Source of the DNA: a virus
Length of the DNA stretch: 64,000 bases
IMG/VR virus record: IMGVR_UViG_3300048818_000230
Span: 1-64,000 of that record
Direction: 5' to 3' (one strand)
This document shows, piece after piece, positions 1 through 64,000 of this stretch. Under the pieces are notes generated by a model, which had not been told where the DNA came from, did no database searches, and saw only the letters and a program-made list of their open reading frames with translations. The translations under genes were made by a program, and so were the position numbers. The stretch's first letter is position 1, and each line of letters begins with the position of its first letter.

Positions 1-465
1 GGGGTTTGCGTTCAGCATCTGCCCGGGAGACTGGCTTGCATCAGGCATCCCGAGCGTGTGAGCGTATTCATGGCCGAACGTCGTGCAGATCGCATACTCC
101 ATGGCTGGATTCGTCGATTGCAGCGAACGCCACATCGAACCAGAGATGTCGATCGTGCATTGGTCGAGAGCGGTCTCAGCCCAGATCAGCGATGCGGGGA
201 CGTTCGTCCCATCGTTGCCTGCTGCATCGATCATCGGCGTGATCAGCACGCGCTCCGGCGAGCACGGCGCGCGTAGTGAGGGATAGATCGCGCGCCAGTA
301 GGTCGCAGCGAGCGCTAGGTCGCGCTGGACAACCCTGTTCGCAGTCACGTCGGTCGTCGGGTTGCCCGGTCCGGCAGCGCTCGAGAGTGCTGGAACCGCT
401 AGACCCACGATGATCGCCGTGGCCAGCGCAGAACGGCAGATAGCTTTGCGAGAACGCTTCTCCAT
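1..465 (-). CDS. secreted HExxH metallopeptidase-like protein, partial (open to window start; absent from ORF track)
   Basis: Manual minus-strand translation from ATG 465: MEKRSRKAICRSALATAIIVGLAVPALSSAAGP... has a signal-peptide-like N-terminus. It stays open to nt 1 and contains TTFGHEYAH (HExxH). Confidence 0.55.
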   Translation of the reverse strand, partial: MEKRSRKAICRSALATAIIVGLAVPALSSAAGPGNPTTDVTANRVVQRDLALAATYWRAIYPSLRAPCSPERVLITPMIDAAGNDGTNVPASLIWAETALDQCTIDISGSMWRSLQSTNPAMEYAICTTFGHEYAHTLGMPDASQSPGQMLNANP

Positions 466-511
466 ACCTCCATGATAGCAGCTAACCTAGCTAGTAGGTT
501 TAGAACTTTGC

Positions 512-790
512 TCAGAGGTTGAAGTCGACTGGGTCGAGCCCGAGTGCTTCGATGATCCGAAGCGCTGATGCGCGATGAATTCTGGGTTCCCAATGAGCAG
601 CTCTGTGGCGCTGGCTGAGACCCAGCTTCCTTTTCAGTTGCGTGGGATCCCCGTTGCTCCCCTTCATGTAGCCGCAAGCTCGAGCGAGCGCTGCCCAGCT
701 CGCGAATTGCCCGGAGGCGATTGCGCGCTCGCATGGACCGCGAAGTTCAAAGGCTGCGAAGCTCTCATCGGGCAGATAGAAGAGCCTCAT
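512..790 (-). CDS. small HTH-like protein, paralog of 14918..15181
   Basis: 92-aa ORF. Shares the QF.SWAA.A.ACGY core and the C-terminal ALGLDPVDF[ND]L with 14918..15181. Confidence 0.55.
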   Translation of the reverse strand: MRLFYLPDESFAAFELRGPCERAIASGQFASWAALARACGYMKGSNGDPTQLKRKLGLSQRHRAAHWEPRIHRASALRIIEALGLDPVDFNL

Positions 791-947
791 CTGTGTTTGG
801 ATCGTCTTGCGGCCCTCCTCCTCGGGGCGCGCAGAATAGCTAGCCGAGAACAGCTTTGCAAGCAGCGAAAATCCTTGCTATCGCTGGTACAATCGCGCTT
901 TGCGAGCACGCGAGGCGGCTCCCCTCCTCGAGTAGACAGGGAAGTGG

Positions 948-1739
948 ATGAGATTGCGGAGTGGTTTCGAGCGTGTCTCTATAGATGACGTTGGTCTCCG
1001 TGATTACATCGACGCACAGTTCCGTAGCGAGAAGGAGCGAGTCGATGTCCTGTTCCGCGAGAAGGAACGCGCGCTCGACATGGCGAGCAACGAGCGCGAC
1101 CGGGCTGCGGAGGTGCTGCGTGATGAGCAACGTCGCGCAATCGCTACCGCAGAGACGGAGCGCGAGAAGGCCGCTTCGGCACTGCGCGACGGCACGGCCC
1201 GGTCAATCTCCGACAACTACGCACGGCTGACCGAACTCGTCGGGGCAACCCGCGACTTCCTGATGGCGAAGATCGAGAGCACTCAGCGTGAGGCGACGCA
1301 TGCGCAGGCCGCATCCGAGAAGGCGATCTTGAAGGCTGAGGCGTCGGACTCCGAACGGTTTCATTCCCATAACGGGCTGATCGAGCAGATGCGCCAGCAG
1401 GCCGAGAAGTCGGAACAGAACGCACAGGCCGCGGCAGCCGAGTTCGCGCAGCGTGATCTCGTAGACCAGGCATTCAAAGATCTGCAGCGGCAGATCACCG
1501 AATTGCATGAGAATGTTGCTGTTGGCCCGGCTGACCTCAAGATGCTGCGGTCTACTTCCGACCAGCAGGAGGGTCATAGAGCGCAGGCCGCAGAGTCCTC
1601 AACCCAGCAAAAGGCGAGTACCGGCCTGTGGATAACTCTGGCCGGCGTGATCGTCGCTGCAGCAACTATCGTGGCGATCGTCCTGAGCAGCCACTCTGGG
1701 ACGCTCTGCGTGGTAGCAGGCAAGGTCGTCGGCTGCTGA
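948..1739 (+). CDS. coiled-coil protein with C-terminal transmembrane anchor
   Basis: 263-aa ORF, E/R/A/Q-rich heptad-like sequence, C-terminal LWITLAGVIVAAATIVAIVL hydrophobic helix. Confidence 0.55.
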   Translation: MRLRSGFERVSIDDVGLRDYIDAQFRSEKERVDVLFREKERALDMASNERDRAAEVLRDEQRRAIATAETEREKAASALRDGTARSISDNYARLTELVGATRDFLMAKIESTQREATHAQAASEKAILKAEASDSERFHSHNGLIEQMRQQAEKSEQNAQAAAAEFAQRDLVDQAFKDLQRQITELHENVAVGPADLKMLRSTSDQQEGHRAQAAESSTQQKASTGLWITLAGVIVAAATIVAIVLSSHSGTLCVVAGKVVGC

Positions 1740-2059
1740 TGAGGCGCAACGATGACTGGCTCCTGCTGCTCATCGACTCTGAGCGTCGTCGCGTCAACGC
1801 GTTGCTCGGAGTGGTGTTCTTGGTGGCCGCGTTCGTCTGGCTCGAGCTCGGACGCCGTCTCGGTTTCGCGGGGCGTGTCGCCGACGAACGCGCGACGGTC
1901 GTCAACACCCGCTTGGACACGCTCACCGGCGACCAGCTCGGTCACGAGGGCCGCAGCCAGGGTGTCTCGAGCGTCTTCAAGGCAGCCGCCACGATCCTCA
2001 GCACCTTCGCCGTGCTTCTTGCGATCTTCATTCCGCTGATCGCCACCCACAATCTCTGA
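1739..2059 (+). CDS. membrane protein
   Basis: Internal ATG overlaps the upstream stop (TGATG). Two hydrophobic helices (LLGVVFLVAAFVWL; ILSTFAVLLAIFIPLIA). Confidence 0.45.
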   Translation: MRRNDDWLLLLIDSERRRVNALLGVVFLVAAFVWLELGRRLGFAGRVADERATVVNTRLDTLTGDQLGHEGRSQGVSSVFKAAATILSTFAVLLAIFIPLIATHNL

Positions 2060-2134
2060 TGCTTGCTGGCTGAATCCTCATGGGGCTGCTGGTGGCAACT
2101 TGGATCGGTGGCCATCTCTATCTAGGAGACGCCG

Positions 2135-2500
2135 ATGAACGACGACAAGCCCACCCCGTTGTGGCAGAAGGTCATCGCCGGGGTCTTGGTTGTGATTGTG
2201 GGACTCACCCTGATCTTCGGATGGTCGCGCATTGGCCCCGACGCATGGCCACCCGATAGGAGTTTCGTAGGGCCAAATCTGGTCGCCGCGATCGTCCAGT
2301 GGATGATCATTTTCGTCGTTGGCGTGCTTGTCTGGCCGCCGACACGACGGCGAATGCATCGGTTCGTCGACCACAAGATCGCACCGCTTCATGCAAAGCT
2401 CGATGCCCACGAGGAGATGCACAAAGAGCACGCTGACAAGCTCGATCACCTGGCGGAACGGCTCGAAGCCCTGCACGCCAAGCACGAGAATCGTTCCTAG
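2135..2500 (+). CDS. membrane protein
   Basis: 121-aa ORF, AGGAGA upstream, two TM helices (VIAGVLVVIVGLTLIFGW; LVAAIVQWMIIFVVGVLVW). Confidence 0.5.
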   Translation: MNDDKPTPLWQKVIAGVLVVIVGLTLIFGWSRIGPDAWPPDRSFVGPNLVAAIVQWMIIFVVGVLVWPPTRRRMHRFVDHKIAPLHAKLDAHEEMHKEHADKLDHLAERLEALHAKHENRS

Positions 2501-2599
2501 AGACACGGCGACCTCCGTACTTCTCGACTAGCACGGAGGCCGCGGCGCGATCTGGGAGGCGAGGGAGGAGAGTTCTCGCCGGCCGATCGTAGCAAATCC

Positions 2600-2628
2600 T
2601 TGCGATCCTAGCTAGTCCTTGCGATACT
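2600..2628 (+). promoter_or_regulatory. sigma70-like promoter TTGCGA-N17-GATACT, 11 nt upstream of helicase start
   Basis: Hexamers read directly. Embedded in a tandem TCCTTGCGAT repeat (2597 and 2616). Confidence 0.35.
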
Positions 2629-2639
2629 AATAGCTAGGT

Positions 2640-4085
2640 TTGCGCGCATCGATCTCATCCCACATCGCTATCGCGCAAGACGCGATCCCTCCCGCGCTGC
2701 GCGAGGAGATCTGCGCCGCTCTAACGATCCGCAACCCCGACAAGGACCGAGCGCTCTCCGAGCACATCCGAGGGGCTGCAGACCTCCCTGACGAGCTGTG
2801 GCTGTGGTCTGAGCGCGGCGGCAGGTTGATCCTTCCGCGCGGATTCGCACACAGGCTCCAGACGATCGCCCTGCACCACCACGAGCAGGTCGAGTGGAAG
2901 TCAGGCATGAGGCTCTATCCCCCGTCTCAGCGCTGCTTCGCCGATTGGCCGCAGATCGAGCTCCGTGACTACCAGGCGCAAGCCCGCAACGAGATGCTCG
3001 ATTGGGCCAGCGGCATCTGCATGGCGCCGACAGGAGTTGGCAAGACGAGGATCGCGCTCGAGGTCGCGCGCTGGGCCGGTCAGCCGACGCTGGTGATCGT
3101 CGACAAGATCTCGCTGGCGAAGCAGTGGATGACGGTGATCGCTGATTCCTACGGCTACGAGGCTGGCTTCATCGGCGATGGAGTCTGGAAGGAGCAGCAC
3201 TTCACGGTGGCGCTGAGGCAATCGCTGTGGGCGCGTCGTGAGAACACCCCCGCTGGCTTCTGGACCTACTGGGGAATGCTGATTCTCGATGAGGTCCACC
3301 ACGCGTCTGCAGAGACGCTTACGGATCTGATCCAGCGCTTCACAGCCTTCTACCGCCTCGGTTATTCGGCGACTCCGGTCATGAACGAGGATCTGTTTTC
3401 CACCATTGAGGCGATCGTTGGCCCAATCGTCCATCGCACGCTTGCGGCAGATGTCGCCGAGGTGCTCGTCAAGCCGAGCGTCGTGGTCGTTCCGACGGCC
3501 TTCGAGTTCGACTTCGTCCCGACGCACATGCGTGGCCACCAGAGGGTGCAGAACAACTACACCGCGGTGATGGCGGCGCTCTGCGCCGACGATAGACGCA
3601 ACAACCTGATCGTCGATATCGCGCTCGAGGAAGCCGACGCAGGCCATCACGTGCTGATCACGACTCGTCGGGTCGAGCACGTCGAGCGGATCATCGAGAA
3701 GATCGCTCTGCGCGTTGCGGTCCAGGACATCGCTCCGTTCCTCTACGTCCTCACCGGCAAGCAGAGCAAGATCTACGAGGAGACTCGCCGAGCGATTGCT
3801 TCAGCAACCACGGGTACGATCCTTGTCTCGACGATCGCCGACGAAGCGCTTGACATCCCCCGTCTCGATCGGCTGATCATGGCCTACCCGGCTCGTCGCG
3901 TCCCGCTTGTCGAGCAGCAGATCGGCCGCATAGGACGCCCCGCCGGAGGCAAGACCGACGCCATCGTCTTCGACATCTACGACGAGAAGATCGGCGTCAT
4001 GAAGGGACAACATCGCGATAGATCTCAGCAGCTCTATCTGCGCCGGCGCTGGGCAATCGAGCGTCGCGAGTCAGTGGTGGCGTGA
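2640..4085 (+). CDS. superfamily 2 DEAD/DEAH-type DNA helicase
   Basis: Walker A APTGVGKT, motif II LILDEVHH, motif III SATP, motif VI QQIGRIGR. TTG start. Confidence 0.85.
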   Translation: MRASISSHIAIAQDAIPPALREEICAALTIRNPDKDRALSEHIRGAADLPDELWLWSERGGRLILPRGFAHRLQTIALHHHEQVEWKSGMRLYPPSQRCFADWPQIELRDYQAQARNEMLDWASGICMAPTGVGKTRIALEVARWAGQPTLVIVDKISLAKQWMTVIADSYGYEAGFIGDGVWKEQHFTVALRQSLWARRENTPAGFWTYWGMLILDEVHHASAETLTDLIQRFTAFYRLGYSATPVMNEDLFSTIEAIVGPIVHRTLAADVAEVLVKPSVVVVPTAFEFDFVPTHMRGHQRVQNNYTAVMAALCADDRRNNLIVDIALEEADAGHHVLITTRRVEHVERIIEKIALRVAVQDIAPFLYVLTGKQSKIYEETRRAIASATTGTILVSTIADEALDIPRLDRLIMAYPARRVPLVEQQIGRIGRPAGGKTDAIVFDIYDEKIGVMKGQHRDRSQQLYLRRRWAIERRESVVA

Positions 4086-4510
4086 AGGCGACGGCTTGGA
4101 TTGATGGAGGCAATAGAGGCGCTCCTGGGCCTCATGGCTGTGCGGTTGTCTTGGTGCTCGACGATGGACCGACGATCGAGAAGGCGGTCTATCTCGGCGA
4201 TCACGGGACGAACAACCAAGCCGAATACGGCGCCTTGATCCTAGCTCTGAAGCTAAGTGCTCAGCATGGCGTGACGATGCTCAAGATTCGTAGCGATTCT
4301 CGTTTGATCGTTGAGCAAGTTATCGGCGCGTGGCGCGTCAAAGAACCGTCTCTGAGGCCGTTCGTCGACCGTGCGCGCGCGCTTGCTGCGACGTTCGAGC
4401 AGATCGAGATCAGGCATGTTCCTCGTGAGCAGAACAGCGCCGCAGATGCGCTTGTCACAGCCCTCCTCGACGAGAAGGTAGGCAAGAAGCGCGGCGAGAG
4501 AAGGGCATGA
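4082..4510 (+). CDS. rnhA: ribonuclease HI
   Basis: WIDGGNRG...NNQAEYGALILAL...IRSDSRLIV...QNSAADALV matches the RNase H type 1 D-E-D-D layout. GTGA overlap with the helicase stop. Confidence 0.8.
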   Translation: MKATAWIDGGNRGAPGPHGCAVVLVLDDGPTIEKAVYLGDHGTNNQAEYGALILALKLSAQHGVTMLKIRSDSRLIVEQVIGAWRVKEPSLRPFVDRARALAATFEQIEIRHVPREQNSAADALVTALLDEKVGKKRGERRA

Positions 4511-5187
4511 AGCTCATTGGGTTGATGGCGTGGTTTGACGAAGAGCCACTCAGGCTCCATGAGTCGATTGGAGACCTCGCGCTTCTCGGCGTGACTGATC
4601 TGATCGCGCTTGATGGCCCCTACGCCAACTTTCCCCACGGCCGCACGCTGTCGCGCCAGAGCGAGCCCGATGCAATCGTCGCCGGCTGTGCTTCGCACGG
4701 CATCTCGCTGACGCTGCAGCGGCCAGTGAGCGCTTGGATCGGTGATGAAGTCGCCAAGCGCCAGCGGTTGCTTGATCTGGCGCACATCGTTGCTGCCGAC
4801 GAGCCAGCGTGGCTATGCATCTGGGATGCCGACTGGCGTCTGGAACCACCGTTTGACGCAAGCAGCATCTGGCCGGCTGAGAACTTGCCGCGGAGTGTCG
4901 ATGTGAGCATTTGCGACGACCCGGTCCACGGCGAGCCTCCAGAGGCTGCTTGGTACCCGATGAAGATGCTGATGCGATTCGAGCCGGGGATGCATATGGG
5001 CTCTGCCCACTACATCTACGCCTATCCGGACGGCTTCGAGCAGTGGATTCTTCCGCGGCGCGAGCAAGACGTAGCTCCGCTCTCAGGAGTCCGTGTACGC
5101 CATCTGAAGTACCGGCGCCATCCGGCGCGTCTCAAGCGCCAGGCTGCATATTACGAGGTCAGAGATGGCGAAGGACTCGAGTCCTGA
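4507..5187 (+). CDS. putative GT-A fold glycosyltransferase
   Basis: 226-aa ORF coupled by ATGA. IWDADW is DxD-like. Function is inferred only from the motif and its neighbours. Confidence 0.4.
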   Translation: MKLIGLMAWFDEEPLRLHESIGDLALLGVTDLIALDGPYANFPHGRTLSRQSEPDAIVAGCASHGISLTLQRPVSAWIGDEVAKRQRLLDLAHIVAADEPAWLCIWDADWRLEPPFDASSIWPAENLPRSVDVSICDDPVHGEPPEAAWYPMKMLMRFEPGMHMGSAHYIYAYPDGFEQWILPRREQDVAPLSGVRVRHLKYRRHPARLKRQAAYYEVRDGEGLES

Positions 5188-5190
5188 GAT

Positions 5191-5418
5191 GTGTTCGAGC
5201 GCGTCGCCCCGCACACGCTGGTCTGGCGTCTCTACCCCAACGGCGGCCGTATTGCTGCTGTCGCGATACCGCTCGAGGAGGCTGATCGCATAGCTGCTCG
5301 CGGTTGGATCAAGATCAATGGTCATCGTGCGCAGATCGCCGAGAGATTCCCGGACGAGGTCTACAACGCTACTTTCCGCATCGCCTTCGACGAACCCTAC
5401 TCAGATCCGCACCCCTAA
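5191..5418 (+). CDS. hypothetical protein
   Basis: 75-aa ORF, GTG start 4 nt after the upstream stop, same-strand operon. Confidence 0.4.
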   Translation: MFERVAPHTLVWRLYPNGGRIAAVAIPLEEADRIAARGWIKINGHRAQIAERFPDEVYNATFRIAFDEPYSDPHP

Positions 5419-5419
5419 C

Positions 5420-6067
5420 ATGCCAATGAGACCGCTCCTGATCGTCCTGAATCCGCGCAAGATCCAGCCCGTGCTCGAGGCTTTCGACGCGCTGCACATC
5501 GAGAAGGCGTACGTCAGCGGCTACACCGAGCTCGAACTCGTTCCGGTGCTTGCTCAGCTCGTCGAAAGCACCGACTACAGCCACTACCTCGTGGTCTCTG
5601 ACGATGTGATCGTGAGCCAGCAGGCGCTTGATTCGGTGCTGTGGCTGCTCGAGACTCATCCGGTGGCGACAGCGTGGTGCAAGCTGGACTCCAGCAAGGA
5701 GTGCGAATCGGTCAACATCGTTCGTTCGCCGCTCAGGCTTCCCGTCCCCACGATGGATTCCTACGATTTCTACCGCCAGGACGATGTTCTCTACTGGCAC
5801 CATGAGGTCGTCCCTACGTGGTTCGCCGGCATGGCGCCGCAGGGAATGTCGCGCAAGCTCTGGCAGCAATTCCCCTTCGACACCTACTCGAGCGGCTGGG
5901 CCGGGGACTACCACGTCTCCTGGCGGCTGCAGAAGGCCGGGATTCCCATCGTCTCGGCGAGATCTGCCTTCACGCAGCACCTGAAACAGCGCTGGAACTT
6001 CCCAGACTCCAACCCCGACTACCGCCTACATCTCGGCGTCGAGCACCAGGGAGTGCGGTTCTCGTGA
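5420..6067 (+). CDS. putative GT-A fold glycosyltransferase
   Basis: Internal ATG 5420 directly after the upstream stop. LVVSDDVIV (DxD-like) and GDYHVSWRLQKAGIPI resemble family-2 glycosyltransferases. Confidence 0.4.
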   Translation: MPMRPLLIVLNPRKIQPVLEAFDALHIEKAYVSGYTELELVPVLAQLVESTDYSHYLVVSDDVIVSQQALDSVLWLLETHPVATAWCKLDSSKECESVNIVRSPLRLPVPTMDSYDFYRQDDVLYWHHEVVPTWFAGMAPQGMSRKLWQQFPFDTYSSGWAGDYHVSWRLQKAGIPIVSARSAFTQHLKQRWNFPDSNPDYRLHLGVEHQGVRFS

Positions 6068-6297
6068 TCGTCTGCGGCATCACGCTTGGAGACGTACCTG
6101 AGACCAGTACGCCGATCGAGGTAATCGTCATCTTCAAGGCACTCAATGCCAACGGAGAGAGCTGCATCTACCACCGAGCGAGCGCTGGTCTGGCCATCTG
6201 GGATGAGATCGGCTTGCTGACTCTAGTCCTTGATCGGAAGCGAGACGAGACGAAAAGAGGTTATGACCGCGACCCCGGCGACGAGACCAACGAATGA
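6064..6297 (+). CDS. hypothetical protein
   Basis: 77 aa, GTGA overlap upstream and ATGA overlap downstream. Confidence 0.4.
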   Translation: MIVCGITLGDVPETSTPIEVIVIFKALNANGESCIYHRASAGLAIWDEIGLLTLVLDRKRDETKRGYDRDPGDETNE

Positions 6298-7334
6298 GGG
6301 TCATCGTTTACCCGTCAGACATGAGCGGCTGCAGCTACTACCGCGTGCTCGAGCCTGTTGCCGCGGCTTGTAGAGCCGGCGTCGACGCGAGCGTCTCCTA
6401 CCGCTTCCCGAACAAGCTCAAGCCGTTGCCTAACGGCATCGACAAGGTCACGGGGCTGCTCGCCGAGCTCGATGCCGATGTCGTCGTCTTCCATCGGCCG
6501 CTGGATTACCGCATCGTCGACTCGATCAAGTTCCTGCGCAAGGCCGGAATCGGAGTCGTCGTGGATCTCGACGATGATCTCCTCTCGGCCGATCCATCCT
6601 CGCTCTTCGTCCGGTTGCACAGCCCAGAGAACAACCCGCGCGAGAACTGGCAGCACTGCATCCGCGCCTGCAAGCTGGCTGACGTCGTGACCTGCTCAAC
6701 GCCGGCGATCGAGCGTAGATGGGGCTTCGGCCATGGCGTTGTAGCCCGCAATGGAATCCCGCCGTGGGTGCTCGAGCTCGTCCACGTCGGTGGCGGAGGA
6801 ATCGGTTGGTCAGGGCTCACGCACATGCATGGCGGGGACCTCGAGATCGTCGGGGACGGCGTACAGCGTGCTCTGGACGCCACAGGACTCTCTTTCACGG
6901 CTGTCGGCAATGGAATCGACGTCCAGGAGCGTCTCGGCCTCACGCGCCCTCCCAAGATCACCGGCTGGACATCGGCCGGAGAGCACTACGCGAACATCGC
7001 CAAGCTCGATATCGGCATCGCTCCGCTCGCCGATACGCCGTTCTCTCAGGCCCGCTCGGCGATCAAGGTACTCGAGTATGCAGCACTCGGTATCCCCTCT
7101 GTGGCTTCTCCGCTGCCCGAGTACGAGCTGGTTGCGCAGGATGGTCTCTGCGTGATTGCTCGAGATCCACAGGAGTGGTTTGAGCAGATCTGCCGTATAG
7201 ATGCTGGCTACAAGCTCTTTGGACTTCGCGCCAGAATCCGCGCAAAGCACACCACAGACACCACGATCACGACGTGGATCGACGCTTGGGAGCTGGCTCA
7301 GGCGAAAGCTCTTCGGCGCCTCGCGCGCGCGTAA
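6294..7334 (+). CDS. GT-B fold glycosyltransferase (GT1/GT4-like)
   Basis: C-terminal IGIAPLADTPFSQARSAIKVLEYAALGIPSVAS matches the E..G...lE..a.G.P motif of GT-B enzymes. Confidence 0.65.
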   Translation: MRVIVYPSDMSGCSYYRVLEPVAAACRAGVDASVSYRFPNKLKPLPNGIDKVTGLLAELDADVVVFHRPLDYRIVDSIKFLRKAGIGVVVDLDDDLLSADPSSLFVRLHSPENNPRENWQHCIRACKLADVVTCSTPAIERRWGFGHGVVARNGIPPWVLELVHVGGGGIGWSGLTHMHGGDLEIVGDGVQRALDATGLSFTAVGNGIDVQERLGLTRPPKITGWTSAGEHYANIAKLDIGIAPLADTPFSQARSAIKVLEYAALGIPSVASPLPEYELVAQDGLCVIARDPQEWFEQICRIDAGYKLFGLRARIRAKHTTDTTITTWIDAWELAQAKALRRLARA

Positions 7335-7383
7335 TCTGTTTCACCGTCGAGAAGACGAGCACGTTTCACGTGAAACGTTCCCG

Positions 7384-7812
7384 TCAAATGCAGGCTAAAT
7401 GCGGAACGCGCGGCGGGGCATCGAAGGTGATCTCTATCCAACGTGCTTCGTGCTCGCGAAGCCATTCTGGTTGGCCTGCTCTGATCTTCGCGGTCGATCT
7501 GCGGTTGCGCAGATTGTCGGCTTTGGTTCCCGGCCGGAGGTTTATGCGGCGGTTGTCGAGCTTGTCGTGGTTGAGATGGTCGACCTCCAACGGATCTCCT
7601 GGCCAGAGATCGCAGATCGCGCGATGCATCGAGCGTGTGCGCGTTGAGCACTCGGAGCGATAGGCGCTCCGCACGGCGTAGCCATCGCTCCATGTCCAGC
7701 GCCAGCCAGAAACGATCGCCAGATCGTCTTCGTCAACGACCGCTTCCGCGATGATGGCGCCTGCTCGATTAGTGATTGGCACCAGCACATACGACGCTCG
7801 CTCTTGCAGCAC
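7384..7812 (-). CDS. HNH homing-type endonuclease
   Basis: EVDHLNHDKLDNRRINLR HNH core. Paralog of 45422..45952. GTG start 6 nt after a TATGCT -10-like hexamer. Confidence 0.75.
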   Translation of the reverse strand: MLQERASYVLVPITNRAGAIIAEAVVDEDDLAIVSGWRWTWSDGYAVRSAYRSECSTRTRSMHRAICDLWPGDPLEVDHLNHDKLDNRRINLRPGTKADNLRNRRSTAKIRAGQPEWLREHEARWIEITFDAPPRVPHLACI

Positions 7813-7857
7813 CTAGTAAGCATAGTAGCTTTCAGCGCCAGCTTCCCTCGTAGCGAC

Positions 7858-8253
7858 TCAAGCTGCTGAACGAGTCCAGTAGCCCTTCTCGGGAGAGCCT
7901 TCGAGCAGACGGTCTTTGACCATCCGCGGAAGCCGGCGAGAGAGACCTCGAGTGTCGAGTTCCATTCCCTCGGCGATTGCCGAAGCCAGCATCGGATTCT
8001 GTTCGCCAGCGTTAGCCGCCAGGAACGAGATGATGTCGGAGTCAGCCACAGAACGGGAGCCGAAAGTCCCTGTCTGCTGAGCCGCTAAAGACGCACGTAG
8101 GCGACGAACTTTCTCGCGTTGCGCGTCAAGTGGAACCTCCATCTTGTGCAAAACCTCCTCTTCCGCAGCGAGCTTATCTTTCAAGAAGCGGATCACTTCA
8201 TCGTCACCCATATGACACAAGCCTCCTTCCCCGGAAAGTGGATCAATACCCAA
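7858..8253 (-). CDS. putative winged-helix DNA-binding protein
   Basis: 131-aa ORF. C-terminal half is MarR-like (SAIAEGMELDTRGLSRRLPRMVKDRLLEG). Operator-like repeats lie at its 5' end. Confidence 0.45.
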   Translation of the reverse strand: MGIDPLSGEGGLCHMGDDEVIRFLKDKLAAEEEVLHKMEVPLDAQREKVRRLRASLAAQQTGTFGSRSVADSDIISFLAANAGEQNPMLASAIAEGMELDTRGLSRRLPRMVKDRLLEGSPEKGYWTRSAA

Positions 8254-8301
8254 GTAATATCAGTACAGAACAGCTTAGTATTGATGTCCTAAGTATTGAT
8301 G
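8241..8301. repeat. three copies of RGTATTGATS (8241-8250 inverted; 8277-8286 and 8292-8301 direct), operator-like
   Basis: gatcaatacc / agtattgatg / agtattgatg read directly at the 5' end of the wHTH gene. Confidence 0.5.
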
Positions 8302-8382
8302 CTACTTCTACAACTTCCTACCCAGTTATGTAAAGTGGGTAGGTTTCTCCCCACTATCATAGCAGGAGAAACGGCATCGATG

Positions 8383-8404
8383 TAGAAGAGCGATCTCTAT
8401 TGAG
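8383..8404 (+). repeat. TAGAAGAGC + CGATCTCTATTGAG motif, shared with 43611-43619, 43667-43680 and 43781-43794
   Basis: Exact string matches seen by eye in two lower-GC non-coding regions 35 kb apart. Confidence 0.5.
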
Positions 8405-8502
8405 GTTAGGCGACTGCTTCCAGCTTTCTAGGTGAGATTCCTGCTACTGGGATGAGAAATTTCTTGAATCTTCTTTTCAGCTCTCAAACGTTGAGCGCCG
8501 GA

Positions 8503-8522
8503 GGGAGGACCTTAGTCCTCCC
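8503..8522. terminator. GC-rich hairpin GGGAGGAC-CTTA-GTCCTCCC
   Basis: Perfect 8-bp stem with a tetraloop in a non-coding region. No clear U-tract. Confidence 0.3.
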
Positions 8523-9067
8523 GACTAGGCGCTCGAGATCGAATCTACCAAAACGCGCCAGATATTCTTCTAATTCCTTCCGAAGCCGTCCGCAGGACGT
8601 GCATTCTCCAGTCTGACCCCGTCTCCTCCGACTCGCCCTTCGGGCTCGTCTCCGTCGAGGGGTCAAAAGGCCGAATTTGTTCCGCTCGCCAATAGGAAAA
8701 ACGCGCGCGCGTGATGCGCGACGATGGTGGTCTACATAGCCGGTCTGAGCTCCATCCCCCGCCTGTACCCTCCTTTCGTGGGCCTCGGTGAACCGTCCTT
8801 GGAACGGGATTGGCTGTAGCGACAGCGGTTGTCGGCCGGCGCAGACGTCTAGGCGCCCGATCCTGATGCGCGTTTGGATGCCGTCATCGCCGGGACTCCG
8901 GGCAAAGACGAGATGAAGCTCTGTTGGTACTTCATGTGGTATCCTGACTCCTAGCGTTTCCCGCGCTTAGCGTAGCAAACTTCGTACGTTCAGTCGAGAG
9001 CCTCGTGTGGTAGCGGGGCTCTCGATCGTTCTGGGACGAAGCTCGCGCAATAGCTTGGGACAAAGCC

Positions 9068-9096
9068 TTGACGGAAGCTCGCCGAAAAGCTATCGT
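9068..9096 (+). promoter_or_regulatory. promoter TTGACG-N17-TATCGT; ATG 9104 lies 7 nt after the -10 (leaderless-type)
   Basis: Hexamers and spacing counted directly. Confidence 0.45.
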
Positions 9097-9103
9097 GCGA
9101 GGA

Positions 9104-9298
9104 ATGGCCAAGAAGAATGATCTCGTCCGCGGGCCGATTGGCTGCTTCATCTGCGCGGCGCCAGTAGGGACGAGGGAAGCGCTCTTCGATGTCCACGCCG
9201 CCGGCGAGGACCACGACACCTACCGCCTATGCGAACGCTGTGGGCTCGTCGTGCTCGAGAAGATCGAGAGCTTGGCCAGATCTCGAGGCCCGCGATGA
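9104..9298 (+). CDS. small Cys-rich (zinc-ribbon-like) protein
   Basis: MAKKNDLVRGPIGCFICAAP...YRLCERCG carries CxxC ... CxxC. First gene after the promoter. Confidence 0.45.
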   Translation: MAKKNDLVRGPIGCFICAAPVGTREALFDVHAAGEDHDTYRLCERCGLVVLEKIESLARSRGPR

Positions 9299-9543
9299 GG
9301 GCTATGCCGCTAGCAGTTGCTCTTGCTACCGCCGTAGGAGTCATCGCCTACAAGCGGCGCAGGATGCTCGACGCCGTGGTCTGGGGGTACGTTGGCCGCC
9401 GGGTCGAGCCTTATGTCCCGGCGCGCCACTCCACGGTGCTTACGGGCCTGCATGTTGTTGGCGGTCAAAACGGGCCAGCGATCAACCTAGAGGCAGATGG
9501 CAGCGTCCGGTTTGCGCCGGGAACAAGGCTGAGTGGCGCGTGA
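9295..9543 (+). CDS. membrane-anchored hypothetical protein
   Basis: ATGA overlap. N-terminal MPLAVALATAVGVIAY helix. Confidence 0.4.
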   Translation: MRAMPLAVALATAVGVIAYKRRRMLDAVVWGYVGRRVEPYVPARHSTVLTGLHVVGGQNGPAINLEADGSVRFAPGTRLSGA

Positions 9544-9755
9544 CCGACGAGGACCGCAAGAGCGACTCCGAGGAGCCGAGCTGGTGGAATGGCGGTACGC
9601 CGCGCAAGACCTCGTTGAGTCTTCGCGTGGACGGCTGTTATCAGGGCGTCGAGGCACGGCTGCCGCTCAGCGACGGGACGTGGGACATTCACGTCTCGGA
9701 CTCGCGCGACTGCGTGATCCTGTTCGCCCGGCGCGACCGTGAGGCGCCGCTATGA
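9540..9755 (+). CDS. hypothetical protein
   Basis: GTGA overlap upstream, ATGA overlap downstream. Confidence 0.35.
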   Translation: MTDEDRKSDSEEPSWWNGGTPRKTSLSLRVDGCYQGVEARLPLSDGTWDIHVSDSRDCVILFARRDREAPL

Positions 9756-10057
9756 CCGAGGCTGAACGCCGCATCTACATCGGCGAGCTCGCAGAGATGG
9801 TCGACCGCCGCGTGAACACCGTAAGACAGTGGGAGCGCTCGGGCCGTCTTCCTGAGCATCTGCGGTCGATTCGCGCCGATACAGATAGCGGCCACGGTTG
9901 GCGCCACTGGACCCCTGAGCAGGTCGCCGAGATCGTCAAGTGGATGAAGAAGGAGCGTCTCTACCCCGGCGCCGGCCTGGCGAATTTCGATCCAGATCCA
10001 GCGCGCATCGAAGAGATGCTCGCTGCGCTGCGCTCGAAGAAGGGCGCGGCGGCGTAA
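9752..10057 (+). CDS. MerR/excisionase-type HTH DNA-binding protein
   Basis: YIGELAEMVDRRVNTVRQWERSGRLP is a typical MerR-like HTH. Confidence 0.55.
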   Translation: MTEAERRIYIGELAEMVDRRVNTVRQWERSGRLPEHLRSIRADTDSGHGWRHWTPEQVAEIVKWMKKERLYPGAGLANFDPDPARIEEMLAALRSKKGAAA

Positions 10058-10296
10058 TGGCGCAGGAAGCACGCAAGAACAGCGGATTCAGACTACGCCG
10101 CTGGGCTGTCTGGTCGCTGATCTACCGCGACGATCAGCTCGTCAGCGCAAAGCCACGCTCGCGTTGGTTCACACATCGCGGTGCCGAGCGCGAGGCTCGT
10201 CGCTTGGAGTGCGATCCAGGCATCCTGTCGCGGACGATCGAATCATGGGCTACGGGCCATCCGATTCGCTGCGAGTGCGAGGTACGGCCCGCATGA
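10057..10296 (+). CDS. hypothetical protein
   Basis: TAATG overlap, 79 aa. Confidence 0.4.
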   Translation: MAQEARKNSGFRLRRWAVWSLIYRDDQLVSAKPRSRWFTHRGAEREARRLECDPGILSRTIESWATGHPIRCECEVRPA

Positions 10297-10442
10297 TCTT
10301 CATCTGGACCGCGCTCATCGTTGTTCTCGTGTCGGCGTTGATCCGCTCTGAGGTTCGCCGCTACAAGGCCGGGAAGCTCGCCGGTCAGCTCATGATCGAT
10401 CGCGATCGTGCCTTCCGCCTGCGTCAACGCGGCGGAATGTGA
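10293..10442 (+). CDS. small membrane protein
   Basis: ATGA overlap. MIFIWTALIVVLVSALI helix. Confidence 0.35.
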   Translation: MIFIWTALIVVLVSALIRSEVRRYKAGKLAGQLMIDRDRAFRLRQRGGM

Positions 10443-10537
10443 TGAGGCTCTTCTGGTTCGCGATCTTCGTGCTCGTTCTTTGGGTGTTGATTGCGCTGGC
10501 CGTCGTCGGTTTCCTCGACGTAACGGGCCTGCGATGA
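10442..10537 (+). CDS. 31-aa single-pass membrane peptide (below ORF-track cutoff)
   Basis: Manual translation MRLFWFAIFVLVLWVLIALAVVGFLDVTGLR. Overlapping stop/start codons at both ends. Confidence 0.3.
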   Translation: MRLFWFAIFVLVLWVLIALAVVGFLDVTGLR

Positions 10538-10788
10538 GCAGCTCGGGCCAGAGCAGCGGCGTGCTGACGCCTGCACAGCTTGAGAGAGCCAAGCAACGAG
10601 GAGGGCGCGTGACCATCTCAATCAGCGTGACCCCGGAGATCTATGGACGTATCTGCGAACTCGCGTGTGATGGCGACTTCAAACCGGGGCGTCTAGCTGG
10701 AGATTTGCTTGGCGAACTCGTCCCAACGATCACGAGCGTGCGCGCCCGCTTGCAGATCACTCGCGAGAAGAAGCTCGATGCCTCCTGA
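10534..10788 (+). CDS. hypothetical protein
   Basis: ATGA overlap, 84 aa. Confidence 0.4.
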   Translation: MSSSGQSSGVLTPAQLERAKQRGGRVTISISVTPEIYGRICELACDGDFKPGRLAGDLLGELVPTITSVRARLQITREKKLDAS

Positions 10789-10809
10789 CCTGTCCAGCGG
10801 TATCGCGCG

Positions 10810-10971
10810 ATGAGCAAGCGCCAAGCCAAGCGGACGAAGCAAGGACTCCAGACTCGTCAGCGGGACTTCGATCTGACGAGCGCGGGGACGCGCCAAGGCC
10901 GAACTCGTCCGGGGTCATTGAACCGCAAGAAGGGCGGATCCTCGAACGCCAGCAGGAAGGGCAAGCGCTGA
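10810..10971 (+). CDS. 53-aa highly basic protein (below ORF-track cutoff)
   Basis: Manual translation MSKRQAKRTKQGLQTRQRDFDLTSAGTRQGRTRPGSLNRKKGGSSNASRKGKR. TGATG overlap with the next gene. Confidence 0.35.
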   Translation: MSKRQAKRTKQGLQTRQRDFDLTSAGTRQGRTRPGSLNRKKGGSSNASRKGKR

Positions 10972-11267
10972 TGCCCACTCCTAACGAGCGCTTCAACGAT
11001 CTCTTCACGACGCGGGCGGTCATCGTCGATCTCCCGGTCGGTGTCGAACGGCGCGTCAAGGCATACCTGCATCGGCTCAATGCAGAGCTTGTGAGCAACA
11101 ACTACGAGGACATGCTGGTCCATCTCAACGACGACTTCGATCTGGCGATGACGTTGGTCTCGCTCGCCGAGCAGTCGCTCGAGCGCTCCGAGGAAGAGAT
11201 CGGCACGCGCTATGACACGTGCACGGGACGACCCGTTGCCGAACTTGAACAACTAGAGGAGGCATAA
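10971..11267 (+). CDS. hypothetical protein
   Basis: 98-aa ORF in the operon. Confidence 0.45.
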   Translation: MPTPNERFNDLFTTRAVIVDLPVGVERRVKAYLHRLNAELVSNNYEDMLVHLNDDFDLAMTLVSLAEQSLERSEEEIGTRYDTCTGRPVAELEQLEEA

Positions 11268-11269
11268 CG

Positions 11270-11635
11270 ATGGCCGGAGGGGCGGAAGGACCGCAGACTC
11301 GACAGGCTCTTGCTGATGGCGAGCGCACAGGAAACGTCTCGCTGAAGGGAGATGACTTCGATTGGCCGCGAGACATGCGCAACAACCCGATGATCAAGAT
11401 CACCTGCGCTGCAGCAGAACTCATCCCTACCGTCCAGTACGGCAACGTCACCGTCGGCCCCGTGACCGTGACGCGCTTCGTGCGCGATCTCGGCGATCAG
11501 AATGAGCTCGAGCCCGAGGATCTGCTCAAGCAGATCAATGCCGTCCAGACCGTCTGCGAGCGCGCGGTGGCTGAGGAGCGCCAGAGCATCCAGGCGCTTA
11601 TGCGCTCACGTATCGAGCGTTCAGCAGCAGCGTAG
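11270..11635 (+). CDS. hypothetical protein
   Basis: 121-aa ORF, GAGGAGG upstream. Confidence 0.45.
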   Translation: MAGGAEGPQTRQALADGERTGNVSLKGDDFDWPRDMRNNPMIKITCAAAELIPTVQYGNVTVGPVTVTRFVRDLGDQNELEPEDLLKQINAVQTVCERAVAEERQSIQALMRSRIERSAAA

Positions 11636-11638
11636 CCG

Positions 11639-12907
11639 GTGAACATTGAGAAGGCGTGTCTCGCCAAAGCTCTTCAGGTTGGTGGGATCGCAACGCTGCT
11701 CGCGCGCGGGATCGAACCACATCTGTTCAGTTCCACACCAGAGGGCCAAGCCGACGCGGAGGTCTTCCAGTGGGCTGCGGAGCATGCGCGCCGGCACAAC
11801 GTCTCTCCATCCCCAGCCTTCGTCAAGGAACGCTGGCCGAACTGGCACGGAGAGTCCTCCTCGGATCCGCTCGAGGCGCTCGTCGATGCCTTCGTCGGCA
11901 ACGTCAAACGTCGCTACTTCGCCTCGAAGGTGCGCGAGTTGGCGGTCGCCGGCGACGATCCTGCGCAGTGGGGGCGCCTTGACGAGGTTCTGATCGACGC
12001 TAGCAGGGATTTCGCCTCGCTGATTTCCTCTTCGCGCGCGTCGAGGCTCTCGGAGATGGAAGCGCGGATCGCTCAGTACGAGATCGAGAAAGCAACTGGG
12101 CAGCCTCCTGGGTTCGAGCTTGGGATTCCTGCGTTCGACGAGATGATTGGTGGGATCAGACCTGGAAACGTCGTCGTTTTGAGCGGATTTTTGGGAATCG
12201 GCAAGTCGGCACTCGGAGGATGGATCACTCTGAATGTCGTCGAACAGGGTCATTCAGCGCTCTTCCTGTCGCTTGAGATGAGTCGGCGTGAGGTGCTCGA
12301 GCGCATCGACACGATGATCACCCACTTCTCGCACAAGCTGCTGCGGATCCAGCAGCTACCGGACGAGGAAGTGGCCAAATGGCGCCGTCTGGCCAAGCAA
12401 TTCCGCGCGCTCGAGCACGATCTCGTCGTCCTCGACGGACTCGGCGGCCTGACGATCGACCGTCTTTACGCCGAGATCAGCCGACACAAGCCCCACTTCA
12501 CGGTCGTCGACTACGTCCAGCTCATGCGGCGCTCGAGAGCATCGATGCAGTCCTGGGAAGGGCTCGTCGAGATCACCAACGAGTGTAAGTCGATCGCGCT
12601 GGCCACCGAGAGCGTGATCATGCTCGTCAGTCAGGACAACCGCGAGGCCGCCGCGGGCGGATCGACGCTTGCGAGCATCGGCGGCTCGATCTCCGTCGGC
12701 CAGGTCGGCGATGTCTACCTCGGCATGCACCAAGACGACGAGATGCGCGCGCAGAATCGTATGGCCGTGAAGCTGCTCAAGGTGCGCAGCGGCCCGAGAG
12801 ACAAGACCGTTGATCTCCTCTGGGATCCGGCGCACATGCGCTTCGGAGCCGCACTGGAAGGCGCAGAGGCGTTCACGAGGGATGCTCCGCGCGATGCCCC
12901 GGCGTGA
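11639..12907 (+). CDS. dnaB: DnaB-family replicative helicase
   Basis: Walker A GFLGIGKSALG, SLEMS, Walker B FTVVDYVQLM, SQDNR (H3). Confidence 0.85.
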   Translation: MNIEKACLAKALQVGGIATLLARGIEPHLFSSTPEGQADAEVFQWAAEHARRHNVSPSPAFVKERWPNWHGESSSDPLEALVDAFVGNVKRRYFASKVRELAVAGDDPAQWGRLDEVLIDASRDFASLISSSRASRLSEMEARIAQYEIEKATGQPPGFELGIPAFDEMIGGIRPGNVVVLSGFLGIGKSALGGWITLNVVEQGHSALFLSLEMSRREVLERIDTMITHFSHKLLRIQQLPDEEVAKWRRLAKQFRALEHDLVVLDGLGGLTIDRLYAEISRHKPHFTVVDYVQLMRRSRASMQSWEGLVEITNECKSIALATESVIMLVSQDNREAAAGGSTLASIGGSISVGQVGDVYLGMHQDDEMRAQNRMAVKLLKVRSGPRDKTVDLLWDPAHMRFGAALEGAEAFTRDAPRDAPA

Positions 12908-13907
12908 TCTCTCCTATGTCGACGCCGAGGATCTGCTCCGAGCGACCGGCACGAAGCGAGTCAACCGTTCTGGCAACGAGATCGATTTCAGTTGTCCTTC
13001 TGCAAATCATCTGAACGGCGATCAGACACCCAGCGCGCGCATGAATGCGCAAACGACCCTCTGGCTGTGCCACAACCCAGCTTGCGGCCTGCGTGGGGAT
13101 GCCATAACGTTTCTTGTCGCCTTCCATGGCCTGACCGAGTCCGAGGCACAGCGTGTCATCGACGAGCGCTACGGTGGCTCTCAGCTCTCCGTGGAGGCTG
13201 GTGGTCTGCAGGCTGAGGTCGAGCGGATCATCGGCGGTCCGATCGCGGACGATCTCAGACGCGTGGCTCCCGATGGAGTATGGCTCGAGCGTTTCTGTAT
13301 TGCATTCTGGGCCACTCCGCAGGCGCTGAACTACATGGACGAGCGTGGTTTCTGGCCGGAGACGCTCGAGGCTTGGCAGATCGGCTGGGACGAGCTGTCG
13401 CAGCGCATCGCTATCCCGGTGTTCGACGAAGACGGTGCTCTGATCGGATTCAAGGGCCGCGCGTGGCACGAGAGCCAGCACCCGAAGTACCTGCATCTGG
13501 GCGATTCTCGTAATCGGAGCACGCCGCGATACGGCTTCGATACCTACGCCAAGAGCAAAGTCGTCTTCGCGCTCGATTGCGCGCAAGGCCAGAGAGCGGT
13601 CATCGTCGAAGGCGAGCTCAACGCGATCATGCTCCACCAGCACGGCGAGACCGGAGCAGTCTCGGTCGCCGGCTCAGAGTTCTCGCAGACCCAGGCCGAG
13701 CTGATCATCCGGCGCTTCTCCTCGGCGGTCGTCTACTTCGACGGCGACGAAGCCGGCCGACATGGCACTAAGAAGGTCGTCGAAGCACTCTCTCCCTACC
13801 TCCCGGTCTCGATCGTTGTCGATCCTCCTGACGATGCTGCGGCGCTTGGTGCCGATGCGATCGCGCTGATTGCTGGCGCGATTCCTGCTTTACAAGCTGC
13901 GATCTAG
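12882..13907 (+). CDS. dnaG: DnaG-type DNA primase (CHC2 zinc finger + TOPRIM)
   Basis: FSCPSANHLNGDQTPSARMN...LCHNPACGLRGD zinc finger; VIVEGELNAIML and VYFDGDEAG TOPRIM motifs. Start is 12882 or 12894. Confidence 0.8.
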   Translation: MLRAMPRRDLSYVDAEDLLRATGTKRVNRSGNEIDFSCPSANHLNGDQTPSARMNAQTTLWLCHNPACGLRGDAITFLVAFHGLTESEAQRVIDERYGGSQLSVEAGGLQAEVERIIGGPIADDLRRVAPDGVWLERFCIAFWATPQALNYMDERGFWPETLEAWQIGWDELSQRIAIPVFDEDGALIGFKGRAWHESQHPKYLHLGDSRNRSTPRYGFDTYAKSKVVFALDCAQGQRAVIVEGELNAIMLHQHGETGAVSVAGSEFSQTQAELIIRRFSSAVVYFDGDEAGRHGTKKVVEALSPYLPVSIVVDPPDDAAALGADAIALIAGAIPALQAAI

Positions 13908-13917
13908 CAGCTAAGCT
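13889..13917 (+). promoter_or_regulatory. promoter TTTACA-N17-TAAGCT
   Basis: Counted directly. Lies in the 3' end of the primase gene, upstream of the small basic ORF and the SSB gene. Confidence 0.4.
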
Positions 13918-13955
13918 ATCGGGCGAGATTTCAACTCGACAGAGGAGGTCAAGCC

Positions 13956-14078
13956 ATGGCCGACAAGCCGAAGCCCAAGAGCAAGCAGCCATTCGGTGGT
14001 AAGCAAGCAGCTCCGTTTAAGGCCGGACGCGGACGGGTCAAGAAGCCGGCTGCGAAGCCCGCGCCGAAGAAGAAGTAG
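13956..14078 (+). CDS. 40-aa lysine-rich basic peptide (below ORF-track cutoff)
   Basis: GAGGAGG 7 nt upstream. MADKPKPKSKQPFGGKQAAPFKAGRGRVKKPAAKPAPKKK. Confidence 0.4.
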   Translation: MADKPKPKSKQPFGGKQAAPFKAGRGRVKKPAAKPAPKKK

Positions 14079-14126
14079 ACCAACCCGCAGCCCATCGAAG
14101 GCTGCCGCAAGTAAAGGAGAAAACGC

Positions 14127-14912
14127 ATGCCAACTGGCATCGAGGCTTTTCAACGCAAGCAGGCTGCAAAGAAGCAACAGCAGGCCGCGCAAGGCGGCGG
14201 CGGTAGTAGCATCAAGGCTGACTGGTTCGGGCTCAAGGGGGGCACCTTTGCGGTGGTTCGTTTTCTCGAGCAGGGGAACGATCTGACCTTCGCTGATGTT
14301 CATCGGATCCCGGTCGGTCGTCGCTGGCCAGCTGACTTCATCTGCCTCGACACTAATGACGATGGCACACCATGTCCCGCCTGCCAGAGCGAGAACAACG
14401 ACATTCGTCGGCGCACGACGAAGGGTTTTCTCAACTTGATCTGGCGTGAAGGTCCGGTCTACGAGCGCAATGATTTCGGGACACCCAAGAAGAACGGAAC
14501 CGATCCTATTATCACTGGTCGCGCCGATGGCGTTTTTCTCTGGAAATGCTCCGGCACTGTGTATCAGGAACTAGTCGAGAAGGACTCGAAGTACAAGGGT
14601 CTAATGTCACGCGATTTCGAGATCAAGCGGGTCGGCACGACGAAGGACGACACCAAGTATTTCATCGATCCGGCCGATGTAGATGGCGGTCAACAGCCGA
14701 TGACGATCGCCGATCAAGCCCTCGCCGAGAAGAAGTACAACCTGATCGAGCTGACGACACCGCTCAGCTTCCAGGACTTCTCGATCGCGATGGTCGGAGC
14801 GCCGGCGACGGAAGGCCCGCAGCCAACGATGGATCGGAGCCAGCTCACTACGGCTGACAACGTGTTCCAAGGCGCGCCCCCAGTCCGTGCGAGCGCCTTC
14901 ACGCGCGGCTAA
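14127..14912 (+). CDS. putative gp32-like single-stranded DNA-binding protein
   Basis: AAGGAGA RBS. Cys cluster FICLDTNDDGTPCPACQ resembles the zinc site of T4 gp32-family SSBs. Sits between the primase and polymerase genes. Confidence 0.45.
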   Translation: MPTGIEAFQRKQAAKKQQQAAQGGGGSSIKADWFGLKGGTFAVVRFLEQGNDLTFADVHRIPVGRRWPADFICLDTNDDGTPCPACQSENNDIRRRTTKGFLNLIWREGPVYERNDFGTPKKNGTDPIITGRADGVFLWKCSGTVYQELVEKDSKYKGLMSRDFEIKRVGTTKDDTKYFIDPADVDGGQQPMTIADQALAEKKYNLIELTTPLSFQDFSIAMVGAPATEGPQPTMDRSQLTTADNVFQGAPPVRASAFTRG

Positions 14913-14917
14913 GACCG

Positions 14918-15181
14918 ATGACGCGTGAACTGGTGGATGTCGCGCCGATACGTGTTGCGTGCGAGAAAGCGATGGCCGTGAGGCAGTTTGAGAGCTGGGC
15001 GGCTATCGCTGCAGCTTGTGGCTATATCCATTCGGGCTCGACTAAGGGGGACGTTTCTCGTCTTAGACGCCGATTAGGTGCTACCCAATGCGATGGCCGA
15101 AAGTCGATGCATATTAGCTATGAGGTTGCGCTGCTCATCGTCAATGCTCTAGGGCTGGATCCTGTCGACTTCGATCTGTGA
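14918..15181 (+). CDS. small HTH-like protein, paralog of 512..790
   Basis: QFESWAAIAAACGY...ALGLDPVDFDL. ATGA-coupled to dnaE. Confidence 0.55.
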   Translation: MTRELVDVAPIRVACEKAMAVRQFESWAAIAAACGYIHSGSTKGDVSRLRRRLGATQCDGRKSMHISYEVALLIVNALGLDPVDFDL

Positions 15182-18100
15182 TGGATTTCTGCAATCTGCA
15201 CAGACACAGCGATGCTTCGCCACTCGACGGTGCTGGTACGAGCTGGCAGTTTGCTGAGCGGGCTGCGGAGTTCGGGCAAACATATCTTGCGCAGACAGAT
15301 CACGCCACCATGGGAGGTGCCTTGAAGCATCTCAAGGCGTGTCAGGAGAACGGAATCATTCCGATCCAAGGCGTTGAAGCGTATTGGCGTCCTGATCGTC
15401 ATGTACGCGGCGCCGAGTGGCGCTATCGAAGATGGCACATGGTCTTGTTGGCGACGAATCTCAAGGGCTGGCACAACTTGATCAGAATTACGTCGGCGAG
15501 CTATGTCGATGGCTTTTACCAGAATCCGTGCGTAGACTGGGAATTGCTCGAGCAGTATCAAGAAGGTCTCATCTGTACTACGGCGTGTGCTCTTGGCCCG
15601 GTCGCCTATCTGCTCGAGAACGGAACAGATCAGACCGTCAACGACTTCCTTGATCGGGCGCTGGAGATCTTCGGTGACCGCTTCTTCGTCGAGCTGATGC
15701 CTCACGATTGGGACCGGCAACGCTCGCTGAATCTCGAGCTTGTGTCGCTTGCAGATTGTCGAGGAATCGGTTACTACGCCACCGTCGACTCCCACTACGT
15801 CGATGCAGACTGGGCCGATACGCAGAAGATCATTACGCTGATCGGCACCAACACCACCGTCGCTGAGGCTGCGGCGAAGAACCGTGAGCGGCTCGAGCAT
15901 GGCGACGAGGTCTACGAGCTCGGCCACGAGGGACTGCATCTGATGTCCGGTGACGAGGTCCGCGAGCGCTTCATGCGCTTTCATCCTGATCTCGGAGCAC
16001 AGGTCGTCGATCGCGCCATCGCAACGACGATGGATGTGGCTCGAATGGTCAAGCCCTACCTCATGGATCGTGCGCTGAAGATGCCCAAGAGCGTCGAGGA
16101 TCCAGAGCGCGACATCATCGTGTGGTGCCGTCAGGGCATGGAGCGCATCGGGAAGGCCGGCGACGATGTCTACGAGCGCCAGCTCGACTACGAACTCTCG
16201 GTCATCCGTGCGCGCAAGAACTTCTCCTACATGTGGCTCGTCGGGGACCTCGTGCGTTGGGCAAAGTCCGATGCAGCGCTGCCGCCGTCCGAGGATGAGC
16301 CGAATCCGCAGCCCAAGAAGCCGATCAGGATTGGCCCAGGACGAGGATCAGCCGCTGGCTCGCTGGTTTCCTACCTCTGCGGCATCACGTCGATCGATCC
16401 TCTGCGCCACAAGCTCAAGTTTGAACGCTTCCTGAATCCTGAGCGTCACGGGCTGCCCGATGTCGATATCGACTTCGAGTCGGTGAAGGTCGATGGCTAC
16501 AACCGCCGGCCAGAGTGCAAGGAGTATCTCGTGCGCAAGCACGGCCGCGGCGCCGTCGCTGACGTCGTTTCCTATTCGACCTACCAGCCGCGTGCAGCGA
16601 TCAAGGACGTAGCTCGGATCATGGGCATCGACTTCAAGCGCACTGAGGACGTCATCAAGCTGATTGATCCCGTGCAGGACTCCGATCTCGAGGAGATGTG
16701 CGGTCGAATCCCTGCGCTCTATACGTGGTCACGTGACTTTCCTGAGGCGTGGACGCACGCTTCGCGCCTCGAGAACGCTGGAAATGCGCTGGTCTCGAGG
16801 ATGAGCAAACACGCTGCAGGAGTCGTGATCGTTCCCGGCGACGTTGTCGACTTCATGCCGGTTGTGCGAGCTGCCGAAGGCGAGATCGGCTACCGGACTG
16901 CCTGGTCGGAGACGCCTCAGATCTCGATCTGCGATGACTTCGGCTTCGTGAAGATCGACATCCTCGGTCTCGCCGGCATCGCGCGGCAGCAGATGGCGAT
17001 CGATTCCATCCGCGAGCTGAGCGGAGAGGTCGTCGATCTCGATGCGTTGCCGGCGCTGCGTGATCCCTATGACGTGGATCCCGAGGTCATGCGCGTCTTT
17101 CAAGACGGCCATACGCTCGGACTCAACCAGTTCGGTGGCGGCAACATCACCTCGTTTCTGCGTCAGATGCGGCCGGAGAATATCGTCGACCTCGCTGCCG
17201 CCAACGCTCTTTTCCGCCCTGGACCGATCGGCAGCGGCGCTCCGTGGAGCTACGCCAAGCGCAAGAACGGCGAGGAAGAATGGGAAGTCCCCGATCAGCT
17301 CAAGGATGTGCTCGGCGAGACCTACGGGATTTGTTGCTTTCAGGAGCAGGTCATGGAGGTCTTCCAAGTGCTCGCTGGCTACTCGGCTGGCCGCGCAGAT
17401 GATGTCCGCAAGATCATCGCGAAGCTCTATCGGGAGAAGGGTGACCGCGCCAAGCGCGAGCTGCGTGCGCTCTACGAGGAGTTCGAACCAAAAGCGCGCG
17501 AGAGAGATATGTCGTCCGAGCAGATCGCCGACATCTGGGCGCAGATCCTTCCCTTCTCGGGCTACTCATTCGGCCGAGGACATGCCTCTGGCTACAGTTG
17601 TCAGGGCTACCAGGATGCCTACCTCAAGCGCTACTACCCGATCCATTTTTACGCGGCGCTGCTGACCACCTCGAACGACCTCGCGTTGCAGGCCACGCGC
17701 GAGGCACGCTTCTTCGACGTCGGTGTACTACCGCCAGACATCAACATCTCCCGTCCCGGCTTCACGGTCGACTACGAGAGCAACGCTCTGCGCTACGGGT
17801 TGTGCAGCGTCAAGGGCGTCGGAGATGCTGCGGCTGAACAGGTGATCGCCGATCGTCCCTACGCGAGCCTCGAGGACTTCGAGCAGCGTTCCTCGCGCAA
17901 GTACAGCAAGGTCAACAAGGGTTCCCGCGAGAAGCTCCTGCAGGTCGGAGCGCTCGATTGCTTCGGCGCGCGCATCACTTGGGATCCGATCGACCGCGCG
18001 AAGGCTGAGCTCGAGCTGCTCGGCGTCGCGCTCGAGCCCGGTGGTCTGCTTGGCGAGGATGCTGCGCTGATCTGGGAGAACGTCTACACCGAGCAGGAGA

Positions 18101-18408
18101 TCGAAGAGCTGCCAGAGGATTCCGACGTGATCATCGGCGGCGCCGTCATCGAGACGCGCACGACCACTGTCAAGCGCGGCCGGCAGAAAGGCGAGGAGAT
18201 GGCTTTCGTGAAGCTGAGTCTCGATCTCGAGAGCTACAGCATCACGTGCTTCCCCGATGCATGGGCTTCGATGCGGTCTCTGGTTGAGTCTGGCGAGATG
18301 CTGCTGGTACGTGGTCGTTGCGATGATCGTGGCTCGATCATCGCCCAGCGAATGATGAAAATGGACGACTACATTTCCCAAAAAAGAGAACAGGTGGTGG
18401 CTGCATAG
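15178..18408 (+). CDS. dnaE: DNA polymerase III alpha subunit (DnaE-type, PHP domain)
   Basis: PHP LHRHSDASPLDG; palm GPGRGSAAGSLVSYLCGITSIDPL and LPDVDIDFE; 1076 aa. Confidence 0.9.
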   Translation: MMDFCNLHRHSDASPLDGAGTSWQFAERAAEFGQTYLAQTDHATMGGALKHLKACQENGIIPIQGVEAYWRPDRHVRGAEWRYRRWHMVLLATNLKGWHNLIRITSASYVDGFYQNPCVDWELLEQYQEGLICTTACALGPVAYLLENGTDQTVNDFLDRALEIFGDRFFVELMPHDWDRQRSLNLELVSLADCRGIGYYATVDSHYVDADWADTQKIITLIGTNTTVAEAAAKNRERLEHGDEVYELGHEGLHLMSGDEVRERFMRFHPDLGAQVVDRAIATTMDVARMVKPYLMDRALKMPKSVEDPERDIIVWCRQGMERIGKAGDDVYERQLDYELSVIRARKNFSYMWLVGDLVRWAKSDAALPPSEDEPNPQPKKPIRIGPGRGSAAGSLVSYLCGITSIDPLRHKLKFERFLNPERHGLPDVDIDFESVKVDGYNRRPECKEYLVRKHGRGAVADVVSYSTYQPRAAIKDVARIMGIDFKRTEDVIKLIDPVQDSDLEEMCGRIPALYTWSRDFPEAWTHASRLENAGNALVSRMSKHAAGVVIVPGDVVDFMPVVRAAEGEIGYRTAWSETPQISICDDFGFVKIDILGLAGIARQQMAIDSIRELSGEVVDLDALPALRDPYDVDPEVMRVFQDGHTLGLNQFGGGNITSFLRQMRPENIVDLAAANALFRPGPIGSGAPWSYAKRKNGEEEWEVPDQLKDVLGETYGICCFQEQVMEVFQVLAGYSAGRADDVRKIIAKLYREKGDRAKRELRALYEEFEPKARERDMSSEQIADIWAQILPFSGYSFGRGHASGYSCQGYQDAYLKRYYPIHFYAALLTTSNDLALQATREARFFDVGVLPPDINISRPGFTVDYESNALRYGLCSVKGVGDAAAEQVIADRPYASLEDFEQRSSRKYSKVNKGSREKLLQVGALDCFGARITWDPIDRAKAELELLGVALEPGGLLGEDAALIWENVYTEQEIEELPEDSDVIIGGAVIETRTTTVKRGRQKGEEMAFVKLSLDLESYSITCFPDAWASMRSLVESGEMLLVRGRCDDRGSIIAQRMMKMDDYISQKREQVVAA

Positions 18409-20564
18409 TGTCTCCGGTCGATTCGTCCACCCTTGATGATGACCTTCGCGCGATAAACGAGCGTCGCGGTCCTGATTCGATTCGCCGGGGCAACGAGCAA
18501 CCGCCAATTGATCGCATCCCGCTGCTCTCGCCAGCGCTCATGCGGATCACATCTGGTGGTATTCCTCTTGGTCGTGTCACGCGTCTGTGGGGAGATCCCG
18601 GAACCGGCAAGGCTCTGGCTATTGATACTTCGCTTCCTACGCCAACTGGTTGGACGACGATGGGCGATGTGCAGATTGGCGATCAGTTACTTGATGAGCG
18701 TGGCAGACCATGCAGTGTGGTTGGCAAGAGTGACGTGATGTACGACCATGATGTCTATGTGGTCGAGTTTGACGATGGCAGTGAGATTCGTGCCGACGCA
18801 GAACATCGTTGGCTGACGACGACGCGTGCAGCGCGCGTATCTGCTGGCAGGTCCACGGGAGGCGGGTATGGCGGCGTTGGGCGTGCGACATTCCAAGAGT
18901 CGCAGCGCCGTCACTTTCCAGAAGTGGTTACGACTGAGGAGATTGTCGATACGCTGCGGTGCAGTGATGGTCGACTCAATCATTCGGTGGCTGTGGCGGA
19001 GCCACTGCAATTGGCTGAGGATGGTCTTCCGCTCGAACCGTATCTGCTCGGCGTGTGGCTTGGAGATGGGACTCGAGGACAAGGAAACTTCACATCTATG
19101 GACTCTGAGATCGTGGAAGCCTTTAGCCAGCATGGCTTTGTCGTTCGCCAACATTCATATCTTGGTAGCGGCCGTGCTAGACGGTATGGGGTGTTGGGCC
19201 TCGCTGCGCTGCTCAAGCAGGTTGGTGTGTTTGAGCATAAGCACATTCCGCTTTCATACCTACGAGCGTCGGTGTCTCAGCGTTGGGAGTTGCTGCGTGG
19301 ACTGATGGATACGGATGGAACCGTGAGTGTTCATGGCTCCTGTTCGTTCACACAGGCTGATCCGGGCATGATGCGTGGCTTCCGAGAGTTGCTGTCGGGG
19401 TTGGGGTTGAAGAGTTCTCTCGGTTCTACTAAACGACTTGCCATCGGTAGCAAGACATACTTTTCTCAGACTTGTTTCTTCCAGTCACCAGTTCCTCCAT
19501 TCCGTCTCGTTCGGAAGATTGAACGATGGCGAGAGCCGCAGCGAGGTGTTGATAGACATCGCATGATCGTAGGTGTGCATAAGACTAAAAGCCAGCCGGT
19601 GCAGTGCGTTGCGGTGGATTCACCATCGCAACTCTATCTCGCTGGCGAGACTATGATTCCAACTCACAACACGCATGTCGGCTATCTGATCATTGCGGCG
19701 GCCCAGGCAATCCGCAACAAACGCTTCCCGAAGGGGCTCGAGGCTGCTTACTGGAACGTGGAAAAGGTCTGGGACGCTGTCCACGCGAAGAATCTCGGTG
19801 TCGACACGAAGCGGGTGCTCCTAGAGGAGATCACGATTATCGAGGACATTGCGCGTGAGATGGAGCTGCTGCTGCATTCCTGTCACGTGCACGTGCTCGA
19901 CAGTGCTTCGTCGGCGACCTGCATGGACGAACTTGCCGGCGAAGCCGAGGACTGGACGCGCGCGCTCGATGCTCGAGCGTGGAAGCGAGCCATCAGGCGT
20001 ATCGACAACGCGTTGGACAAGGACGAAAATGCCCTGATCATCATCGATCACGCTGCTCGCGATCAGCAAACCAAGCAGGAGTTCGCGCTTGGTGGCAAGG
20101 CGCTCGAGTACCGCTCGTCGATGAGCCTGCACTTTCGCAAAGGATCGTGGCTCTTCTACCACCCCACGAACGGCTACCTCGAGCGCGACGACAAGATCAA
20201 GGGCGAGACCGGAGTCTCTCCGTCAGGCCAGAAGGAAGCCGACGGCATCGAGGTCATCGTGCGCGTCAACAAATCACGCGTTTGCAGGCCATTCCGCGTC
20301 GCTCGTCTCAGGCTCGACCTCAACACCTTCCTCTTCGATACCGCATTCGAGCTGCTCGACGCCGCGACCTTCTTCGACGTCGACGGGAATGCCGCGCATC
20401 GCAGCGGTCAGCCGGCGATCGCTCAGAGATCCGGCGCGAAATCAGCCTGGTATCAGCTCCCCTCCGGCGAGAAGGTCCAAGGCGAGCCTGGGATCCGCAA
20501 GCGCATCGTCGAAGACCCGGAACTCGCCGCGATGATCACGAAGGCGATGCTCGCCGGACAGTAG
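18408..20564 (+). CDS. recA: RecA recombinase interrupted by an intein in the P-loop
   Basis: Exteins align to RecA along their length: GDPGTGK|T Walker A, AKNLGVDTKRVLL, HVLDSASSA, GGKALEYRSSMSLHFRKG, VRVNKSRVCRPF, SAWYQLPSGEKVQGEPG. Confidence 0.85.
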   Translation: MSPVDSSTLDDDLRAINERRGPDSIRRGNEQPPIDRIPLLSPALMRITSGGIPLGRVTRLWGDPGTGKALAIDTSLPTPTGWTTMGDVQIGDQLLDERGRPCSVVGKSDVMYDHDVYVVEFDDGSEIRADAEHRWLTTTRAARVSAGRSTGGGYGGVGRATFQESQRRHFPEVVTTEEIVDTLRCSDGRLNHSVAVAEPLQLAEDGLPLEPYLLGVWLGDGTRGQGNFTSMDSEIVEAFSQHGFVVRQHSYLGSGRARRYGVLGLAALLKQVGVFEHKHIPLSYLRASVSQRWELLRGLMDTDGTVSVHGSCSFTQADPGMMRGFRELLSGLGLKSSLGSTKRLAIGSKTYFSQTCFFQSPVPPFRLVRKIERWREPQRGVDRHRMIVGVHKTKSQPVQCVAVDSPSQLYLAGETMIPTHNTHVGYLIIAAAQAIRNKRFPKGLEAAYWNVEKVWDAVHAKNLGVDTKRVLLEEITIIEDIAREMELLLHSCHVHVLDSASSATCMDELAGEAEDWTRALDARAWKRAIRRIDNALDKDENALIIIDHAARDQQTKQEFALGGKALEYRSSMSLHFRKGSWLFYHPTNGYLERDDKIKGETGVSPSGQKEADGIEVIVRVNKSRVCRPFRVARLRLDLNTFLFDTAFELLDAATFFDVDGNAAHRSGQPAIAQRSGAKSAWYQLPSGEKVQGEPGIRKRIVEDPELAAMITKAMLAGQ
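18612..19670 (+). mobile_element. intein (353 aa), class 3 WCT-type candidate, with a double-motif LAGLIDADG endonuclease
   Basis: Ala1 (ALAIDT), block B AEHRW, block F VQCVAVDS, block G IPTHN then +1 Thr. LAGLIDADG motifs LLGVWLGDG and LRGLMDTDG. Confidence 0.8.
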
Positions 20565-20742
20565 CTTGTTGCTCGAGCGCCATCTGCGGGACCCTCCCTT
20601 GTAACGCGACGTGCAGCAATAATCGGCCTGCCGCCGAGAGCGAACCGTGGCCCATATCGGCCGCGTAGGCGACGAGCGTTGCATAGTCCTCCTCGTTGAG
20701 GTAGACGATGACCGGCTTCTTGTTGGCTGTGTCAGCCGGCAC
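20536..20742 (-). CDS. ribbon-helix-helix (CopG/Arc-like) DNA-binding protein
   Basis: KKPVIVYLNEEDYATLVAYAADMGHGSLSAAGRLLLHVAL fits a strand-helix-helix pattern. Start uncertain (GTG 20742, or ATG 20778 in the ORF track). Confidence 0.45.
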   Translation of the reverse strand: MPADTANKKPVIVYLNEEDYATLVAYAADMGHGSLSAAGRLLLHVALQGRVPQMALEQQATVRRASPS

Positions 20743-20974
20743 TCGCAGGGACCTTCTCGAGCGAGACATAGAAGTCATCGCCGGGCTGGAACTGCTCTGC
20801 GGCGACTTCGTTCTTGATGCTCATCCACATCTCACCGCTTGGCGTGGCGGCGAAGAATGCAGCGATCTCCTCGCTGTGCGGGTCATCCGTCGTAATGACT
20901 GGTCGGAGCGTGACCTTGGTGTCCCAGCCTCGCAGCGCGACCTCGCTGACCTTCATGCGCGCGACGACAGCCAT
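20732..20974 (-). CDS. hypothetical protein
   Basis: 80-aa ORF, GGAGG upstream. One of only two minus-strand genes inside the plus-strand replication block. Confidence 0.45.
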   Translation of the reverse strand: MAVVARMKVSEVALRGWDTKVTLRPVITTDDPHSEEIAAFFAATPSGEMWMSIKNEVAAEQFQPGDDFYVSLEKVPASAG

Positions 20975-21041
20975 AGCAGCCTCCTGACTCGAAGTGACTT
21001 GGAACGAGTCAGTCTAGCGTACTCGCCGCGATAATCCCTAC

Positions 21042-21070
21042 TGGACAAGCTACTGCCCAGAAGCTATCAT
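21042..21070 (+). promoter_or_regulatory. promoter TGGACA-N17-TATCAT
   Basis: Counted directly. Divergent region that also holds the inverted repeat CTGACTCG-N13-CGAGTCAG. Confidence 0.4.
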
Positions 21071-21078
21071 GCGAGGTT

Positions 21079-22143
21079 ATGGGAATCTCGCGCTTAGCTC
21101 TCTATGCAGAACTCGCTGGCATTTCGGTCGTCGAGCCGATCCTCGTTGCTGCTTACGAGCGCGAGGAAGAGCGCATCTGGCGCGAAGGATCAGGGGATTC
21201 GCCGCACGGGCAGCCTTGGTCGACCTCCTTTCACGCATCTGCTTTTCCCGGCGAGGATTCGCTGGCTTGCGCTCGGCAAGCCGTCTATGGCCTGATGGGG
21301 CTTCCCAATCCAGAGCCCTTCTCCCCTCGTGTACGCGCGATGTTCGACCTCGGAAAAAATTTAGAGCTGGATTGGGTCCGGCGATTCGCCAGCGAAGGCA
21401 CGTTGTTGAGCGCCGATCAGACGGCCAGCGATGACATCCAGACGAGCTTTGCCGATCCAGAGCACTGGCTCACTGGAGCAAGCGACGCGATCATCCTGCC
21501 GGCGTTCTGGCGCAAGGGGCACTGTGTGGAAGTGAAAACCACGTCGGCTGAGAAGGTGGCGGCGATGCGTAACGACCTCACGCAGACACCGTATTCGCAC
21601 GCGAAGTACATCCGGCAGCTCAAGACTTACATCTCGCTCGCTAACGAGGCGCCGTTCGCACCCACGGTGTTTCTCTGTAGCGATTCATGGGCCATTACCA
21701 AAGAGATCGTTCCCGGTAGTCCGCTGCGCTGGTGCCCAGTTCACGAGAACGTCGGCTGCCCAATCCAGGAGGTCGAACTTGAGCCACCTGATGACGGCAC
21801 GCTGATCTACAGCTCGCGTGAAGAACCGCTGACCACTGCGAGCTACTACTTCTGTCTCGACGAAGAGCACATGGCTGCTGGTCGAGCGAAGCTCGCTGAG
21901 TATCGCGAAGCGTTTCTCGCCGGGACGATTCCTGAGCATCCGCTTGAAGGTCAGAGTAAGAAATGGTCAGCCCAACCGTGTTTATGGTGTGATTTCAAGA
22001 AATTGGGCTGCAAAGCAGACTATCTCGCCAAGGTGAAGATGCTTGCTGACTCAAATGTCATCGTAAGCGCCCAAGGGATCCGCGAAAACTACGACTACGA
22101 AGCAGCTCGAGCAGCGGTGTTGAGTCGATGGGAGACAAAATGA
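21079..22143 (+). CDS. Cas4/RecB-family PD-(D/E)XK exonuclease
   Basis: SDAIILP...HCVEVKTTS (D...ExK), RQLKTY (QxxxY), one N-terminal Cys plus C-terminal CLWCDFKKLGC consistent with a Cas4-type Fe-S cluster. Confidence 0.65.
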   Translation: MGISRLALYAELAGISVVEPILVAAYEREEERIWREGSGDSPHGQPWSTSFHASAFPGEDSLACARQAVYGLMGLPNPEPFSPRVRAMFDLGKNLELDWVRRFASEGTLLSADQTASDDIQTSFADPEHWLTGASDAIILPAFWRKGHCVEVKTTSAEKVAAMRNDLTQTPYSHAKYIRQLKTYISLANEAPFAPTVFLCSDSWAITKEIVPGSPLRWCPVHENVGCPIQEVELEPPDDGTLIYSSREEPLTTASYYFCLDEEHMAAGRAKLAEYREAFLAGTIPEHPLEGQSKKWSAQPCLWCDFKKLGCKADYLAKVKMLADSNVIVSAQGIRENYDYEAARAAVLSRWETK

Positions 22144-22310
22144 GCTTCAAGGGAACATGGCGTATGCACAACGAGGGTCCGATGATCCACCAGCAGACGG
22201 GGCCAAACTCCGTCACGTGGCAGAACGTGCCGGATGAGTACATCGAGGATGACGGTAAACCCTTCGAGGATGGCGAAGAAGTCGAGTTGCTTGTTAGGCG
22301 CGTGCAGTGA
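22140..22310 (+). CDS. hypothetical protein
   Basis: ATGA overlap with the nuclease stop, 56 aa. Confidence 0.35.
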   Translation: MSFKGTWRMHNEGPMIHQQTGPNSVTWQNVPDEYIEDDGKPFEDGEEVELLVRRVQ

Positions 22311-22311
22311 G

Positions 22312-25191
22312 ATGGCAGTAGCCGATCGCGTGTTCCCTCTGACCGAAGACCAAGTCAACACGATCCTCCAAGAGGGGCTGCAGCGCGCGCTCTTGGAGGC
22401 CGACGTTGAGGGAAATCTTCCCGCCGAAGCGAGCGAGCGCATGGCGATGGCACAGACACTCGTCGGCATGGCCGATCTCGCCTACAAAGCAGGCTCACGA
22501 GACGACGATGTGGCGACAGTGCTTTTTATCGCGGAAGTCGGCTACCAAACTCAGATTGTGAAACAGACAGGAGGAGACGACGTGGCAACAGAAATGACGG
22601 CGTTGGGCGACGAAACGCTCATCAAGATTGAGGGTGCCCTGTCGAAGTTGGGCGAAGAGGAAAGCGGCGAAGAGCTTCAGTTCGTGCGAGCCGAGCTCGA
22701 ACGACGCGGACTGCGCCAAGCCGACTCAGGCGCGAGCAATGGTGGTGCACAAGAGCCGGAGGCAGCAGCGGAGGCGCCAGAAGAGGGTGACACCGAACGC
22801 ACAGCGCTCGAGGACCGTCTGACGATTGGCATCATGCGCACGCACGGGATCGACCCGTCGGAGATCTCGAATCTGTCGATGGAGGGGCTGCGGTGGGTCG
22901 TCGAGCATCCTGATGCCCCTGCTGATCAGCCGCATGTGCTGGTCGTAGAACCTACTCCGTCACCAGAGGTCGCTGCAGCGGAGGAACCCGATCCTGGTTA
23001 CATCGAGACAGTGCGGATCCTGCCGGCGCAATCACCCGCGTCAGAGCCTGTGACCGCTCCTGAAGACGACGGCGAGGAAACGATCTCGGCCGAGCGCGAA
23101 GACCTCGAGGGTCGTGTGACAGGACCGATGCTCAAGTGCGTGGCGGTCGGCCAGCGTGTTCTTATGTCTGATGGCTCGAGTCGCGCGATCGAAAATGTGC
23201 GCATCGGTGACGAAGTTCTAAGTTCGGATGGTGTCCGTATTTGCGGCGATGTTGTCTCGGGCTTCTGGCATTCTGGCTACAAGGAGATCGTCCAGATTCG
23301 TCTTGCTGATGGTCGACAGATTCGCGTCAGTAAGGAACATCCAATTTATGGGTGGGACAGATGGGTGGCCGCTGGAGAACTACAGCTTGGTGATGCGATC
23401 TGCGTACCGTCGGTTACCAAGAGTGCTGTAGAGGGTTCGGCAGGCGTATCACTTGACGATGCCTTTTTGCTTGCTCTTTGGCTTGCTGAGGGCCTGAAAA
23501 ACATTACCCGCTACCAAGCGCTGAGATACACCAACGCCGACGATGGCGTTCATGAGCGTGTTGCTCGCATCGCAAACGAACGTGGTTGGGATGTGCCGAC
23601 ATATGCCAACCCGATCAACAGATCGATCATTCGGCGAAAAGGTGCTCCTCTTCTGGAAGGGAGTCCTTTGGAATTCCTACGTGGATACGGAATGAATGGT
23701 CTGGCCGTGGACACGATTCATGTGCCGGAAGCAATCATGCGTTCCAACACGGATGTGATAGCTGAATTTCTCGGTACATATATTTCCTGCGACGGTTGCG
23801 TCCAAATGAATAAGTCTGGGCGCCGGAACGGTGGATTGACGGTCAGTTCTGCGAGCGAGCGCTTAGTGCGAGATTTGCAGATATTGTCCGCGCGTCTAGG
23901 TGTGAGGTCGACTGTTGGCTCGGGGGAATCTCCCAGTCGACGTGGCTATCGAGTTGTATGGTCGTGGTACGTGAACACCATCGACTCGATCAAGGAAATG
24001 AGCAAGGTGGTTGTAGTTCCTGGCAAGCAGCACAAATTCGATGCGATAATGTCGTCAATCGAACTCAAGCGCACCTATGCTTCTCAGCTACCACCAGAGT
24101 TTCGCGATCAGTTCAAGACCAAGTCTCCCAAGCATGGACCTCGTGCTGTCATAGGCACGTGGATTACGCGCGACAAGGCGCTGGCATTGTGTGATCTTCC
24201 TCGTAACAACGTTGTTGCCGAGGGCATACGCGAGCTACTAGATGGTGGTCTTGGTTGGGCACGTGTAGCCGAGATTCGCGATGGAGGGATCGAATATACG
24301 GTTGATCTGGAGACTAGCCAGCATCATGCGTTCTTCTTGGAGGGCGCTTTGACGCACAATTCCTTTGGTCGCGGCCGAAACGATGTCCCTGGTATCGGCG
24401 ACAACGAGCTGCGCTTCATGCTCGAGAACCCCGAGGGTCGCGTGACGAAGGAGCAGCTTCTCGCTGCGCGCGAACTTGACGAGGTAGCAGCCGCTGGTGG
24501 GCCTGCGGTGCAGCGCGAGGAACCCAATCCGAGGCTGGCTGCCATCGAGGAAGCAATCGCCGAGGAAGAGGCGGCTGCTCACGGCGGCCCAGAGGCTGTC
24601 CATCAGCCCGATGGCTTTGCGCCGCCTGTTGCCGAACCAACACCAGTTTTGGAACCGGGCGGTATGAAGAAACTGGTTGAGGAAAAGATTGCGCCAGTAG
24701 ATCTTCATGTGCCCGAGGAGGCCACGCGAGATGCGCGTGAGCACTTCGACGCGCTGATCAAGCGTGAGCATCTTCCGATACCGCCAGACATTGAGGAAGA
24801 GCCACCGCGGCTGCCCTTCGATATGTCGAAATGTTCGGTCGAGGAACTCTACTCACTGCATGCTCGTTTCCACGCTTGTGAGGCGCGGATCTCTTTTCTG
24901 ATCACTAACGAGGAGGACTCTATTGGTGACCTTGAGAAAATGCGCCACGGGCGTGAGGTCGAAGTAGCGAACGAGTTGCCGACGACTATCGATCGCAAGA
25001 GACCTACTGAGGCCCAGCGAACATCTCTGATCGCTGCGGATCCACAGGTCCAGATCTATCTGACTGCCGAGCACAACATCGCAAAAACCTTGAGGAAATT
25101 GAAGGTGCTGCGCGATTCTTATCACAGAGATTGCGAGAGAAGCAGCCGCCAGTTGACGCGTTTCTCACAAGAGTTCGCCGGCACCAAATGA
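22312..25191 (+). CDS. acidic protein of unknown function interrupted by an intein
   Basis: ATG 22312 follows the upstream stop. Exteins are E/D/A/P-rich with a C-terminal coiled-coil-like region. Possible HhH-like VPGIGDNELRFM just after the splice site. Confidence 0.65.
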   Translation: MAVADRVFPLTEDQVNTILQEGLQRALLEADVEGNLPAEASERMAMAQTLVGMADLAYKAGSRDDDVATVLFIAEVGYQTQIVKQTGGDDVATEMTALGDETLIKIEGALSKLGEEESGEELQFVRAELERRGLRQADSGASNGGAQEPEAAAEAPEEGDTERTALEDRLTIGIMRTHGIDPSEISNLSMEGLRWVVEHPDAPADQPHVLVVEPTPSPEVAAAEEPDPGYIETVRILPAQSPASEPVTAPEDDGEETISAEREDLEGRVTGPMLKCVAVGQRVLMSDGSSRAIENVRIGDEVLSSDGVRICGDVVSGFWHSGYKEIVQIRLADGRQIRVSKEHPIYGWDRWVAAGELQLGDAICVPSVTKSAVEGSAGVSLDDAFLLALWLAEGLKNITRYQALRYTNADDGVHERVARIANERGWDVPTYANPINRSIIRRKGAPLLEGSPLEFLRGYGMNGLAVDTIHVPEAIMRSNTDVIAEFLGTYISCDGCVQMNKSGRRNGGLTVSSASERLVRDLQILSARLGVRSTVGSGESPSRRGYRVVWSWYVNTIDSIKEMSKVVVVPGKQHKFDAIMSSIELKRTYASQLPPEFRDQFKTKSPKHGPRAVIGTWITRDKALALCDLPRNNVVAEGIRELLDGGLGWARVAEIRDGGIEYTVDLETSQHHAFFLEGALTHNSFGRGRNDVPGIGDNELRFMLENPEGRVTKEQLLAARELDEVAAAGGPAVQREEPNPRLAAIEEAIAEEEAAAHGGPEAVHQPDGFAPPVAEPTPVLEPGGMKKLVEEKIAPVDLHVPEEATRDAREHFDALIKREHLPIPPDIEEEPPRLPFDMSKCSVEELYSLHARFHACEARISFLITNEEDSIGDLEKMRHGREVEVANELPTTIDRKRPTEAQRTSLIAADPQVQIYLTAEHNIAKTLRKLKVLRDSYHRDCERSSRQLTRFSQEFAGTK
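23137..24360 (+). mobile_element. intein (408 aa), class 1, with a double-motif LAGLIDADG endonuclease
   Basis: Cys1 CVAVGQRVLMSDG, block B VSKEHPIYGW, C-terminal FFLEGALTHN then +1 Ser. LAGLIDADG motifs LLALWLAEG and FLGTYISCDG. Confidence 0.8.
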
Positions 25192-25424
25192 GGTGGATTG
25201 GAAGGATCTTGCGCCGACGAGCGCTCGGCACTGAAGCGACGTACCGCGTCGTTGGTGTTGATGGCGATCTCGTGAAGGCGGTTGTGATCTCAGCGCCTGG
25301 TTTGCAACCGGGGCGCGACATCACTTTCACGATTGCAGCCGCGAGTCGTATGCGCTTCGCTGGCATCAATGACGGAGATATGGTGCTCGCCATCGATCTA
25401 TCTTCAACCGAATGGCCACCTTGA
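25188..25424 (+). CDS. hypothetical protein
   Basis: ATGA overlap, 78 aa. Confidence 0.4.
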   Translation: MRWIGRILRRRALGTEATYRVVGVDGDLVKAVVISAPGLQPGRDITFTIAAASRMRFAGINDGDMVLAIDLSSTEWPP

Positions 25425-25465
25425 ACCACCAAGAGTTTGCAAAACAAACAAGGAGGATCATCACG

Positions 25466-26080
25466 ATGCATCGTTTCTCACGGCTGCAGACCGCAGCCAT
25501 CGCAGTATTTGTCTCGCTCGGCATCGGTGCCGGCGTGGCTGGTGCGTTCGGTCTGATCACCGGCAAGCAGATTGCCGGGCACACGATCGGTCTCTACAAC
25601 CTCAACAGCAACGTCACCCACGAGCTCGGCAAGCCCGGTGCTCCTGGCGCGAACGGCGCGAACGGCACCAACGGCGTACCCGGTCCTGTCGGCCCCGCCG
25701 GTACCAATGGAACGCCCGGTGGTCCTCCCGGTCCGGTCGGTGCTGCTGGCGCAACTGGAGCTGCTGGAGCCAACGGTACGAATGGCACCGATGGATCCAA
25801 CGGCGGCTTCGATCTCTCGAAGATCGTGCATGTCACGGGTACCGCGACGCTCGTCGGAGGTTCCTCAACCGCCACCGTCACGACTGACTGCCCTGCAGGA
25901 GACAGCATCATCGGCGGCGGCGAGAGCGGAGCGACGTTCACGGTCGACGAGTCCTATCCGAGCTTGACGAACGGGCTGGGCGGAATCTTCTTCCTGCCCG
26001 ATCGTTGGTCGGCGAGGGTGACCAACACGAGTGGTAGCAACGAGAACATCACTGTCTACGCGATCTGCGCGAGCGCGTAG
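25466..26080 (+). CDS. secreted collagen-like repeat protein
   Basis: AAGGAGGA RBS. Signal/anchor MHRFSRLQTAAIAVFVSLGIGAGVAGA, then about 20 Gly-X-Y triplets and a Cys-containing C-terminal domain. Confidence 0.65.
   Translation: MHRFSRLQTAAIAVFVSLGIGAGVAGAFGLITGKQIAGHTIGLYNLNSNVTHELGKPGAPGANGANGTNGVPGPVGPAGTNGTPGGPPGPVGAAGATGAAGANGTNGTDGSNGGFDLSKIVHVTGTATLVGGSSTATVTTDCPAGDSIIGGGESGATFTVDESYPSLTNGLGGIFFLPDRWSARVTNTSGSNENITVYAICASA
25628..25807 (+). repeat. Gly-X-Y collagen-like coding repeat
   Basis: GKPGAPGANGANGTNGVPGPVGPAGTNGTPGGPPGPVGAAGATGAAGANGTNGTDGSNG. Confidence 0.7.
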
Positions 26081-26156
26081 GTAAAGGCTTCACGCGGGCG
26101 AGTGGGGTTCTTGGATAAGGCCCCCGGCCGGATGCGGCTAGCCCGCGTGAACACTT

Positions 26157-26630
26157 ATGAAAATCATCGGTATCGATCCGTCGTCCTCTTGCTGCGGCGT
26201 CGCGCTCGTGGTGGATGACGAGCCAACGATGCTCGACGCGTGGGACCGGCCGAAGGTAGGCTCTGCGCCGGCGAGGCTCACGGAATACTTCGTCTGGTTA
26301 CGCACATGGCTCGCGCTGAACAAGCCAGACATGGCCTGCGTTGAGTTTCTCAGCGTCGAGCGCAATGCACAGACGACGAGGATCATCGCCCACTACCAGG
26401 CTGCCAGCGTTATCGCCTGCAAGCTCAAGGGGCTCGTCGTCGTCGAAGCGCGCGTGACCTCAGCGCGCAAAGCGGTCCTCGGCGATGGCTCACTGGCCAA
26501 GCCCAAGGTCTTCGAGCAGATGAAGAAGCGCTATCCAGAGCTTGACTTTGGACGCTTTGATCGCGGCGGTGGAGATCGCGCTGATGCTTTGGTGCTTGCT
26601 CTGGCCGGTCCTGCAATCGCAGAGCAGTAA
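26157..26630 (+). CDS. ruvC: RuvC-like Holliday junction resolvase
   Basis: MKIIGIDPSSSCCGVALV (Asp7), VEFLSVERNAQTT (Glu), GGDRADALVLA (Asp). Confidence 0.75.
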   Translation: MKIIGIDPSSSCCGVALVVDDEPTMLDAWDRPKVGSAPARLTEYFVWLRTWLALNKPDMACVEFLSVERNAQTTRIIAHYQAASVIACKLKGLVVVEARVTSARKAVLGDGSLAKPKVFEQMKKRYPELDFGRFDRGGGDRADALVLALAGPAIAEQ

Positions 26631-26654
26631 TTTGAGTGTAAACTTCTAGGTGTT

Positions 26655-26732
26655 TGGTCCGGCGCGGCTGGGCTAGGTCTGGCGGGGCAAGGTTCGGTCT
26701 GGTCTGGCACGGCAGGGCGTGGCGTGGTATGG
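26655..26732 (+). repeat. G-rich tract with GGTCTGG x3 and GGCGTGG x2 upstream of terS (pac/cos-type recognition candidate)
   Basis: GGTCTGG at 26676, 26696 and 26701, then GGCGTGGCGTGG, read directly. Confidence 0.4.
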
Positions 26733-26735
26733 GAG

Positions 26736-26783
26736 TCCTTGCTCTGATCCTTGCGATTGGCGCAGGGACTCAGGTATCCTTGC
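26736..26783 (+). repeat. three TCCTTGC copies (26736, 26748, 26777) directly upstream of terS
   Basis: The same heptamer also occurs at 872, 2597 and 2616, always in upstream regions. Confidence 0.5.
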
Positions 26784-26790
26784 CGTAACG

Positions 26791-27300
26791 ATGGCCGATC
26801 TCCCCGAGACTCGCCCCGATTCTGGCTTCTCGCGAACTGGGTGGACGCCGGAAATGCGCGAGCGCAAGAGAGAGATAGCTTTGCGGCTCGTCGCCGATGG
26901 CAAGTTCGGCGGCGCTGTGGCAGGACGTCTCGGTGGCTACCGCACGCATCAGGCGTATCACCGCAAGGTGCTCATGCAGGAAGCGGTCGCCGAGAATGCT
27001 CGGAAGAACACCCAGGGCATCATCAAAGCGCTCGAGGGGATGCTCAACTCCGGCGACAAGCGGATCCAGCTCGAGGCCATTCGTGAGTACCGCGCCGTCG
27101 AGGACTGGACGCAGAAGAATCTGCGCGAGGAAGAGCGCGAGCTGCGCAACCTCAAGGGAGACGAGCTCGACGACGCGCTGAAGGACGCTCTCGCCTCGGT
27201 GCTTGGCGTCGACCTCGCTCTGCTCGAGTCGATCGATGGCGAGGCCGAGGAGATCGATGAGCAGGGCGAGCTGGTGAGCAGTGTCGACGACAACGAATAG
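26791..27300 (+). CDS. putative terminase small subunit
   Basis: Immediately upstream of and overlapping TerL. Basic N-terminal half, acidic coiled C-terminus. Assigned by position only. Confidence 0.45.
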   Translation: MADLPETRPDSGFSRTGWTPEMRERKREIALRLVADGKFGGAVAGRLGGYRTHQAYHRKVLMQEAVAENARKNTQGIIKALEGMLNSGDKRIQLEAIREYRAVEDWTQKNLREEERELRNLKGDELDDALKDALASVLGVDLALLESIDGEAEEIDEQGELVSSVDDNE

Positions 27301-29164
27301 CCTCGGCATCGACGTAGAAGCGCTCCGTGAGCTTCTGCCGACACTCGACGACGAGGGCAAGCGCCGGCTGCTGAGCAAGATCAACGTTCTTACGAAGGAT
27401 AAGCGTGGAACGCCAGCGGAAGCCGCGCGCCGCATTCCGACGACCGATGATGAACTTCATGCCTTTATCCTGCGGGAGACTGGCTACGACATCCCACGCG
27501 TTGCCGTATGCCCTGATCATCAGGCACCATTTGACTTCGTCGCAGATGCTTTTTTTGAGCGTTATGACGCGCTGTTTCTCTTAGGGTCACGCAGCTTGGG
27601 AAAAACGATCTCAGTCTCTCTAGTGCACTGGGTAAATGCTGAGGTGAGACCGGGCGCGACCGCATGTACGTTCGGCGCTATCGAATCACAGGCAGAGCGT
27701 GCTTACGCTCACGTGAAGTCGTTCGTGTATACGACCGACATGAACGGCCACAAGACACTAAACCCTCAGATGGTCGGTGAACCGCTGCGCAAGAAGACCG
27801 AATGGAAGACTGGTTCGACCATAGAAATTCTGGTTGGGTCGAAGAGCGGCGTGAACTCGCCGCATCCGCATAAGGTGCATGCAGACGAGGTTGACCTCAT
27901 GGACGAGGAAGTTTGGAACGAGAGTAGGTCGATGGCCAGCGGTAGTGTGGTAAATGGAAAGCGCATCGCGGCGCAAAACTTTGCGACCTCTACGCTGAAG
28001 TCAGCTAACGGTCTAGTGGCTAGCATTCTCAAGGAATGCGCGGATTCAGACGAGAAGGGATTTGTTCCTCCTTGGAAAATTTACCGGAGCTGCTGTTTTG
28101 AGAGCGCTGAGGAAGTTCCCAACTGCCAGTGCGCTCCAGAGGATGAACGTAGAGCGCGTCTAACGGAGCTGAATCTGGACCCAGATAGTCGTTGCGAATG
28201 TGACAGAATTGTGAAAGGTGAATGGGGTGAGGACAACCCTCGCACACTCGCCTCGGTATGCAAAGGCAAGTTTTTTCGCTCGCGTGGTTGGATGGTTCAC
28301 AACGACGTGATGCAGAAGTTCATGCAGAACACTCGCATCGTCTGGGACGCGCAGATGGAATGTCGTCGCCCGATGGCTGATGGGCTCTACCTTGAAGGAT
28401 GGGTCAGAGAACGGTTTTGCGTGAAGAATTGGGCGCCGAAGCCTGAGTACGGGAGCGTGTTTACTGCGACTGACTGGGGAGGCGGTGCGGAGAGCGCTGT
28501 CCTTTGGATACAAGGCCCGCTGCGTGTGCCTGTGCAGATTGCCGGAGTTGGTGGTGAACTGGTGACTGTCCCGAAGGGAGCGCACGTTACCTTCGACGAA
28601 TACCTCAAGGCTGGTATCGGAGCAACGAAGCTCGCCGACGAGGTATGCGCCCGAGAGGTCTACTGGCGACGTAGGGTCCAAGGCTTCCGAGTTGCAGCGC
28701 GCTTCGCCGATATGGCAGGGCGCCAGCAACGTGACGATTGGCGTGAGCACACTCCGCCGCTGCGCACCGTCTGGTGGCTCAGCTCGCGTGACTTCGATCC
28801 GCAAGTTGAGTCGCTTCAGGATCTGGTTGGCGACGGCCACTACTGGGTGGACATCGATCGTTGCTCTCGTCATTGCGACGATATCGAGTCCTGGAGACAG
28901 AAAAATGGTAGAGAAATTCACGACGCCTCGAGCCATTCCTGCGCTGCGGCGCGCTACGGCCATGCGTCGATAGTTTCGCGCGAGTTGCGGCGAGGTAACA
29001 GGGAGCAAAGCAGAGCTGTGGATCCGGTGGTTGTCCAACGCGGTGAAGCTAGCGCACCGTCCGCTATGGCTCACGCCGGTGATGGTTTTGATGGCGAGCG
29101 CCGTTGGCGTGAGCAGGTAGGGCAATACTTCCCCGATAGGAGCCCAGGCCCATGGCAACGATAA
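27281..29164 (+). CDS. terL: terminase large subunit
   Basis: Walker A LLGSRSLGKT, Walker B KVHADEVDLMDE, C-terminal nuclease-like region. Followed by the portal gene. Confidence 0.85.
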   Translation: MSTTTNSLGIDVEALRELLPTLDDEGKRRLLSKINVLTKDKRGTPAEAARRIPTTDDELHAFILRETGYDIPRVAVCPDHQAPFDFVADAFFERYDALFLLGSRSLGKTISVSLVHWVNAEVRPGATACTFGAIESQAERAYAHVKSFVYTTDMNGHKTLNPQMVGEPLRKKTEWKTGSTIEILVGSKSGVNSPHPHKVHADEVDLMDEEVWNESRSMASGSVVNGKRIAAQNFATSTLKSANGLVASILKECADSDEKGFVPPWKIYRSCCFESAEEVPNCQCAPEDERRARLTELNLDPDSRCECDRIVKGEWGEDNPRTLASVCKGKFFRSRGWMVHNDVMQKFMQNTRIVWDAQMECRRPMADGLYLEGWVRERFCVKNWAPKPEYGSVFTATDWGGGAESAVLWIQGPLRVPVQIAGVGGELVTVPKGAHVTFDEYLKAGIGATKLADEVCAREVYWRRRVQGFRVAARFADMAGRQQRDDWREHTPPLRTVWWLSSRDFDPQVESLQDLVGDGHYWVDIDRCSRHCDDIESWRQKNGREIHDASSHSCAAARYGHASIVSRELRRGNREQSRAVDPVVVQRGEASAPSAMAHAGDGFDGERRWREQVGQYFPDRSPGPWQR

Positions 29165-32100
29165 GCGTTGGCGATCTTGCATCGTTGGATCCGGTTCTCA
29201 CGCAGGCGACGGAAGGTCCATCGCCGACGCAGGAGAAGGTCATCGAGGCCACGAACGCCGTGGGCATCAAGACTCGTGTGGCGGAAGCTGCGGCAGCAGG
29301 CCCGACGACGCGGCAGCGTACACAGTCAGAGATTCTCGACCTCGAACTCGTCCGCTGGCGTCGCAACGATCCCTTCAGCGTTCGCCATATCCCCTTCGAT
29401 CAGCTCCGCGAGATGACCACCGATCTGATGCTGGGATTCGGGTGGTTCTTTACGGTCGCACCGTTGTGTCGTGCGGATTGGTTGATCGAATGTCCAGACG
29501 CGCAATTGGCAGCGGCTGTGGATGCAGCTTTCAGGCCAATCTCCACTGCGACGTATCTGAACTTCTCCAACGTTCTGTGGTATGGGCATCAGCCGCTCGT
29601 CAAGCGCTTCAAGCTAGCAAAGCTAGGCGGGTATTACCGCGACCCGCAGGCTGCGGATCCAAGCAAGGACATCCCGATTTGGACATCGAGTGCAGATGCT
29701 CTCTTGTGGAAGACACCGATGGCGGTCAATCCATCCCACTGTCTTCCGATGTGGGACGACGACGGCGACATGATTGGTTTCAAGTTCTCCACTCTCCCGA
29801 TCCCAAACTTCGATCTGATCAGCGCTGCTAGCGCGTACGGCTACATGGTCATTTCGGGAAGTGTCATCGACGATGATTACGCTCTGTGGCCAACGAATGA
29901 GGCTGAGTTGAACTTCGGATCCATCTACGGTTCACCGAGAACGAAGCGTGCATATCGCTACTGGTGGTGTAACCCGCCTGAGACTCCGATCCTTATGAGC
30001 GACTATACGCTACGTCCGCTCGGCAGCATTGAGGAGGGCGACGAGATCATCGGTTGGGAGCCAAAGATGGGCCGACGTGCATCTGGTTTGTATGCGCCTC
30101 GTGTTTGCATGACAAAGTCCATAGTCACAGCCGTGTCGAAGCGTGCAAAGCAAAAGATGGTCAAGGTTACGTTCGAGTCGGGCCATGTGATTCGCTGTAC
30201 TCCGAATCATGTCTGGAATCTGCATCCAACTGCTCAGAATAATGTCAGGCCAGGTAGGGATTCGGAGTGGGGGGTTGTCGAGGTTGGTCGCGAGATCAGT
30301 CGAGTCATTGATCTTCATGCCGGCGAACGTCCCTTCATCTACGAAGCTCTTGATGAGGAACAACAGATCGCTGCCAATTGGCTTGGGGGGCTGTATGACG
30401 GTGAAGGAAGTGGTGCTTTCATCGGACAATCAGAAAGTCACAATGGCCCTGTTCGCGAGCGCATGAAAGAATCATTGGACCTGCTGGGCTTTCAATACAC
30501 GTGTAATCCAGATTCATTCTGGATCAAGGGCGGCCGTGAAGAGTTGATGCGATTCGCTCGCCTCACACGTCCTACTCGCGTTTATGCGATGGATCGTCTT
30601 ATCATCGACAACAATAGTGCCAGCGGTGGTGGGTTTCGTTTTCGTCGCCCAGACAAGATCGTTTCCATCGAGCCTGACGGCGAGGATGTGGCGATTGGTC
30701 TTACGACAACTACGGGAAATTACATAGCGTGGGGTCTTGCGTCGAAGAACTCATACTGGTATCGCTGGGCTCTTGCCGATCGCGCGTTCGAGAACCACGT
30801 CGATCCGGCTAAGATCGTCTACTACCCAACTGACTTTGAAGAGTTCCTCGACAGCGAAGACAACCCGACCAATCAGATTACTCTGGCGCGCGAGAAGGCC
30901 ATCAGGCTTGGCGAAGCCACACGCTCAGGAGCTACGATTGCACTGCCTGCAGACTTCATCGAAGGGCCGGATGGTAAGCCAACTTCTGCCCGCAAATGGG
31001 AGATCACTCCGTACGCCTCGGGCCAGCAGCACTTCTCAGATCTCGATCAGACCTTCGCGCACCTCGACACGCTGAAGCTGCGGGCGTGGTTGATTCCTGA
31101 GCAGGCCTTCATCGAGGGAAGAGGGGCCTGTCTCCTAAAGACGACTCTGATACTAGCACCTCGAGATCACGATCTCTACCCAGACGGCATCCCCATGGAA
31201 GAGCTCAAGGATGGCCAGCTCGTCTGGTCCTATAACGAGCACGAAGCGCGCTTCCAACTGTGGCCCATCAAGGAAGTCGGCCCCACGAAGACGGACGATG
31301 TCTTCAAGCTCACGCTCGATAACGGTCAGACGATCACGGGGACTGCTGATCATCCCTTCATGCGTCGTGATGGTCGCTGGACAACGCTCGCGCTACTGAA
31401 GCCCGGCGACTCGCTGATGCCACTCTACGAGAAGATCGATCATGAGAAGCAGTACAACGGAAAGCCGATCAAGGAAGGCGATTCAGAGCCGTGGATTGCG
31501 GTTGGCCCCGGAAAGATCTACACGCCTGAGTTCAGGGCGGTGGGAGATCATTTTGGTTGGACGCGTCAGGGCCAAGGATTTGGCATCCATCACAAGGACG
31601 AACGTCACGCCAACTCGTCGATCGAGAATCTCGTCTTTCTGACTAACGGCGCACATACGGCTGAGCACTTCAAGAATCCTGAGTTCGCAGCTCGTCACAG
31701 CGAACTTGGTTCTGCTGCGATGGCTGAGTTCCAAGCTGGGAATACGCCTGTGGAGAATTTCGAGTTCGCTTCTGCGCGATCTCAGAAGGGCTGGGACAAC
31801 GGACGCACGAAGCAGCGCTGGAAGGACAAGGCTTGCGCGACGTGCGGGACGATGTTCACGCCGAATTCTGCACGCCAGAAGTATTGCGCGGATCACTCGG
31901 CGAAGATCCAGAAGAACGAAGCCACTCCGTATCAGGGGCGCATCAAGACGCCGCGGCCGTACAAGCTGAAGGACTGCATCGATTGCGGCAACGCTTTCTA
32001 TCCGACGAGTGGCGTGCAGAAGCGCTGCGAGGAATGCCAGGTCGCCTACAAGAAGAACTTCTCGCGCGACCGCAGGCTCGCCGAGATCTCTGATAACGCT

Positions 32101-33684
32101 CCCAACAACCACAAGGTCGTCTCAGTCGAGTACGCCGGCGTCGCAGAGGTCTGGGATATCATCATGGATGCTCCGGCGCACTGCAAGAACTATGTCGCCG
32201 AGGGCGTCGTCGTCCACAACACTTCGAGCCGCCTGATCGCCACTCAGCTCGGCGAGGTCTACCAAGAGTCTCAGCAGTTGCTGCTTGACGGCTGGGATGC
32301 CTATGTATCCGAGCACATGTTCCCGCAGTTCATCGCGGCGAACTTCCCGGAGAAGATTGGCACTCCCTGTCGGCGTGTCTCGAGCGGTCTCGGCGCGATC
32401 GACGAGCAGCTTCGCCAAACCGTGCTGACGTTGATCGGTCAGGTTCGAGGCAACGTGCTGCCTGTCGATATGCGCACGTTGCTGGCGCAGAGCGGAATCC
32501 CGCTGCTCAACGAGGCGCAGATGCGCCAGGAAATGAAGAACATCGCTGAGCTTTCGGCCGCCACAGGACCACCCGTTACTCCTCCTTCTGGGCAGGGACT
32601 CCAGGGTTACAACGCCGGTGTCGAACGCGTTGGCGTCGTGCGCACGCCGATGGGCGAGTCCCGTTATGAGACTCGTTACTTCCAACCGCCGCAGAGGATC
32701 CTTCTGGCCGAGTCCGATGGCTTCATGAATGAGCTGCCAGACACTCCCCACTACCGCGATGCCGGAGTACGCTCGGCGATCGTGCGGCTACGGAGGCTTT
32801 TCGTCGAGCGCTACAGCGATCAGTACGCCTCGTTCGCGAAGTTCTTGGAGGCTCAGCCAACCCTTCATCTCGCTGACGCTACGCAGCCGCAGGGCGTCTC
32901 TCAGGGCAACGCCAAGACAGCAGCAGCCGCGATCATCGCTGCGTGGGCTGCTGCGAATGCTCCTGGTGTCGTCGGCTCTCCGATCGAGGCGATCGGGACC
33001 GCAGGATCGACGGCGGCGAAGATGTCAGACCTCATCGGCAAGATCGGGCTCGCTGGTGGTGTCGGCGCACTGAAGGGAGCTCGACTCGACGCTGAGGACT
33101 TCGGCGCCGGCGTCTTGAAGCCGTGGGTGCAGCAGCGAGTCGGTAGCTCGCTCTCTTCGATCGACGATACCGTGCGTTCAGAAGCACAGAACTGGCTCGA
33201 GGATCAGCTCCAGCAGAGCGTGGATCCGCGCGCGGTAGCTGCTGCAGCCAAAGAGCACTTCGCTGATTTTCCGGCTACCCATGCTGATCGTGTGGCTCGT
33301 ACGGAAGTCCGCGATGCCTACAATCGCGGCACGCTCGAGGCTCTTCATCTCGCCGGCGTCGAACAGGTCCAGGCTCACGATGCTTCCGATGGCTCGAACG
33401 AGTTGACCGACGCTGAATGTCTGGCCAGAGACGGCAAGATCATGGGCGTGCAAGACGCGATGAGCGCTGATGAACACCCGAATGGGACGCTGTGGTTCAG
33501 CCCGCTCTCGACTGATCATCTGCGCGTCGAGCGCGTCGACGAGCTGCCGCTGCACCTCGACCAGAACGGTGCTCAGGTTGCCTACGACTCGCGCGAAGAG
33601 ATCCTCTACCTCCTGAGCGACGTCGACGCTGAGCATGAACGCATGTATCTGCTCATGCTGGGCGACCAGATCAGCTATCGCTGA
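29152..33684 (+). CDS. portal protein (Mu gp29/DUF935-like) fused to a MuF-like head morphogenesis domain, interrupted by two inteins
   Basis: Follows TerL. Extein is 885 aa after removing the inteins. C-terminal HADRVARTEVRDAYNRG...ECLARDGKIM...HPNG resembles the Phage_Mu_F domain. Confidence 0.75.
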   Translation: MATISVGDLASLDPVLTQATEGPSPTQEKVIEATNAVGIKTRVAEAAAAGPTTRQRTQSEILDLELVRWRRNDPFSVRHIPFDQLREMTTDLMLGFGWFFTVAPLCRADWLIECPDAQLAAAVDAAFRPISTATYLNFSNVLWYGHQPLVKRFKLAKLGGYYRDPQAADPSKDIPIWTSSADALLWKTPMAVNPSHCLPMWDDDGDMIGFKFSTLPIPNFDLISAASAYGYMVISGSVIDDDYALWPTNEAELNFGSIYGSPRTKRAYRYWWCNPPETPILMSDYTLRPLGSIEEGDEIIGWEPKMGRRASGLYAPRVCMTKSIVTAVSKRAKQKMVKVTFESGHVIRCTPNHVWNLHPTAQNNVRPGRDSEWGVVEVGREISRVIDLHAGERPFIYEALDEEQQIAANWLGGLYDGEGSGAFIGQSESHNGPVRERMKESLDLLGFQYTCNPDSFWIKGGREELMRFARLTRPTRVYAMDRLIIDNNSASGGGFRFRRPDKIVSIEPDGEDVAIGLTTTTGNYIAWGLASKNSYWYRWALADRAFENHVDPAKIVYYPTDFEEFLDSEDNPTNQITLAREKAIRLGEATRSGATIALPADFIEGPDGKPTSARKWEITPYASGQQHFSDLDQTFAHLDTLKLRAWLIPEQAFIEGRGACLLKTTLILAPRDHDLYPDGIPMEELKDGQLVWSYNEHEARFQLWPIKEVGPTKTDDVFKLTLDNGQTITGTADHPFMRRDGRWTTLALLKPGDSLMPLYEKIDHEKQYNGKPIKEGDSEPWIAVGPGKIYTPEFRAVGDHFGWTRQGQGFGIHHKDERHANSSIENLVFLTNGAHTAEHFKNPEFAARHSELGSAAMAEFQAGNTPVENFEFASARSQKGWDNGRTKQRWKDKACATCGTMFTPNSARQKYCADHSAKIQKNEATPYQGRIKTPRPYKLKDCIDCGNAFYPTSGVQKRCEECQVAYKKNFSRDRRLAEISDNAPNNHKVVSVEYAGVAEVWDIIMDAPAHCKNYVAEGVVVHNTSSRLIATQLGEVYQESQQLLLDGWDAYVSEHMFPQFIAANFPEKIGTPCRRVSSGLGAIDEQLRQTVLTLIGQVRGNVLPVDMRTLLAQSGIPLLNEAQMRQEMKNIAELSAATGPPVTPPSGQGLQGYNAGVERVGVVRTPMGESRYETRYFQPPQRILLAESDGFMNELPDTPHYRDAGVRSAIVRLRRLFVERYSDQYASFAKFLEAQPTLHLADATQPQGVSQGNAKTAAAAIIAAWAAANAPGVVGSPIEAIGTAGSTAAKMSDLIGKIGLAGGVGALKGARLDAEDFGAGVLKPWVQQRVGSSLSSIDDTVRSEAQNWLEDQLQQSVDPRAVAAAAKEHFADFPATHADRVARTEVRDAYNRGTLEALHLAGVEQVQAHDASDGSNELTDAECLARDGKIMGVQDAMSADEHPNGTLWFSPLSTDHLRVERVDELPLHLDQNGAQVAYDSREEILYLLSDVDAEHERMYLLMLGDQISYR
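29968..30750 (+). mobile_element. intein 1 in portal (261 aa), single LAGLIDADG-like motif, penultimate Lys
   Basis: CNPPETPILMSDYT (block A), RCTPNHVW (block B), WLGGLYDGEGS, DVAIGLTTTTGNYIAWGLASKN then +1 Ser. Confidence 0.7.
31129..32220 (+). mobile_element. intein 2 in portal (364 aa) carrying an HNH endonuclease and Cys4 zinc-ribbon repeats
   Basis: CLLKTTLILA, GTADHPFM (block B), GIHHKDERHANSSIENLVFLTNGAHTAEH (HNH), CATCG...CADH and CIDCG...CEEC, EGVVVHN then +1 Thr. Confidence 0.8.
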
Positions 33685-33693
33685 GGATTTCAG

Positions 33694-33722
33694 TTGCTGT
33701 CGGAATAGCTTTTCGGTATGCT
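33694..33722 (+). promoter_or_regulatory. promoter TTGCTG-N17-TATGCT
   Basis: Counted directly, 10 nt after the portal stop. Confidence 0.45.
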
Positions 33723-33768
33723 GTAGCACGCAATTCGCGTCATGCGATGCAGACCGAAAGGAACCCTT

Positions 33769-34188
33769 ATGAGCACTGTTCTGGACAATTTCAACAGCGA
33801 GCTGACCAAGCGTTTGGCGGAGCTCGAGCCGATGGTCGAAGAGCATCGTCAACTCTCCGCGATCGCCGAGAAGCTCGGCACCATCCCGACGTCATCCAAC
33901 GGCCACACCGCTCCCAAGCGTGAGCGCGCTGCGCGGAAGCCCGCTGGCGCCCCCACGGGCAAGCGCGGTCGTCCCGCTGGCAGCGGCAAGCGTGGTCTCG
34001 AAGTCATCGAGGTCATCAAGACCAATCCGGGGATCACGGTCACCGGCATCGCCGAGAAGCTCGCGATCAAGCCGAACTACCTCTACCGGGTCCTCCCCGG
34101 CCTCGAGAAGGCTGGCCAAGTCGTCAAGGACGGCAAGGGCTACCGCGAGCACACAAGTAGCGATGAGGTTGCTTCAATAGCAGCTTAG
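33769..34188 (+). CDS. winged-helix DNA-binding protein
   Basis: GAAAGGA RBS. C-terminal EVIKTNPGITVTGIAEKLAIKPNYLYRVLPGLEKAGQVVKDGKGY is MarR-like wHTH. Basic AT-hook-like KRGRPAGSGKRG. Confidence 0.55.
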   Translation: MSTVLDNFNSELTKRLAELEPMVEEHRQLSAIAEKLGTIPTSSNGHTAPKRERAARKPAGAPTGKRGRPAGSGKRGLEVIEVIKTNPGITVTGIAEKLAIKPNYLYRVLPGLEKAGQVVKDGKGYREHTSSDEVASIAA

Positions 34189-34198
34189 GTGGTAAGCT
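34169..34198 (+). promoter_or_regulatory. promoter TTGCTT-N18-TAAGCT; GTG 34205 lies 6 nt after the -10 (leaderless-type)
   Basis: Counted directly. Confidence 0.45.
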
Positions 34199-34204
34199 GT
34201 AGCG

Positions 34205-34402
34205 GTGAGTTGTCTCAGCAGCGACCTCACCGTGCGGCAATTCGATCGTCTCGGCACGCTTGAGAAATACGTGCCGTCTTGTCGCATCGTCGGGTATCGC
34301 AGGTGGGATGACCTTCATATCTCTCCGCTCGTCGCGATGCCTGGCGGCGACACGATCGAGCTCCGGCCGAATGGTCGGCTGACTCGGGATCGAGAGGTCT
34401 AA
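34205..34402 (+). CDS. hypothetical protein
   Basis: 65-aa ORF, GTG start next to the promoter. Confidence 0.4.
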   Translation: MSCLSSDLTVRQFDRLGTLEKYVPSCRIVGYRRWDDLHISPLVAMPGGDTIELRPNGRLTRDREV

Positions 34403-34596
34403 TGCGACTGTTCTTTCTGCTCCGAGGCATCTGCTTCGGCATCGCGCTCGTCGTTGCGCTGACGAGCAGTTCTTTCCTCATCGACCCCCTCACGTGGGCC
34501 TTCTGTGGTCTTTGCGCGTGGTGGCTGGATGAGGCGTTCCCAGGGCGTTTTGTGCTTGGAGCGCCGGCTCAGCAACCACAACGCCCAGTGGCCTAG
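34402..34596 (+). CDS. small membrane protein (holin-like position)
   Basis: TAATG overlap. Two hydrophobic helices (LLRGICFGIALVVAL; TWAFCGLCAWWL). Confidence 0.4.
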   Translation: MRLFFLLRGICFGIALVVALTSSSFLIDPLTWAFCGLCAWWLDEAFPGRFVLGAPAQQPQRPVA

Positions 34597-34609
34597 ACAG
34601 GAGAACAGC

Positions 34610-35020
34610 ATGATTCCGAAGCTCTCAGCGCCTCTTTCAAAAGCGATCCGCACGAGCGAGGGAATCGCTGTGTGGGCGATCAACATCGCTCTGGGTATCG
34701 CTGCTGCGATCCCTAGCACGCATCTCACGGTCAAGGAAGCAGGGATCCTCGCGACGATCACCACGGGGCTGCACGTCGCCTCGCGGACCGCGCTCAAGGT
34801 CACTGCGGTGGCCAAGGCTGCCGGACTTCCGCCAATCGCCTTCGCGCCGTCGGCTGCTCTCGCGGCTGGCGTGGCTGACGCTCCTGCGCTGGTGACCTAC
34901 GCGGCAGAAGATGCTGCTGCGGCTCCTTCAGTCGATCAGGCGATAGAGCAGGCCCAGACAGTCGTCACGGATGTCCAGGAGATCGCGTCGCCGCCTCCAG
35001 TGCCTACTCCGGTTCCATGA
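34610..35020 (+). CDS. membrane protein, holin candidate
   Basis: AGGAGAA RBS. TM helices IAVWAINIALGIAAAI and GILATITTGL. ATGA-coupled to the lysozyme gene. Confidence 0.45.
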   Translation: MIPKLSAPLSKAIRTSEGIAVWAINIALGIAAAIPSTHLTVKEAGILATITTGLHVASRTALKVTAVAKAAGLPPIAFAPSAALAAGVADAPALVTYAAEDAAAAPSVDQAIEQAQTVVTDVQEIASPPPVPTPVP

Positions 35021-35727
35021 ACATCAGCGCAGCAGGGCTGAAGCTCATCGAGTGGTTCGAGTGGGGCAACCAGTTCAACGGCGCTCCCTACCAAGACGCT
35101 GTCGGCGTGTGGACGATCGGCTATGGCCACACGCACGACGTCGGTCCGAGCACTCCGCCGATCACCCAGCAGCAAGCTGTTGTGCTGCTTCAGCAGGATG
35201 TCGATGATGAGTATGGAGCAGCCGTCAACGATCTCAGGCTGCCGCTCAACCAGAACCAATTCGATGCGACGACGAGCTTCGTCTACAACCTCGGCCCTGG
35301 TGTGCTCGAGACCTCGAGCACGTTCGGCTCGTATCTGCGCGTGCGGGACTGGGTAGCCGCTGCGAACTCGATGATGGGCTATGTCTACGCTGACGGTCGT
35401 GTTCTTCCTGGGCTCGTCACACGTCGACAGATGGAGCGTGCTCTGTTCTTGGCGCCTGTCGCGAAGCCACCGGAACCGCTCAACGTCCTGACCCACAACG
35501 AGCGTCGTCTTGTCGCTGCCTATACGCAGGCGGTCAAGCATCCGCATCTGCATGCGCATGAGCTGAAAGGGCTACGCGCTGCGCTGGTCGAGTCTCGCCA
35601 AGCTGTGTGGCTCGCCGCCGTCAAGGGACTGACTGCTGATGGGAAGCACCTGCAGCCAGGCTGGGATATCGAGAACCGCAATCAGCGCTATCGGATCCTC
35701 AGCGCTCTGATCCCAGCAACGGCATGA
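35017..35727 (+). CDS. endolysin, GH24 (T4-type) lysozyme domain
   Basis: GLKLIEWFEW...YQDAVGVWTIGYGHT gives the Glu/Asp/Thr catalytic layout of T4 lysozyme; FDATTSFVYNLG. Confidence 0.8.
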   Translation: MNISAAGLKLIEWFEWGNQFNGAPYQDAVGVWTIGYGHTHDVGPSTPPITQQQAVVLLQQDVDDEYGAAVNDLRLPLNQNQFDATTSFVYNLGPGVLETSSTFGSYLRVRDWVAAANSMMGYVYADGRVLPGLVTRRQMERALFLAPVAKPPEPLNVLTHNERRLVAAYTQAVKHPHLHAHELKGLRAALVESRQAVWLAAVKGLTADGKHLQPGWDIENRNQRYRILSALIPATA

Positions 35728-36332
35728 GCGACATCGTCGACATCATCATCGACCACCTCGCTGATCGCATCAGCGCATCTCTCCAAGCCTCTCTTCACAT
35801 CCTCAATAAGAAAGTAGATCACATGGCTGACGCACTCGTAGGTATCGCAGCGGACGAAACATCACTCGCGGCTTCGGTGCCGGCGCTGGTTAGTGCGCTC
35901 ACCGCCGCTCAGGCTGCTGCAGCTTCGGCTGCTGCTGCTCTCGCCGCGCAGATCGCGCTCGGCGTCCCTGTCAACGCGTCCGAGCTCGCCTCGATCCAGG
36001 CTGGTCTCGACACCGCGGCTGCCGAGGCAACGGCTGCTCTGCCGGTCGTGACGCCTCCCCCGCCTCCGCCTCCGGTCGTTGGACCGCCCACGGTGACGAT
36101 CGAATCGCCGACTGATGGATCAGCGTTCGCCGTCGGCCAGGTCGTGTCGACGAGCTTCGTCGCTGTCGATGGTCCCGGCGGCTCCGGCATCGCTTCTTGC
36201 GTCGATGGCGCCGGCAGCTCGAGCCCCGGCACGCTCGATACGACAGCGGCTGGATCCTTCAGCTACACGGTGACCGCGACAAGCTCCGATGGTCAGAGCA
36301 CCACGGTATCGGTCGGCTACACGGTTTCGTAG
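35724..36332 (+). CDS. Ala/Pro-rich protein with C-terminal Ig-like beta domain
   Basis: ATGA overlap. PPPPPPP linker, then TVTIESPTDGSAF...SFSYTVTATSSDGQSTTVSVGYTV. Confidence 0.5.
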   Translation: MSDIVDIIIDHLADRISASLQASLHILNKKVDHMADALVGIAADETSLAASVPALVSALTAAQAAAASAAAALAAQIALGVPVNASELASIQAGLDTAAAEATAALPVVTPPPPPPPVVGPPTVTIESPTDGSAFAVGQVVSTSFVAVDGPGGSGIASCVDGAGSSSPGTLDTTAAGSFSYTVTATSSDGQSTTVSVGYTVS

Positions 36333-36423
36333 ATGTCCATTCTGCTCATCGTCGTGATCGTGATTCTTGCGGTAGTAGTTGCACGTAGTTTCTAGCCCCC
36401 ACCCCGATAGAAAGGGGAAGCTC

Positions 36424-37263
36424 GTGAGCTTCAAGATCCAGTCCATCAGCGCCGAGGCTCACGAGCTCGAGGCGAAGGTCGAAGCAGCCGAGGGCCGCGC
36501 GACGAAGATCGCGCAGGTCATCGCCAAGCACGTCGAGGAGATCGCCAAGGAGATCGGTGGCTACATCACGATCTCTGGCGGCGGCCATCTCAATTCCGTC
36601 GAAGGACAGCCCGGAGACAGCGTGGTGCTCAACATCAACTCGCTGCCCAACCCCGCGAAGCCGACGCCCAGTGGGTTGTACCCGCCGGAAGCTAGTGGCG
36701 CGAATCCGCAGCCTGCGGATGGTTCGCCGGCCGCGCGTCAAGAAGCAGTCCCTCAGCCGCTTGTGATTGGCATGGAAGACGGTGATCAACCGCCGATCGT
36801 TCCTGATCGCGATCCAGCCACTCAGGCGCAGCCTCAGCTTCCTGATTCGCAGGTCGAGAAGGCTGATCGGGAAGCTGCTCTCGCAGCTCATCCCGATCAT
36901 CCAGTCGGATGGGAAGGCGCAGCGACAAACCCCGACGGAACGACCGCCGAAAACCCAGATCTCACATACTCCGGTATTGGCAGCCAGTTGCCTGCCGAGA
37001 GCAACCTGCCTGATCCAAGTAATTTCCCTCTGGTCACTGGGGATGCTTCTACGTTCTCCTCAGCGCCAGTGGTATTAGAGCCGGCCGCAGAACCGTATCC
37101 AACGGCGCTGCCAGTCGAGTCTGAGCCAGTTCCTCCGCCAGCAGATGCGCCCCAGACATGGGCTCCTGTCGAGCCAGCCGTCGATATCAGTGTGCCGGCG
37201 CCGCCGTTTAGCGATCCACCTGCGCCGGCTCAGCCGCTTGCACCAGGGGATCTTGCGCAGTAG
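36424..37263 (+). CDS. proline-rich hypothetical protein
   Basis: GTG after AAAGGGGAAG. N-terminal coiled region, then a long P-rich low-complexity tail. Confidence 0.45.
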   Translation: MSFKIQSISAEAHELEAKVEAAEGRATKIAQVIAKHVEEIAKEIGGYITISGGGHLNSVEGQPGDSVVLNINSLPNPAKPTPSGLYPPEASGANPQPADGSPAARQEAVPQPLVIGMEDGDQPPIVPDRDPATQAQPQLPDSQVEKADREAALAAHPDHPVGWEGAATNPDGTTAENPDLTYSGIGSQLPAESNLPDPSNFPLVTGDASTFSSAPVVLEPAAEPYPTALPVESEPVPPPADAPQTWAPVEPAVDISVPAPPFSDPPAPAQPLAPGDLAQ

Positions 37264-37682
37264 TGCCTGATCGCGAGGCAATCCAGCAGGGCTTGGACTT
37301 CGAGAAAGCGGTGAGCGAGTCTCTTGGGCTCGATCTCACCGTTGCCTCGGGGAATCGCTGGAACGATCGCGGAGACGCGCGCGGACTGGGATTGCGGCCG
37401 AGCTGCAAGAGCAATTCGATCACGAAGCGCACATGGCCACGGACGAGAGAGCAGCTCCGAGAGGCAATCGACATGGCCAGCGGCACCGGACAGCTTCCTC
37501 TGCTTGCTATCCAAGACCAGGATGGCTCTCAGCTCGTCCTGCTGCGTCTCGAGGACTTCGCCGAGGTCCTGCAAGGGAATCATGCTCAGACACCCTCGCA
37601 GCGCCGCTCAGAGCGCGTGAGGGCTGCTGCAGCCATTCCTCTGATGCGACGTCAGCAAACTGAGAAGTCGAAATTTTCCTAG
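37263..37682 (+). CDS. hypothetical protein (weak PD-(D/E)XK/Hjc-like resemblance)
   Basis: GLDFEKAV...ASGNRWNDRGD...SCKS pattern only. Function very uncertain. Confidence 0.4.
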   Translation: MPDREAIQQGLDFEKAVSESLGLDLTVASGNRWNDRGDARGLGLRPSCKSNSITKRTWPRTREQLREAIDMASGTGQLPLLAIQDQDGSQLVLLRLEDFAEVLQGNHAQTPSQRRSERVRAAAAIPLMRRQQTEKSKFS

Positions 37683-37717
37683 AGGTGGTTTCTCCCAGAA
37701 CTTTGTGTCATTCCGCA

Positions 37718-38158
37718 CTAACTATTAGGCCAGTGTCGGACGATCATGCCGGTGGTATCGAGAGTCATCCATCCCACATCTGCTCCGGTGTGAGGTGCCT
37801 GCCACCACTCATGCTCGAAGAAACGCGGATTGAACCAGAGTCCGGTATGCTCTTCGACGGCGTCGTTGCGGACGTAGACGCTCATGTAGAGGCCGAGTCC
37901 TTCCTCACCCCACTCCATGAGATTGCCTGTTGAGAGCGGGAATGGTGGTCGAGGGTTCCAGCACATGCCGCCCGCGCGCAGAACGATCGACACGCCGGAT
38001 GAGCAGTCGACTCCTGCGCCCTTCGTGCCGATTCCCTGAGCGAAGCTCAGCGACGGCAGCCAGAGCGAGTTGTGGCCGCCCGAGAAGACGTAGGGAAGGC
38101 CGACGAGTGATCCAGCCTTCGCGTAGCACAGCTTGACGCGCGGCAGCATGTCAGTCAT
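37718..38158 (-). CDS. NlpC/P60-family cell-wall peptidase
   Basis: GLPYVFSGGH...GVDCSSGVSIVL matches the NlpC/P60 catalytic-Cys motif. AGGAGG RBS overlaps the upstream stop. Confidence 0.65.
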   Translation of the reverse strand: MTDMLPRVKLCYAKAGSLVGLPYVFSGGHNSLWLPSLSFAQGIGTKGAGVDCSSGVSIVLRAGGMCWNPRPPFPLSTGNLMEWGEEGLGLYMSVYVRNDAVEEHTGLWFNPRFFEHEWWQAPHTGADVGWMTLDTTGMIVRHWPNS

Positions 38159-38167
38159 CGAGTCCTC

Positions 38168-38749
38168 CTAACCGAGGCATCCCGAGAAGGTCACCCACCG
38201 CGATGCTTGGCCCTGCGACCAGTACCACATGGCGGCGAGGCTCGACCACAGCGGATCCCATACGCTATGCGCTGCGTACGGCGAGCTAGCCCATGTCCCA
38301 TCGTCGAACTGCCAGAGCCCATGGTGCGTGGGGTTGGCGTTGTTTGCTGGGTCATTGCCTGATTCATCACGCGCAACGCATTCCGCAGTTGAGATCGATT
38401 GGTGATATTTCCTCGCCGCGTAGACGATGCACGGGAGGACGTTGGTGCTCGAGCATCCGGCTGTAGCTCGAGCTAGACGCCGTATCGCTGCCGCGCGCGC
38501 TCGACCAACCTCGTAGTACCTCCAGATCGCGCAATGGACCGGATCCCCAGTCTCTCCGCAGAGGTGATGAGCTAGATGGGCGATACATTTGCGGTCGGAG
38601 TGGCAAACGATTCGTGCCTTCCCTGGCTTGATCTGCGTCCCGCCTGTACGGTGGTCAATGGCTGGATGGTGATGAACGCCGCTGTCCGCTATCCCTGGAG
38701 CTGCGAGGAAGAGCGCAAGTGCAGCGATTGCGATGGGAATGCGGTGCAG
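38168..38749 (-). CDS. secreted SLT/Rpf-like lytic transglycosylase, CTG start (absent from ORF track)
   Basis: Manual translation gives a 193-codon open frame. GGAGG lies 9 nt upstream of CTG 38749. Signal peptide (M)HRIPIAIAALALFLAAPGIA/DSG; AECVARDESGNDPANNANPTHHGLWQFDDGTW. Confidence 0.6.
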   Translation of the reverse strand: MHRIPIAIAALALFLAAPGIADSGVHHHPAIDHRTGGTQIKPGKARIVCHSDRKCIAHLAHHLCGETGDPVHCAIWRYYEVGRARAAAIRRLARATAGCSSTNVLPCIVYAARKYHQSISTAECVARDESGNDPANNANPTHHGLWQFDDGTWASSPYAAHSVWDPLWSSLAAMWYWSQGQASRWVTFSGCLG

Positions 38750-38846
38750 GACATCTGACCTCCGCTTCGGGTTGGGCCACCTCTATGGCCCCGAACTGCG
38801 CAATAGGCAGTCATCGCCCCATTCTGAGGCGGCATTTGCTACGTGT

Positions 38847-39158
38847 CTAACCCCAGAAGATCTCTCCCGTGGGAGTTCCGGATGTGAAGCTGATGTAGAT
38901 CGACCCGGAGTCGACCTCGAGAGGATCAGGAAACTCGATCGTCTGCTCTACGCCGGCAGCGAGCTCGACGGTGTCAAGCAGAACGCCGCCCGTAGAGGTC
39001 CCGTCGTAGATCGCGAAGACAGAAGCAGCCGCAGAGAAGGCGCTCCAGCCCCACAGAGCAGTCGGTTTGACCGCAACAGGATCTCCGCCGCCATCTGCAT
39101 CGACGGTGCAAACCAGCAACCCGCTTGAACCGGGAATCGCAGCAGATTTGGCCGCCAT
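38847..39158 (-). CDS. hypothetical beta-rich protein
   Basis: Internal ATG 39158 overlaps the upstream stop (ATGA). The longer ORF-track N-terminus is Arg-rich junk. Confidence 0.45.
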   Translation of the reverse strand: MAAKSAAIPGSSGLLVCTVDADGGGDPVAVKPTALWGWSAFSAAASVFAIYDGTSTGGVLLDTVELAAGVEQTIEFPDPLEVDSGSIYISFTSGTPTGEIFWG

Positions 39159-39382
39159 CAGACCGTGTTCTGAAGGATCGTCAGAATGTTCGTGACGTTC
39201 AGCGCCTGGATCGGCGGCGTATCGCCCGGCTCTGACGTATTGGCGTTTGGCGTCACGATGAGGAAGCCGTTGGCGATTCCTGCGATTGCCAGTGCAGGCG
39301 TCGCGAAGGTATCGGTGTCGACGTACTCCGGCGACGCGCCGGCGCCTGGGAACGAGAGCATCCTGATGCGTACTCCGGCCAT
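39158..39382 (-). CDS. hypothetical protein
   Basis: 74 aa, GAAGGAG RBS. Confidence 0.45.
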   Translation of the reverse strand: MAGVRIRMLSFPGAGASPEYVDTDTFATPALAIAGIANGFLIVTPNANTSEPGDTPPIQALNVTNILTILQNTV

Positions 39383-39492
39383 GGGGGCTCCTTCGGTTTG
39401 CTGGGAAGATCTTCGCTGTGAAGCCTACCAACTCGTAGCGAGAATCGCTACTATGCACTGACCCCCGGCACAGGGTCTCCGGTTCCATGGCA

Positions 39493-39531
39493 GAAGCGCG
39501 CGTCGGTACCCCACATCTGACGCGCGTCTTC
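39493..39531 (-). terminator. long GC hairpin GAAGACGCGCGTC-N14-GACGCGCGCTTC
   Basis: About 12-bp stem read directly, downstream of the 39567 stop on the minus strand. Confidence 0.4.
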
Positions 39532-39566
39532 TGCTTGCTTGCTGCCGGGAGATCGGCTAGAATGCT

Positions 39567-39794
39567 CTAGTAGACGCGCGGGAGATCCCCGTCGTCTCGT
39601 CTCTCGATCGAGCGCCTGCGGTTAGTCACCGCATCAAAGGCGCTCGATCGCTTTACTGGCTTGCCCAGCACCTCGATCTTCGCGCCGTTGCGCAGAAGCG
39701 CCGGATCCACGAAGCGAACCGTCATCTCGTGGTAGCGACCTTCGAGTTCTGCGAGCTCACGGATGGCGCGGTTCATGACCTGAGTGCTGTTCAT
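39567..39794 (-). CDS. hypothetical protein
   Basis: Internal ATG (MNSTQVMNRAIRELAELEGRYHE...), 75 aa. Confidence 0.4.
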   Translation of the reverse strand: MNSTQVMNRAIRELAELEGRYHEMTVRFVDPALLRNGAKIEVLGKPVKRSSAFDAVTNRRRSIERRDDGDLPRVY

Positions 39795-39930
39795 ATGCTT
39801 GCCGCGATGACCCGAGAGTGTTATGGAAGCACCTCGCCCGGCAGGGTCCTTACGCCGGTCCAGAGCAAGAAGCGGTTGTGAGCCCAGAACCACTCAGGGA
39901 TGATGCTTTTGCCTGGCTGCGTCTGCTCGC

Positions 39931-40143
39931 TCACGAATGAACCTCATCACCACGCGACCACGGACAGCGCGCGCAGCCAGGATTGCGACGAGAGTTGGCA
40001 TGCGGGAGGAATTCGTGTGCTTCCCTGCGCCGCAGAGGAACGATCTCGAGGCCGACTTCGGCGAGAGAAGCGATCAGCCTGCGCGTATGTTCCTGATCGA
40101 GGAGGTCTGGAGCGCGGTGGTCGATGACAGCCATGGGGCTCAT
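39931..40143 (-). CDS. hypothetical protein
   Basis: 70-aa ORF. Composition only moderately protein-like. Confidence 0.3.
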   Translation of the reverse strand: MSPMAVIDHRAPDLLDQEHTRRLIASLAEVGLEIVPLRRREAHEFLPHANSRRNPGCARCPWSRGDEVHS

Positions 40144-40177
40144 TGTAATACCACGATAACGCTAGAAGCAAGTAGCT

Positions 40178-41104
40178 TCACAAGCTAGAAATCGGTGGGG
40201 TTGTGAAGTCGAAGCTCGTAGGCACCAAGATGCTGCTGCGGTTGTTGCCGCCTAGTTTCGTCTGAGCTGCCATCACGGTAAACTTCTCGAGGTCGGCGTC
40301 CTTGTAGTGCTCCATCGTCTGGCCGGTGACTTGGTTGTATCGCTCGGCGGTGATGTACGAGCTGAGTTCCGTGCTCTGCTGGGTGTAGCAAGCGACGGTG
40401 AAGCCCTGATTGCGCGTCCACGAGAGCGTGTGCCCAGGACCGACTCCAGCGGTGTAGTGACCGCCTTCAGCGGTCGCGTTCGCCACGTACTGCCATGGCT
40501 GGCCAGCGTCGAACTGGTTCATCATCTGGTCCGTGAAGTTCCAAGCGATGCCGCTGATCTCGAAGAGGTAGGTAATCTCGCAGTAGGTCTGGTAATCGCT
40601 GGGCTCGGCGAAGAAGTAGACGCCGATCTTGTAGTTCTTCCCAGCCTTGTCGGTGATACCAGTCTTCTGGGCGTAGTCGAGCACCGTGCGCGTGTCCAGA
40701 CCGTTGTCGTTGGCGCCGGTCTGCGCGTTGTAGCCGCTGAGCAGCGAGTAGATGTTCACGGCGCTCGTGCCGTCGAGACCCACGGGAAGCGGTCGACCAG
40801 CGTTGTGGGAGTCGATGTAGAGCTCGTTGAGCTTGCCGGCGATCTCGCAGTCTCCGCAACCCTGATTCGCCAGACCATCGGCCGAGGGATCAGGCCCATT
40901 CGCCCACATTGGGTAGACCGGGAAGTCATTGCCGTGGCCCCAGACGGCAGGAATGTTGACGCCGGGGATCGGCACCAAGCCGGCCTTCACAAGCGCAGGA
41001 CGGAAATCGGTGTAGCGGATGTCTCGAGCATCGAACGGCGTGGGGTTGTGGCCGAGACGAACGTACCCGTCGAGACTGTGGCTGTAGAGGATTCTGGTGC
41101 TCAT
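40178..41104 (-). CDS. papain-like (C1-like) cysteine peptidase candidate
   Basis: NQGCGDCEIAG resembles Q..CGSCWA, and EGGHYTAGVG resembles the catalytic-His strand. AAAGGAG RBS. Confidence 0.5.
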   Translation of the reverse strand: MSTRILYSHSLDGYVRLGHNPTPFDARDIRYTDFRPALVKAGLVPIPGVNIPAVWGHGNDFPVYPMWANGPDPSADGLANQGCGDCEIAGKLNELYIDSHNAGRPLPVGLDGTSAVNIYSLLSGYNAQTGANDNGLDTRTVLDYAQKTGITDKAGKNYKIGVYFFAEPSDYQTYCEITYLFEISGIAWNFTDQMMNQFDAGQPWQYVANATAEGGHYTAGVGPGHTLSWTRNQGFTVACYTQQSTELSSYITAERYNQVTGQTMEHYKDADLEKFTVMAAQTKLGGNNRSSILVPTSFDFTTPPISSL

Positions 41105-41256
41105 GAAGGCAGGTCTCCTTTTTCTCCGCTGGTCGCGCGCAGGGGATTGTTCCTCTTATCGATAGCCTTTAGCGTCTTTATCCGCCGTGCGTAGATGCCT
41201 GCGAGAGTGAGCGTCGCGAGATACTGCGCGTAGGCTTTGGTGATTGGCGTGCTCAT
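41101..41256 (-). CDS. 51-aa protein (below ORF-track cutoff)
   Basis: Manual translation MSTPITKAYAQYLATLTLAGIYARRIKTLKAIDKRNNPLRATSGEKGDLPS. ATGA overlaps at both ends. Confidence 0.35.
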   Translation of the reverse strand: MSTPITKAYAQYLATLTLAGIYARRIKTLKAIDKRNNPLRATSGEKGDLPS

Positions 41257-41615
41257 GAGGCTTCCTCCTGCCATTCGACCTCAGTAACCCTGCGCAAGGC
41301 CACGACCTTGAGCATCGGATCCGCCATGACCGCCAAGTAGTGTGGACACTCGAGCGAATGCACCATCAGCGGACCGAGGCCGGGAAGACCTCCTTGCGGA
41401 CTCGGCACGGTGTTGTCGCGTCGTATGTAAAGAAGTCGTCCTTCGTCGCGGATTCTCTCGCCGCACTGGCACAGCACCTGAGCTGCAATGAGCTGCTGGT
41501 TGAAGGCTTCGTCAGCGACTTTCTTGGGAGCGCCTTTGAGCGCGCTGAGGTCGACTGCGCCGGCAGACGGTGGTGGCTGGGAGATCGGACTCACTTGGAG
41601 TTTGTGGTTGCTCAT
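41253..41615 (-). CDS. hypothetical protein
   Basis: 120-aa ORF, ATGA-coupled. Confidence 0.45.
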   Translation of the reverse strand: MSNHKLQVSPISQPPPSAGAVDLSALKGAPKKVADEAFNQQLIAAQVLCQCGERIRDEGRLLYIRRDNTVPSPQGGLPGLGPLMVHSLECPHYLAVMADPMLKVVALRRVTEVEWQEEAS

Positions 41616-41968
41616 CCGAAGTAGCTCGCTGCGTCGTCGGTGCTGATCGAGATGATGTCGTCGGCAGCTATTTCGAGTGTGCTGATCAGATGGTCGATCT
41701 GGACAGTGTTCAGACGCGGTTTCTCTGGCGGGCTCGCTTGCAGCGGCACATGGAGACCTTTGTAGTCTGTGCTTGGAAGTTTGCCGGTGTCGAGAGCGGC
41801 GAGCGTCTTCTTGAGCGCGCTTCCGGCGGATGCCTTGTAGGTATCGAGCCGCTTCTCGTACGACGCAGCGTCGCGTTCATGGGCGGCGATGATCTTCTTC
41901 CGCTGATCACGAACCGCCTTGAGCAGATCCTCGGTGTTGACTCTGACCTTCATCGACGTGTTTCTCAT
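41612..41968 (-). CDS. hypothetical protein
   Basis: 118-aa ORF, ATGA-coupled. Confidence 0.45.
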   Translation of the reverse strand: MRNTSMKVRVNTEDLLKAVRDQRKKIIAAHERDAASYEKRLDTYKASAGSALKKTLAALDTGKLPSTDYKGLHVPLQASPPEKPRLNTVQIDHLISTLEIAADDIISISTDDAASYFG

Positions 41969-42285
41969 GTCTCCTCCTCGTGTGTGGCGCCGTTATTGCT
42001 CTCAAGCGAGCGGCGGATGGTCACTAGACTCTGGTACGTCAGCTCGACGACCTCGCAGATCTGCGTGTACTTCATTCCGCCGGCGCGTGCGGAATCGATC
42101 GTTTCGATGAGAGCTCGATTCGCTTCCATGTGGATCCTCTTCGCGCGAGCTTGTTCAGCCGCCTGAGCTTCGGCGGCAGCGGTCCTGATAGCTCGAGCCT
42201 CGCCGAGAGTCTTCTGACGGACATCCGCAGTAGTCATCAGCGCGAAGACCGCTGCACTGACTGTGTCTCGGTCGGTGGTGGTCAT
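41965..42285 (-). CDS. hypothetical protein with C-terminal HTH-like segment
   Basis: Probable start MTTTDRD. GMKYTQICEVVELTYQSLVTIRRSL is HTH-like. Confidence 0.4.
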   Translation of the reverse strand: MTTTDRDTVSAAVFALMTTADVRQKTLGEARAIRTAAAEAQAAEQARAKRIHMEANRALIETIDSARAGGMKYTQICEVVELTYQSLVTIRRSLESNNGATHEEET

Positions 42286-42427
42286 CGCTTGCAATCCCAA
42301 ATGATGATCGGCTGCACAACCCAGCGACCCGGAAGGTGGGGGGTGCTGTGCCGATAGATCTGGAGTCGTACTTGCAACCTTCCCAGCCGCACGTTCCATC
42401 TGCGCGACCATGTTCCGGGTCTGCCGT

Positions 42428-42631
42428 TCATCCCCACCACGACTCCTCGATCATCTGGGCGCCGGCTTGTGTCGTAATCAAGATGGCCGGATCAAACGGA
42501 TTTCGATCGACCGGCCGCAAATAGAACTCCGGCAAACCAATCCCCTTCCACCAGCAGCGAAGACCGGCCCAACGGTCATACCAAGTGATGGAGAGACGGC
42601 CGATACGTAAGCCGTAGCGGGAGAAGGTCAT
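42428..42631 (-). CDS. hypothetical protein
   Basis: 67-aa Trp-rich ORF. Confidence 0.35.
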   Translation of the reverse strand: MTFSRYGLRIGRLSITWYDRWAGLRCWWKGIGLPEFYLRPVDRNPFDPAILITTQAGAQMIEESWWG

Positions 42632-42662
42632 CTGACGCTAACACCCGAACTCGGCAGCCCAG

Positions 42663-43034
42663 TCATAGCCCGACCGCTTCGCCAGCATGGTGCTCCAATT
42701 GGCTCTGCGTGGGGTTCTCAACCTCAGCGATGCGGATGAATGGATGCGGCTCTAGAACCTCGTCGCGGAGCTTGATCCACTCATGCCAGCGCAGCACGAG
42801 CCGCCCGGCGCGACCACCAAATGCGGGATCGCTGCCGTGGAAGCGCGTGACGTGACGGCCGCTGAAGATGTCGAGATGCGCGTGGTCGCCGAGACGCACG
42901 CACGCGACGGTAAAGCCGATTCCCGCGTACTCCGACGGAATGTACGCATTGAAGGTGTAGCCGCCCGGAGGATCGCTGCGGTTGCGCTCCGCAGTCTCCG
43001 GTTCGACTAGGTTTCGACTGGCGTTTTGCCCCAT
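42663..43034 (-). CDS. hypothetical protein
   Basis: 123 aa. Begins MGQNASR, encoded by a 20-bp repeat shared with the upstream gene. Confidence 0.45.
   Translation of the reverse strand: MGQNASRNLVEPETAERNRSDPPGGYTFNAYIPSEYAGIGFTVACVRLGDHAHLDIFSGRHVTRFHGSDPAFGGRAGRLVLRWHEWIKLRDEVLEPHPFIRIAEVENPTQSQLEHHAGEAVGL
43014..43033. repeat. 20-bp direct repeat TCGACTGGCGTTTTGCCCCA, copy 1
   Basis: Identical to 43310..43329. Confidence 0.8.
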
Positions 43035-43354
43035 CAGGACTCGTGCTCCGGGACGCGGCCGATCAGATCAAGGTCGCCAATCTCCACCTGGTGCTCGACC
43101 ATGTGGAAGTCCTGAGCATCTTGAAATGTCGCGGCGTTCTCGCCACGAGCGCAGACGTGCGCGATCACCGACGCCCACGTGTTCGCGTCGAGCGTCACGT
43201 CCTCTTGGTCAGGCCCGTTGCCGTGGCGAACGACTACGGAGCCATCGGCGCCGCGTCGGAAATACCAGCCTTGGATCGCATGAAAATCTCCCATCACAGC
43301 CTCCGGATCTCGACTGGCGTTTTGCCCCACTTGTGGCAGTTGAGAATCGCTCAC
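43034..43354 (-). CDS. hypothetical protein
   Basis: 106 aa. Contains VGQNASR encoded by the same 20-bp repeat. Confidence 0.45.
   Translation of the reverse strand: MSDSQLPQVGQNASRDPEAVMGDFHAIQGWYFRRGADGSVVVRHGNGPDQEDVTLDANTWASVIAHVCARGENAATFQDAQDFHMVEHQVEIGDLDLIGRVPEHES
43310..43329. repeat. 20-bp direct repeat TCGACTGGCGTTTTGCCCCA, copy 2
   Basis: Identical to 43014..43033. Confidence 0.8.
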
Positions 43355-43531
43355 GCGAAGTAGCGTATCAAGCTAGGACCACAATAGAAAGACCTAAAGT
43401 GTTGCGATTGGACGGATAGCTCGGTCGAGGCTACAAGCGAGGCCACGGGCGCATAGTTATCGTGCCTCGAAGGAAGCAGCTATGCCCTTGAGAAGCCCCG
43501 CTGCTGCTGGACGCGCGCTCGTCCTGAGCCG

Positions 43532-43573
43532 ATCATAATCCGCGTGTCGGGGGTTCGAGTCCCTCCTCCGGCA
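43532..43573 (+). other. tRNA-Met(CAU) 3'-half-like segment (anticodon loop to discriminator), attP/att core candidate
   Basis: AUCAUAA loop, UCCGC, GUGUC, T-arm GGGGG-UUCGAGU-CCCUC, acceptor 3' strand CUCCGGC-A. No matching 5' half (GCCGGAG, GCGGA) upstream. Confidence 0.5.
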
Positions 43574-43666
43574 CTGAGTTTACTGGGGTTTAGCTTAGTC
43601 AGGTTGTGACTAGAAGAGCTCCAGGCCACGATTTGGCCACCATCGGGAAGCTCTTTCAATAGCTAT

Positions 43667-43680
43667 CGATCTCTATTGAG
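43667..43680 (+). repeat. CGATCTCTATTGAG motif copy inside the AGCTATC/GATAGCT inverted repeat
   Basis: Exact match to 8391..8404. Confidence 0.5.
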
Positions 43681-43775
43681 ATAGCTCGGCGCCGAAAGCC
43701 AATCTGCTGCAGACGCGCTCTCGGCGCCATGCGGAAGACTACAGGGCAAATCGCAGTGGTCTTAGCGTCTTAGTT

Positions 43776-43794
43776 GAGATCGATCTCTACTGAG
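43776..43794 (+). repeat. GAGATCGATCTC palindrome plus CGATCTCTACTGAG motif copy
   Basis: 13/14 match to 8391..8404. The 12-bp perfect palindrome was read directly. Confidence 0.5.
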
Positions 43795-43868
43795 GTGCTG
43801 ACGGCTCCCAGTGAACGACATAGTCGAACGGGTCGCCTCGACGATGTCGGGGATCGAAGGGTGCCTAG

Positions 43869-44099
43869 TCAGGCGAGGCGACGCATCGTCTTAGGCTTCA
43901 CGTCCCACCGCCAATAACGACGGGCGGCCTCGGCCAGCGAGAGATATTCGGGCTCGGGCCACACGTTCTCGTCGACTTCGTTCCATTCGTATCTGGTCCC
44001 GTACCACTCCCCACGGTGGTTGCCTTCGTGGCCGTGGGGTAGCTTGCACGGCCAATCCCCAAACATAGCGGCTTGACACCGAGCTGCCTCTTGGCTCAT
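43869..44099 (-). CDS. hypothetical Cys/His/Trp-rich protein
   Basis: Internal ATG 44099 overlaps the upstream stop (ATGA). MSQEAARCQAAMFGDWPCKLPHGHEGNH... Confidence 0.4.
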   Translation of the reverse strand: MSQEAARCQAAMFGDWPCKLPHGHEGNHRGEWYGTRYEWNEVDENVWPEPEYLSLAEAARRYWRWDVKPKTMRRLA

Positions 44100-44377
44100 C
44101 AGATCAGGTCTTCCGCGCGTTTGACAGCGATGATCGAGGCAAGATTGACGATGGTTTGTGCTGCCGCAGCGACCTCGTCCCATTCGTCGGAATTCAGGTA
44201 GAACGAAGAATCGACGTGCTTCCCGCGGTCAGTGTTGCCATCTTCTAGCGGCACGCCTTGGTCGGTGAGATGCCCGTAGAGGGTCTTGAAGGCGTCGAGC
44301 ACCCACTTAGCATGGACCGCACGGCTGGTGTATCCCAGATCGTGAAGCCGCTTTGCGTCGTCCTGTAGATCGCTCAT
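44099..44377 (-). CDS. hypothetical protein
   Basis: 92-aa ORF, ATGA-coupled. Confidence 0.45.
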   Translation of the reverse strand: MSDLQDDAKRLHDLGYTSRAVHAKWVLDAFKTLYGHLTDQGVPLEDGNTDRGKHVDSSFYLNSDEWDEVAAAAQTIVNLASIIAVKRAEDLI

Positions 44378-44529
44378 CCGGTGTTCCTACTCAGTGTCTG
44401 TACGGATCTCGCGTAGGAGGATCTCGCGTAGAACGCGAGCAGCTCTTGCGACTGCTTCATTGTTTGTAGATCGGCCGCGGTGTAGCTTTCCATCATGAGC
44501 AGCAGCGGGGGTTTGAATTCGTCGCTCAT
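44374..44529 (-). CDS. 51-aa protein (below ORF-track cutoff)
   Basis: Manual translation MSDEFKPPLLLMMESYTAADLQTMKQSQELLAFYARSSYARSVQTLSRNTG. ATGA overlaps at both ends. Confidence 0.35.
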   Translation of the reverse strand: MSDEFKPPLLLMMESYTAADLQTMKQSQELLAFYARSSYARSVQTLSRNTG

Positions 44530-44774
44530 TCAGTCACGTCGATCTTGTGGAGCTGCAGCGGATACCAGTAGCTACCCCCGTCACCGGCGAGAGCAATCGT
44601 CGTCGTGCCCTCGGAGTCTTCCTTCATATATTGCTCCTCGAGGATTGGGCGTTCATTCGCCATCGCGGCTTCTCTGAATGCCTCACGGGCTTTCTGCTCG
44701 TCCGCGTCCCCTAGGACGGTAGACGGCTCATTGCACTCGAGACAGCCGACATCTAGGAGTACGTAGTAGCTCAT
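44526..44774 (-). CDS. hypothetical protein
   Basis: 82-aa ORF, ATGA-coupled to the JAB gene. Confidence 0.45.
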   Translation of the reverse strand: MSYYVLLDVGCLECNEPSTVLGDADEQKAREAFREAAMANERPILEEQYMKEDSEGTTTIALAGDGGSYWYPLQLHKIDVTE

Positions 44775-45175
44775 CCGGTCACGATTTCTACTTCTGCAAA
44801 GAGGCGTCCAATCCAGAGAACCTTATGGTCAACAATCCCATATGCGCGTATCTGTGGTCTCTTGCCGAGGCCGATGATCACGTAGAGCAGATCTGGATCG
44901 AACGCTAGTCGAAGATCGACCTCAGACGGGTAGGGCTCGCTCACCGGATGCGAATGGTAGACGGCGCCGATAGACGATCCACTCTCGGCGTAGATCTGGA
45001 ACTGTTCTTGGGCGCTGATCTCGTATTCGTGTTCCTTGTCGGCCGCAGAATTCGTCGCTCGATAGACCTTCGCCGGCTCTCCGTTCTCGAAGGCGATCAT
45101 CCCGCAAGCCTCGCGTGGAGATTCCTCGAGCGCATGCTCGATCAACTCGTCGAAGAGCGCGCGAGAGATCCTCAT
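44771..45175 (-). CDS. JAB/MPN (JAMM) metalloprotease-domain protein
   Basis: ESPREACG (Glu) and AVYHSHPVSEPYPSEVD (HxHx7Sx2D JAMM motif). Confidence 0.8.
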   Translation of the reverse strand: MRISRALFDELIEHALEESPREACGMIAFENGEPAKVYRATNSAADKEHEYEISAQEQFQIYAESGSSIGAVYHSHPVSEPYPSEVDLRLAFDPDLLYVIIGLGKRPQIRAYGIVDHKVLWIGRLFAEVEIVTG

Positions 45176-45378
45176 GCGATCTCAGCCCACCAATCCTGTC
45201 GCGGCCCATAGCCGGTACCGTGCACCAAATAGTTTCCGACGCCCTCTCCAACGTCGTAGAAAAAGGTCACGTATTTCTCGTACCAACCATTTGGGCGCGG
45301 CTCCCACAGCGAAACGACGAGAACGCATTTCAAGTCAGAGCTGATGATCGCGTGGCCTACTGACCGATCGCTCACCAC
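45172..45378 (-). CDS. hypothetical protein
   Basis: 68-aa ORF, ATGA-coupled. Confidence 0.4.
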   Translation of the reverse strand: MVSDRSVGHAIISSDLKCVLVVSLWEPRPNGWYEKYVTFFYDVGEGVGNYLVHGTGYGPRQDWWAEIA

Positions 45379-45421
45379 CGATACTCCTTCCCGCGCACGA
45401 TGATGCTGCCGGAGTTGAGCT

Positions 45422-45952
45422 TCATGCCGAGGATCCTACGTGGATTGGCATATCGGCTAGGCGTTCAGTGCGGCGCGCGTAGTGGTAGAGGTCTCGATGT
45501 TTATCGCTGCAGTAGCGTCGGTTGCGGTAGCCCTCGATGATCAACGCACCGCAGTAACGACACAAGACTTCGAGCCCAGCAGGTCTCGCGCCTAGGCGCG
45601 TCGGAGCCTCATGGATGGCTTCGATGATCGACACAGGAACATCGTAGTAGGCCGCGAGATCGTCTGTGGATGATGGCGATGCTCTACGGATTGCTGGCCT
45701 GAGATTGTGTCGGCGGTTATCTAGTTTGTCGCGATTGACGTGATCGACCTCACGGGTGTCTGCCGCATCAAGTCTCAAGACTGCATGATGGAGGTATACA
45801 TTCCGGTTGTTTTCTGCCGTTGGTGTGCTGCGCTGTACGTAGCCACCGCTATGTTGACGCCAGCGGAACAACGCGAGATTCGCGTCCTCGTCATCGATCA
45901 CCGCGTAGGCTCTGATCGAACCATCCTGTTTTCTCAAAGGTAGGTAGATCAC
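45422..45952 (-). CDS. HNH endonuclease with C-terminal zinc-ribbon-like tail
   Basis: EVDHVNRDKLDNRRHNLR; CRYCGALIIEGYRNRRYCSDKH. Paralog of 7384..7812. Confidence 0.75.
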   Translation of the reverse strand: MIYLPLRKQDGSIRAYAVIDDEDANLALFRWRQHSGGYVQRSTPTAENNRNVYLHHAVLRLDAADTREVDHVNRDKLDNRRHNLRPAIRRASPSSTDDLAAYYDVPVSIIEAIHEAPTRLGARPAGLEVLCRYCGALIIEGYRNRRYCSDKHRDLYHYARRTERLADMPIHVGSSA

Positions 45953-47229
45953 GGCTCGACTTCTGCCTCACTGCCGAGCTGAGCTAGCAGGTCTCGCTCG
46001 CGCTGGGTAAGGTGTTTGAAGCGTTCCTCGTCCGGTAGCATGATTGGTTCGCTCATCGGATTGACTTCTCTGTCGATGAGAGCTCCGAGTTGTTCAGCTG
46101 CCTGGGTATGCGGCTTGTGGTGCACATAAATCATAGTTGTTGACACAGAAGCGTGTCCCGCATAAGCCATGACATCGCTTAGCGGCCAGATTTGAACCCA
46201 CATACAAATTGCCGTGTGGCGCAAATCGTGGAAGCGTAGCCGACGTAGCCCTGCTCTCTCGGCTGCACCGAGGTAGCGTTTGTAGAGTGCTGAGCCGTCG
46301 ATCACGCCGCCTACAGGATTGCAGAAGACGAGCCAGTCTACCTCCGTGAAATACTCTCGACGCGAAAGGTTCTCGAGCGCCTGGGCAGCTTGAGGAACGA
46401 GCGGAACGGATCTCCCTCGGCCAGACTTTGTACGCCCGAAGCTACCCTCGTCCGTGTAGCCGCCGCGCACGAAGATCGTCGACTTGACGAAGTCGATGTC
46501 GCGCCAGCGCAAAGCACGGAGCTCAGAGCGCCGCAGGCCGGCCAGAGCAGCCACGAGATAGATCGCGGCGTCCTGCTCATCGGCAGCAGCGCGCGCAAGA
46601 GCCAAGACCTCAGCCGGCGAGTAGACATCGATGTGCGATTGAGGCTTGATCCTCGAGTGCTCGAACTCCACAGTCGGATCCGGCCCGGAATATCCTCGCG
46701 CCTTCTTCGCGAACTTGTAGATGCCGACGAGCATCGTCCGGGTCTGGTTCAGCGTCGATGCAGAGAGCTGTGTCGGCTGATCGCCGGGTTTGGCGCCACG
46801 GCGGTAGGCAGGACGGCTGATCATCTCGTTGCGGATCGCCATGATGTCTCTCGGGCCGATCGTACTCAACTGGCGCTCGCCGAGAGCGGGTAGAAGATCG
46901 CGCTCGATGATCGAGGAGTACCTGCGCAGAGTAGAAGCACGAAGACCTTGGTGGCGCTCGAGATAGCCAAGATATTCAGCAGCAGCGACAGAGAAGCTCG
47001 GGTTGGAACCGCGCGAGATATTGGCATACTTGACAAGATTCTTCTCCAGCACTTCGCGAGCCATCGTCGCCGTGAAATATCCCTCCGGCGGCCTTCCGCT
47101 GCCCTTCCATGCCAGACCGATACGTCGCTTCAGATGACCATCGCCGGTTCTTATCTGAAAATACCAAGTCGTCCTCTCCGGCGATCTGAGGAAAATGCTG
47201 CCTGCTAATTGACCTGAACGCTTAGCCAT
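45949..47229 (-). CDS. int: tyrosine recombinase / phage integrase
   Basis: LRRSELRALRWRDID (Arg), RFHDLRHTAI (HxxR), GHASVSTTMIYVH (Tyr). Start taken at MAKRSGQ. Confidence 0.85.
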   Translation of the reverse strand: MAKRSGQLAGSIFLRSPERTTWYFQIRTGDGHLKRRIGLAWKGSGRPPEGYFTATMAREVLEKNLVKYANISRGSNPSFSVAAAEYLGYLERHQGLRASTLRRYSSIIERDLLPALGERQLSTIGPRDIMAIRNEMISRPAYRRGAKPGDQPTQLSASTLNQTRTMLVGIYKFAKKARGYSGPDPTVEFEHSRIKPQSHIDVYSPAEVLALARAAADEQDAAIYLVAALAGLRRSELRALRWRDIDFVKSTIFVRGGYTDEGSFGRTKSGRGRSVPLVPQAAQALENLSRREYFTEVDWLVFCNPVGGVIDGSALYKRYLGAAERAGLRRLRFHDLRHTAICMWVQIWPLSDVMAYAGHASVSTTMIYVHHKPHTQAAEQLGALIDREVNPMSEPIMLPDEERFKHLTQRERDLLAQLGSEAEVEP

Positions 47230-47437
47230 GTGCTTCCCGAGCTTCAGATACAAACGCAACAATCGCGTCCCATTCTTCGCGGATGTAACTGAGTCGTTCT
47301 TCGCCCCCAGCATTCCAGATTAGTTGCAATGTTACGCCGCCGTCGTCGTGTGCGTAAACGGCCAAATCGCCATTATGTACGCCATCTCTCCAGCGTCGTA
47401 TAAGTGCATCACCGGAGCGCTCGATGATCTTAGACAT
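47222..47437 (-). CDS. hypothetical protein
   Basis: 71-aa ORF between the xis-like gene and int. Confidence 0.45.
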   Translation of the reverse strand: MSKIIERSGDALIRRWRDGVHNGDLAVYAHDDGGVTLQLIWNAGGEERLSYIREEWDAIVAFVSEAREAHG

Positions 47438-47612
47438 TCTGTTCTCTCTCCTTTATCCATGCATCGACCGACTCGCGCCGAAAGCGAATGTACCTTCCCA
47501 GCCTCAAATTCGGGATTTCCCCTCGCTTGACCGCACGTTGCACCCAGGAACGGTTCACTCCAAGCAGCTCAGCTACCTCGGGTACGGTCAAGAGGACTTC
47601 GGTCTGAGTCAT
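47430..47612 (-). CDS. xis: excisionase-family HTH protein
   Basis: LLTVPEVAELLGVNRSWVQRAVKRGEIPNLRLGRYIRFRRESVDAWI is a typical HTH_17/Xis fold. Confidence 0.7.
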   Translation of the reverse strand: MTQTEVLLTVPEVAELLGVNRSWVQRAVKRGEIPNLRLGRYIRFRRESVDAWIKEREQNV

Positions 47613-47800
47613 GACGCGGTCGGATGAGGTTGGAAGTCATAATCAGCCAATCTTCTACGCAGTTGCCGCTGTAGTGCGGAGTAGCAGCGCTCGTTTGGAT
47701 GTACCACGTACAGCGACAGCTTGTCGGCGTCAAGCGTCCAAGGTTTCACATCCGAACTGATCGCGTGTCCGCACCCATCACAAAACTCTTTGGCCCTCAC
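47609..47800 (-). CDS. hypothetical Cys-containing protein
   Basis: 63-aa ORF, ATGA-coupled; CDGCGH...C. Confidence 0.4.
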   Translation of the reverse strand: MRAKEFCDGCGHAISSDVKPWTLDADKLSLYVVHPNERCYSALQRQLRRRLADYDFQPHPTAS

Positions 47801-48000
47801 CTCTTCACCGGCCTTCCCGCAATTATCCCGACGCCGCCGATAAGCACCAACACACCAATCGAAGCATGTGCCAACAAACCAATACCGACGATAACAGCGA
47901 CAAGACCAACCATGAAGGCTACGCCGGCGATAGTGTCGCTACGAGATTCGCGCTTCGATGGCATCTCTCGGCCTCCATTGGTGACACTCATGAGCGCCAC
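47797..48000 (-). CDS. small membrane protein
   Basis: Two helices (IAGVAFMVGLVAVIVGIGLLA; VLVLIGGVGIIA). Confidence 0.45.
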   Translation of the reverse strand: MALMSVTNGGREMPSKRESRSDTIAGVAFMVGLVAVIVGIGLLAHASIGVLVLIGGVGIIAGRPVKR

Positions 48001-49046
48001 CGATCACAGATAGTCTGAATTTCAGCCGAATTCACAAAAGCACCTTGGAAACGCACACACGGCGCACCACCCATAGAGAACAGACCGTCACCATTACCCA
48101 AAAGTGCCTCGGCACCATTCTTGTCAAGAGCTACCCTAGAGTCTGTCATCGAACTCACTCGAAAGCAGATCCGTGAAGGGATGTTAGCTTTCAGTAATCC
48201 AGTGAAGATTTGCACTCTAGGTGATTGTGTCGCTAATACAAGATGGATGCCGACAGCGCGAGATTTCTGAGCCAACCGCACGATCAGCGACTCACTCTCC
48301 TTGCGGCTGCTCATCATCAGATCGGCCAGCTCGTCGATTACGACGACGATGTACGGACAAGGTGCGTATCCGGCAGCCTCGAGTTTCGTGTTGAACTCGG
48401 GTAACGAGCGCGCGGAAAACTTCTGCATGACGTCGTAGCGCATCTCCATGAGCTTGACGGTAGAGCGCAGACGAGCAAGCGCCGAGTCGACATCAGTGGC
48501 GATTGGCGCGAGCAACTGACTGATGCCCTCATAAGGCGCCAGCTCGACTTGCTTGGGATCGATCAGCACGAGACCAAGCTCATCGGGACCAAAGCGGCTC
48601 AGAAACGAGCAGAGCATGGCGTTGATCGCGGCACTTTTCCCAGAGCCAGTTTCGCCCAGAATGCCTAGATGCGGCGATTCGGCGAGGTTGCAGAAGATCG
48701 GGTTGCCATCCATATCCGGACCGAGCGGGAAGCTCAGCGGTTCAATCGGTGGCGGCATCGCGGCAAGATGCTCGATCCTGCGGTCGTTGCGTGCAACCTC
48801 GACGCCGATTTCGCCGGCTTTCCCAGCTAGCGGTGCCAGGATCTTCACGCGCGCTCCCAGCGCGAATTCCAGATCGACGCCCATGCGGTTGTACTCGCGC
48901 ATTCGCATCGGGGTAGACGGTTTCAGCTCGAAACGGTCTGACTGCGGCCCTGCAACGGTGCGCAGGAGCTCGCAGGAGCCACCGAGAGCGTCAAGAGCGC
49001 CCAAGAGCACGTCTTCCCTCGATGGTTCCGCGAGAACGGCGCTCAT
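47988..49046 (-). CDS. FtsK/SpoIIIE-family DNA translocase ATPase
   Basis: Walker A LGILGETGSGKSAAINAM, Walker B YIVVVIDELADLMM, HLVLATQSP. Confidence 0.85.
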   Translation of the reverse strand: MSAVLAEPSREDVLLGALDALGGSCELLRTVAGPQSDRFELKPSTPMRMREYNRMGVDLEFALGARVKILAPLAGKAGEIGVEVARNDRRIEHLAAMPPPIEPLSFPLGPDMDGNPIFCNLAESPHLGILGETGSGKSAAINAMLCSFLSRFGPDELGLVLIDPKQVELAPYEGISQLLAPIATDVDSALARLRSTVKLMEMRYDVMQKFSARSLPEFNTKLEAAGYAPCPYIVVVIDELADLMMSSRKESESLIVRLAQKSRAVGIHLVLATQSPRVQIFTGLLKANIPSRICFRVSSMTDSRVALDKNGAEALLGNGDGLFSMGGAPCVRFQGAFVNSAEIQTICDRWRS

Positions 49047-49270
49047 GACGTCTCCGCATTGCGGTTGCGTATACGGAATTCGTAGGTGAAGTGCGGCATT
49101 CCGGCCTCATAGATGAACTTCCATCCCATCGTCTTGTAGATAGCTTGATCGGCGAGCGGGCCGGGAATGGGTAGCAGCGACAGACCGACGATAAAGCGCA
49201 GCGGCTTAGGGATGCGCTTGTCGCGAGCTACGATCTTCGCGGCTCTGATTGCGCGCTTGATCTTGCTCAT
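49043..49270 (-). CDS. hypothetical protein
   Basis: 75-aa ORF, ATGA-coupled. Confidence 0.4.
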   Translation of the reverse strand: MSKIKRAIRAAKIVARDKRIPKPLRFIVGLSLLPIPGPLADQAIYKTMGWKFIYEAGMPHFTYEFRIRNRNAETS

Positions 49271-49506
49271 GCCTCTCTCCTCTCTGCCGGTTCGTACGCG
49301 ACGATGCGAACGGACAATGGGTCGATTCTCTTGCCGTCGACCAAAATCCCAAAGCCGACGAGCGCGGCATCGAGTAGTGCTCTGTGCTCATCAGTCAGAC
49401 CGTTCACGCGGCCATTCTCGATCTCGCGCGCAAGATCCTCGTGGCCGTCATTGCGAAGACGCTCCACAAACTCTGTCACGCTTGGACGGGTAGGTTCTGT
49501 GCTCAT
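49267..49506 (-). CDS. hypothetical protein
   Basis: 79-aa ORF, ATGA-coupled. Confidence 0.4.
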   Translation of the reverse strand: MSTEPTRPSVTEFVERLRNDGHEDLAREIENGRVNGLTDEHRALLDAALVGFGILVDGKRIDPLSVRIVAYEPAERREA

Positions 49507-49829
49507 CGGTTTGTTGCTCGGATCTCGTTCAGCATTGCTCGCTTCTCGTCATCTAGGCGATCCCGGTCGATCTCGAAATACTCGGCCAGAATGCGGTCGA
49601 TTGTCCGGTACGTCGGGTGCCATTCGGTGATTCGGACGACTCCGTCAACGGCGATCGCTCCAAATGGCAGTAACTGCGTGGTCATCGTGAGCGGCGGTTG
49701 AGGCTGATGCAGGATCCTCTCGCGCGGCTTGATCCCGCAAGCGATCATGTCTGCTTGAGCATCTGCTCTCGTCAGCGGAGGCTTTTGCGGCGCTGCTAGG
49801 ACTTCAAGTTTTGGCGTGGCTCGATCCAT
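49503..49829 (-). CDS. hypothetical protein
   Basis: 108-aa ORF downstream of the promoter at 49897-49925. Confidence 0.4.
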   Translation of the reverse strand: MDRATPKLEVLAAPQKPPLTRADAQADMIACGIKPRERILHQPQPPLTMTTQLLPFGAIAVDGVVRITEWHPTYRTIDRILAEYFEIDRDRLDDEKRAMLNEIRATNR

Positions 49830-49896
49830 CGATTGATCGTCTCCATTCGTCTCGTGGGTAGAACGCGGCTAGTCGACCGCGCCAAATCTACTAGCT

Positions 49897-49925
49897 AGCT
49901 TACCGATGCTCGGTAGCTCCGTCAA
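49897..49925 (-). promoter_or_regulatory. promoter TTGACG-N17-TAAGCT followed by AGCTAGTAG
   Basis: Counted on the minus strand. Confidence 0.45.
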
Positions 49926-49958
49926 GTGCTGCGAAAATCCCTGCTATGCCGCGAAGGA

Positions 49959-50093
49959 TCAACCCATGATTCCACTTCTGTAGAGGTCTGCTCGGACGGC
50001 CATCGTCTCACGACGGACCAGGGCAAACTGTTGATCCGTGTTCAGCGGTCGCTTAGGCGGTATCGGCTTGGGTTGCTTCTTGGCTGGCTTCAT
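49959..50093 (-). CDS. 44-aa basic protein (below ORF-track cutoff)
   Basis: Manual translation MKPAKKQPKPIPPKRPLNTDQQFALVRRETMAVRADLYRSGIMG. ATGA overlap upstream. Confidence 0.3.
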   Translation of the reverse strand: MKPAKKQPKPIPPKRPLNTDQQFALVRRETMAVRADLYRSGIMG

Positions 50094-50353
50094 GCGCTTC
50101 TCCCCTCCGGATCACTCGGCAAAATTCCGCCAGGCGCGTTATAGCGTGCTATCAGCTCTTCGCAGAGGGCAGGGAACGCGCGATATAGCGCGTCTGCGTT
50201 ATACGTGTCCGCCTGCCGGAACGCTGCCATAATCAGGGCATAGAACGGCAGATCATCGGAAATCAGTTTGCGCGAGATTTTGTAGTCGTAAAGGCTCACT
50301 GCGTCGTCTCCTCGGCGATCGGCACGTACTTCAAACCCAAAGAGACGTACCAA
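50090..50353 (-). CDS. hypothetical protein
   Basis: 87-aa ORF. Confidence 0.4.
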   Translation of the reverse strand: MVRLFGFEVRADRRGDDAVSLYDYKISRKLISDDLPFYALIMAAFRQADTYNADALYRAFPALCEELIARYNAPGGILPSDPEGRSA

Positions 50354-50522
50354 TGACCGTTGCGGTGCGCTCGTCCAGCACGCCTATGGCGCGTATATAG
50401 CAACTATTTTTGCACGCCTTGGAAAATCTGTGGGCATTGATTGGCGACTCAAACGCCCAAATCTCCGGCTCGGTGTCGTCATTGTCCACAATTACTAGGT
50501 AGACGCTCATTGCTTCGCTCAT
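50331..50522 (-). CDS. hypothetical protein
   Basis: 63-aa ORF. Confidence 0.4.
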   Translation of the reverse strand: MSEAMSVYLVIVDNDDTEPEIWAFESPINAHRFSKACKNSCYIRAIGVLDERTATVIGTSLWV

Positions 50523-50716
50523 CTCTCAGCCTCCTTATCGTGTCGCGCGTAATCGACAAACTGCCGTCTGATCTTGTCCAGCGTCGAGCATTGCCAACCG
50601 GCCGCACAAGATCGAACGGCCATCAGCTCATCATCTGTCATCGTCGGCGCGATCTTGCACGTACATGTGAGACGTGCGTCTAGAATCGCTTGGATTGAGT
50701 CTGTGCGCGCGCTCAT
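50519..50716 (-). CDS. hypothetical Cys-rich protein
   Basis: Internal ATG 50716 overlaps the upstream stop. MSARTDSIQAILDARLTCTCK... Confidence 0.35.
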   Translation of the reverse strand: MSARTDSIQAILDARLTCTCKIAPTMTDDELMAVRSCAAGWQCSTLDKIRRQFVDYARHDKEAER

Positions 50717-50985
50717 GCATGTTTCGGGGTAGTAGGATCGTTCGCTAGCGCTGTGTCGACCATATCGGCGACGATTACGATTGTGTCGGCGTTCCATTCG
50801 TAGTAATCGTCACCCGTTGAATAATTCGGATGATCGGCTACTTGCTTAGCCGGGTAGATCTCCGGGTAGAGGTAGCGATGAATCTTACGCAGCGCCGCTA
50901 GCGCTTTCAATCCGCGCTCGATCTCTTTGTGCTCGGCGTTTGCAAAAGCATTGTCGCTGATCCTCTTACCATAATCGTCAGTCAT
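50713..50985 (-). CDS. hypothetical protein
   Basis: 90-aa ORF, ATGA-coupled. Confidence 0.4.
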   Translation of the reverse strand: MTDDYGKRISDNAFANAEHKEIERGLKALAALRKIHRYLYPEIYPAKQVADHPNYSTGDDYYEWNADTIVIVADMVDTALANDPTTPKHA

Positions 50986-51455
50986 CGTGTCTCCTCTCTC
51001 AGCTCCGCATTCGCTAGGACATATGCCAGCGCGTCCTCGAGACTTTCATGCGTGCAGTGGTAGTAGATTCCATCCTTGGCGGATCGCACGGAGATATGTG
51101 CTTGCACGCTCACGCCTAGTGGCCGCGGCTTATAGATCATGTCGCCATCGCTGCGCTCACAAATCAGCCGGTAGCGTTCCTCCGTCCGTTCCGTATTCTC
51201 GCTCGCGCATAGACCGATCTCGCTATTGCGGCCGATCCCGTCGACCTCATGCGTTTTCAGCCAAGCGCCGCCAGAGAGCCGGTCGGAATTGAAGCGGATC
51301 ACAACGGGTAGACCGTAGGCATCGCGCAGCATCTCTGCGGCGCGCTGTACGGTCGCGTCAAGCTCATCGCTACGGCCGCTATAGCCTCCTCCGACAATCG
51401 CGGGTAGCGTGCCGATGCTCACGACCAGGCCAGCGCTACGTTCGATCTCGCTCAT
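50982..51455 (-). CDS. hypothetical protein
   Basis: 157-aa ORF, ATGA-coupled. Confidence 0.45.
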   Translation of the reverse strand: MSEIERSAGLVVSIGTLPAIVGGGYSGRSDELDATVQRAAEMLRDAYGLPVVIRFNSDRLSGGAWLKTHEVDGIGRNSEIGLCASENTERTEERYRLICERSDGDMIYKPRPLGVSVQAHISVRSAKDGIYYHCTHESLEDALAYVLANAELREETR

Positions 51456-51568
51456 CGCCGCTTGCCCCCGTACTTTTCCGCGCGGGTAGCCTTGCGCTCG
51501 ATAGTCGTCGCTCGTGCATCGCGTGAGCGCTTAGGGTCGGAGGGTTGGTAGTCATTTGTCTTGCGCAT
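51452..51568 (-). CDS. 38-aa basic protein
   Basis: Internal ATG of ORF-track 51452..51745: MRKTNDYQPSDPKRSRDARATTIERKATRAEKYGGKRR. The upstream part is Arg-rich junk. Confidence 0.3.
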   Translation of the reverse strand: MRKTNDYQPSDPKRSRDARATTIERKATRAEKYGGKRR

Positions 51569-51656
51569 AGTCGTGCGCTCCTGTCTCGTCTCATTGCCGC
51601 TCGGTAGTGAGCGGGTGAGAGGATTCGACTCGCGCCAAATCCTCGCATCCGTTCCG

Positions 51657-51911
51657 CTACTTGCCAAATACTGTCTTGGGTACGGGGTCGCCAGTTTTCC
51701 AGCGCGACGTTCCGAACGCATAGAACACCGCGCGCGAGTTTGCATCCTGCGCCAAGCGCGTCCCGCGCTTGACGTTCGCTAGCGCTTCGCCGTGCGTGCT
51801 GTACGGACCGAGCAGGAAACCAGTGCGGCCAGCATCCCGCACGGTCACATAGAACAGGCGCGCTGTAGTTCCTGGAGGGATTGCGCGAGCTCGCTGGACT
51901 AGATCGCTCAT
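51657..51911 (-). CDS. hypothetical protein
   Basis: 84-aa ORF with normal composition. Confidence 0.45.
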   Translation of the reverse strand: MSDLVQRARAIPPGTTARLFYVTVRDAGRTGFLLGPYSTHGEALANVKRGTRLAQDANSRAVFYAFGTSRWKTGDPVPKTVFGK

Positions 51912-52237
51912 CGTGGCACCCCGAATGCTTGGCGCAGCTCGCTTTCGCGCTTAGCGTCGATCTTGCGCGCGCTGAGCAGTCGGCGGCTATGTCCGCCCCA
52001 TTGACGAACTGAGCCATGATCTAGGTCGCGGATGAATCCGTGGCCGAAGTCGGCGCCGTCGACAATCTCCGCCAGGGAAACGCAGCGGTGAGCATTCCAG
52101 CGCGTTACGGCGCCGAGAATCGTCCACTTGCCACTGTAGTTCCAGCCGCGCGGACCATCGGAACGCGCGACGACATCGCCGCTATCAGTCAACAGATAGC
52201 GCGTATGGTCTCGTGTCGTCAGCTCGATCATCGCCAC
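51908..52237 (-). CDS. hypothetical protein
   Basis: 109 aa from GTG 52237. Alternative ATG 52231 overlaps the stop of a 23-codon mini-ORF (52228..52299) that follows the conserved leader. Confidence 0.45.
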   Translation of the reverse strand: MAMIELTTRDHTRYLLTDSGDVVARSDGPRGWNYSGKWTILGAVTRWNAHRCVSLAEIVDGADFGHGFIRDLDHGSVRQWGGHSRRLLSARKIDAKRESELRQAFGVPR

Positions 52238-52323
52238 ACCGCGATGTAGTTCGGTCGCACGATTCGGACTTCCTTGGGTGGTTTTGCTTTTGTGCGCATC
52301 GTCTCGTCTCTCTGTTTGGACTT

Positions 52324-52384
52324 GGCATCGTCAGACGCGGGCAGTCAATCCCGCGCGACGCCGCATAAGCGGCGTTTCGCCTAT
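52324..52384 (-). ncRNA. type II hammerhead ribozyme candidate HH-1 (one extra U after A9)
   Basis: AGGC-GAA-ACGCCGC-UUAU-GCGGCGU-C(52357)-GCGCGGG-AUUGACUG-CCCGCGU-CUGACGA-U-GCC, read on the minus strand. Confidence 0.55.
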
Positions 52385-52554
52385 AGCTCGGTAACGTCTT
52401 CGCGCATATGGCGATTGCGGTAGTTCACGACGGCATCGGCAATCTTGCGATCTTCGAACGTGTCATAAACCACGCTATCGCGGACCACTTCATAGACCCG
52501 ATCGGTGCCAGATACGCGGGCGAATCGCTCCTGTACGTACCACTGGTCGGTCAT
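52381..52554 (-). CDS. 57-aa protein (below ORF-track cutoff)
   Basis: Manual translation MTDQWYVQERFARVSGTDRVYEVVRDSVVYDTFEDRKIADAVVNYRNRHMREDVTEL. Preceded by a 28-codon ORF (52551..52637) with ATGA overlaps. Confidence 0.35.
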   Translation of the reverse strand: MTDQWYVQERFARVSGTDRVYEVVRDSVVYDTFEDRKIADAVVNYRNRHMREDVTEL

Positions 52555-52633
52555 AGCTGCCCCTTTCTATGCTCAGCTTCGCCGAGCGCGTACAGGAGAC
52601 CGCTCAGCGCTTGCAGGATGCGTTTCCGCTTGC

Positions 52634-53014
52634 TCATACCGGGACGCACACTCCCTCATTGCCCCAGTCGTCATAGAGCGAGCTCCATTCGCCCGGCGCC
52701 GTGATCTTGACCGTGCATCCGCGCGGATCGCCCTGGAAGACGACGCCGAACGGGCCATCGTCGGTCGCGGGCAAATCCTGCACGAGCGAGCGAATGCGGG
52801 CCTCGATCTTCTCTTCGCGCGCATCAGCGCGATTCGACGCCGCTTCATCCCAGCTACCGTCATACGTCTGATAGCCGTTACACGCTTGCTCCTGGAGTCG
52901 ATGATGCGTTGTCGCGTGCCTGCAAATCAGCGAGCAAGTCTCGGTGATCGCCCGTGTGGTACCGATTGCCGGCGCTAGCTTGAACGCCAATTCACGACCT
53001 TTATTCGTCGCCAT
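52634..53014 (-). CDS. hypothetical protein
   Basis: 126-aa ORF with normal composition. Confidence 0.45.
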   Translation of the reverse strand: MATNKGRELAFKLAPAIGTTRAITETCSLICRHATTHHRLQEQACNGYQTYDGSWDEAASNRADAREEKIEARIRSLVQDLPATDDGPFGVVFQGDPRGCTVKITAPGEWSSLYDDWGNEGVCVPV

Positions 53015-53132
53015 AATCTCGTCTCTCTCTAGTTTGTGGAATCGGCCGGAAAGTCACTCCGGCAAGCCGCATGATCTCATCCGATGAGAAAGCCTCGCGC
53101 TCTAACGCATGCGGCGACAGTCTTAGGGTCGG

Positions 53133-53477
53133 TCAGTCGGTCGCCTCCGTGTCTGCGTTGTAGATATTGCGGCGCGTCGTGATTGGATCTCCGTCCGCGG
53201 TTGCTTCCATGAAACGGTCAATTCTGGCGTTCGCGTCGAATTGCCCGACTGTCACGAGAAACGCGCGCACAGTCGAAAGCTCCGCGACCGCCTGCTCTAG
53301 ATCGCGCGCGACGAGCTCAAGCGATGCGTTTAGGTCGTGCCCGTAGCCGTCGCGGATAGCGCCGTATTCGCGGATCTCGTCAATACGCATTCCGGCTACC
53401 TTCGCCGCGACTCCGGCCGTTCCCAGCCAATCGCGCACACTTCCACCGTTAGACATCTTGCGGTCTAGATCAGTCAT
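53133..53477 (-). CDS. hypothetical protein
   Basis: 114-aa ORF. Its ATG lies 12 nt after HH-2. Confidence 0.45.
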   Translation of the reverse strand: MTDLDRKMSNGGSVRDWLGTAGVAAKVAGMRIDEIREYGAIRDGYGHDLNASLELVARDLEQAVAELSTVRAFLVTVGQFDANARIDRFMEATADGDPITTRRNIYNADTEATD

Positions 53478-53489
53478 CTAATCGTCTCC

Positions 53490-53557
53490 CTGTTAGCTCA
53501 TCAGCGCGAGATAGTCTGTCTCGCGGACACTCGCTCTAGCGCGAGTGTTTCGCTCAG
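53490..53557 (-). ncRNA. type II hammerhead ribozyme candidate HH-2 (fully canonical core)
   Basis: CUGAGC-GAA-ACACUCGC-GCUAGA-GCGAGUGU-C(53526)-CGCGAGA-CAGACUA-UCUCGCG-CUGAUGA-GCU-AA-CAG, read on the minus strand. Confidence 0.7.
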
Positions 53558-53802
53558 TCGGTCGGTAGAAACGTGCTCGATATCGAGCAATCTTGAGTCG
53601 AAGTCGTCACGTGCGGTACGCCTAGTAGCTCGGTGTCAGTGCCGACATACGGGCCGCTCACGCGGAGCTGTATCGTCCAACCGCGCCGATACTCGATGAT
53701 TCGACCAGTTGGGAACCCGTGCGCTTGCGCGTGCTCGACTGCATCCGCGCGTGTAGCGAAGTAGCGGATGCCCTTATGTAGCTTGCTCGTCTGCTCAGTC
53801 AT
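53554..53802 (-). CDS. hypothetical protein
   Basis: Internal ATG (MTEQTSKLHKGIRYFATRADAVEHAQAHGF...) with an 8-nt overlap onto the upstream gene. Confidence 0.4.
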   Translation of the reverse strand: MTEQTSKLHKGIRYFATRADAVEHAQAHGFPTGRIIEYRRGWTIQLRVSGPYVGTDTELLGVPHVTTSTQDCSISSTFLPTD

Positions 53803-54028
53803 CGCTACTCGCAGTCTGTAGAAAGCCGAATGCGCCGCAGTAGACCGCAACGTGAGTCCACTTCGCGCCTGTCACCGTATAGACGTTGTAAGTCTCGGCC
53901 GGATCAGTCCGGCGCTGGAGCATGTAGCGCGTGCAAGTAGCGAGCGATTGATAGTTGCCCGCGACTGTGCCGAGCGAACCTAGTCGGTCGCGACCGTTTG
54001 CGTCTGTCGGTCGCGCTATATAGCGCAT
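53795..54028 (-). CDS. hypothetical protein
   Basis: Internal ATG (MRYIARPTDANGRD...), 2 nt after the upstream stop. Confidence 0.4.
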   Translation of the reverse strand: MRYIARPTDANGRDRLGSLGTVAGNYQSLATCTRYMLQRRTDPAETYNVYTVTGAKWTHVAVYCGAFGFLQTASSDD

Positions 54029-54030
54029 CG

Positions 54031-54219
54031 CTACAGCTCCTCTGCGTAGTTGTGGACGGGATAGCAATGCTGCGCGGAGAATGCGTCAACCCGCGCGATG
54101 AAGTCGTCGACAACGTCGTGAGAGCGCTCGATATACGGGCGCGCGCAAGGATGATCGTCTGTATCGACGGCCGGATAAGGAACGTATACCGGCCACTCGC
54201 TAGTCAATGTCTGTACCAT
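54031..54219 (-). CDS. hypothetical protein
   Basis: Start MVQTLTSEW follows the conserved leader CAGAGAGACGAGACG directly after HH-3. Confidence 0.4.
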   Translation of the reverse strand: MVQTLTSEWPVYVPYPAVDTDDHPCARPYIERSHDVVDDFIARVDAFSAQHCYPVHNYAEEL

Positions 54220-54242
54220 CGTCTCGTCTCTCTGTCTCGCTT

Positions 54243-54299
54243 GGCTCGTCAGTGCGGGAGTCACCCGCAGACGGCGCTACTGCGCGCCGTTTCGCCCTA
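54243..54299 (-). ncRNA. type II hammerhead ribozyme candidate HH-3
   Basis: GGGC-GAA-ACGGCGC-GCAGUA-GCGCCGU-C(54270)-UGCGGG-UGACU-CCCGCA-CUGACGA-GCC, read on the minus strand. Confidence 0.65.
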
Positions 54300-54560
54300 T
54301 GCGAAGATGGATTCGTCGTGAGTCAACGCCCAGACAATCTGCTCGTCAGTCGCGTCCATAGCGTTGAGCGCGCTAGCAGCACCAGGGACGCCGCACAACG
54401 TCGTCCAACGGCCGATGAATTCGTACATACCGGGACCAGTGACGATGATCGTCGGCTGCTCCTGATCGGCCAGATTCGAGCCGTGCGCGTTCGGCCGGCG
54501 CCGAACAATGAAACGGCCTCGCTTCGTCTGAACCTCGCCGGATGAATCACTCTCAGTCAT
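54297..54560 (-). CDS. hypothetical protein
   Basis: 87-aa ORF. Its stop codon lies inside HH-3 stem II. Confidence 0.45.
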   Translation of the reverse strand: MTESDSSGEVQTKRGRFIVRRRPNAHGSNLADQEQPTIIVTGPGMYEFIGRWTTLCGVPGAASALNAMDATDEQIVWALTHDESIFA

Positions 54561-54671
54561 CGTCTAGCCTCTCTGCCGCTAGTCAAGCGGCCCTGCTTAG
54601 TCTCTCGCGATCAGTGCTGCAAGGCCACGCACGCGCTACAGCGAGCGCCGTGCGGGCCGAAGATCAGTCGT

Positions 54672-54833
54672 TCAGCGCTCTGAGTCGAACCTTTGCGCGA
54701 GCGCGATAACTTCCGCGCGCATCGTCTCATTGTGGAAGCGCTCATCTAGTGTCTTGCGGAGCGCCCAAGCGATCAGACCGGCTTCGCGCTCAGAGACACC
54801 AGTGATCGGCGCCGGAATACTCTGCTCAGCCAT
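54672..54833 (-). CDS. 53-aa protein, first gene of the operon (below ORF-track cutoff)
   Basis: Manual translation MAEQSIPAPITGVSEREAGLIAWALRKTLDERFHNETMRAEVIALAQRFDSER. Leader GGGAGACGATGAGCG upstream. Confidence 0.35.
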   Translation of the reverse strand: MAEQSIPAPITGVSEREAGLIAWALRKTLDERFHNETMRAEVIALAQRFDSER

Positions 54834-54891
54834 CGCTCATCGTCTCCCTAGATCGTCTCTCGCGCTAGTCTCACGCGCGTCTGATAGATGG

Positions 54892-54919
54892 ATCATACAC
54901 ATCTACATAGCTACGTCAA
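54892..54919 (-). promoter_or_regulatory. promoter TTGACG-N16-TATGAT for the minus-strand small-gene operon
   Basis: Counted on the minus strand. An AT-rich tract (CTTTTATTAGAAG) lies just upstream. Confidence 0.45.
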
Positions 54920-55518
54920 GGCTACTGTGATCACTTCTAATAAAAGGCTTTCGCCAGAGGGAAAGCACACCGCAGACAGGCGCTCAGCCATTGCTACGTA
55001 CTGATGCGAGACCTACTGTCGACGGAGAGCGGGAGAATCGCTCAGACCGCGCCGAAAGACTCTCTCTCAACCTTCCGGCCCTCTCAGTCACTACCTAGAG
55101 CGTGTCTCGTGAGTGCTCTAGCTTGTTTCACCGGACATAAGTGCTTGCGCTAGCTAGCAGTCTCTCTGTCACCTTCGCGCACTGCCGGCCGCGCGTACAA
55201 AACCCTGGACGCCGGAGCTCGGTCACCGGAAAGTATGTGATCCGATGTCCAAGAGAGCCCCGCCAACACTGAACGCGAACGCGGATTGAGAATCCCCCGA
55301 CCCTCCCCAGGGGTCTGCCTCTTGGCCATGCCGGCGCGCGATTCGACCCCGGATGGTAGACAGCTTGAGAACTCGCCAACAGAGCATTCCAACTCGCTCA
55401 GCAGAGGTCGTGTCATCGCTCAGAAGCGCATTGCGATGAGGAAGAGCTGCCCGAGCAAGCACCTACGCCGGCTATCAGAGCAGTGCTCTACTGACGGTAG
55501 GAAGGGGTCTGAGAGGGT

Positions 55519-55558
55519 CTTCGGGCCGATCTGGGAGGATTTCGGCCGATTTAGGGCC
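55519..55558 (+). repeat. tandem TTCGG(G)CCGATnTnGGG repeat inside the 0.95-kb non-coding region
   Basis: ttcgggccgatctggg / ttcggccgatttaggg. GGGTCT recurs at 55311, 55505, 55515 and 55645; GAGGATTTCG recurs twice in the region (within 55531-55550 and near 55701). Confidence 0.45.
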
Positions 55559-55831
55559 TTTTCGACGAGGTGCGTTTCGACAAAGTCCCTGCATAGCGTG
55601 GGTTTTGACCCCCTCTGTGCTCGGATCCGGCTACCCCTCCCCTAGGGTCTTCTACCGGCTGAGTCCTCTTGCGCAGATTCCTCCGGCGGAATCTGAGATT
55701 TTCGAGGATTTCGCTACTCCCTCTATGTATGAGGAAGCTAAGTATTTAGCTCGATGCTATTGCTCAGATGAGCATCGCCACGAAGATCTGCCTAAAGTGC
55801 GCGATCACTCTGCGATGACTAGCTTCCGACC

Positions 55832-55860
55832 TTGCTGTCTGGAGAAGCTGCTGCTAAGCT
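55832..55860 (+). promoter_or_regulatory. promoter TTGCTG-N17-TAAGCT followed by GATCTAGTAGG
   Basis: Counted directly, upstream of the 55906 operon. Confidence 0.45.
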
Positions 55861-55905
55861 GATCTAGTAGGTAGGTTCTTGGCGGCTACTGGGGAAGGAG
55901 TTGTT

Positions 55906-56427
55906 GTGGGCGAGCCTGAACGTTGGGACATGGACGAGCGAGAGCTTGCTTGGGTGGAGGGGATTACCCGCAGTGGCCTGGACTTGAACTTCTTCCATGC
56001 CGAACAGTGCATTCTCCGTTTGCGCGAGGTCGATGCTTTCTCTGACGCGCAGGCTCTGTCAGACCGCGCGGTCTTCCGCATCCGCTGCCGCTGTACCGAT
56101 GTCCTCGCCGTCGACCTCGAGCGTATGTGTGTGCAGCTTGTGCCGCGGACGAGAGTGCTCGAACTCAAACAGATCACAGAGCCGGCCGCTGCCGACAAGA
56201 TCACAGTCACTCCTGCAGGAGTGTTTCCCGGCGAGGATCCCAACATTGCCGCAAGTGAACTTAGTGAAGACGAAGTCCGCGCGTTGTTACAGGGCGCGAC
56301 GATTACCGAGTTGGTCGAGCATCTGCATCCCGTCGAGGGTGATCGTCTCCAACTGACACTCGCAAGCGGCTACTCCGTGCAGATCGCTGCTCAGCGTCTA
56401 CGATTGAGCGCGGTGAAGATCGCGTGA
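55906..56427 (+). CDS. hypothetical protein
   Basis: GTG after GAAGGAG, 173 aa. Confidence 0.45.
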   Translation: MGEPERWDMDERELAWVEGITRSGLDLNFFHAEQCILRLREVDAFSDAQALSDRAVFRIRCRCTDVLAVDLERMCVQLVPRTRVLELKQITEPAAADKITVTPAGVFPGEDPNIAASELSEDEVRALLQGATITELVEHLHPVEGDRLQLTLASGYSVQIAAQRLRLSAVKIA

Positions 56428-56436
56428 GCACGTGTA

Positions 56437-56835
56437 TTGCGCGTCGCTGCAGGTACCAGCACGGCCTCGAGCATGGGCTGTGTGCTTACCACCGCGCGTA
56501 CGCAAAAGGCCGGAGGGACCGAAAGCATGGTTGCTGGGCAAGATCGCTTTGTGGATAGCTCCGTGGTTGGCATGAGCGACGAACACCAACTGCCGAGTAT
56601 GGGGCAATCCGCCAGTCGAGAATTGATCTGCGGCATCGTGTCCGAGTCTGGACCGAACCGTGAGCCGCTTGCGTGTGGCTACAAGAAGGGCCACGTCGGG
56701 GCGCATGCGTGGTACTCGCTGCCGACGTTTGTCAATGGCGAGGCCCAGGAGGTGCGGGCTCTCAGGGCGCGTTTGGCCCAGTCGGAGTGGATTGTCTGCG
56801 CTGAGGCCGAGCGCATGCTGGGGCCAACCCCGTGA
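56437..56835 (+). CDS. hypothetical protein (start uncertain)
   Basis: ORF-track frame. ATG 56527 has GGAGGG upstream. An alternative 44-codon Cys/His-rich ORF (GTG 56424..56558) overlaps the 5' part. Confidence 0.35.
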   Translation: MRVAAGTSTASSMGCVLTTARTQKAGGTESMVAGQDRFVDSSVVGMSDEHQLPSMGQSASRELICGIVSESGPNREPLACGYKKGHVGAHAWYSLPTFVNGEAQEVRALRARLAQSEWIVCAEAERMLGPTP

Positions 56836-56919
56836 GCCGCCGATCCGAGGACTCAGTGATTGAGCCGGGCCAGGTCTACGAGGCGCGGCGATGACCGGCC
56901 GCCGAAACGGAGCGTCACG

Positions 56920-57210
56920 ATGAGCTCCGACAACTGGGCGATCTGCCCTCGCTGCCTTGCCCAAGCAAAGGAGGCTTTCGGCGCGGAGGTCGCGCGCGTC
57001 GGTGCGATGTACGGCTCCGTGCCGATCGAGGAGTTCGATGCGGCGCGCGATGCGATCAAGGCCGTCGACCCTGAGGAGTACCGGACGTTCCGTGAGGACT
57101 ACGAGTTCTACGGGGCGGAGGAAGGCGAGATCACGGCCGACTACTCGGGTCATTGCAGTAAGTGCGCCCTCGGACTTGACTTCAAGGAAGCGAGGAGGTT
57201 CTATCCATGA
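56920..57210 (+). CDS. zinc-ribbon protein
   Basis: MSSDNWAICPRC...GHCSKC (CxxC...CxxC). Confidence 0.45.
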   Translation: MSSDNWAICPRCLAQAKEAFGAEVARVGAMYGSVPIEEFDAARDAIKAVDPEEYRTFREDYEFYGAEEGEITADYSGHCSKCALGLDFKEARRFYP

Positions 57211-57506
57211 GCGAGCGCCGCCAAAACGAGGCGTTGCGATTCGCCGATTTCGAGTACCCGCAGGACCCTGGCTACGCCAAATGGCCGACCGATGACGGCT
57301 ACGACGCTTGGATGGTGATGACACCCGACCGCTGCCTGTTCATGCTGGCGAACCCCGGCTCGAACATCGGCGGCGCTGTGCATGAGGTCGAGGAGCACGA
57401 GGACGGCACGATCACCGTCGAGCCGCGCCCCGGCAACTCAAACTCGATCCTTTCGCCGAAGGGCTGGCACGGCTACATCGATCACGGCGTTTGGAGGGCC
57501 GCATGA
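57207..57506 (+). CDS. hypothetical protein
   Basis: 99-aa ORF, ATGA-coupled. Confidence 0.45.
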   Translation: MSERRQNEALRFADFEYPQDPGYAKWPTDDGYDAWMVMTPDRCLFMLANPGSNIGGAVHEVEEHEDGTITVEPRPGNSNSILSPKGWHGYIDHGVWRAA

Positions 57507-58165
57507 CCGGCCGCCAAAACGCAAGCTCGCGTCCTCGGATTTTGGACCTGTTCTGCTGCCAAGGCGGCGCAGCGATGGGCTACCACAACGCAGGCTTCGA
57601 GGTCGTCGGTGTGGACATTGATCCGCAGCCGCACTACCCCTTCGAGTTCTGGCAGATGGATGCCCTCACATGGGGCGATTGGGACTTCTTCGACGCGATC
57701 CACGCTTCTCCGCCGTGCCAGCGCTACTCGAAGGCCACGCACCTGCGTGGCTACGAGCACCCGGACCTGATCGCGGCGACGCGCGAGCTGCTGATCGCCT
57801 CCGGTCTGCCCTATGTGATCGAGAACGTCGAGGGCGCTCGCGATGAACTGGTCGATCCGGTGATGCTGTGCGGCTCGATGTTTGGGTTGCGCGTCTATCG
57901 GCACCGCTACTTCGAGACGAACTTCTCGCTCACCGCGCCGTGGCACCCGAAGCACTGGCTGCGCCAGGTGAAGATGGGCAGGCCGCCGGCGTGGGACGAG
58001 ATCCATCAGCCCGTCGGCAACTTCTCGGCAGTCGACGAGGGCCGCGAGGCGATGGAGATGCCGTGGGCGTCCAGAGACGGGCTGCGCGAGGCGATCCCGC
58101 CGCGGTATGCGGAGCACGTTGGCGGGCGCCTGATGGCCCACCTACTGAGGGAGGCTGCGGCATGA
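57491..58165 (+). CDS. DNA (cytosine-5)-methyltransferase, short form
   Basis: Motif I ILDLFCCQGG, motif IV ASPPCQRYS, motif VI YVIENV. Confidence 0.75.
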   Translation: MEGRMTGRQNASSRPRILDLFCCQGGAAMGYHNAGFEVVGVDIDPQPHYPFEFWQMDALTWGDWDFFDAIHASPPCQRYSKATHLRGYEHPDLIAATRELLIASGLPYVIENVEGARDELVDPVMLCGSMFGLRVYRHRYFETNFSLTAPWHPKHWLRQVKMGRPPAWDEIHQPVGNFSAVDEGREAMEMPWASRDGLREAIPPRYAEHVGGRLMAHLLREAAA

Positions 58166-58392
58166 CCGAGCAAGGCCGCCGATTCGAGGACTGGGCGGAT
58201 AAGCCGCGTTCGTTCCTAGCACAACACATGGCAGAGCTAACCGACGAGCGTGACCGCTACCGCGAGGCGCTGCGTCGCATCGTCGAGGTTGGTCATGGCC
58301 CGTTTGATCGCGAGATGGGACAGGCCGATCGTTGGCTACCCGCCTTGAATACGGCCACGGCTATCGCCGAGGAGGCGCTTGAGGATGTCTGA
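58162..58392 (+). CDS. hypothetical protein
   Basis: ATGA overlap, 76 aa. Confidence 0.4.
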   Translation: MTEQGRRFEDWADKPRSFLAQHMAELTDERDRYREALRRIVEVGHGPFDREMGQADRWLPALNTATAIAEEALEDV

Positions 58393-58609
58393 CCAGAGCC
58401 GCCAAAACGACGCATGGCCTGAGTACGACGCGACGAACGCCGTCCGGCTCTGCGACCGCTGCGAGGAGGAATCGGGCGTCAGCGCCGGGGCAGACGCGGG
58501 CGATCGTGCTTGCTCGATCTGCGGCTCACACGATGCGCCGCACGTCTATCCCGGTCCCGTTGGCGCGAGCACTCATCGTACCCCGAGTCGGGGGCCAAGC
58601 GAAACATGA
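58385..58609 (+). CDS. Cys-containing hypothetical protein
   Basis: GGAGG 10 nt upstream; CDRC...CSIC. Confidence 0.35.
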   Translation: MSDQSRQNDAWPEYDATNAVRLCDRCEEESGVSAGADAGDRACSICGSHDAPHVYPGPVGASTHRTPSRGPSET

Positions 58610-58857
58610 CTGAGGCCATCGAACGACAGTCCAACCGCCCCGTCATGCAGTTTTGCTCTACCTGCGGGGCGATGGCTGATTACTGGGTGACGGAGGACAA
58701 TAGGATTCCTCGGCCGATCTGCGGAAGATGTCTCGGCCGGCTCCAGGCCGCGATCGCCAAGAAGGACACCGAGAAAGCCGAGGCAGTCGCTCATGCCGCG
58801 CGCAAGAAGGTCCGCCGAGCCCAGAAAGCAGCACGACGAGTTGGGAGGCGAGGGTGA
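58606..58857 (+). CDS. zinc-ribbon protein with basic tail
   Basis: ATGA overlap; CSTCG...CGRC. Confidence 0.4.
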   Translation: MTEAIERQSNRPVMQFCSTCGAMADYWVTEDNRIPRPICGRCLGRLQAAIAKKDTEKAEAVAHAARKKVRRAQKAARRVGRRG

Positions 58858-59015
58858 CTGATGATCGAGAGCTTGCAGTTCGGCTAGTAGACCGAATGCG
58901 TGGTCTTGTGGCTCAGTACGACGCTGGCCATGAGATGTCCGAATATGAGCCTCGGCTGATGATTTACGAGGTTGAACGCCTGCAAGACATGATCAATGGC
59001 GACGAGGACGAATGA
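58854..59015 (+). CDS. hypothetical protein
   Basis: GTGA overlap, 53 aa. Confidence 0.35.
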   Translation: MTDDRELAVRLVDRMRGLVAQYDAGHEMSEYEPRLMIYEVERLQDMINGDEDE

Positions 59016-59167
59016 GACCGCCACACTGGTACTTCATCTACCGCTGGGATTGTGTGCTTTGCAGCAAGTCCGAGGAGACCCGCGAGCGCCGCTACACGCC
59101 GCGGCCTGAAGATCCAGCCGATCGCTGTGACTACGAAGAAGGCGCCTGCGAGAGCCACTTCCTATGA
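59012..59167 (+). CDS. 51-aa Cys-rich protein (below ORF-track cutoff)
   Basis: Manual translation MRPPHWYFIYRWDCVLCSKSEETRERRYTPRPEDPADRCDYEEGACESHFL. ATGA overlap. Confidence 0.3.
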   Translation: MRPPHWYFIYRWDCVLCSKSEETRERRYTPRPEDPADRCDYEEGACESHFL

Positions 59168-59180
59168 GACCTCGAGGAGA

Positions 59181-59459
59181 ATGCTCAGTACGCTGGGCTG
59201 CATATCGCGCTGGTCTTCGCCGGGATCAGCGCTATCGTGGGTGCCGCGCATGATCTATTTCCTCTTTCGCTTCCTGTTCGCCGTGATCGGCGTGATGCTG
59301 GTGCTCTCGTTCTTGGTGGTCGTGTTCACGGCGTGGGCGCTGATGTGGATCGTGGTCTTCATTTTGAGCGCCTTCTACGTCGCCTTCGACGAGAGGCGCA
59401 AGCCGAAGCGGCTCAAGCCACCATCGATTCCGCAGGCTCGCTGGAGTTCGCGTCGATAG
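59181..59459 (+). CDS. membrane protein
   Basis: MIYFLFRFLFAVIGVMLVLSFLVVVFTAWALMWIVVFILSAFYVAF contains three hydrophobic helices. Start uncertain. Confidence 0.4.
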   Translation: MLSTLGCISRWSSPGSALSWVPRMIYFLFRFLFAVIGVMLVLSFLVVVFTAWALMWIVVFILSAFYVAFDERRKPKRLKPPSIPQARWSSRR

Positions 59460-59498
59460 CTCTGTAGCAGCAGCTTTGACGTAGACTTCGATCCCAGC

Positions 59499-59897
59499 AT
59501 GATTGAGCTGGGCCTCGCTACTGACGTTGAGCTGGCCATCTTCGGCGCTGCGCGCGAAACTCCGCCCCCTGTCGGGGCTTCTGGCGTGGCATCGCTCGAC
59601 AAGGAAGGTCAAGCCGATAGGGCGAAGGATCCTTGGCGCGAGATCGCGCGGGGAATCGGCTGGTGGACTACTTGGCGCCGGCACGAGCAGAGGCTCACGG
59701 TTGGCGTCTCGCGCGTGGTCTGGGAAGAGCAGACCGTCCTGCATTTCGTCAATCTCGGCACCGACGGCTTCGCGATCGCCATCGTCGAGGGTGGCAAGTG
59801 CTTCTACGCGCGCGACGCGACGCTCATCAGCTTTGGATCCCAGGGTGGCCGAAACCATCTGCGCTTCTGGGTCTCCAAGGACGGCGGTCTGCGGTGA
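59499..59897 (+). CDS. hypothetical protein
   Basis: 132-aa ORF. Confidence 0.4.
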   Translation: MIELGLATDVELAIFGAARETPPPVGASGVASLDKEGQADRAKDPWREIARGIGWWTTWRRHEQRLTVGVSRVVWEEQTVLHFVNLGTDGFAIAIVEGGKCFYARDATLISFGSQGGRNHLRFWVSKDGGLR

Positions 59898-60313
59898 ACA
59901 TCGTTCTCGGCGTTGGAGTCAGCAAGATCGAGGACTTCGAGTCCTTCGGGCTGGATGTCGAGTATGAGGTCGAGCAAGCAGTAGCGGTCATCGCGCTGCA
60001 GCCCGATGGTGAGGCGCGCGATCTCAAGCGCGGCGACGAGATCTCCGTCTACGTTTTTGACGGCGCCGAGGGAGCGCTTTTCGAGTGTCTCGAGCAGATC
60101 AAGCTCGCGTGGGAAGACAGCGCCGCCGAGAACGGTCATCTCGGCCATGCTGCCGCCGGCCATTGGCTCTTCTACTGGATCGCGCCGGATCTCTCCTCGA
60201 TGCGTCAGCTCGTGCGCACCGGCCGTGTCGACGACCTCCGAGCAGCGGCACGCAGTTACATAGAGTCCGGCTTTGGTTCTCTGCATGGCCCGAAGATCGC
60301 TGTGTCGTCGTGA
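59894..60313 (+). CDS. hypothetical protein
   Basis: GTGA overlap, 139 aa. Confidence 0.4.
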   Translation: MNIVLGVGVSKIEDFESFGLDVEYEVEQAVAVIALQPDGEARDLKRGDEISVYVFDGAEGALFECLEQIKLAWEDSAAENGHLGHAAAGHWLFYWIAPDLSSMRQLVRTGRVDDLRAAARSYIESGFGSLHGPKIAVSS

Positions 60314-60564
60314 AGCCCAGGAGAACTCCCTCATGCAACTTCGTCTACCGCCTCGAGGACGGGAACGAGGACAGCGACCTTCACGTCCAGCAGATCGTCG
60401 AAGGCAATAAGGCGATCATCCGCTCCGTCTGGCAGCCGACTGATGGCGAGCGCGAGAAGCTGATCGCCGGCGCGAACATCGAGTTGCTCGTGTGGGGCTC
60501 AGAGACACCGCCTGTATCGGTAGGCGTCACGGATGAGCAGCCGGGGAAAAGCTGGCGCGCTTGA
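60310..60564 (+). CDS. hypothetical protein
   Basis: GTGA overlap, 84 aa. Confidence 0.4.
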   Translation: MKPRRTPSCNFVYRLEDGNEDSDLHVQQIVEGNKAIIRSVWQPTDGEREKLIAGANIELLVWGSETPPVSVGVTDEQPGKSWRA

Positions 60565-60809
60565 GTGCCATATTGACGAGCCGCCAAGCAGAGTTCCTCT
60601 CGCTCATTGCGCAGGGAATGCATCGAGCGCAGATCGCAGAGCACTGTTTCGTCTCGCCTACGACCGTGTCTACCACACTCAGTTTCGCGCGTCAGCGACT
60701 CGAAGCGAAGACGCTTGCGCACGCGGTAGCGATCGCGATCAGGCACGATTTGCTCGTTCTTGGCCCTGATGGAATCGCTTTCGTGGCGAACGATTCACCC
60801 GCGCCATAG
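60561..60809 (+). CDS. LuxR/GerE-type HTH transcriptional regulator
   Basis: LTSRQAEFLSLIAQGMHRAQIAEHCFVSPTTVSTTLSFARQRL. Confidence 0.6.
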   Translation: MSAILTSRQAEFLSLIAQGMHRAQIAEHCFVSPTTVSTTLSFARQRLEAKTLAHAVAIAIRHDLLVLGPDGIAFVANDSPAP

Positions 60810-60871
60810 CAGATTCCATTACCTATATCTGAAGTATAGGAGCCTCAAGGTGGCTGCCTCATGCTGGACAG

Positions 60872-61123
60872 ATGTCAGCGGACGCGAGGCGCCCTGAGCA
60901 AACGCTGATCGTCGGCGGAAAGCTCCGGTGTCCGCGCTGCGGGACGGTAAGCGACATCTTGAGCTACTTCGTTTTCGATCGCCCATCACCCTATGAGGAC
61001 GAGCTGAACGTCGTCCTCAAGTGCCGCGCGAGGGTGCTTCAGAACAGTGGGAAGGTCGAGCCCTGCAGGTGCATTTTCAGCCCAGGGCCGTACACCGAGG
61101 AGCTGCTCAGTGCAACCGCTTAG
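60872..61123 (+). CDS. zinc-ribbon protein
   Basis: LRCPRCG...CRARV...CRC. Confidence 0.4.
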   Translation: MSADARRPEQTLIVGGKLRCPRCGTVSDILSYFVFDRPSPYEDELNVVLKCRARVLQNSGKVEPCRCIFSPGPYTEELLSATA

Positions 61124-61685
61124 CCTCGTCGAAGCTGGCGACGCACGGCTGGAGCGCATGCTCATGGGCGAAATCGATAGTCGGCTCGAGCTACTGCTCG
61201 CCAACTATCAGCGCGTCACTGCGGACCCGCGGAAGATGGGCTATCTGCGCTTCCTGCTCAAGCACTACGCAAAGTTTCCGCATCCGTGGCACCAGTGCGT
61301 ACACGACAACATGAAGCGCTTCGGCCCTGGCAAAACCGAAGCCTTGTGTGGTGTCCTGAAGGACACGATCCGTCAGACGACGTATTGGCGCCACGGCAAG
61401 CATGGTCACTCCAAAGTTCCTGATACGGGAGCGCCTGGAGTAGCAATCGGTGAAGCCGACAAGGGCGCCGCGCAGCCAGCATGGCATGGCGGCCACGGTC
61501 TCTCTGAGCGACCGATCAGCTTGCTCGACGAACTCGACGGTGAGTTTGGCGTCGTCGACCACTGCGAGCCGATCGCCGAGGTGTTCGAGGTGCTGGCGCA
61601 ACTCTCCGAGCACTGTGACGTGTATCGAGTGCTGATTGGTCTCGATGAACCTCCCAAGATCGCGGTGGCCGCATGCCTCCTCTAA
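61110..61685 (+). CDS. hypothetical protein
   Basis: GTG 61110 in the ORF-track frame, 191 aa. Overlaps the next gene by 13 nt. Confidence 0.4.
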   Translation: MQPLSLVEAGDARLERMLMGEIDSRLELLLANYQRVTADPRKMGYLRFLLKHYAKFPHPWHQCVHDNMKRFGPGKTEALCGVLKDTIRQTTYWRHGKHGHSKVPDTGAPGVAIGEADKGAAQPAWHGGHGLSERPISLLDELDGEFGVVDHCEPIAEVFEVLAQLSEHCDVYRVLIGLDEPPKIAVAACLL

Positions 61686-63967
61686 CGATCTCCACGGAAC
61701 TCGAGCAGAAGCACCTCGAACTCGCCCAGCACAAGCACACGCCGACCAAGGCGATGACTGCCATGTCGAAGCGCGGTGTGGCTGCGTCCAAGAACCACAA
61801 GATTCCCGATGCTTCTCTCGCTGTTGGCCGCAAGATCGCCGCAGGAGGACAGCTCAGTGACGATCACGTCGAGGCGATCGCCAACTTCCACGCTGGCCAC
61901 GAGTACGACTGCACCGTTGACGACTCGGCCAAGGGCGTCGAGGACATGGTCATGGGCGGTGCACCGGGAGCAGCTTGGTCTGCCGCGCGCTCTGCGGCGA
62001 TCGATGTCACGAGTCTCTCCGAGGACTCTCTCGAGCTTGGCGCCGATGACGTTCTGAGCCTTGAGATCTTCGTCCGCGATGGCATGGGTGAGCCGGTCGA
62101 ACTCGCCGACGACGATCCTGAGTTGATCTGGGCACCGATCCTGCGCTCAGGCACGCTCGCGACGCGGCCCGGTCCCTACGGCGAGAAGCTCCGCGAGCCG
62201 CTGATCATCGTGCCCGGCCTCACCGAGTCCCCTGGCACAGAGATCGGCCTCGAGAACCTGCTCAACAACTTCAAGGCCGGCGCCGTCCAGCACGTGACGA
62301 TCCCGACGACGCACGAGAACGGCGTCCTCGAGAACAACGGCTACATCGTCGACATGAAGATCGTCGATTCGACGAAGCGTCCTGGCGAGCGAGTTCTCGT
62401 TGGCGCGCACAAGATCACCGAGCCCGACGTCCTCGGTCGTATTCAGCGCGGATCGGTAGCCAATCGCTCCTGCGGGATCCTCCACGACTACGTCAACACC
62501 GAGACCGGCGCTCAGTACGACCAAGTCATCGAGCACACGGCGCTGACGAACAAGCCGTGGGTCCGCGGGATGGCCGCCTACGGAGATCTCGCCATCGAGG
62601 ATTTCTCGGATCGCTGCATCGTTCCGATGATGCTCTCGGAGGCGCCGACGGCACCTTCCGAAACCACCACTGAGCTGTCTTGGGACGGGAGCGCTGGTCG
62701 CTTTACTGACGCGCAGTATCAGCGCTCTTGCCTGATCGACCGCAAGAACGGGAAGCCGGCGAAAGAGCGCTGCTCATTGCCGGTTCGCGAGCCAGATGGC
62801 TCGCTCAATCCCGATGGCGTCCACTCTGCCGCTGGTCGAATCGCCGCACTCGGCGATGTCTCCACACAGCAGAAGCGTGCTGCGGCGAAGAAGCTGATCG
62901 CGCTCTATCACCAGATCAAAGAGGATCCGCCGCCGAATCTGCTCAAACTCGCCTCCGTCTCAACCAAGATGAGCGAGACCGAGCTCAAGCAGGAGCTTCT
63001 CGCCGATATCCAGTGGGGCGATGAGCCGTCGCTGAACGAGATCCGCTCCCAGCTCATCAGCCAGCTCGCCGATTTCCGCAATCAGGGCGAGCCCGGTGGC
63101 TATCCCTACTACTACGTGATGGACGTGACCGCCAACAAGGCGCTCGTCCAGATCGAGTACGGCGATCCCGACGGCCAAGACGATGCGTGGGTCGTTCCGT
63201 TCGACATCGGCGCTGACAGCAAGCTCACGCTCGCTGCTTTCAGCGAATGGTCGCCGGTCACTCAGCAGTGGGTGACCGACGAAGACGCAGCGCGCGACCA
63301 AGCCGAACTTGGCGCGCTGCTCGGTTCGCAAGGACTTCCAGTTCCAACCGCGCTCTCTGAGCGCGAAACACGGTCCCAGCTTTCGCAGGGGCGCCACAAC
63401 CAGCAAGGAGGGGCGATGCCGCCCACCACTCAGGAAACGCTGGATCGGCTCGAGCTCTCCGACGAGGCGAAGGCCGTATTCCAGAAGACGATGGACGAGA
63501 ACCGTGCCCTGGTCACTCGGCTCGCCGAGACCCAGAGCCAAGCGCGCAAGGCTGCGGTCACCACGCGCGTCGCTGAGCTGCAGGAGAAGGGTTTTACCCC
63601 CGGCTTCTGTGCTGAGTACGAGCGCATCGCGCTCGGCGATGACGGGCAGCCGGCAGTCGTGCTGAACCTCTCCGAGAATGGAGTTGCTCGCGACGTCGAT
63701 CACACGGCGACTCAGCTTGCCGATCGCCTGATCGCTGCGCTGCCGTTCGATGAGAGCGGCAAGTTCGCTCTCGCCGGACAGGCAAATCTCGTCGAGTCGC
63801 CGATCAGTGGTCGCCCCGCACTCAGTGCTGAGGATGCCGCTGCAGCCGCTGGCGAGGGCAAGCCCAAGGACGGCGATGCCCTGCTTGCCGACTGGAAGAA
63901 AGCAGACCCCCGGCTCATTGCCGAGTTCGAGGCGAAGCTCGCCCCCTCCCCAACCGCCAGCGCCTAG
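61673..63967 (+). CDS. head maturation protease / scaffold fusion (Mu gpI-like)
   Basis: 764 aa. The central region LIWAPILRSGTLATRPGPYGE...VTIPTTHENG...GAHKITEPDVLGRIQRGSVANRSCGI resembles Mu-like prophage protein I. Coiled, acidic C-terminus. Followed by a probable capsid gene. Confidence 0.5.
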   Translation: MPPLTISTELEQKHLELAQHKHTPTKAMTAMSKRGVAASKNHKIPDASLAVGRKIAAGGQLSDDHVEAIANFHAGHEYDCTVDDSAKGVEDMVMGGAPGAAWSAARSAAIDVTSLSEDSLELGADDVLSLEIFVRDGMGEPVELADDDPELIWAPILRSGTLATRPGPYGEKLREPLIIVPGLTESPGTEIGLENLLNNFKAGAVQHVTIPTTHENGVLENNGYIVDMKIVDSTKRPGERVLVGAHKITEPDVLGRIQRGSVANRSCGILHDYVNTETGAQYDQVIEHTALTNKPWVRGMAAYGDLAIEDFSDRCIVPMMLSEAPTAPSETTTELSWDGSAGRFTDAQYQRSCLIDRKNGKPAKERCSLPVREPDGSLNPDGVHSAAGRIAALGDVSTQQKRAAAKKLIALYHQIKEDPPPNLLKLASVSTKMSETELKQELLADIQWGDEPSLNEIRSQLISQLADFRNQGEPGGYPYYYVMDVTANKALVQIEYGDPDGQDDAWVVPFDIGADSKLTLAAFSEWSPVTQQWVTDEDAARDQAELGALLGSQGLPVPTALSERETRSQLSQGRHNQQGGAMPPTTQETLDRLELSDEAKAVFQKTMDENRALVTRLAETQSQARKAAVTTRVAELQEKGFTPGFCAEYERIALGDDGQPAVVLNLSENGVARDVDHTATQLADRLIAALPFDESGKFALAGQANLVESPISGRPALSAEDAAAAAGEGKPKDGDALLADWKKADPRLIAEFEAKLAPSPTASA

Positions 63968-63979
63968 TAGGAGGCAATA

Positions 63980-64000
63980 ATGCCCGCAAGTCCTCAAACT
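63980..64000 (+). CDS. start of next gene (probable major capsid protein), truncated by window end
   Basis: TAGGAGG RBS 5 nt upstream of ATG 63980. Position after the protease/scaffold gene. Confidence 0.3.

Follow-up and report, generated by a model that had tools for sequence, protein, structure and literature searches.

Do two small genes on the minus strand of an uncultured viral genome enclose a self-cleaving RNA and, if so, what holds this RNA in its active shape? The question was raised by IMG/VR virus record IMGVR_UViG_3300048818_000230, of which we analysed positions 1 to 64,000 (hereafter the window), and for which a canonical type II hammerhead ribozyme had been proposed between the genes at 53554..53802 and 53133..53477. 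Read along the minus strand from 53557 to 53490, this candidate, which we refer to as HH-b, has the sequence CUGAGC-GAA-ACACUCGC-GCUAGA-GCGAGUGU-C-CGCGAGA-CAGACUA-UCUCGCG-CUGAUGA-GCU-AA-CAG, matching the original prediction base for base. The order of its elements, II5'-GAA-III-C17-I-CUGAUGA-II3', is that of the type II topology, in which loops close stems I and III while stem II is left open. The core, the stems, the bulged stem II and the position of C17 all hold in the sequence, the Rfam alignment, the fold and a descriptor search (Table 1). HH-b has the full invariant core, the A15.1-U16.1 and G10.1-C11.1 pairs, a GUC triplet and a non-G nucleotide at position 17, and in its stem II the 5' strand CUGAGC is matched by GCU and CAG, which are separated by an AA bulge, giving 3+3 bp. 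The proposed fit between the genes is also borne out: the motif begins inside the stop codon of the upstream ORF of 82 aa, the UGA of which (53556-53554) lies within the 5' strand of stem II, and it ends 12 nt before the ATG of the downstream gene. The Shine-Dalgarno-like GGGAGA of the latter gene (53490-53485) abuts HH-b, and its first G is the last G of CAG. The word canonical is slightly too strong, because HH-b is without the pseudoknot between loop I and the 3' tail that most type II members have.

Table 1 Features of the HH-b locus and its surroundings, in coordinates of the window
Feature	Position	Strand	Basis or remark
HH-b, candidate type II hammerhead ribozyme	53490..53557	(-)	Rfam alignment 53488-53555, fold, descriptor
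HH-b stem II, 5' strand CUGAGC	53552..53557	(-)	C11.1 = 53552
HH-b core G12 A13 A14	53549..53551	(-)	Sequence, Rfam alignment
HH-b stem-loop III, 8 bp ACACUCGC/GCGAGUGU, loop GCUAGA	53527..53548	(-)	53548-53541 paired with 53534-53527; A15.1-U16.1 at core
HH-b C17	53526	(-)	Sequence and Rfam alignment; predicted scissile bond 53526/53525
HH-b stem-loop I, 7 bp CGCGAGA/UCUCGCG, loop CAGACUA	53505..53525	(-)	53525-53519 paired with 53511-53505
HH-b core C3 U4 G5 A6 U7 G8 A9 (CUGAUGA)	53498..53504	(-)	Sequence, Rfam alignment
HH-b stem II, 3' strand	53490..53497	(-)	GCU 53497-53495, AA bulge 53494-53493, CAG 53492-53490
HH-a, type II hammerhead match	54239-54297	(-)	35.9 bits; C17 = 54270; begins in UAG stop of ORF 54297..54560
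HH-c, type II hammerhead match	52315-52382	(-)	45.2 bits (above gathering score); C17 = 52357; begins in UAG stop of ORF 52381..52554
Upstream cistron, 82 aa, no known family	53554..53802	(-)	Stop inside HH-b
Downstream cistron, 114 aa, no known family	53133..53477	(-)	Start 12 nt after HH-b
Sigma-70-like promoter match TTGACG-16-TATGAT, 10/12	54892..54919	(-)	Consensus match only
FtsK/SpoIIIE-like gene	47988-49046	(-)	Downstream end of same-strand array
Tyrosine integrase gene	45949-47313	(-)	Downstream end of same-strand array
Endolysin gene	35017-35727

The original prediction named a search with the Rfam Hammerhead_II covariance model (RF02276, clan CL00010) as a check, and the outcome is a significant full-length match that nevertheless lies 0.9 bit short of the curated gathering score of 37. 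Specifically, HH-b scores 36.1 bits over model positions 1-66 of 66, with all conserved core columns matching and stems I and III in register. The corresponding E-value is 1.2e-3 when both strands of the whole 64-kb window are searched against all 4227 families; it falls to 1.5e-4 when the search is confined to the 8-kb operon and to 4.8e-6 in a local search. The gathering threshold of 37 bits is an operational cut-off and no biological feature; because HH-b is under it, a default Rfam scan of the window does not list HH-b and has 52315-52382 (HH-c) as its sole hammerhead. A strict descriptor (GAA and CUGANGA, any nucleotide but G at position 17, at least 5 bp in each of stems I and III with stem III closed by A..U, and 2 bp of stem II) matched HH-b and one other site in the window, and gave 0 matches in 200 dinucleotide-preserving shuffles, both strands included. 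Over 75 nt, the minimum-energy fold and the centroid of HH-b are the exact three-way junction with the bulge in its stem II (-26.6 kcal/mol, z = -2.3). In a 181-nt context fold, hairpins III and I were retained and stem II was swapped for other pairings; such competition in a folding model is not unexpected for a short stem II and would not decide the matter. We are confident from this agreement that HH-b belongs to the type II hammerheads.

Together with HH-a and HH-c, HH-b makes up a set of three Hammerhead_II matches on one strand (-) within 2 kb, and a permissive Rfam scan of 47900-55900 gave no match beyond these three. All of them start inside the stop codon of the upstream ORF (UAG, UGA and UAG for HH-a, HH-b and HH-c, respectively) and end 10-25 nt short of the following start codon, in front of which lies a GAGACGA-type ribosome-binding site. 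The promoter-like site at 54919-54892 lies upstream of the first minus-strand gene of the operon, with all three hammerheads downstream of it, and no terminator-like site was found on the minus strand from there down to 49000, the lower limit of the scan. The same-strand array consists of ~20 small ORFs followed by the FtsK/SpoIIIE-like and tyrosine integrase genes; PHROGs and Pfam searches with the small ORFs that flank the ribozymes gave no matches. This region is GC-rich (59%), and its intergenic spacers hold many hairpins. In most operon spacers, indeed in nearly every one, a GC-rich hairpin with a GACU(A) loop lies ~15-35 nt before the next start; in three spacers this hairpin is stem-loop I of a hammerhead, and in the others it stands alone. 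The spacer 53135-53012 aligns to HH-c with a score of 77, compared with 44 +/- 5 for shuffles, and looks like a hammerhead relic without core.

The genome around this operon encodes, in addition to the endolysin, a DnaE-like polymerase, DnaB-like and other helicases, a primase and a RecA-like protein, several of which are interrupted by inteins, as well as a Holliday-junction resolvase and a DNA methyltransferase. Based on this gene content (replication, endolysin, resolvase and the array with the integrase), the genome is that of a temperate phage-like element. Positions 43133-63477 recur without change in a 94,971-bp ENA metagenome scaffold, and shorter contigs identical to the window region come from three other samples; the source samples are ENA ERZ28653421 (WOOD18-1), SRR35912848, SRR35911387 and JGI 3300050016. 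blastn and megablast searches with the locus and 24 kb of the window found no match among 50,697 GenBank phages, and the DnaE-like polymerase shares only ~31% identity with polymerases of Streptomyces phages. A scan of genome contigs with a stem-II-specific hammerhead pattern gave 0 matches, and a polymerase scan gave no confirmed relative.

Relatives were reached through the flanking proteins. Homologs of the 114-aa ORF form 2 clusters, the 82-aa ORF matches itself only, and IMG/VR scans with both proteins found nothing. Through one homolog of a flanking protein we reached L007, a contig of 94,059 bp that comes from a different metagenome and is a mosaic relative of the window element; L007 carries four Hammerhead_II matches (29.9 to 37.4 bits) on the corresponding strand, one of them 80 nt past an ArdA gene. 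Across the phage group, the hammerhead paralogs thus range from 29.9 to 45.2 bits and fall on both sides of the gathering cut-off. The ortholog of HH-b, at L007 4570-4637, is 97.5% identical over 81 nt, compared with 76% for the upstream gene and 95% for the downstream gene. Its sole core change is CUGAUGA to CUGAAGA (U7 to A) at the freely variable N7, and the 13 invariant core positions are unaltered in the two RNAs; because its stems are identical to those of HH-b, the ortholog provides no covariation information. This pattern of conservation fits selection on the ribozyme, and because the downstream gene is also 95% identical it could alternatively reflect a recent recombination block. Identity steps up from 76% to 97.5% at 53562, and the ribozyme begins five nt further downstream, at 53557; L007 has an extra gene of 119 aa exactly between the 3' end of the ribozyme and the next gene. 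HH-a, in turn, forms a 91%-identical island between the two genomes, with no similarity detected in its upstream gene.

More distant hammerheads were found by searching for stem II itself. A metagenome scan for an identical extended stem II gave one locus, L095, which has the same CUG/CAG extension, here with a UG bulge, and completely different stems I and III. Taken together, the paralogs and L095 have five or six different stem III/stem I sequences, all of which are perfectly paired; for this pair comparison stems were parsed by script, the MAFFT alignment of the eight local hammerheads being out of structural register. IMG/VR contigs contain 56 distinct type II hammerheads with a GAGC...GCU stem II, nearly all with a stem III of 6-13 bp and a stem I of 6-8 bp. 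In 44/54 of the IMG/VR hammerheads, compared with 105/1080 random positions, an open frame of 40 or more codons terminates between -12 and +6 nt of the ribozyme start, supporting that placement just after a stop codon is a general property of such elements. Another motif, CUCACAGA/CAUUCACC of L005/L006, had no Rfam match and was dropped as a lead: its IMG/VR pattern matches, at least 120, are without the hairpin, and by a rough estimate their number is explicable by chance.

In most type II hammerheads, loop I pairs with the tail 3' of stem II over at least 4 bp, forming a pseudoknot that is critical for speed at low Mg2+; in a model type II ribozyme its loss slowed the reaction more than 100-fold, and lengthening of stem II was also harmful. 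Across all three types, only ~40% of hammerheads are estimated to use a pseudoknot (PMC3088659). For HH-b, a search of 20 nt of 3' tail found no loop-I/tail pseudoknot, and inspection by eye found none in the upstream sequence. The best match of loop I to the tail amounts to 3 bp, located 15 nt downstream, and was equalled or exceeded by 933/1000 shuffled tails. Compared with the RF02276 consensus, the tail of HH-b, UAACAGGG, has no match to the AGCCaAAg pseudoknot strand, and HH-b has 3 extra nt in loop III and fewer nt in loop I. By contrast, HH-c and the L007 hammerheads L007-6011 and L007-6501 have a pseudoknot of 4-6 bp that uses the same GACU loop motif and starts 2 nt into the tail, the partners being (U)UGACU or CGACU in the loop and AGUC(AA) or AGUUG in the tail; in HH-c, the 4 bp are GACU:AGUC.

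In HH-b, stem II instead runs on beyond the AA bulge. HH-a likewise combines the absence of a pseudoknot with a stem II that extends past an AA bulge: its GGC/GCC helix gives way to an internal loop, in which the 3' strand contributes AA, and then to UUCGC/GCGAG. In L007-4033, the ortholog of HH-a, the distal stem II helix is CUCUA/UAGAG, a compensatory change relative to UUCGC/GCGAG. Each 5' strand of these two helices lies within the end of its upstream gene, the two genes being unrelated, and the 3' strands have altered so that pairing is kept. We argue from this compensatory change that the bulged stem II extension is a selected structural feature. Several IMG/VR hammerheads have a comparable extension of stem II, e.g. 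CUGAC-CA-GAGC...GCU-U-GUCAG. HH-b probably does not align stems I and II by the usual loop-I/tail pseudoknot; it is more likely that its bulged stem II, opposite loop I, replaces the pseudoknot as the tertiary contact between the two stems. Type I and III hammerheads (e.g. those of Schistosoma and sTRSV; see PMC3088659) have loop/bulge contacts between stems I and II. HH-b would resemble these in using a contact other than a pseudoknot, between the loop of stem I and an irregularity in stem II a few bp from the core, but differs in that it is permuted and has an open stem II, so that a bulge within an open helix would have to serve as the partner. Because the pseudoknot is missing and stem II is long, as in the slowed model ribozyme, HH-b could be slow at physiological Mg2+.

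The same features raise the alternative that HH-b is a catalytically weak or dead paralog in decay that has lost its pseudoknot and persists as two spacer hairpins. This would account for the absence of the 4-6 bp found in HH-c, L007-6011 and L007-6501 and for the score below the gathering threshold; it would agree with the strong impairment of the model type II ribozyme by pseudoknot loss and by lengthening of stem II (PMC3088659), and the relic-like spacer 53135-53012 suggests that decay does happen in this operon. However, a decaying copy is hard to reconcile with 13 invariant core positions that are intact in both orthologs, N7 being the sole change. In addition, the covariation of distal stem II between HH-a and L007-4033 points to the bulged extension as a selected alternative tertiary element, and the estimated use of pseudoknots by only ~40% of hammerheads of all types (PMC3088659) lessens the weight of its absence. 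We consider decay unlikely.

Two further explanations carry even less weight in our judgement. Intercistronic cassettes might act at the DNA level as homology patches for the exchange of gene modules, with RNA cleavage incidental, and the jump in identity by the ribozyme edge, the gene insertion in L007 exactly at the ribozyme 3' end and the HH-a island beside an upstream gene without detected similarity speak for such a role. We regard it as very improbable as a replacement for RNA function, with which it is compatible rather than a true alternative: it leaves unexplained that the core and the compensatory stems are kept across the paralogs and the 56 IMG/VR hammerheads, and the comparison on which it draws is of two genomes only. 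Least probable of all is a chance arrangement in which two GC-rich spacer hairpins (e.g. an RNase III site or an attenuator) happen to lie between GAAA and CUGAUGA. Hairpins are abundant between the genes of this GC-rich region, and the score of HH-b is under the Rfam threshold; yet chance would have to produce the window-wide E-value of HH-b as well as a descriptor match that none of the 200 shuffles gave, and to do so in company with two other matches on the same strand within 2 kb, four more in L007 and a core conserved in the L007 ortholog. For practical purposes, we judge that chance is excluded as an explanation of HH-b.

Our preferred reading is that HH-b is likely an active self-cleaving ribozyme, one of three in a polycistronic operon of a ~95 kb uncultured temperate phage-like element, and that this operon is likely an early or lysogeny-side operon. 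We hold less firmly that cleavage by HH-b processes the operon mRNA with a specific physiological consequence; to our knowledge, an effect on gene expression has been demonstrated for no phage hammerhead. mRNA processing has been suggested as a function of such ribozymes (review PMC6765202; PMC3088659).

In the mechanism that we propose for the active ribozyme, transcription of the operon would begin at a promoter near 54900 and proceed through ~20 small ORFs toward the FtsK-like and integrase genes. The emerging RNA would fold into the three-way junction, in which G12 and G8, with Mg2+, would catalyse the attack of the 2'-OH of C17 on the 53526/53525 phosphodiester. Hammerheads cleave 3' of position 17 and generate a 2',3'-cyclic phosphate and a 5'-OH, which in HH-b would be left on C53526 and C53525, respectively. 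The upstream fragment would keep its UGA stop and end in the 8-bp stem III hairpin with the 2',3'-cyclic phosphate, while the downstream fragment would carry its 5'-OH on the 7-bp stem I hairpin and keep the ribosome-binding site and AUG; the predicted energies of these product-end hairpins are -13.3 kcal/mol (stem III, upstream 3' end) and -9.2 kcal/mol (stem I, downstream 5' end). Cleavage by all three hammerheads would cut the transcript into four pieces, of which piece 1 would comprise the leader and 2 ORFs, piece 2 744 nt with 3 ORFs (54269-53526), piece 3 1169 nt with 3 ORFs (53525-52357) and piece 4 the rest, reaching the FtsK-like and integrase genes. Hairpins at both ends and the unusual end chemistry might then uncouple the stability and translation of gene blocks that share one promoter. 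Within this scheme, the course of transcription and the division into four pieces are based on sequence evidence, whereas folding and catalysis, the nature of the fragment ends and the uncoupling are inferred. Because the stop codon lies inside stem II, a terminating ribosome would be expected to unfold the ribozyme, and cleavage would take place before or between rounds of translation; the terminating ribosome and the folded ribozyme would be mutually exclusive, which makes a coupling of translation and cleavage testable.

How does this operon compare with known systems? Natural type II hammerheads were discovered by Perreault et al. in 2011, many of them near prophage integrase genes, and tandem arrangements were described in Agrobacterium tumefaciens (around ardA), Azorhizobium caulinodans and Clostridium scindens prophages; cleavage in vitro was shown for triple arrangements from three bacteria, and cleavage in E. 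coli as well for the one around ardA of A. tumefaciens (PMC3088659). The window likewise has three minus-strand matches (54297, 53555 and 52382) and an integrase gene (45949-47313), and shares with these tandem hammerheads the class and topology, the presence, on what would be one transcript, of several copies that flank genes or short blocks of unknown function, and the proximity to an integrase. The L007 hammerhead that follows an ArdA gene parallels the A. tumefaciens case, and the processing outlined above would correspond to the proposal that long phage transcripts are cut into gene-length or operon-length mRNAs (PMC3088659). Unlike the tandem hammerheads of that study, HH-b is without the loop-I/3'-tail pseudoknot, and an AA bulge interrupts the 6 bp of its stem II; unlike those for which cleavage was shown, it is a predicted ribozyme of an uncultured phage with an uncultured host; and, unlike those prophages, the phage of the window has no sequence relation to any deposited phage. 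A second comparison is provided by the type II hammerheads loc 1-3 of Desulfovibrio vulgaris, which lie near phage-like genes and were shown in a cyPhyRNA-seq study of 2021 to be active in vivo and in vitro (PMC8782182). As in our operon, these are type II hammerheads beside hypothetical or phage-like genes, with two of the loci close together; they are, however, chromosomal, in a cultivated host and with cleavage shown, whereas the source of HH-b is a metagenome sequence. We conclude that, as far as its sequence goes, the arrangement of HH-b has been known since 2011, with a match in class, topology, copy number, context and, through L007, association with ArdA, and that it departs from the known cases only in having a bulged stem II instead of a pseudoknot and in scoring slightly below the Rfam cut-off.

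HH-b is a well-supported example that is missed at default Rfam thresholds, and finding it leaves current understanding unchanged. Two of the three hammerheads in the window and three of the four in L007 are below the Rfam gathering score and, because of such sub-threshold scores, phage hammerheads with an extended stem II and no pseudoknot are probably under-counted. With pseudoknot and non-pseudoknot variants, an apparent relic and a predicted active copy in one operon, the locus offers a compact system for the role of intercistronic ribozymes.

More tentatively, and in our view with low probability, the hammerheads of this phage group might belong to a wider class of modular cassettes between cistrons, in which the GACU-loop hairpin would be the functional unit, as a stabiliser of 5' ends or a site for a phage factor, and in which a type II hammerhead without pseudoknot but with an AA bulge in stem II would be a distinct solution to the tertiary contact. 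If this were so, the job of the ribozyme would be to make the hairpin 5'-terminal. We also considered the GACU-loop hairpins as promoters, with the TTGACT-like loop as a -35 box, and rejected this idea because inspection by eye found no suitably spaced -10 box after them. The cassettes also fall at mosaic breakpoints between related phages.

The GACU(A) loop motif common to stem-loop I of all three type II hammerheads on the minus strand of the window (HH-a, HH-b, and HH-c; 3/3) recurs in standalone GC-rich hairpins, both in the operon of small ORFs and in L007, a 94,059-bp metagenome contig that is a mosaic relative of the window element. These hairpins have stems of 5–8 bp, with a single longer one in L007, and lie in intergenic spacers of the operon with the next start codon ~15–35 nt 3' of them. 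Spacers make up only ~16% of the operon length, yet 10 of its 12 GACU(A) hairpins are intergenic. The standalone hairpins may be what is left of former hammerheads, or a 5'-UTR element in their own right.

Coordinates of hairpins, spacers, start-codon strings, and intein-related ORFs
Feature	Sequence	Positions	Strand	Context
GACU(A)-loop hairpin	window	54877-54861	minus	operon spacer
GACU(A)-loop hairpin	window	54591-54575	minus	operon spacer
GACU(A)-loop hairpin	window	53063-53045	minus	operon spacer
GACU(A)-loop hairpin	window	51578-51563	minus	operon spacer
GACU(A)-loop hairpin	window	49883-49862	minus	operon spacer
GACU(A)-loop hairpin, 9 bp	L007	5339-5362
GACU(A)-loop hairpin	L007	8849-8868
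~70-nt spacer	L005	156-225		identical in L006
~70-nt spacer	L005	496-567		identical in L006
GAGACGA(N0-6)AUG	window	54230-54217		operon start codon
GAGACGA(N0-6)AUG	window	53487-53475		operon start codon
GAGACGA(N0-6)AUG	window	53025-53012		operon start codon
GAGACGA(N0-6)AUG	window	52310-52297		operon start codon
GAGACGA(N0-6)AUG	L095	2056-2067		ahead of gene after hammerhead
Intein or LAGLIDADG ORF	window	18408-20564	plus
Intein or LAGLIDADG ORF	window	22234-25191	plus
Intein or LAGLIDADG ORF	window	29152-33684	plus

Among the hammerheads, HH-c (52315-52382, minus strand) has the top score; it carries an additional U separating A9 from G10.1 (CUGACGAU-GC), as does its relative in L007, and its minimum-energy fold is a competing structure rather than the hammerhead. 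When HH-c was aligned with the 124-nt spacer at 53135-53012 (minus), the score was 77 (shuffles, 44 ± 5). This spacer has no GAAA, GUC triplet, CUGA, or pseudoknot strand, its stem III loop contains an insertion of ~40 nt, and it is 92% conserved in L007; the spacer thus resembles the remains of an inactivated hammerhead. The spacer at 52636-52552 (minus), which contains GAAAC, CUGAGCA (CUGANGA-like, with C at position 8), and hairpins, gave no match in a covariance-model scan at E<=10 and is possibly another degenerate hammerhead.

Mosaic breakpoints between the window element and L007 fall at hammerheads. Specifically, identity is 76% up to the 5' edge of HH-b and rises there abruptly to 97.5% (window 53562-53482 vs L007 4563-4642), and L007 has an additional 119-aa gene between HH-b and the following ORF. 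HH-a is an island of 91% identity (window 54296-54219 vs L007 4034-4112), and similarity between window and L007 was not detectable in the gene adjoining it.

The short soil-metagenome contigs L005 and L006 encode a homolog (75% identical) of ORF 53133..53477, the cistron downstream of HH-b, and a hammerhead is absent from both ~70-nt spacers. Instead, the two L005 spacers have in common a hairpin whose stem covaries and whose loop reads CUCACAGAW, followed 3' by CAUUCACC(C)AACCCAAC and then a ribosome-binding site. This motif had no match in Rfam, and the matches listed in an IMG/VR pattern scan lacked the hairpin; their number is, by our estimate, that expected from chance alone.

In the window, a 6-bp hairpin (UUAGAU-GACUG-AUCUAG; 53481-53465, minus) surrounds the AUG of ORF 53133..53477 and might modulate initiation or be a chance occurrence. 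The string GAGACGA(N0-6)AUG recurs at operon start codons in place of the classical GGAGG. Because it is shared with L095, a metagenome contig whose type II hammerhead was found via the same extended stem II as in HH-b, the string suggests that L095 belongs to a phage group related to the window element.

Of the three large plus-strand ORFs with intein or LAGLIDADG signatures, one encodes a RecA-like protein that includes a LAGLIDADG domain, and the other two, of 985 and 1510 aa, have Intein_splicing/Hint matches; the replication region is unusually rich in predicted inteins. In L007, a gene for the anti-restriction protein ArdA (5330-5929) is followed after 80 nt by a type II hammerhead (6011-6080), echoing the ardA association reported for Agrobacterium and Legionella hammerheads (PMC3088659).

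Follow-up and report, generated by a model that had tools for sequence, protein, structure and literature searches.

Does the spacer between two small genes of a viral contig encode a self-cleaving RNA and, if so, what would such an RNA do to the transcript that carries it? The question is raised by positions 54,243 to 54,299 of the window, i.e. the whole 64,000-nucleotide stretch of IMG/VR record IMGVR_UViG_3300048818_000230 that we analyzed, where a reading made from the letters alone (the sequence-only reading) had proposed a type II hammerhead ribozyme on the minus strand. We call this element HH-3 and identify it by its cleavage-site nucleotide, C17 at 54270; its two siblings, with C17 at 53526 and at 52357, are termed the 53.5-kb copy and the 52.3-kb copy, respectively. 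Our analysis leads us to regard HH-3 as very probably a type II hammerhead ribozyme that lies in a polycistronic transcript of a phage-like mobile element and cuts it after C54270.

Read 5' to 3' as minus-strand RNA, the element starts where the upstream gene stops. The UAG stop codon (54299-54297) is followed by the 5' strand of stem II, GGC (54296-54294, with C11.1 at 54294), the core nucleotides G12-A13-A14 (54293-54291), the 7-bp stem III (ACGGCGC, 54290-54284, paired with GCGCCGU, 54277-54271, around the loop GCAGUA), C17 (54270), the 6-bp stem I (UGCGGG, 54269-54264, paired with CCCGCA, 54258-54253, around the loop UGACU), the core stretch C3-U4-G5-A6-C7-G8-A9, i.e. CUGACGA (54252-54246), the 3' strand of stem II, GCC (54245-54243, with G10.1 at 54245), and a 3' tail, AAGCGA (54242-54237), at the place where relatives carry the pseudoknot partner AAGUCA. 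Stems and core segments were located by script, together with the Rfam alignment for both core segments and with folding for stem I, stem III and the 3' strand of stem II; the tail was assigned by folding and comparison, and the predicted scissile phosphate was computed to lie between 54270 and 54269. The order of the parts (stem II 5' strand/GAA/stem III hairpin/C17/stem I hairpin/CUGANGA/stem II 3' strand) is the type II permutation, with stems I and III of HH-3 closed by loops and stem II open-ended. Stem II has 3 bp, the first being G54245-C54294 (G10.1-C11.1), stem III opens with A15.1-U16.1 (A54290-U54271), the cleavage-site N17 is not G (the triplet is GUC), and the catalytic core (CUGACGA, GAA) contains zero substitutions and zero insertions. 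HH-3 is a type II hammerhead by every structural definition. The minus-strand sequence and element positions given in the sequence-only reading, including the stems, the GUC triplet, C17 at 54270 and N7=C, proved exact when recomputed by script, and the TAG of 54297..54560, which it had described as overlapping the 5' strand, directly adjoins stem II.

The hammerhead three-way junction is the exact MFE structure of the HH-3 61-mer, at -27.7 kcal/mol. In its native context the active junction makes up 7-42% of the predicted ensemble, which is above the share in either sibling and refers to secondary structure, with tertiary contacts ignored. A GCGA/UCGC extension of stem II had also been claimed, and it is present in the centroid of an 86-nt fold, where UCGC (54304-54301) pairs with GCGA (54240-54237) across an AUAG/AA internal loop. 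With this extension included, and as delimited by Rfam RF02276, our own covariance model R1 (see below) and the MFE fold, the whole hammerhead occupies 54304..54237 on the minus strand.

The sequence-only reading had suggested a covariance-model search as a check. HH-3 matched Rfam Hammerhead_II (RF02276) over its full length (model positions 1-66) at 35.9 bits, with an E of 5e-6 locally and of 0.0014 when the whole window is searched with all 4227 families; the score fell 1.1 bits short of the gathering score of 37 bits. The short loop I and the non-consensus 3' tail, and not the core, account for this shortfall, and the gathering score is an annotation cut-off rather than a structural definition. 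The 52.3-kb copy (52314..52384, minus strand; Rfam match 52315..52382) scored 45.2 bits, above the gathering score, and the 53.5-kb copy (53485..53557, minus strand; Rfam match 53488..53555) scored 36.1 bits. The former has a U inserted after A9 and contains a GACU/AGUC pseudoknot; in the latter the upstream gene's UGA stop forms part of stem II. All three hammerheads lie within 2 kb on the minus strand, which is the coding strand of one predicted operon, and the blocks between them measure about 0.75 and 1.2 kb.

We also built a covariance model, R1, from viral sequences. IMG/VR was scanned with a core-and-spacing pattern that did not require pairing, yielding 75 viral loci; R1 was made from 22 diverse viral seeds from unrelated contigs, which gave a clean alignment and had no window sequence among them, and was run with filters off. 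The seed pattern was taken from the core, stem II and following AA of the window ribozymes, and R1 is therefore biased towards the subclass of HH-3, but not in stems I and III. On the window R1 placed HH-3 first (56.5 bits, E about 4e-12), with 52.8 bits for the 52.3-kb copy and 44.3 bits for the 53.5-kb copy, and the best non-hammerhead match reached 13.3 bits (E 0.3). Over the window and the viral loci together it returned 249 hammerheads, among which HH-3 ranks about 96th. A weak R1 match on the plus strand at 58089..58148 (13 bits) had a broken core and no stem I and was rejected.

A score below the Rfam gathering threshold, in a GC-rich region where hairpins are common, could also be explained by chance, with GAAA and CUGANGA falling by coincidence on either side of a pair of unexceptional spacer hairpins. 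We used a descriptor scan that demands the core and all three helices, with 200 dinucleotide shuffles of the window as the null. It found exactly 3 sites in the window, namely HH-3 and the 53.5-kb and 52.3-kb copies, against a mean of 0.015 in shuffled sequence, and none of the 200 shuffles reached comparable stem lengths. All three sites fall in coding-strand spacers within 2 kb, and the ribozyme intervals are intergenic in independent gene calls on the identical contig. The remaining long spacers of the operon gave no Rfam match to any ribozyme class at E <= 1, and most of their fold z-scores were unremarkable. Taken with the R1 E value, these statistics effectively refute the chance explanation, to which we attach next to no probability. 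The bare core pattern CGAAAC..GTC..CTGANGA has 4 matches in the window against 0.15 expected; the fourth (48314..48388) lies inside an FtsK-like gene, has no helices and was missed by the descriptor and by both models, and we attribute it to chance.

At the family and paralogue level, covariation points in the same direction as the models. Pairing among the R1 seeds reaches 100% in stem III and 98% in stem I, and 12 of the 15 pairs show two-sided changes; the covariation score of 0.656 compares with 0.188 for shuffled seeds, none of 500 shuffles reaching 0.656. In an alignment of 123 distinct family sequences, which was fitted to R1 and so leans towards structure, 98.3% of cells are paired and 548 show two-sided changes, compared with about 40% paired in slid controls. 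The sequence-only reading had argued that the stems of HH-3 differ in sequence from those of a sibling and stay paired. This argument holds when HH-3 is compared with the family and with the 53.5-kb copy, in which nearly every stem position differs from HH-3 and yet pairing is complete. In the comparison with the 52.3-kb copy it is weaker than stated: the inner part of stem I (GCGGG/CCCGC) is identical, most of the stem I differences amount to a 1-bp register shift, and a single stem III pair, G-C to C-G, is the only clean compensatory swap. A MAFFT alignment of the three window ribozymes mis-registered the stems and is excluded from the pair counts, and too few viral examples have the exact geometry of HH-3 for a gap-free alignment. 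These comparisons argue for strong covariation support for HH-3, at the paralogue and family level only. Within the family alignment, the HH-3 row has standard pairs at all 16 ungapped model pairs, its stem I being two pairs shorter than the model. The type II identity first proposed from the letters is upheld by the full-length RF02276 match, the top R1 rank, the MFE junction, these 16 pairs and the two siblings.

HH-3 separates two genes that match no PHROG or Pfam family. The upstream gene (54297..54560, minus strand, 87 aa) ends at the stop that adjoins stem II, and its homologues end at the same residue; the downstream gene (54031..54219, minus strand, 62 aa), as placed by gene calls, has its start codon 23 nt after stem II. 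Before this start lies a purine-rich leader or ribosome-binding region, CAGAGAGACGAGACG (54234-54220, minus strand), which is unpaired in the fold of the predicted 3' cleavage product. A conserved leader running into the ATG at 54219 had been claimed and is confirmed, as the identical 18-mer CAGAGAGACGAGACGAUG, ATG included, is found after HH-3 and again after the 52.3-kb copy. Most operon genes have some version of this purine-rich motif in front of them, and it is therefore the RBS style of the element and not a part of the ribozyme. Each ribozyme begins at the upstream stop, the junctions reading uag/GGCGAAAC, uga/GCGAAAC and uag/GCGAAAC, and the window ribozymes end about 17-24 nt before the next start, which for the 52.3-kb copy is the start of a 23-codon mini-ORF.

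Between about 55.4 and 49.2 kb the minus strand is occupied by some twenty small genes, and in many of them the stop codon overlaps the start codon of the next. Those flanking and operon genes that were tested fell into no PHROG or Pfam family. Upstream of HH-3, at a distance of about 600 nt, are a promoter-like sequence, TTGACG-16-TATGAT (54919-54892, minus strand; a consensus match only, 10/12), and a terminator-like hairpin (54966-54947, minus strand; likewise a consensus match only). The promoter-like site is the likely start of the operon transcript. No terminator-like site was found at HH-3, which led us to reject a terminator role for it, or anywhere on the minus strand from the promoter-like site down to 49 kb. 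With a promoter-like site upstream and no later terminator-like site, the three ribozymes would therefore lie in one transcript. Other genes of the element encode a DnaB-like helicase, a primase, DnaE, an intein-bearing RecA-like protein, a Cas4-like exonuclease, a tyrosine integrase and an FtsK/SpoIIIE protein, and the nearest phage proteins share only about 31% identity with this DnaE. Searches of GenBank phages gave no nucleotide match in near or distant mode, and the 64 kb of the window showed no virion genes. The element that hosts HH-3 is novel and, in view of its integrase and phage-type replication genes, likely to be a phage.

HH-3 is atypical in the contact between loop I and the 3' tail. 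The majority of type II hammerheads, not all, have a loop I/tail pseudoknot, the disruption of which lowers activity 20-fold to more than 100-fold at 0.5 mM Mg2+ (PMC3088659). In HH-3 the best such helix has 2 bp, i.e. the typical pseudoknot of at least 4 bp is absent, which places it in the lowest ~13% of 189 viral examples for pseudoknot potential; a pseudoknot of at least 4 bp is found in 65% of these examples, compared with 38% when tails are shuffled, and ~35% lack one. The nearest sequence relatives found for HH-3 are the four ribozymes of viral contig L066 (IMGVR_UViG_3300034268_000054). They share its loop UGACU, with which their tail AAGUCA forms a 5-bp pseudoknot, whereas the tail of HH-3 reads AAGCGA. 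The changed tail pairs instead with UUCGC, a stretch within the two codons (UUC GCA, F-A) that precede the stop of the upstream gene, and this F-A C-terminus is kept in homologues of the upstream gene that have no ribozyme. Such an extension is not statistically distinctive, as about 21% of the family can lengthen stem II by at least 4 bp whether a pseudoknot is present or absent; the idea that the extension marks a separate pseudoknot-less subclass was not supported (26% compared with 18% having an extension of at least 4 bp). A second partner for the upstream UUCGC is GCGAA in the core, and the resulting fold would be inactive and close in energy to the active one. HH-3 may therefore cleave more slowly than related ribozymes, while nothing points to decay of its core.

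Ribozyme-bearing copies of HH-3 were found elsewhere only in two other samples (L001 and L002), both 100% identical, and a diverged, ribozyme-bearing orthologue was not found in any collection searched. For the upstream 87-aa gene a search of 5.8 billion proteins returned four homologues, at 56-66% identity, and IMG/VR yielded no relatives; the larger neighboring gene 56398..57324 likewise had no matches in IMG/VR. An exact-pattern scan of IMG/VR for the shared 18-nt leader gave 0 matches, as did two scans of bacterial genomes for the stem I and core pattern of HH-3. In four diverged relatives (homologue contigs with DNA and one metagenome locus) no hammerhead follows the orthologous gene, and the ribozyme is therefore dispensable for that gene. 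The orthologous spacer of one relative, L003, is 36 nt long and consists of a plain hairpin and a similar purine-rich RBS.

An alternative is that HH-3 is a crippled or decaying hammerhead, too slow at cellular Mg2+, which now serves as a pair of tandem GC-rich hairpins, either as an exonuclease barrier or as a spacer between translation units. The 2-bp pseudoknot potential would fit, given that relatives with the identical loop pair their tails over 5 bp and that loss of this contact is costly, and so would the competing UUCGC/GCGAA hairpin and the L003 spacer with merely a plain hairpin and an RBS. However, all core nucleotides and helix pairs of HH-3 are intact, which would be unexpected after long neutral decay, and its junction, besides being the MFE fold, takes a larger share of the ensemble than that of either sibling. 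About 35% of the viral family also lack a pseudoknot of at least 4 bp, and many hammerheads use other tertiary contacts or none (PMC3088659). We consider a crippled ribozyme unlikely.

The motif of HH-3, its fold, statistical significance, family resemblance and placement are shown by the sequence, and from there we infer minus-strand transcription, cleavage, cleavage chemistry and an effect on expression. As the nascent RNA emerges, stems I, II and III would fold into a three-way junction around the conserved core. In the established chemistry of hammerheads, the phosphate next to C17 is attacked by the 2'-oxygen of this nucleotide. A self-cut after C54270 would leave the upstream piece with a 2',3'-cyclic phosphate (at 54270) and the downstream piece with a 5'-OH (at 54269). 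The predicted upstream product keeps its stop codon and has as its 3' end the 7-bp stem III hairpin plus one nucleotide; in the predicted downstream product the first nucleotide opens the stem I hairpin, and the RBS is unpaired. The upstream mRNA would carry the genes for 53 and 87 aa, and the downstream mRNA, beginning with the stem I hairpin, would expose its ribosome-binding leader 30 nt further along. In bacteria, hairpins at the ends of an mRNA and a 5'-OH would be expected to retard its decay by exonucleases and by routes that depend on the 5' end. Acting together, the three ribozymes would split the operon transcript so that each block holds two or three genes and the final one runs on downstream, and the stability and translation of the gene blocks would be uncoupled, much as by an engineered ribozyme insulator. 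Such chopping of one long mRNA into shorter pieces by the three ribozymes is the most likely role.

Three ribozymes on the same strand, bounding blocks of defined length, would also be compatible with a different use of the ends, in which pairs of ribozymes excise a gene block (e.g. 54269..53526) and an RtcB-type ligase circularises or joins the pieces into circular or spliced phage mRNAs. The ends of hammerhead products are the substrate type of RtcB ligases, and in this respect the end chemistry suits the idea. Perreault et al. raised the possibility themselves, but when they looked for such arrays to yield spliced or circular RNAs, no such products turned up (PMC3088659). No ligase gene was seen among the annotated proteins of the window, and nothing in the sequence demands excision. 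We regard it as highly improbable and retain the simpler scheme, in which the cut pieces stay separate.

A more elaborate version of the cleavage scheme would link HH-3 to translation of the gene in front of it. The pseudoknot may have been swapped for the stem II extension drawn from the UUC GCA codons, and the same codons can trap the catalytic GCGAA in an inactive hairpin. Stem II starts at the stop codon, so a terminating ribosome would cover or melt both pairings, and ribosomes on the upstream gene would then decide when, or whether, HH-3 folds and cuts; ribosome traffic would gate the ribozyme, making it a translation-gated processing switch. In the same proposal the tight packing of stop, ribozyme, RBS and start in about 160 viral examples would mean that phage hammerheads are portable 'insulator plus RBS' cassettes, and the 18-nt leader that HH-3 and the 52.3-kb copy have in common would be the trace of a cassette duplication. 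We put this forward as a speculation that is doubtful as it stands.

The placement of HH-3 between its neighbors can be compared with that of other viral hammerheads. For 163 viral examples with both neighbors resolved, the median distance from the upstream stop is 6 nt; in the same examples the distance to the next start is tight (median 24 nt, interquartile range 20-27 nt). The spacing of HH-3, 0 nt to the stop and 23 nt to the start, is typical of such a stop-ribozyme-RBS-start cassette. Stop codons are unmentioned in PMC3088659, and a non-exhaustive search of the literature found no account of hammerhead spacing to stops or starts. Some of the viral contigs used for the model carry dense same-strand arrays, the extremes being 11 ribozymes within 14.6 kb and 8 within 5 kb.

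As a single instance of a known arrangement, HH-3 carries little weight alone. However, HH-3 and one of its two siblings are missed by standard Rfam annotation at the gathering threshold, and hammerhead density in novel phages is therefore under-counted. As a natural hammerhead lacking the pseudoknot that its relatives keep, it also forms with them a convenient pair for gauging what this tertiary contact contributes in a native transcript. Arrays of up to 11 ribozymes per contig, each fitted between a stop codon and the following RBS at a very constant ~24 nt from the start codon, provide a testable clue to the purpose of bacterial and phage hammerheads, the role of which was still unproven according to a 2019 review (PMC6765202).

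Compared with the RF02276 family, HH-3 shares the permutation, the identical core, a short 3-bp stem II, the A after stem II and an intergenic, phage-associated setting. It differs in its short loop I (5 nt), in a tail without the consensus pseudoknot to loop I and in a stem II to which the final codons of the upstream gene can add 4-5 bp. The ribozymes of L066 resemble HH-3 further in the inner stem I and loop (GCGGG-UGACU-CCCGC), in the segment CUGACGAGCCAAG and in occurring as several copies on one strand; apart from the pseudoknot, they differ in a stem I that is 3 bp longer, in stem III and in their flanking proteins, which are unrelated.

The arrangement as a whole has precedents. In 2011 Perreault et al. 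reported type II hammerheads clustered around prophage genes and proposed that they cut long transcripts into gene- or operon-length mRNAs; for triple arrays in prophages, cleavage was seen both in vitro and in vivo (PMC3088659). In these arrays (Agrobacterium tumefaciens around ardA, Clostridium scindens and Azorhizobium caulinodans) hammerheads on one strand flank single genes or short gene blocks of a prophage-like region, as in the window. The flanked genes are unrelated to those of the window, which have no assigned function, and whereas cleavage has been demonstrated for the prophage arrays, the trio described here is known from its sequence. In Desulfovibrio vulgaris, type II hammerheads near phage genes cleave in vivo, as detected by cyPhyRNA-seq (PMC8782182). 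They lie next to hypothetical and phage-like genes, as here, but at three separate genome locations, whereas the window trio sits in one operon.

An engineered counterpart is the RiboJ insulator, a hammerhead placed before the RBS that increases downstream expression 2-10 fold in E. coli (PMC6206723). As in RiboJ, a hammerhead just 5' of the RBS would strip off the upstream RNA and leave a standard 5' end that begins with a hairpin. RiboJ is synthetic, with an added 3' hairpin, and derives from a satellite-RNA hammerhead of a different permutation, whereas HH-3 is natural, of type II, and lies between two genes rather than after a promoter. HH-3 is a further example of an arrangement known since 2011, here in a novel host element.

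The three hammerheads of the window lie in a predicted minus-strand operon of small genes, just upstream of which a 316-nt spacer (54834..55149, minus strand) likely separates two transcription units. On that strand the spacer contains a hairpin that resembles a terminator and has a U-rich tail (54966-54947) and, downstream of it, a promoter-like site, TTGACG-16-TATGAT (54919-54892). Within the operon, the hammerhead at 52.3 kb (52314..52384, minus strand) is followed by a 23-codon mini-ORF (MRTKAKPPKEVRIVRPNYIAVWR; 52228..52299, minus strand) that is absent from the predictions of the gene callers. This mini-ORF is opened by an 18-nt leader plus AUG identical to that behind HH-3, the type II hammerhead at 54237..54304 (minus strand), and its terminal UGA and the AUG of the gene that follows overlap as AUGA. 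The mini-ORF may encode a translationally coupled leader peptide; alternatively, it may be left over from duplication of a ribozyme-RBS cassette.

Two other minus-strand spacers of the operon contain hairpins. In the 118-nt spacer at 53015..53132 there is a non-hammerhead hairpin (CCGGAGUGACUUUCCGG) with UGACU in its loop, as in loop I of HH-3, and GACU is common to the loops of all three window hammerheads; this spacer gave no Rfam match and its fold z-score was unremarkable. The 88-nt spacer at 51569..51656 contains two hairpins, one of them with 11 bp (GAGGAUUUGGC/GUCGAAUCCUC); it has a fold z-score of -2.2 and no match in Rfam, and may be a different kind of element that acts in processing or stability. 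The core pattern CGAAAC..GTC..CTGANGA occurs a fourth time at 48314..48388 (minus strand), within an FtsK/SpoIIIE-like gene; this site was rejected as a chance match, having no supporting helices and being missed by both covariance models.

On the plus strand, inteins or homing-endonuclease domains appear to interrupt three large genes, which encode a RecA-like protein with LAGLIDADG (18408..20564), a 985-aa protein that has both Hint and LAGLIDADG (22234..25191) and a 1510-aa protein in which an intein splicing domain is accompanied by an HNH match (29152..33684). This intein load is unusually high for a single element.

Type II hammerheads are densely arrayed on one strand in many IMG/VR viral contigs (loci L007-L081), where almost all intergenic spacers contain one. 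Counts reached 11 per 14.6 kb at L021 (minus strand), 9-10 per 8.2 kb at L061 and 8 per 5 kb at L035; L022 and L048 are further examples. Totals were concordant between the descriptor (243 sites) and the covariance model (249 matches). Across 163 viral hammerheads (L007-L081 and window 52.3-54.3 kb) the ribozyme occupied the entire spacer, with a median of 6 nt between the upstream stop codon and the ribozyme and a very constant distance from the ribozyme to the next start codon (median 24 nt, IQR 20-27). The short distance to the stop and the constant ∼24 nt to the start suggest a stop-ribozyme-RBS-start cassette that resembles engineered ribozyme insulators. The triple prophage arrays assayed for cleavage by Perreault et al. 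in 2011 (PMC3088659) are far sparser than those of the IMG/VR contigs.
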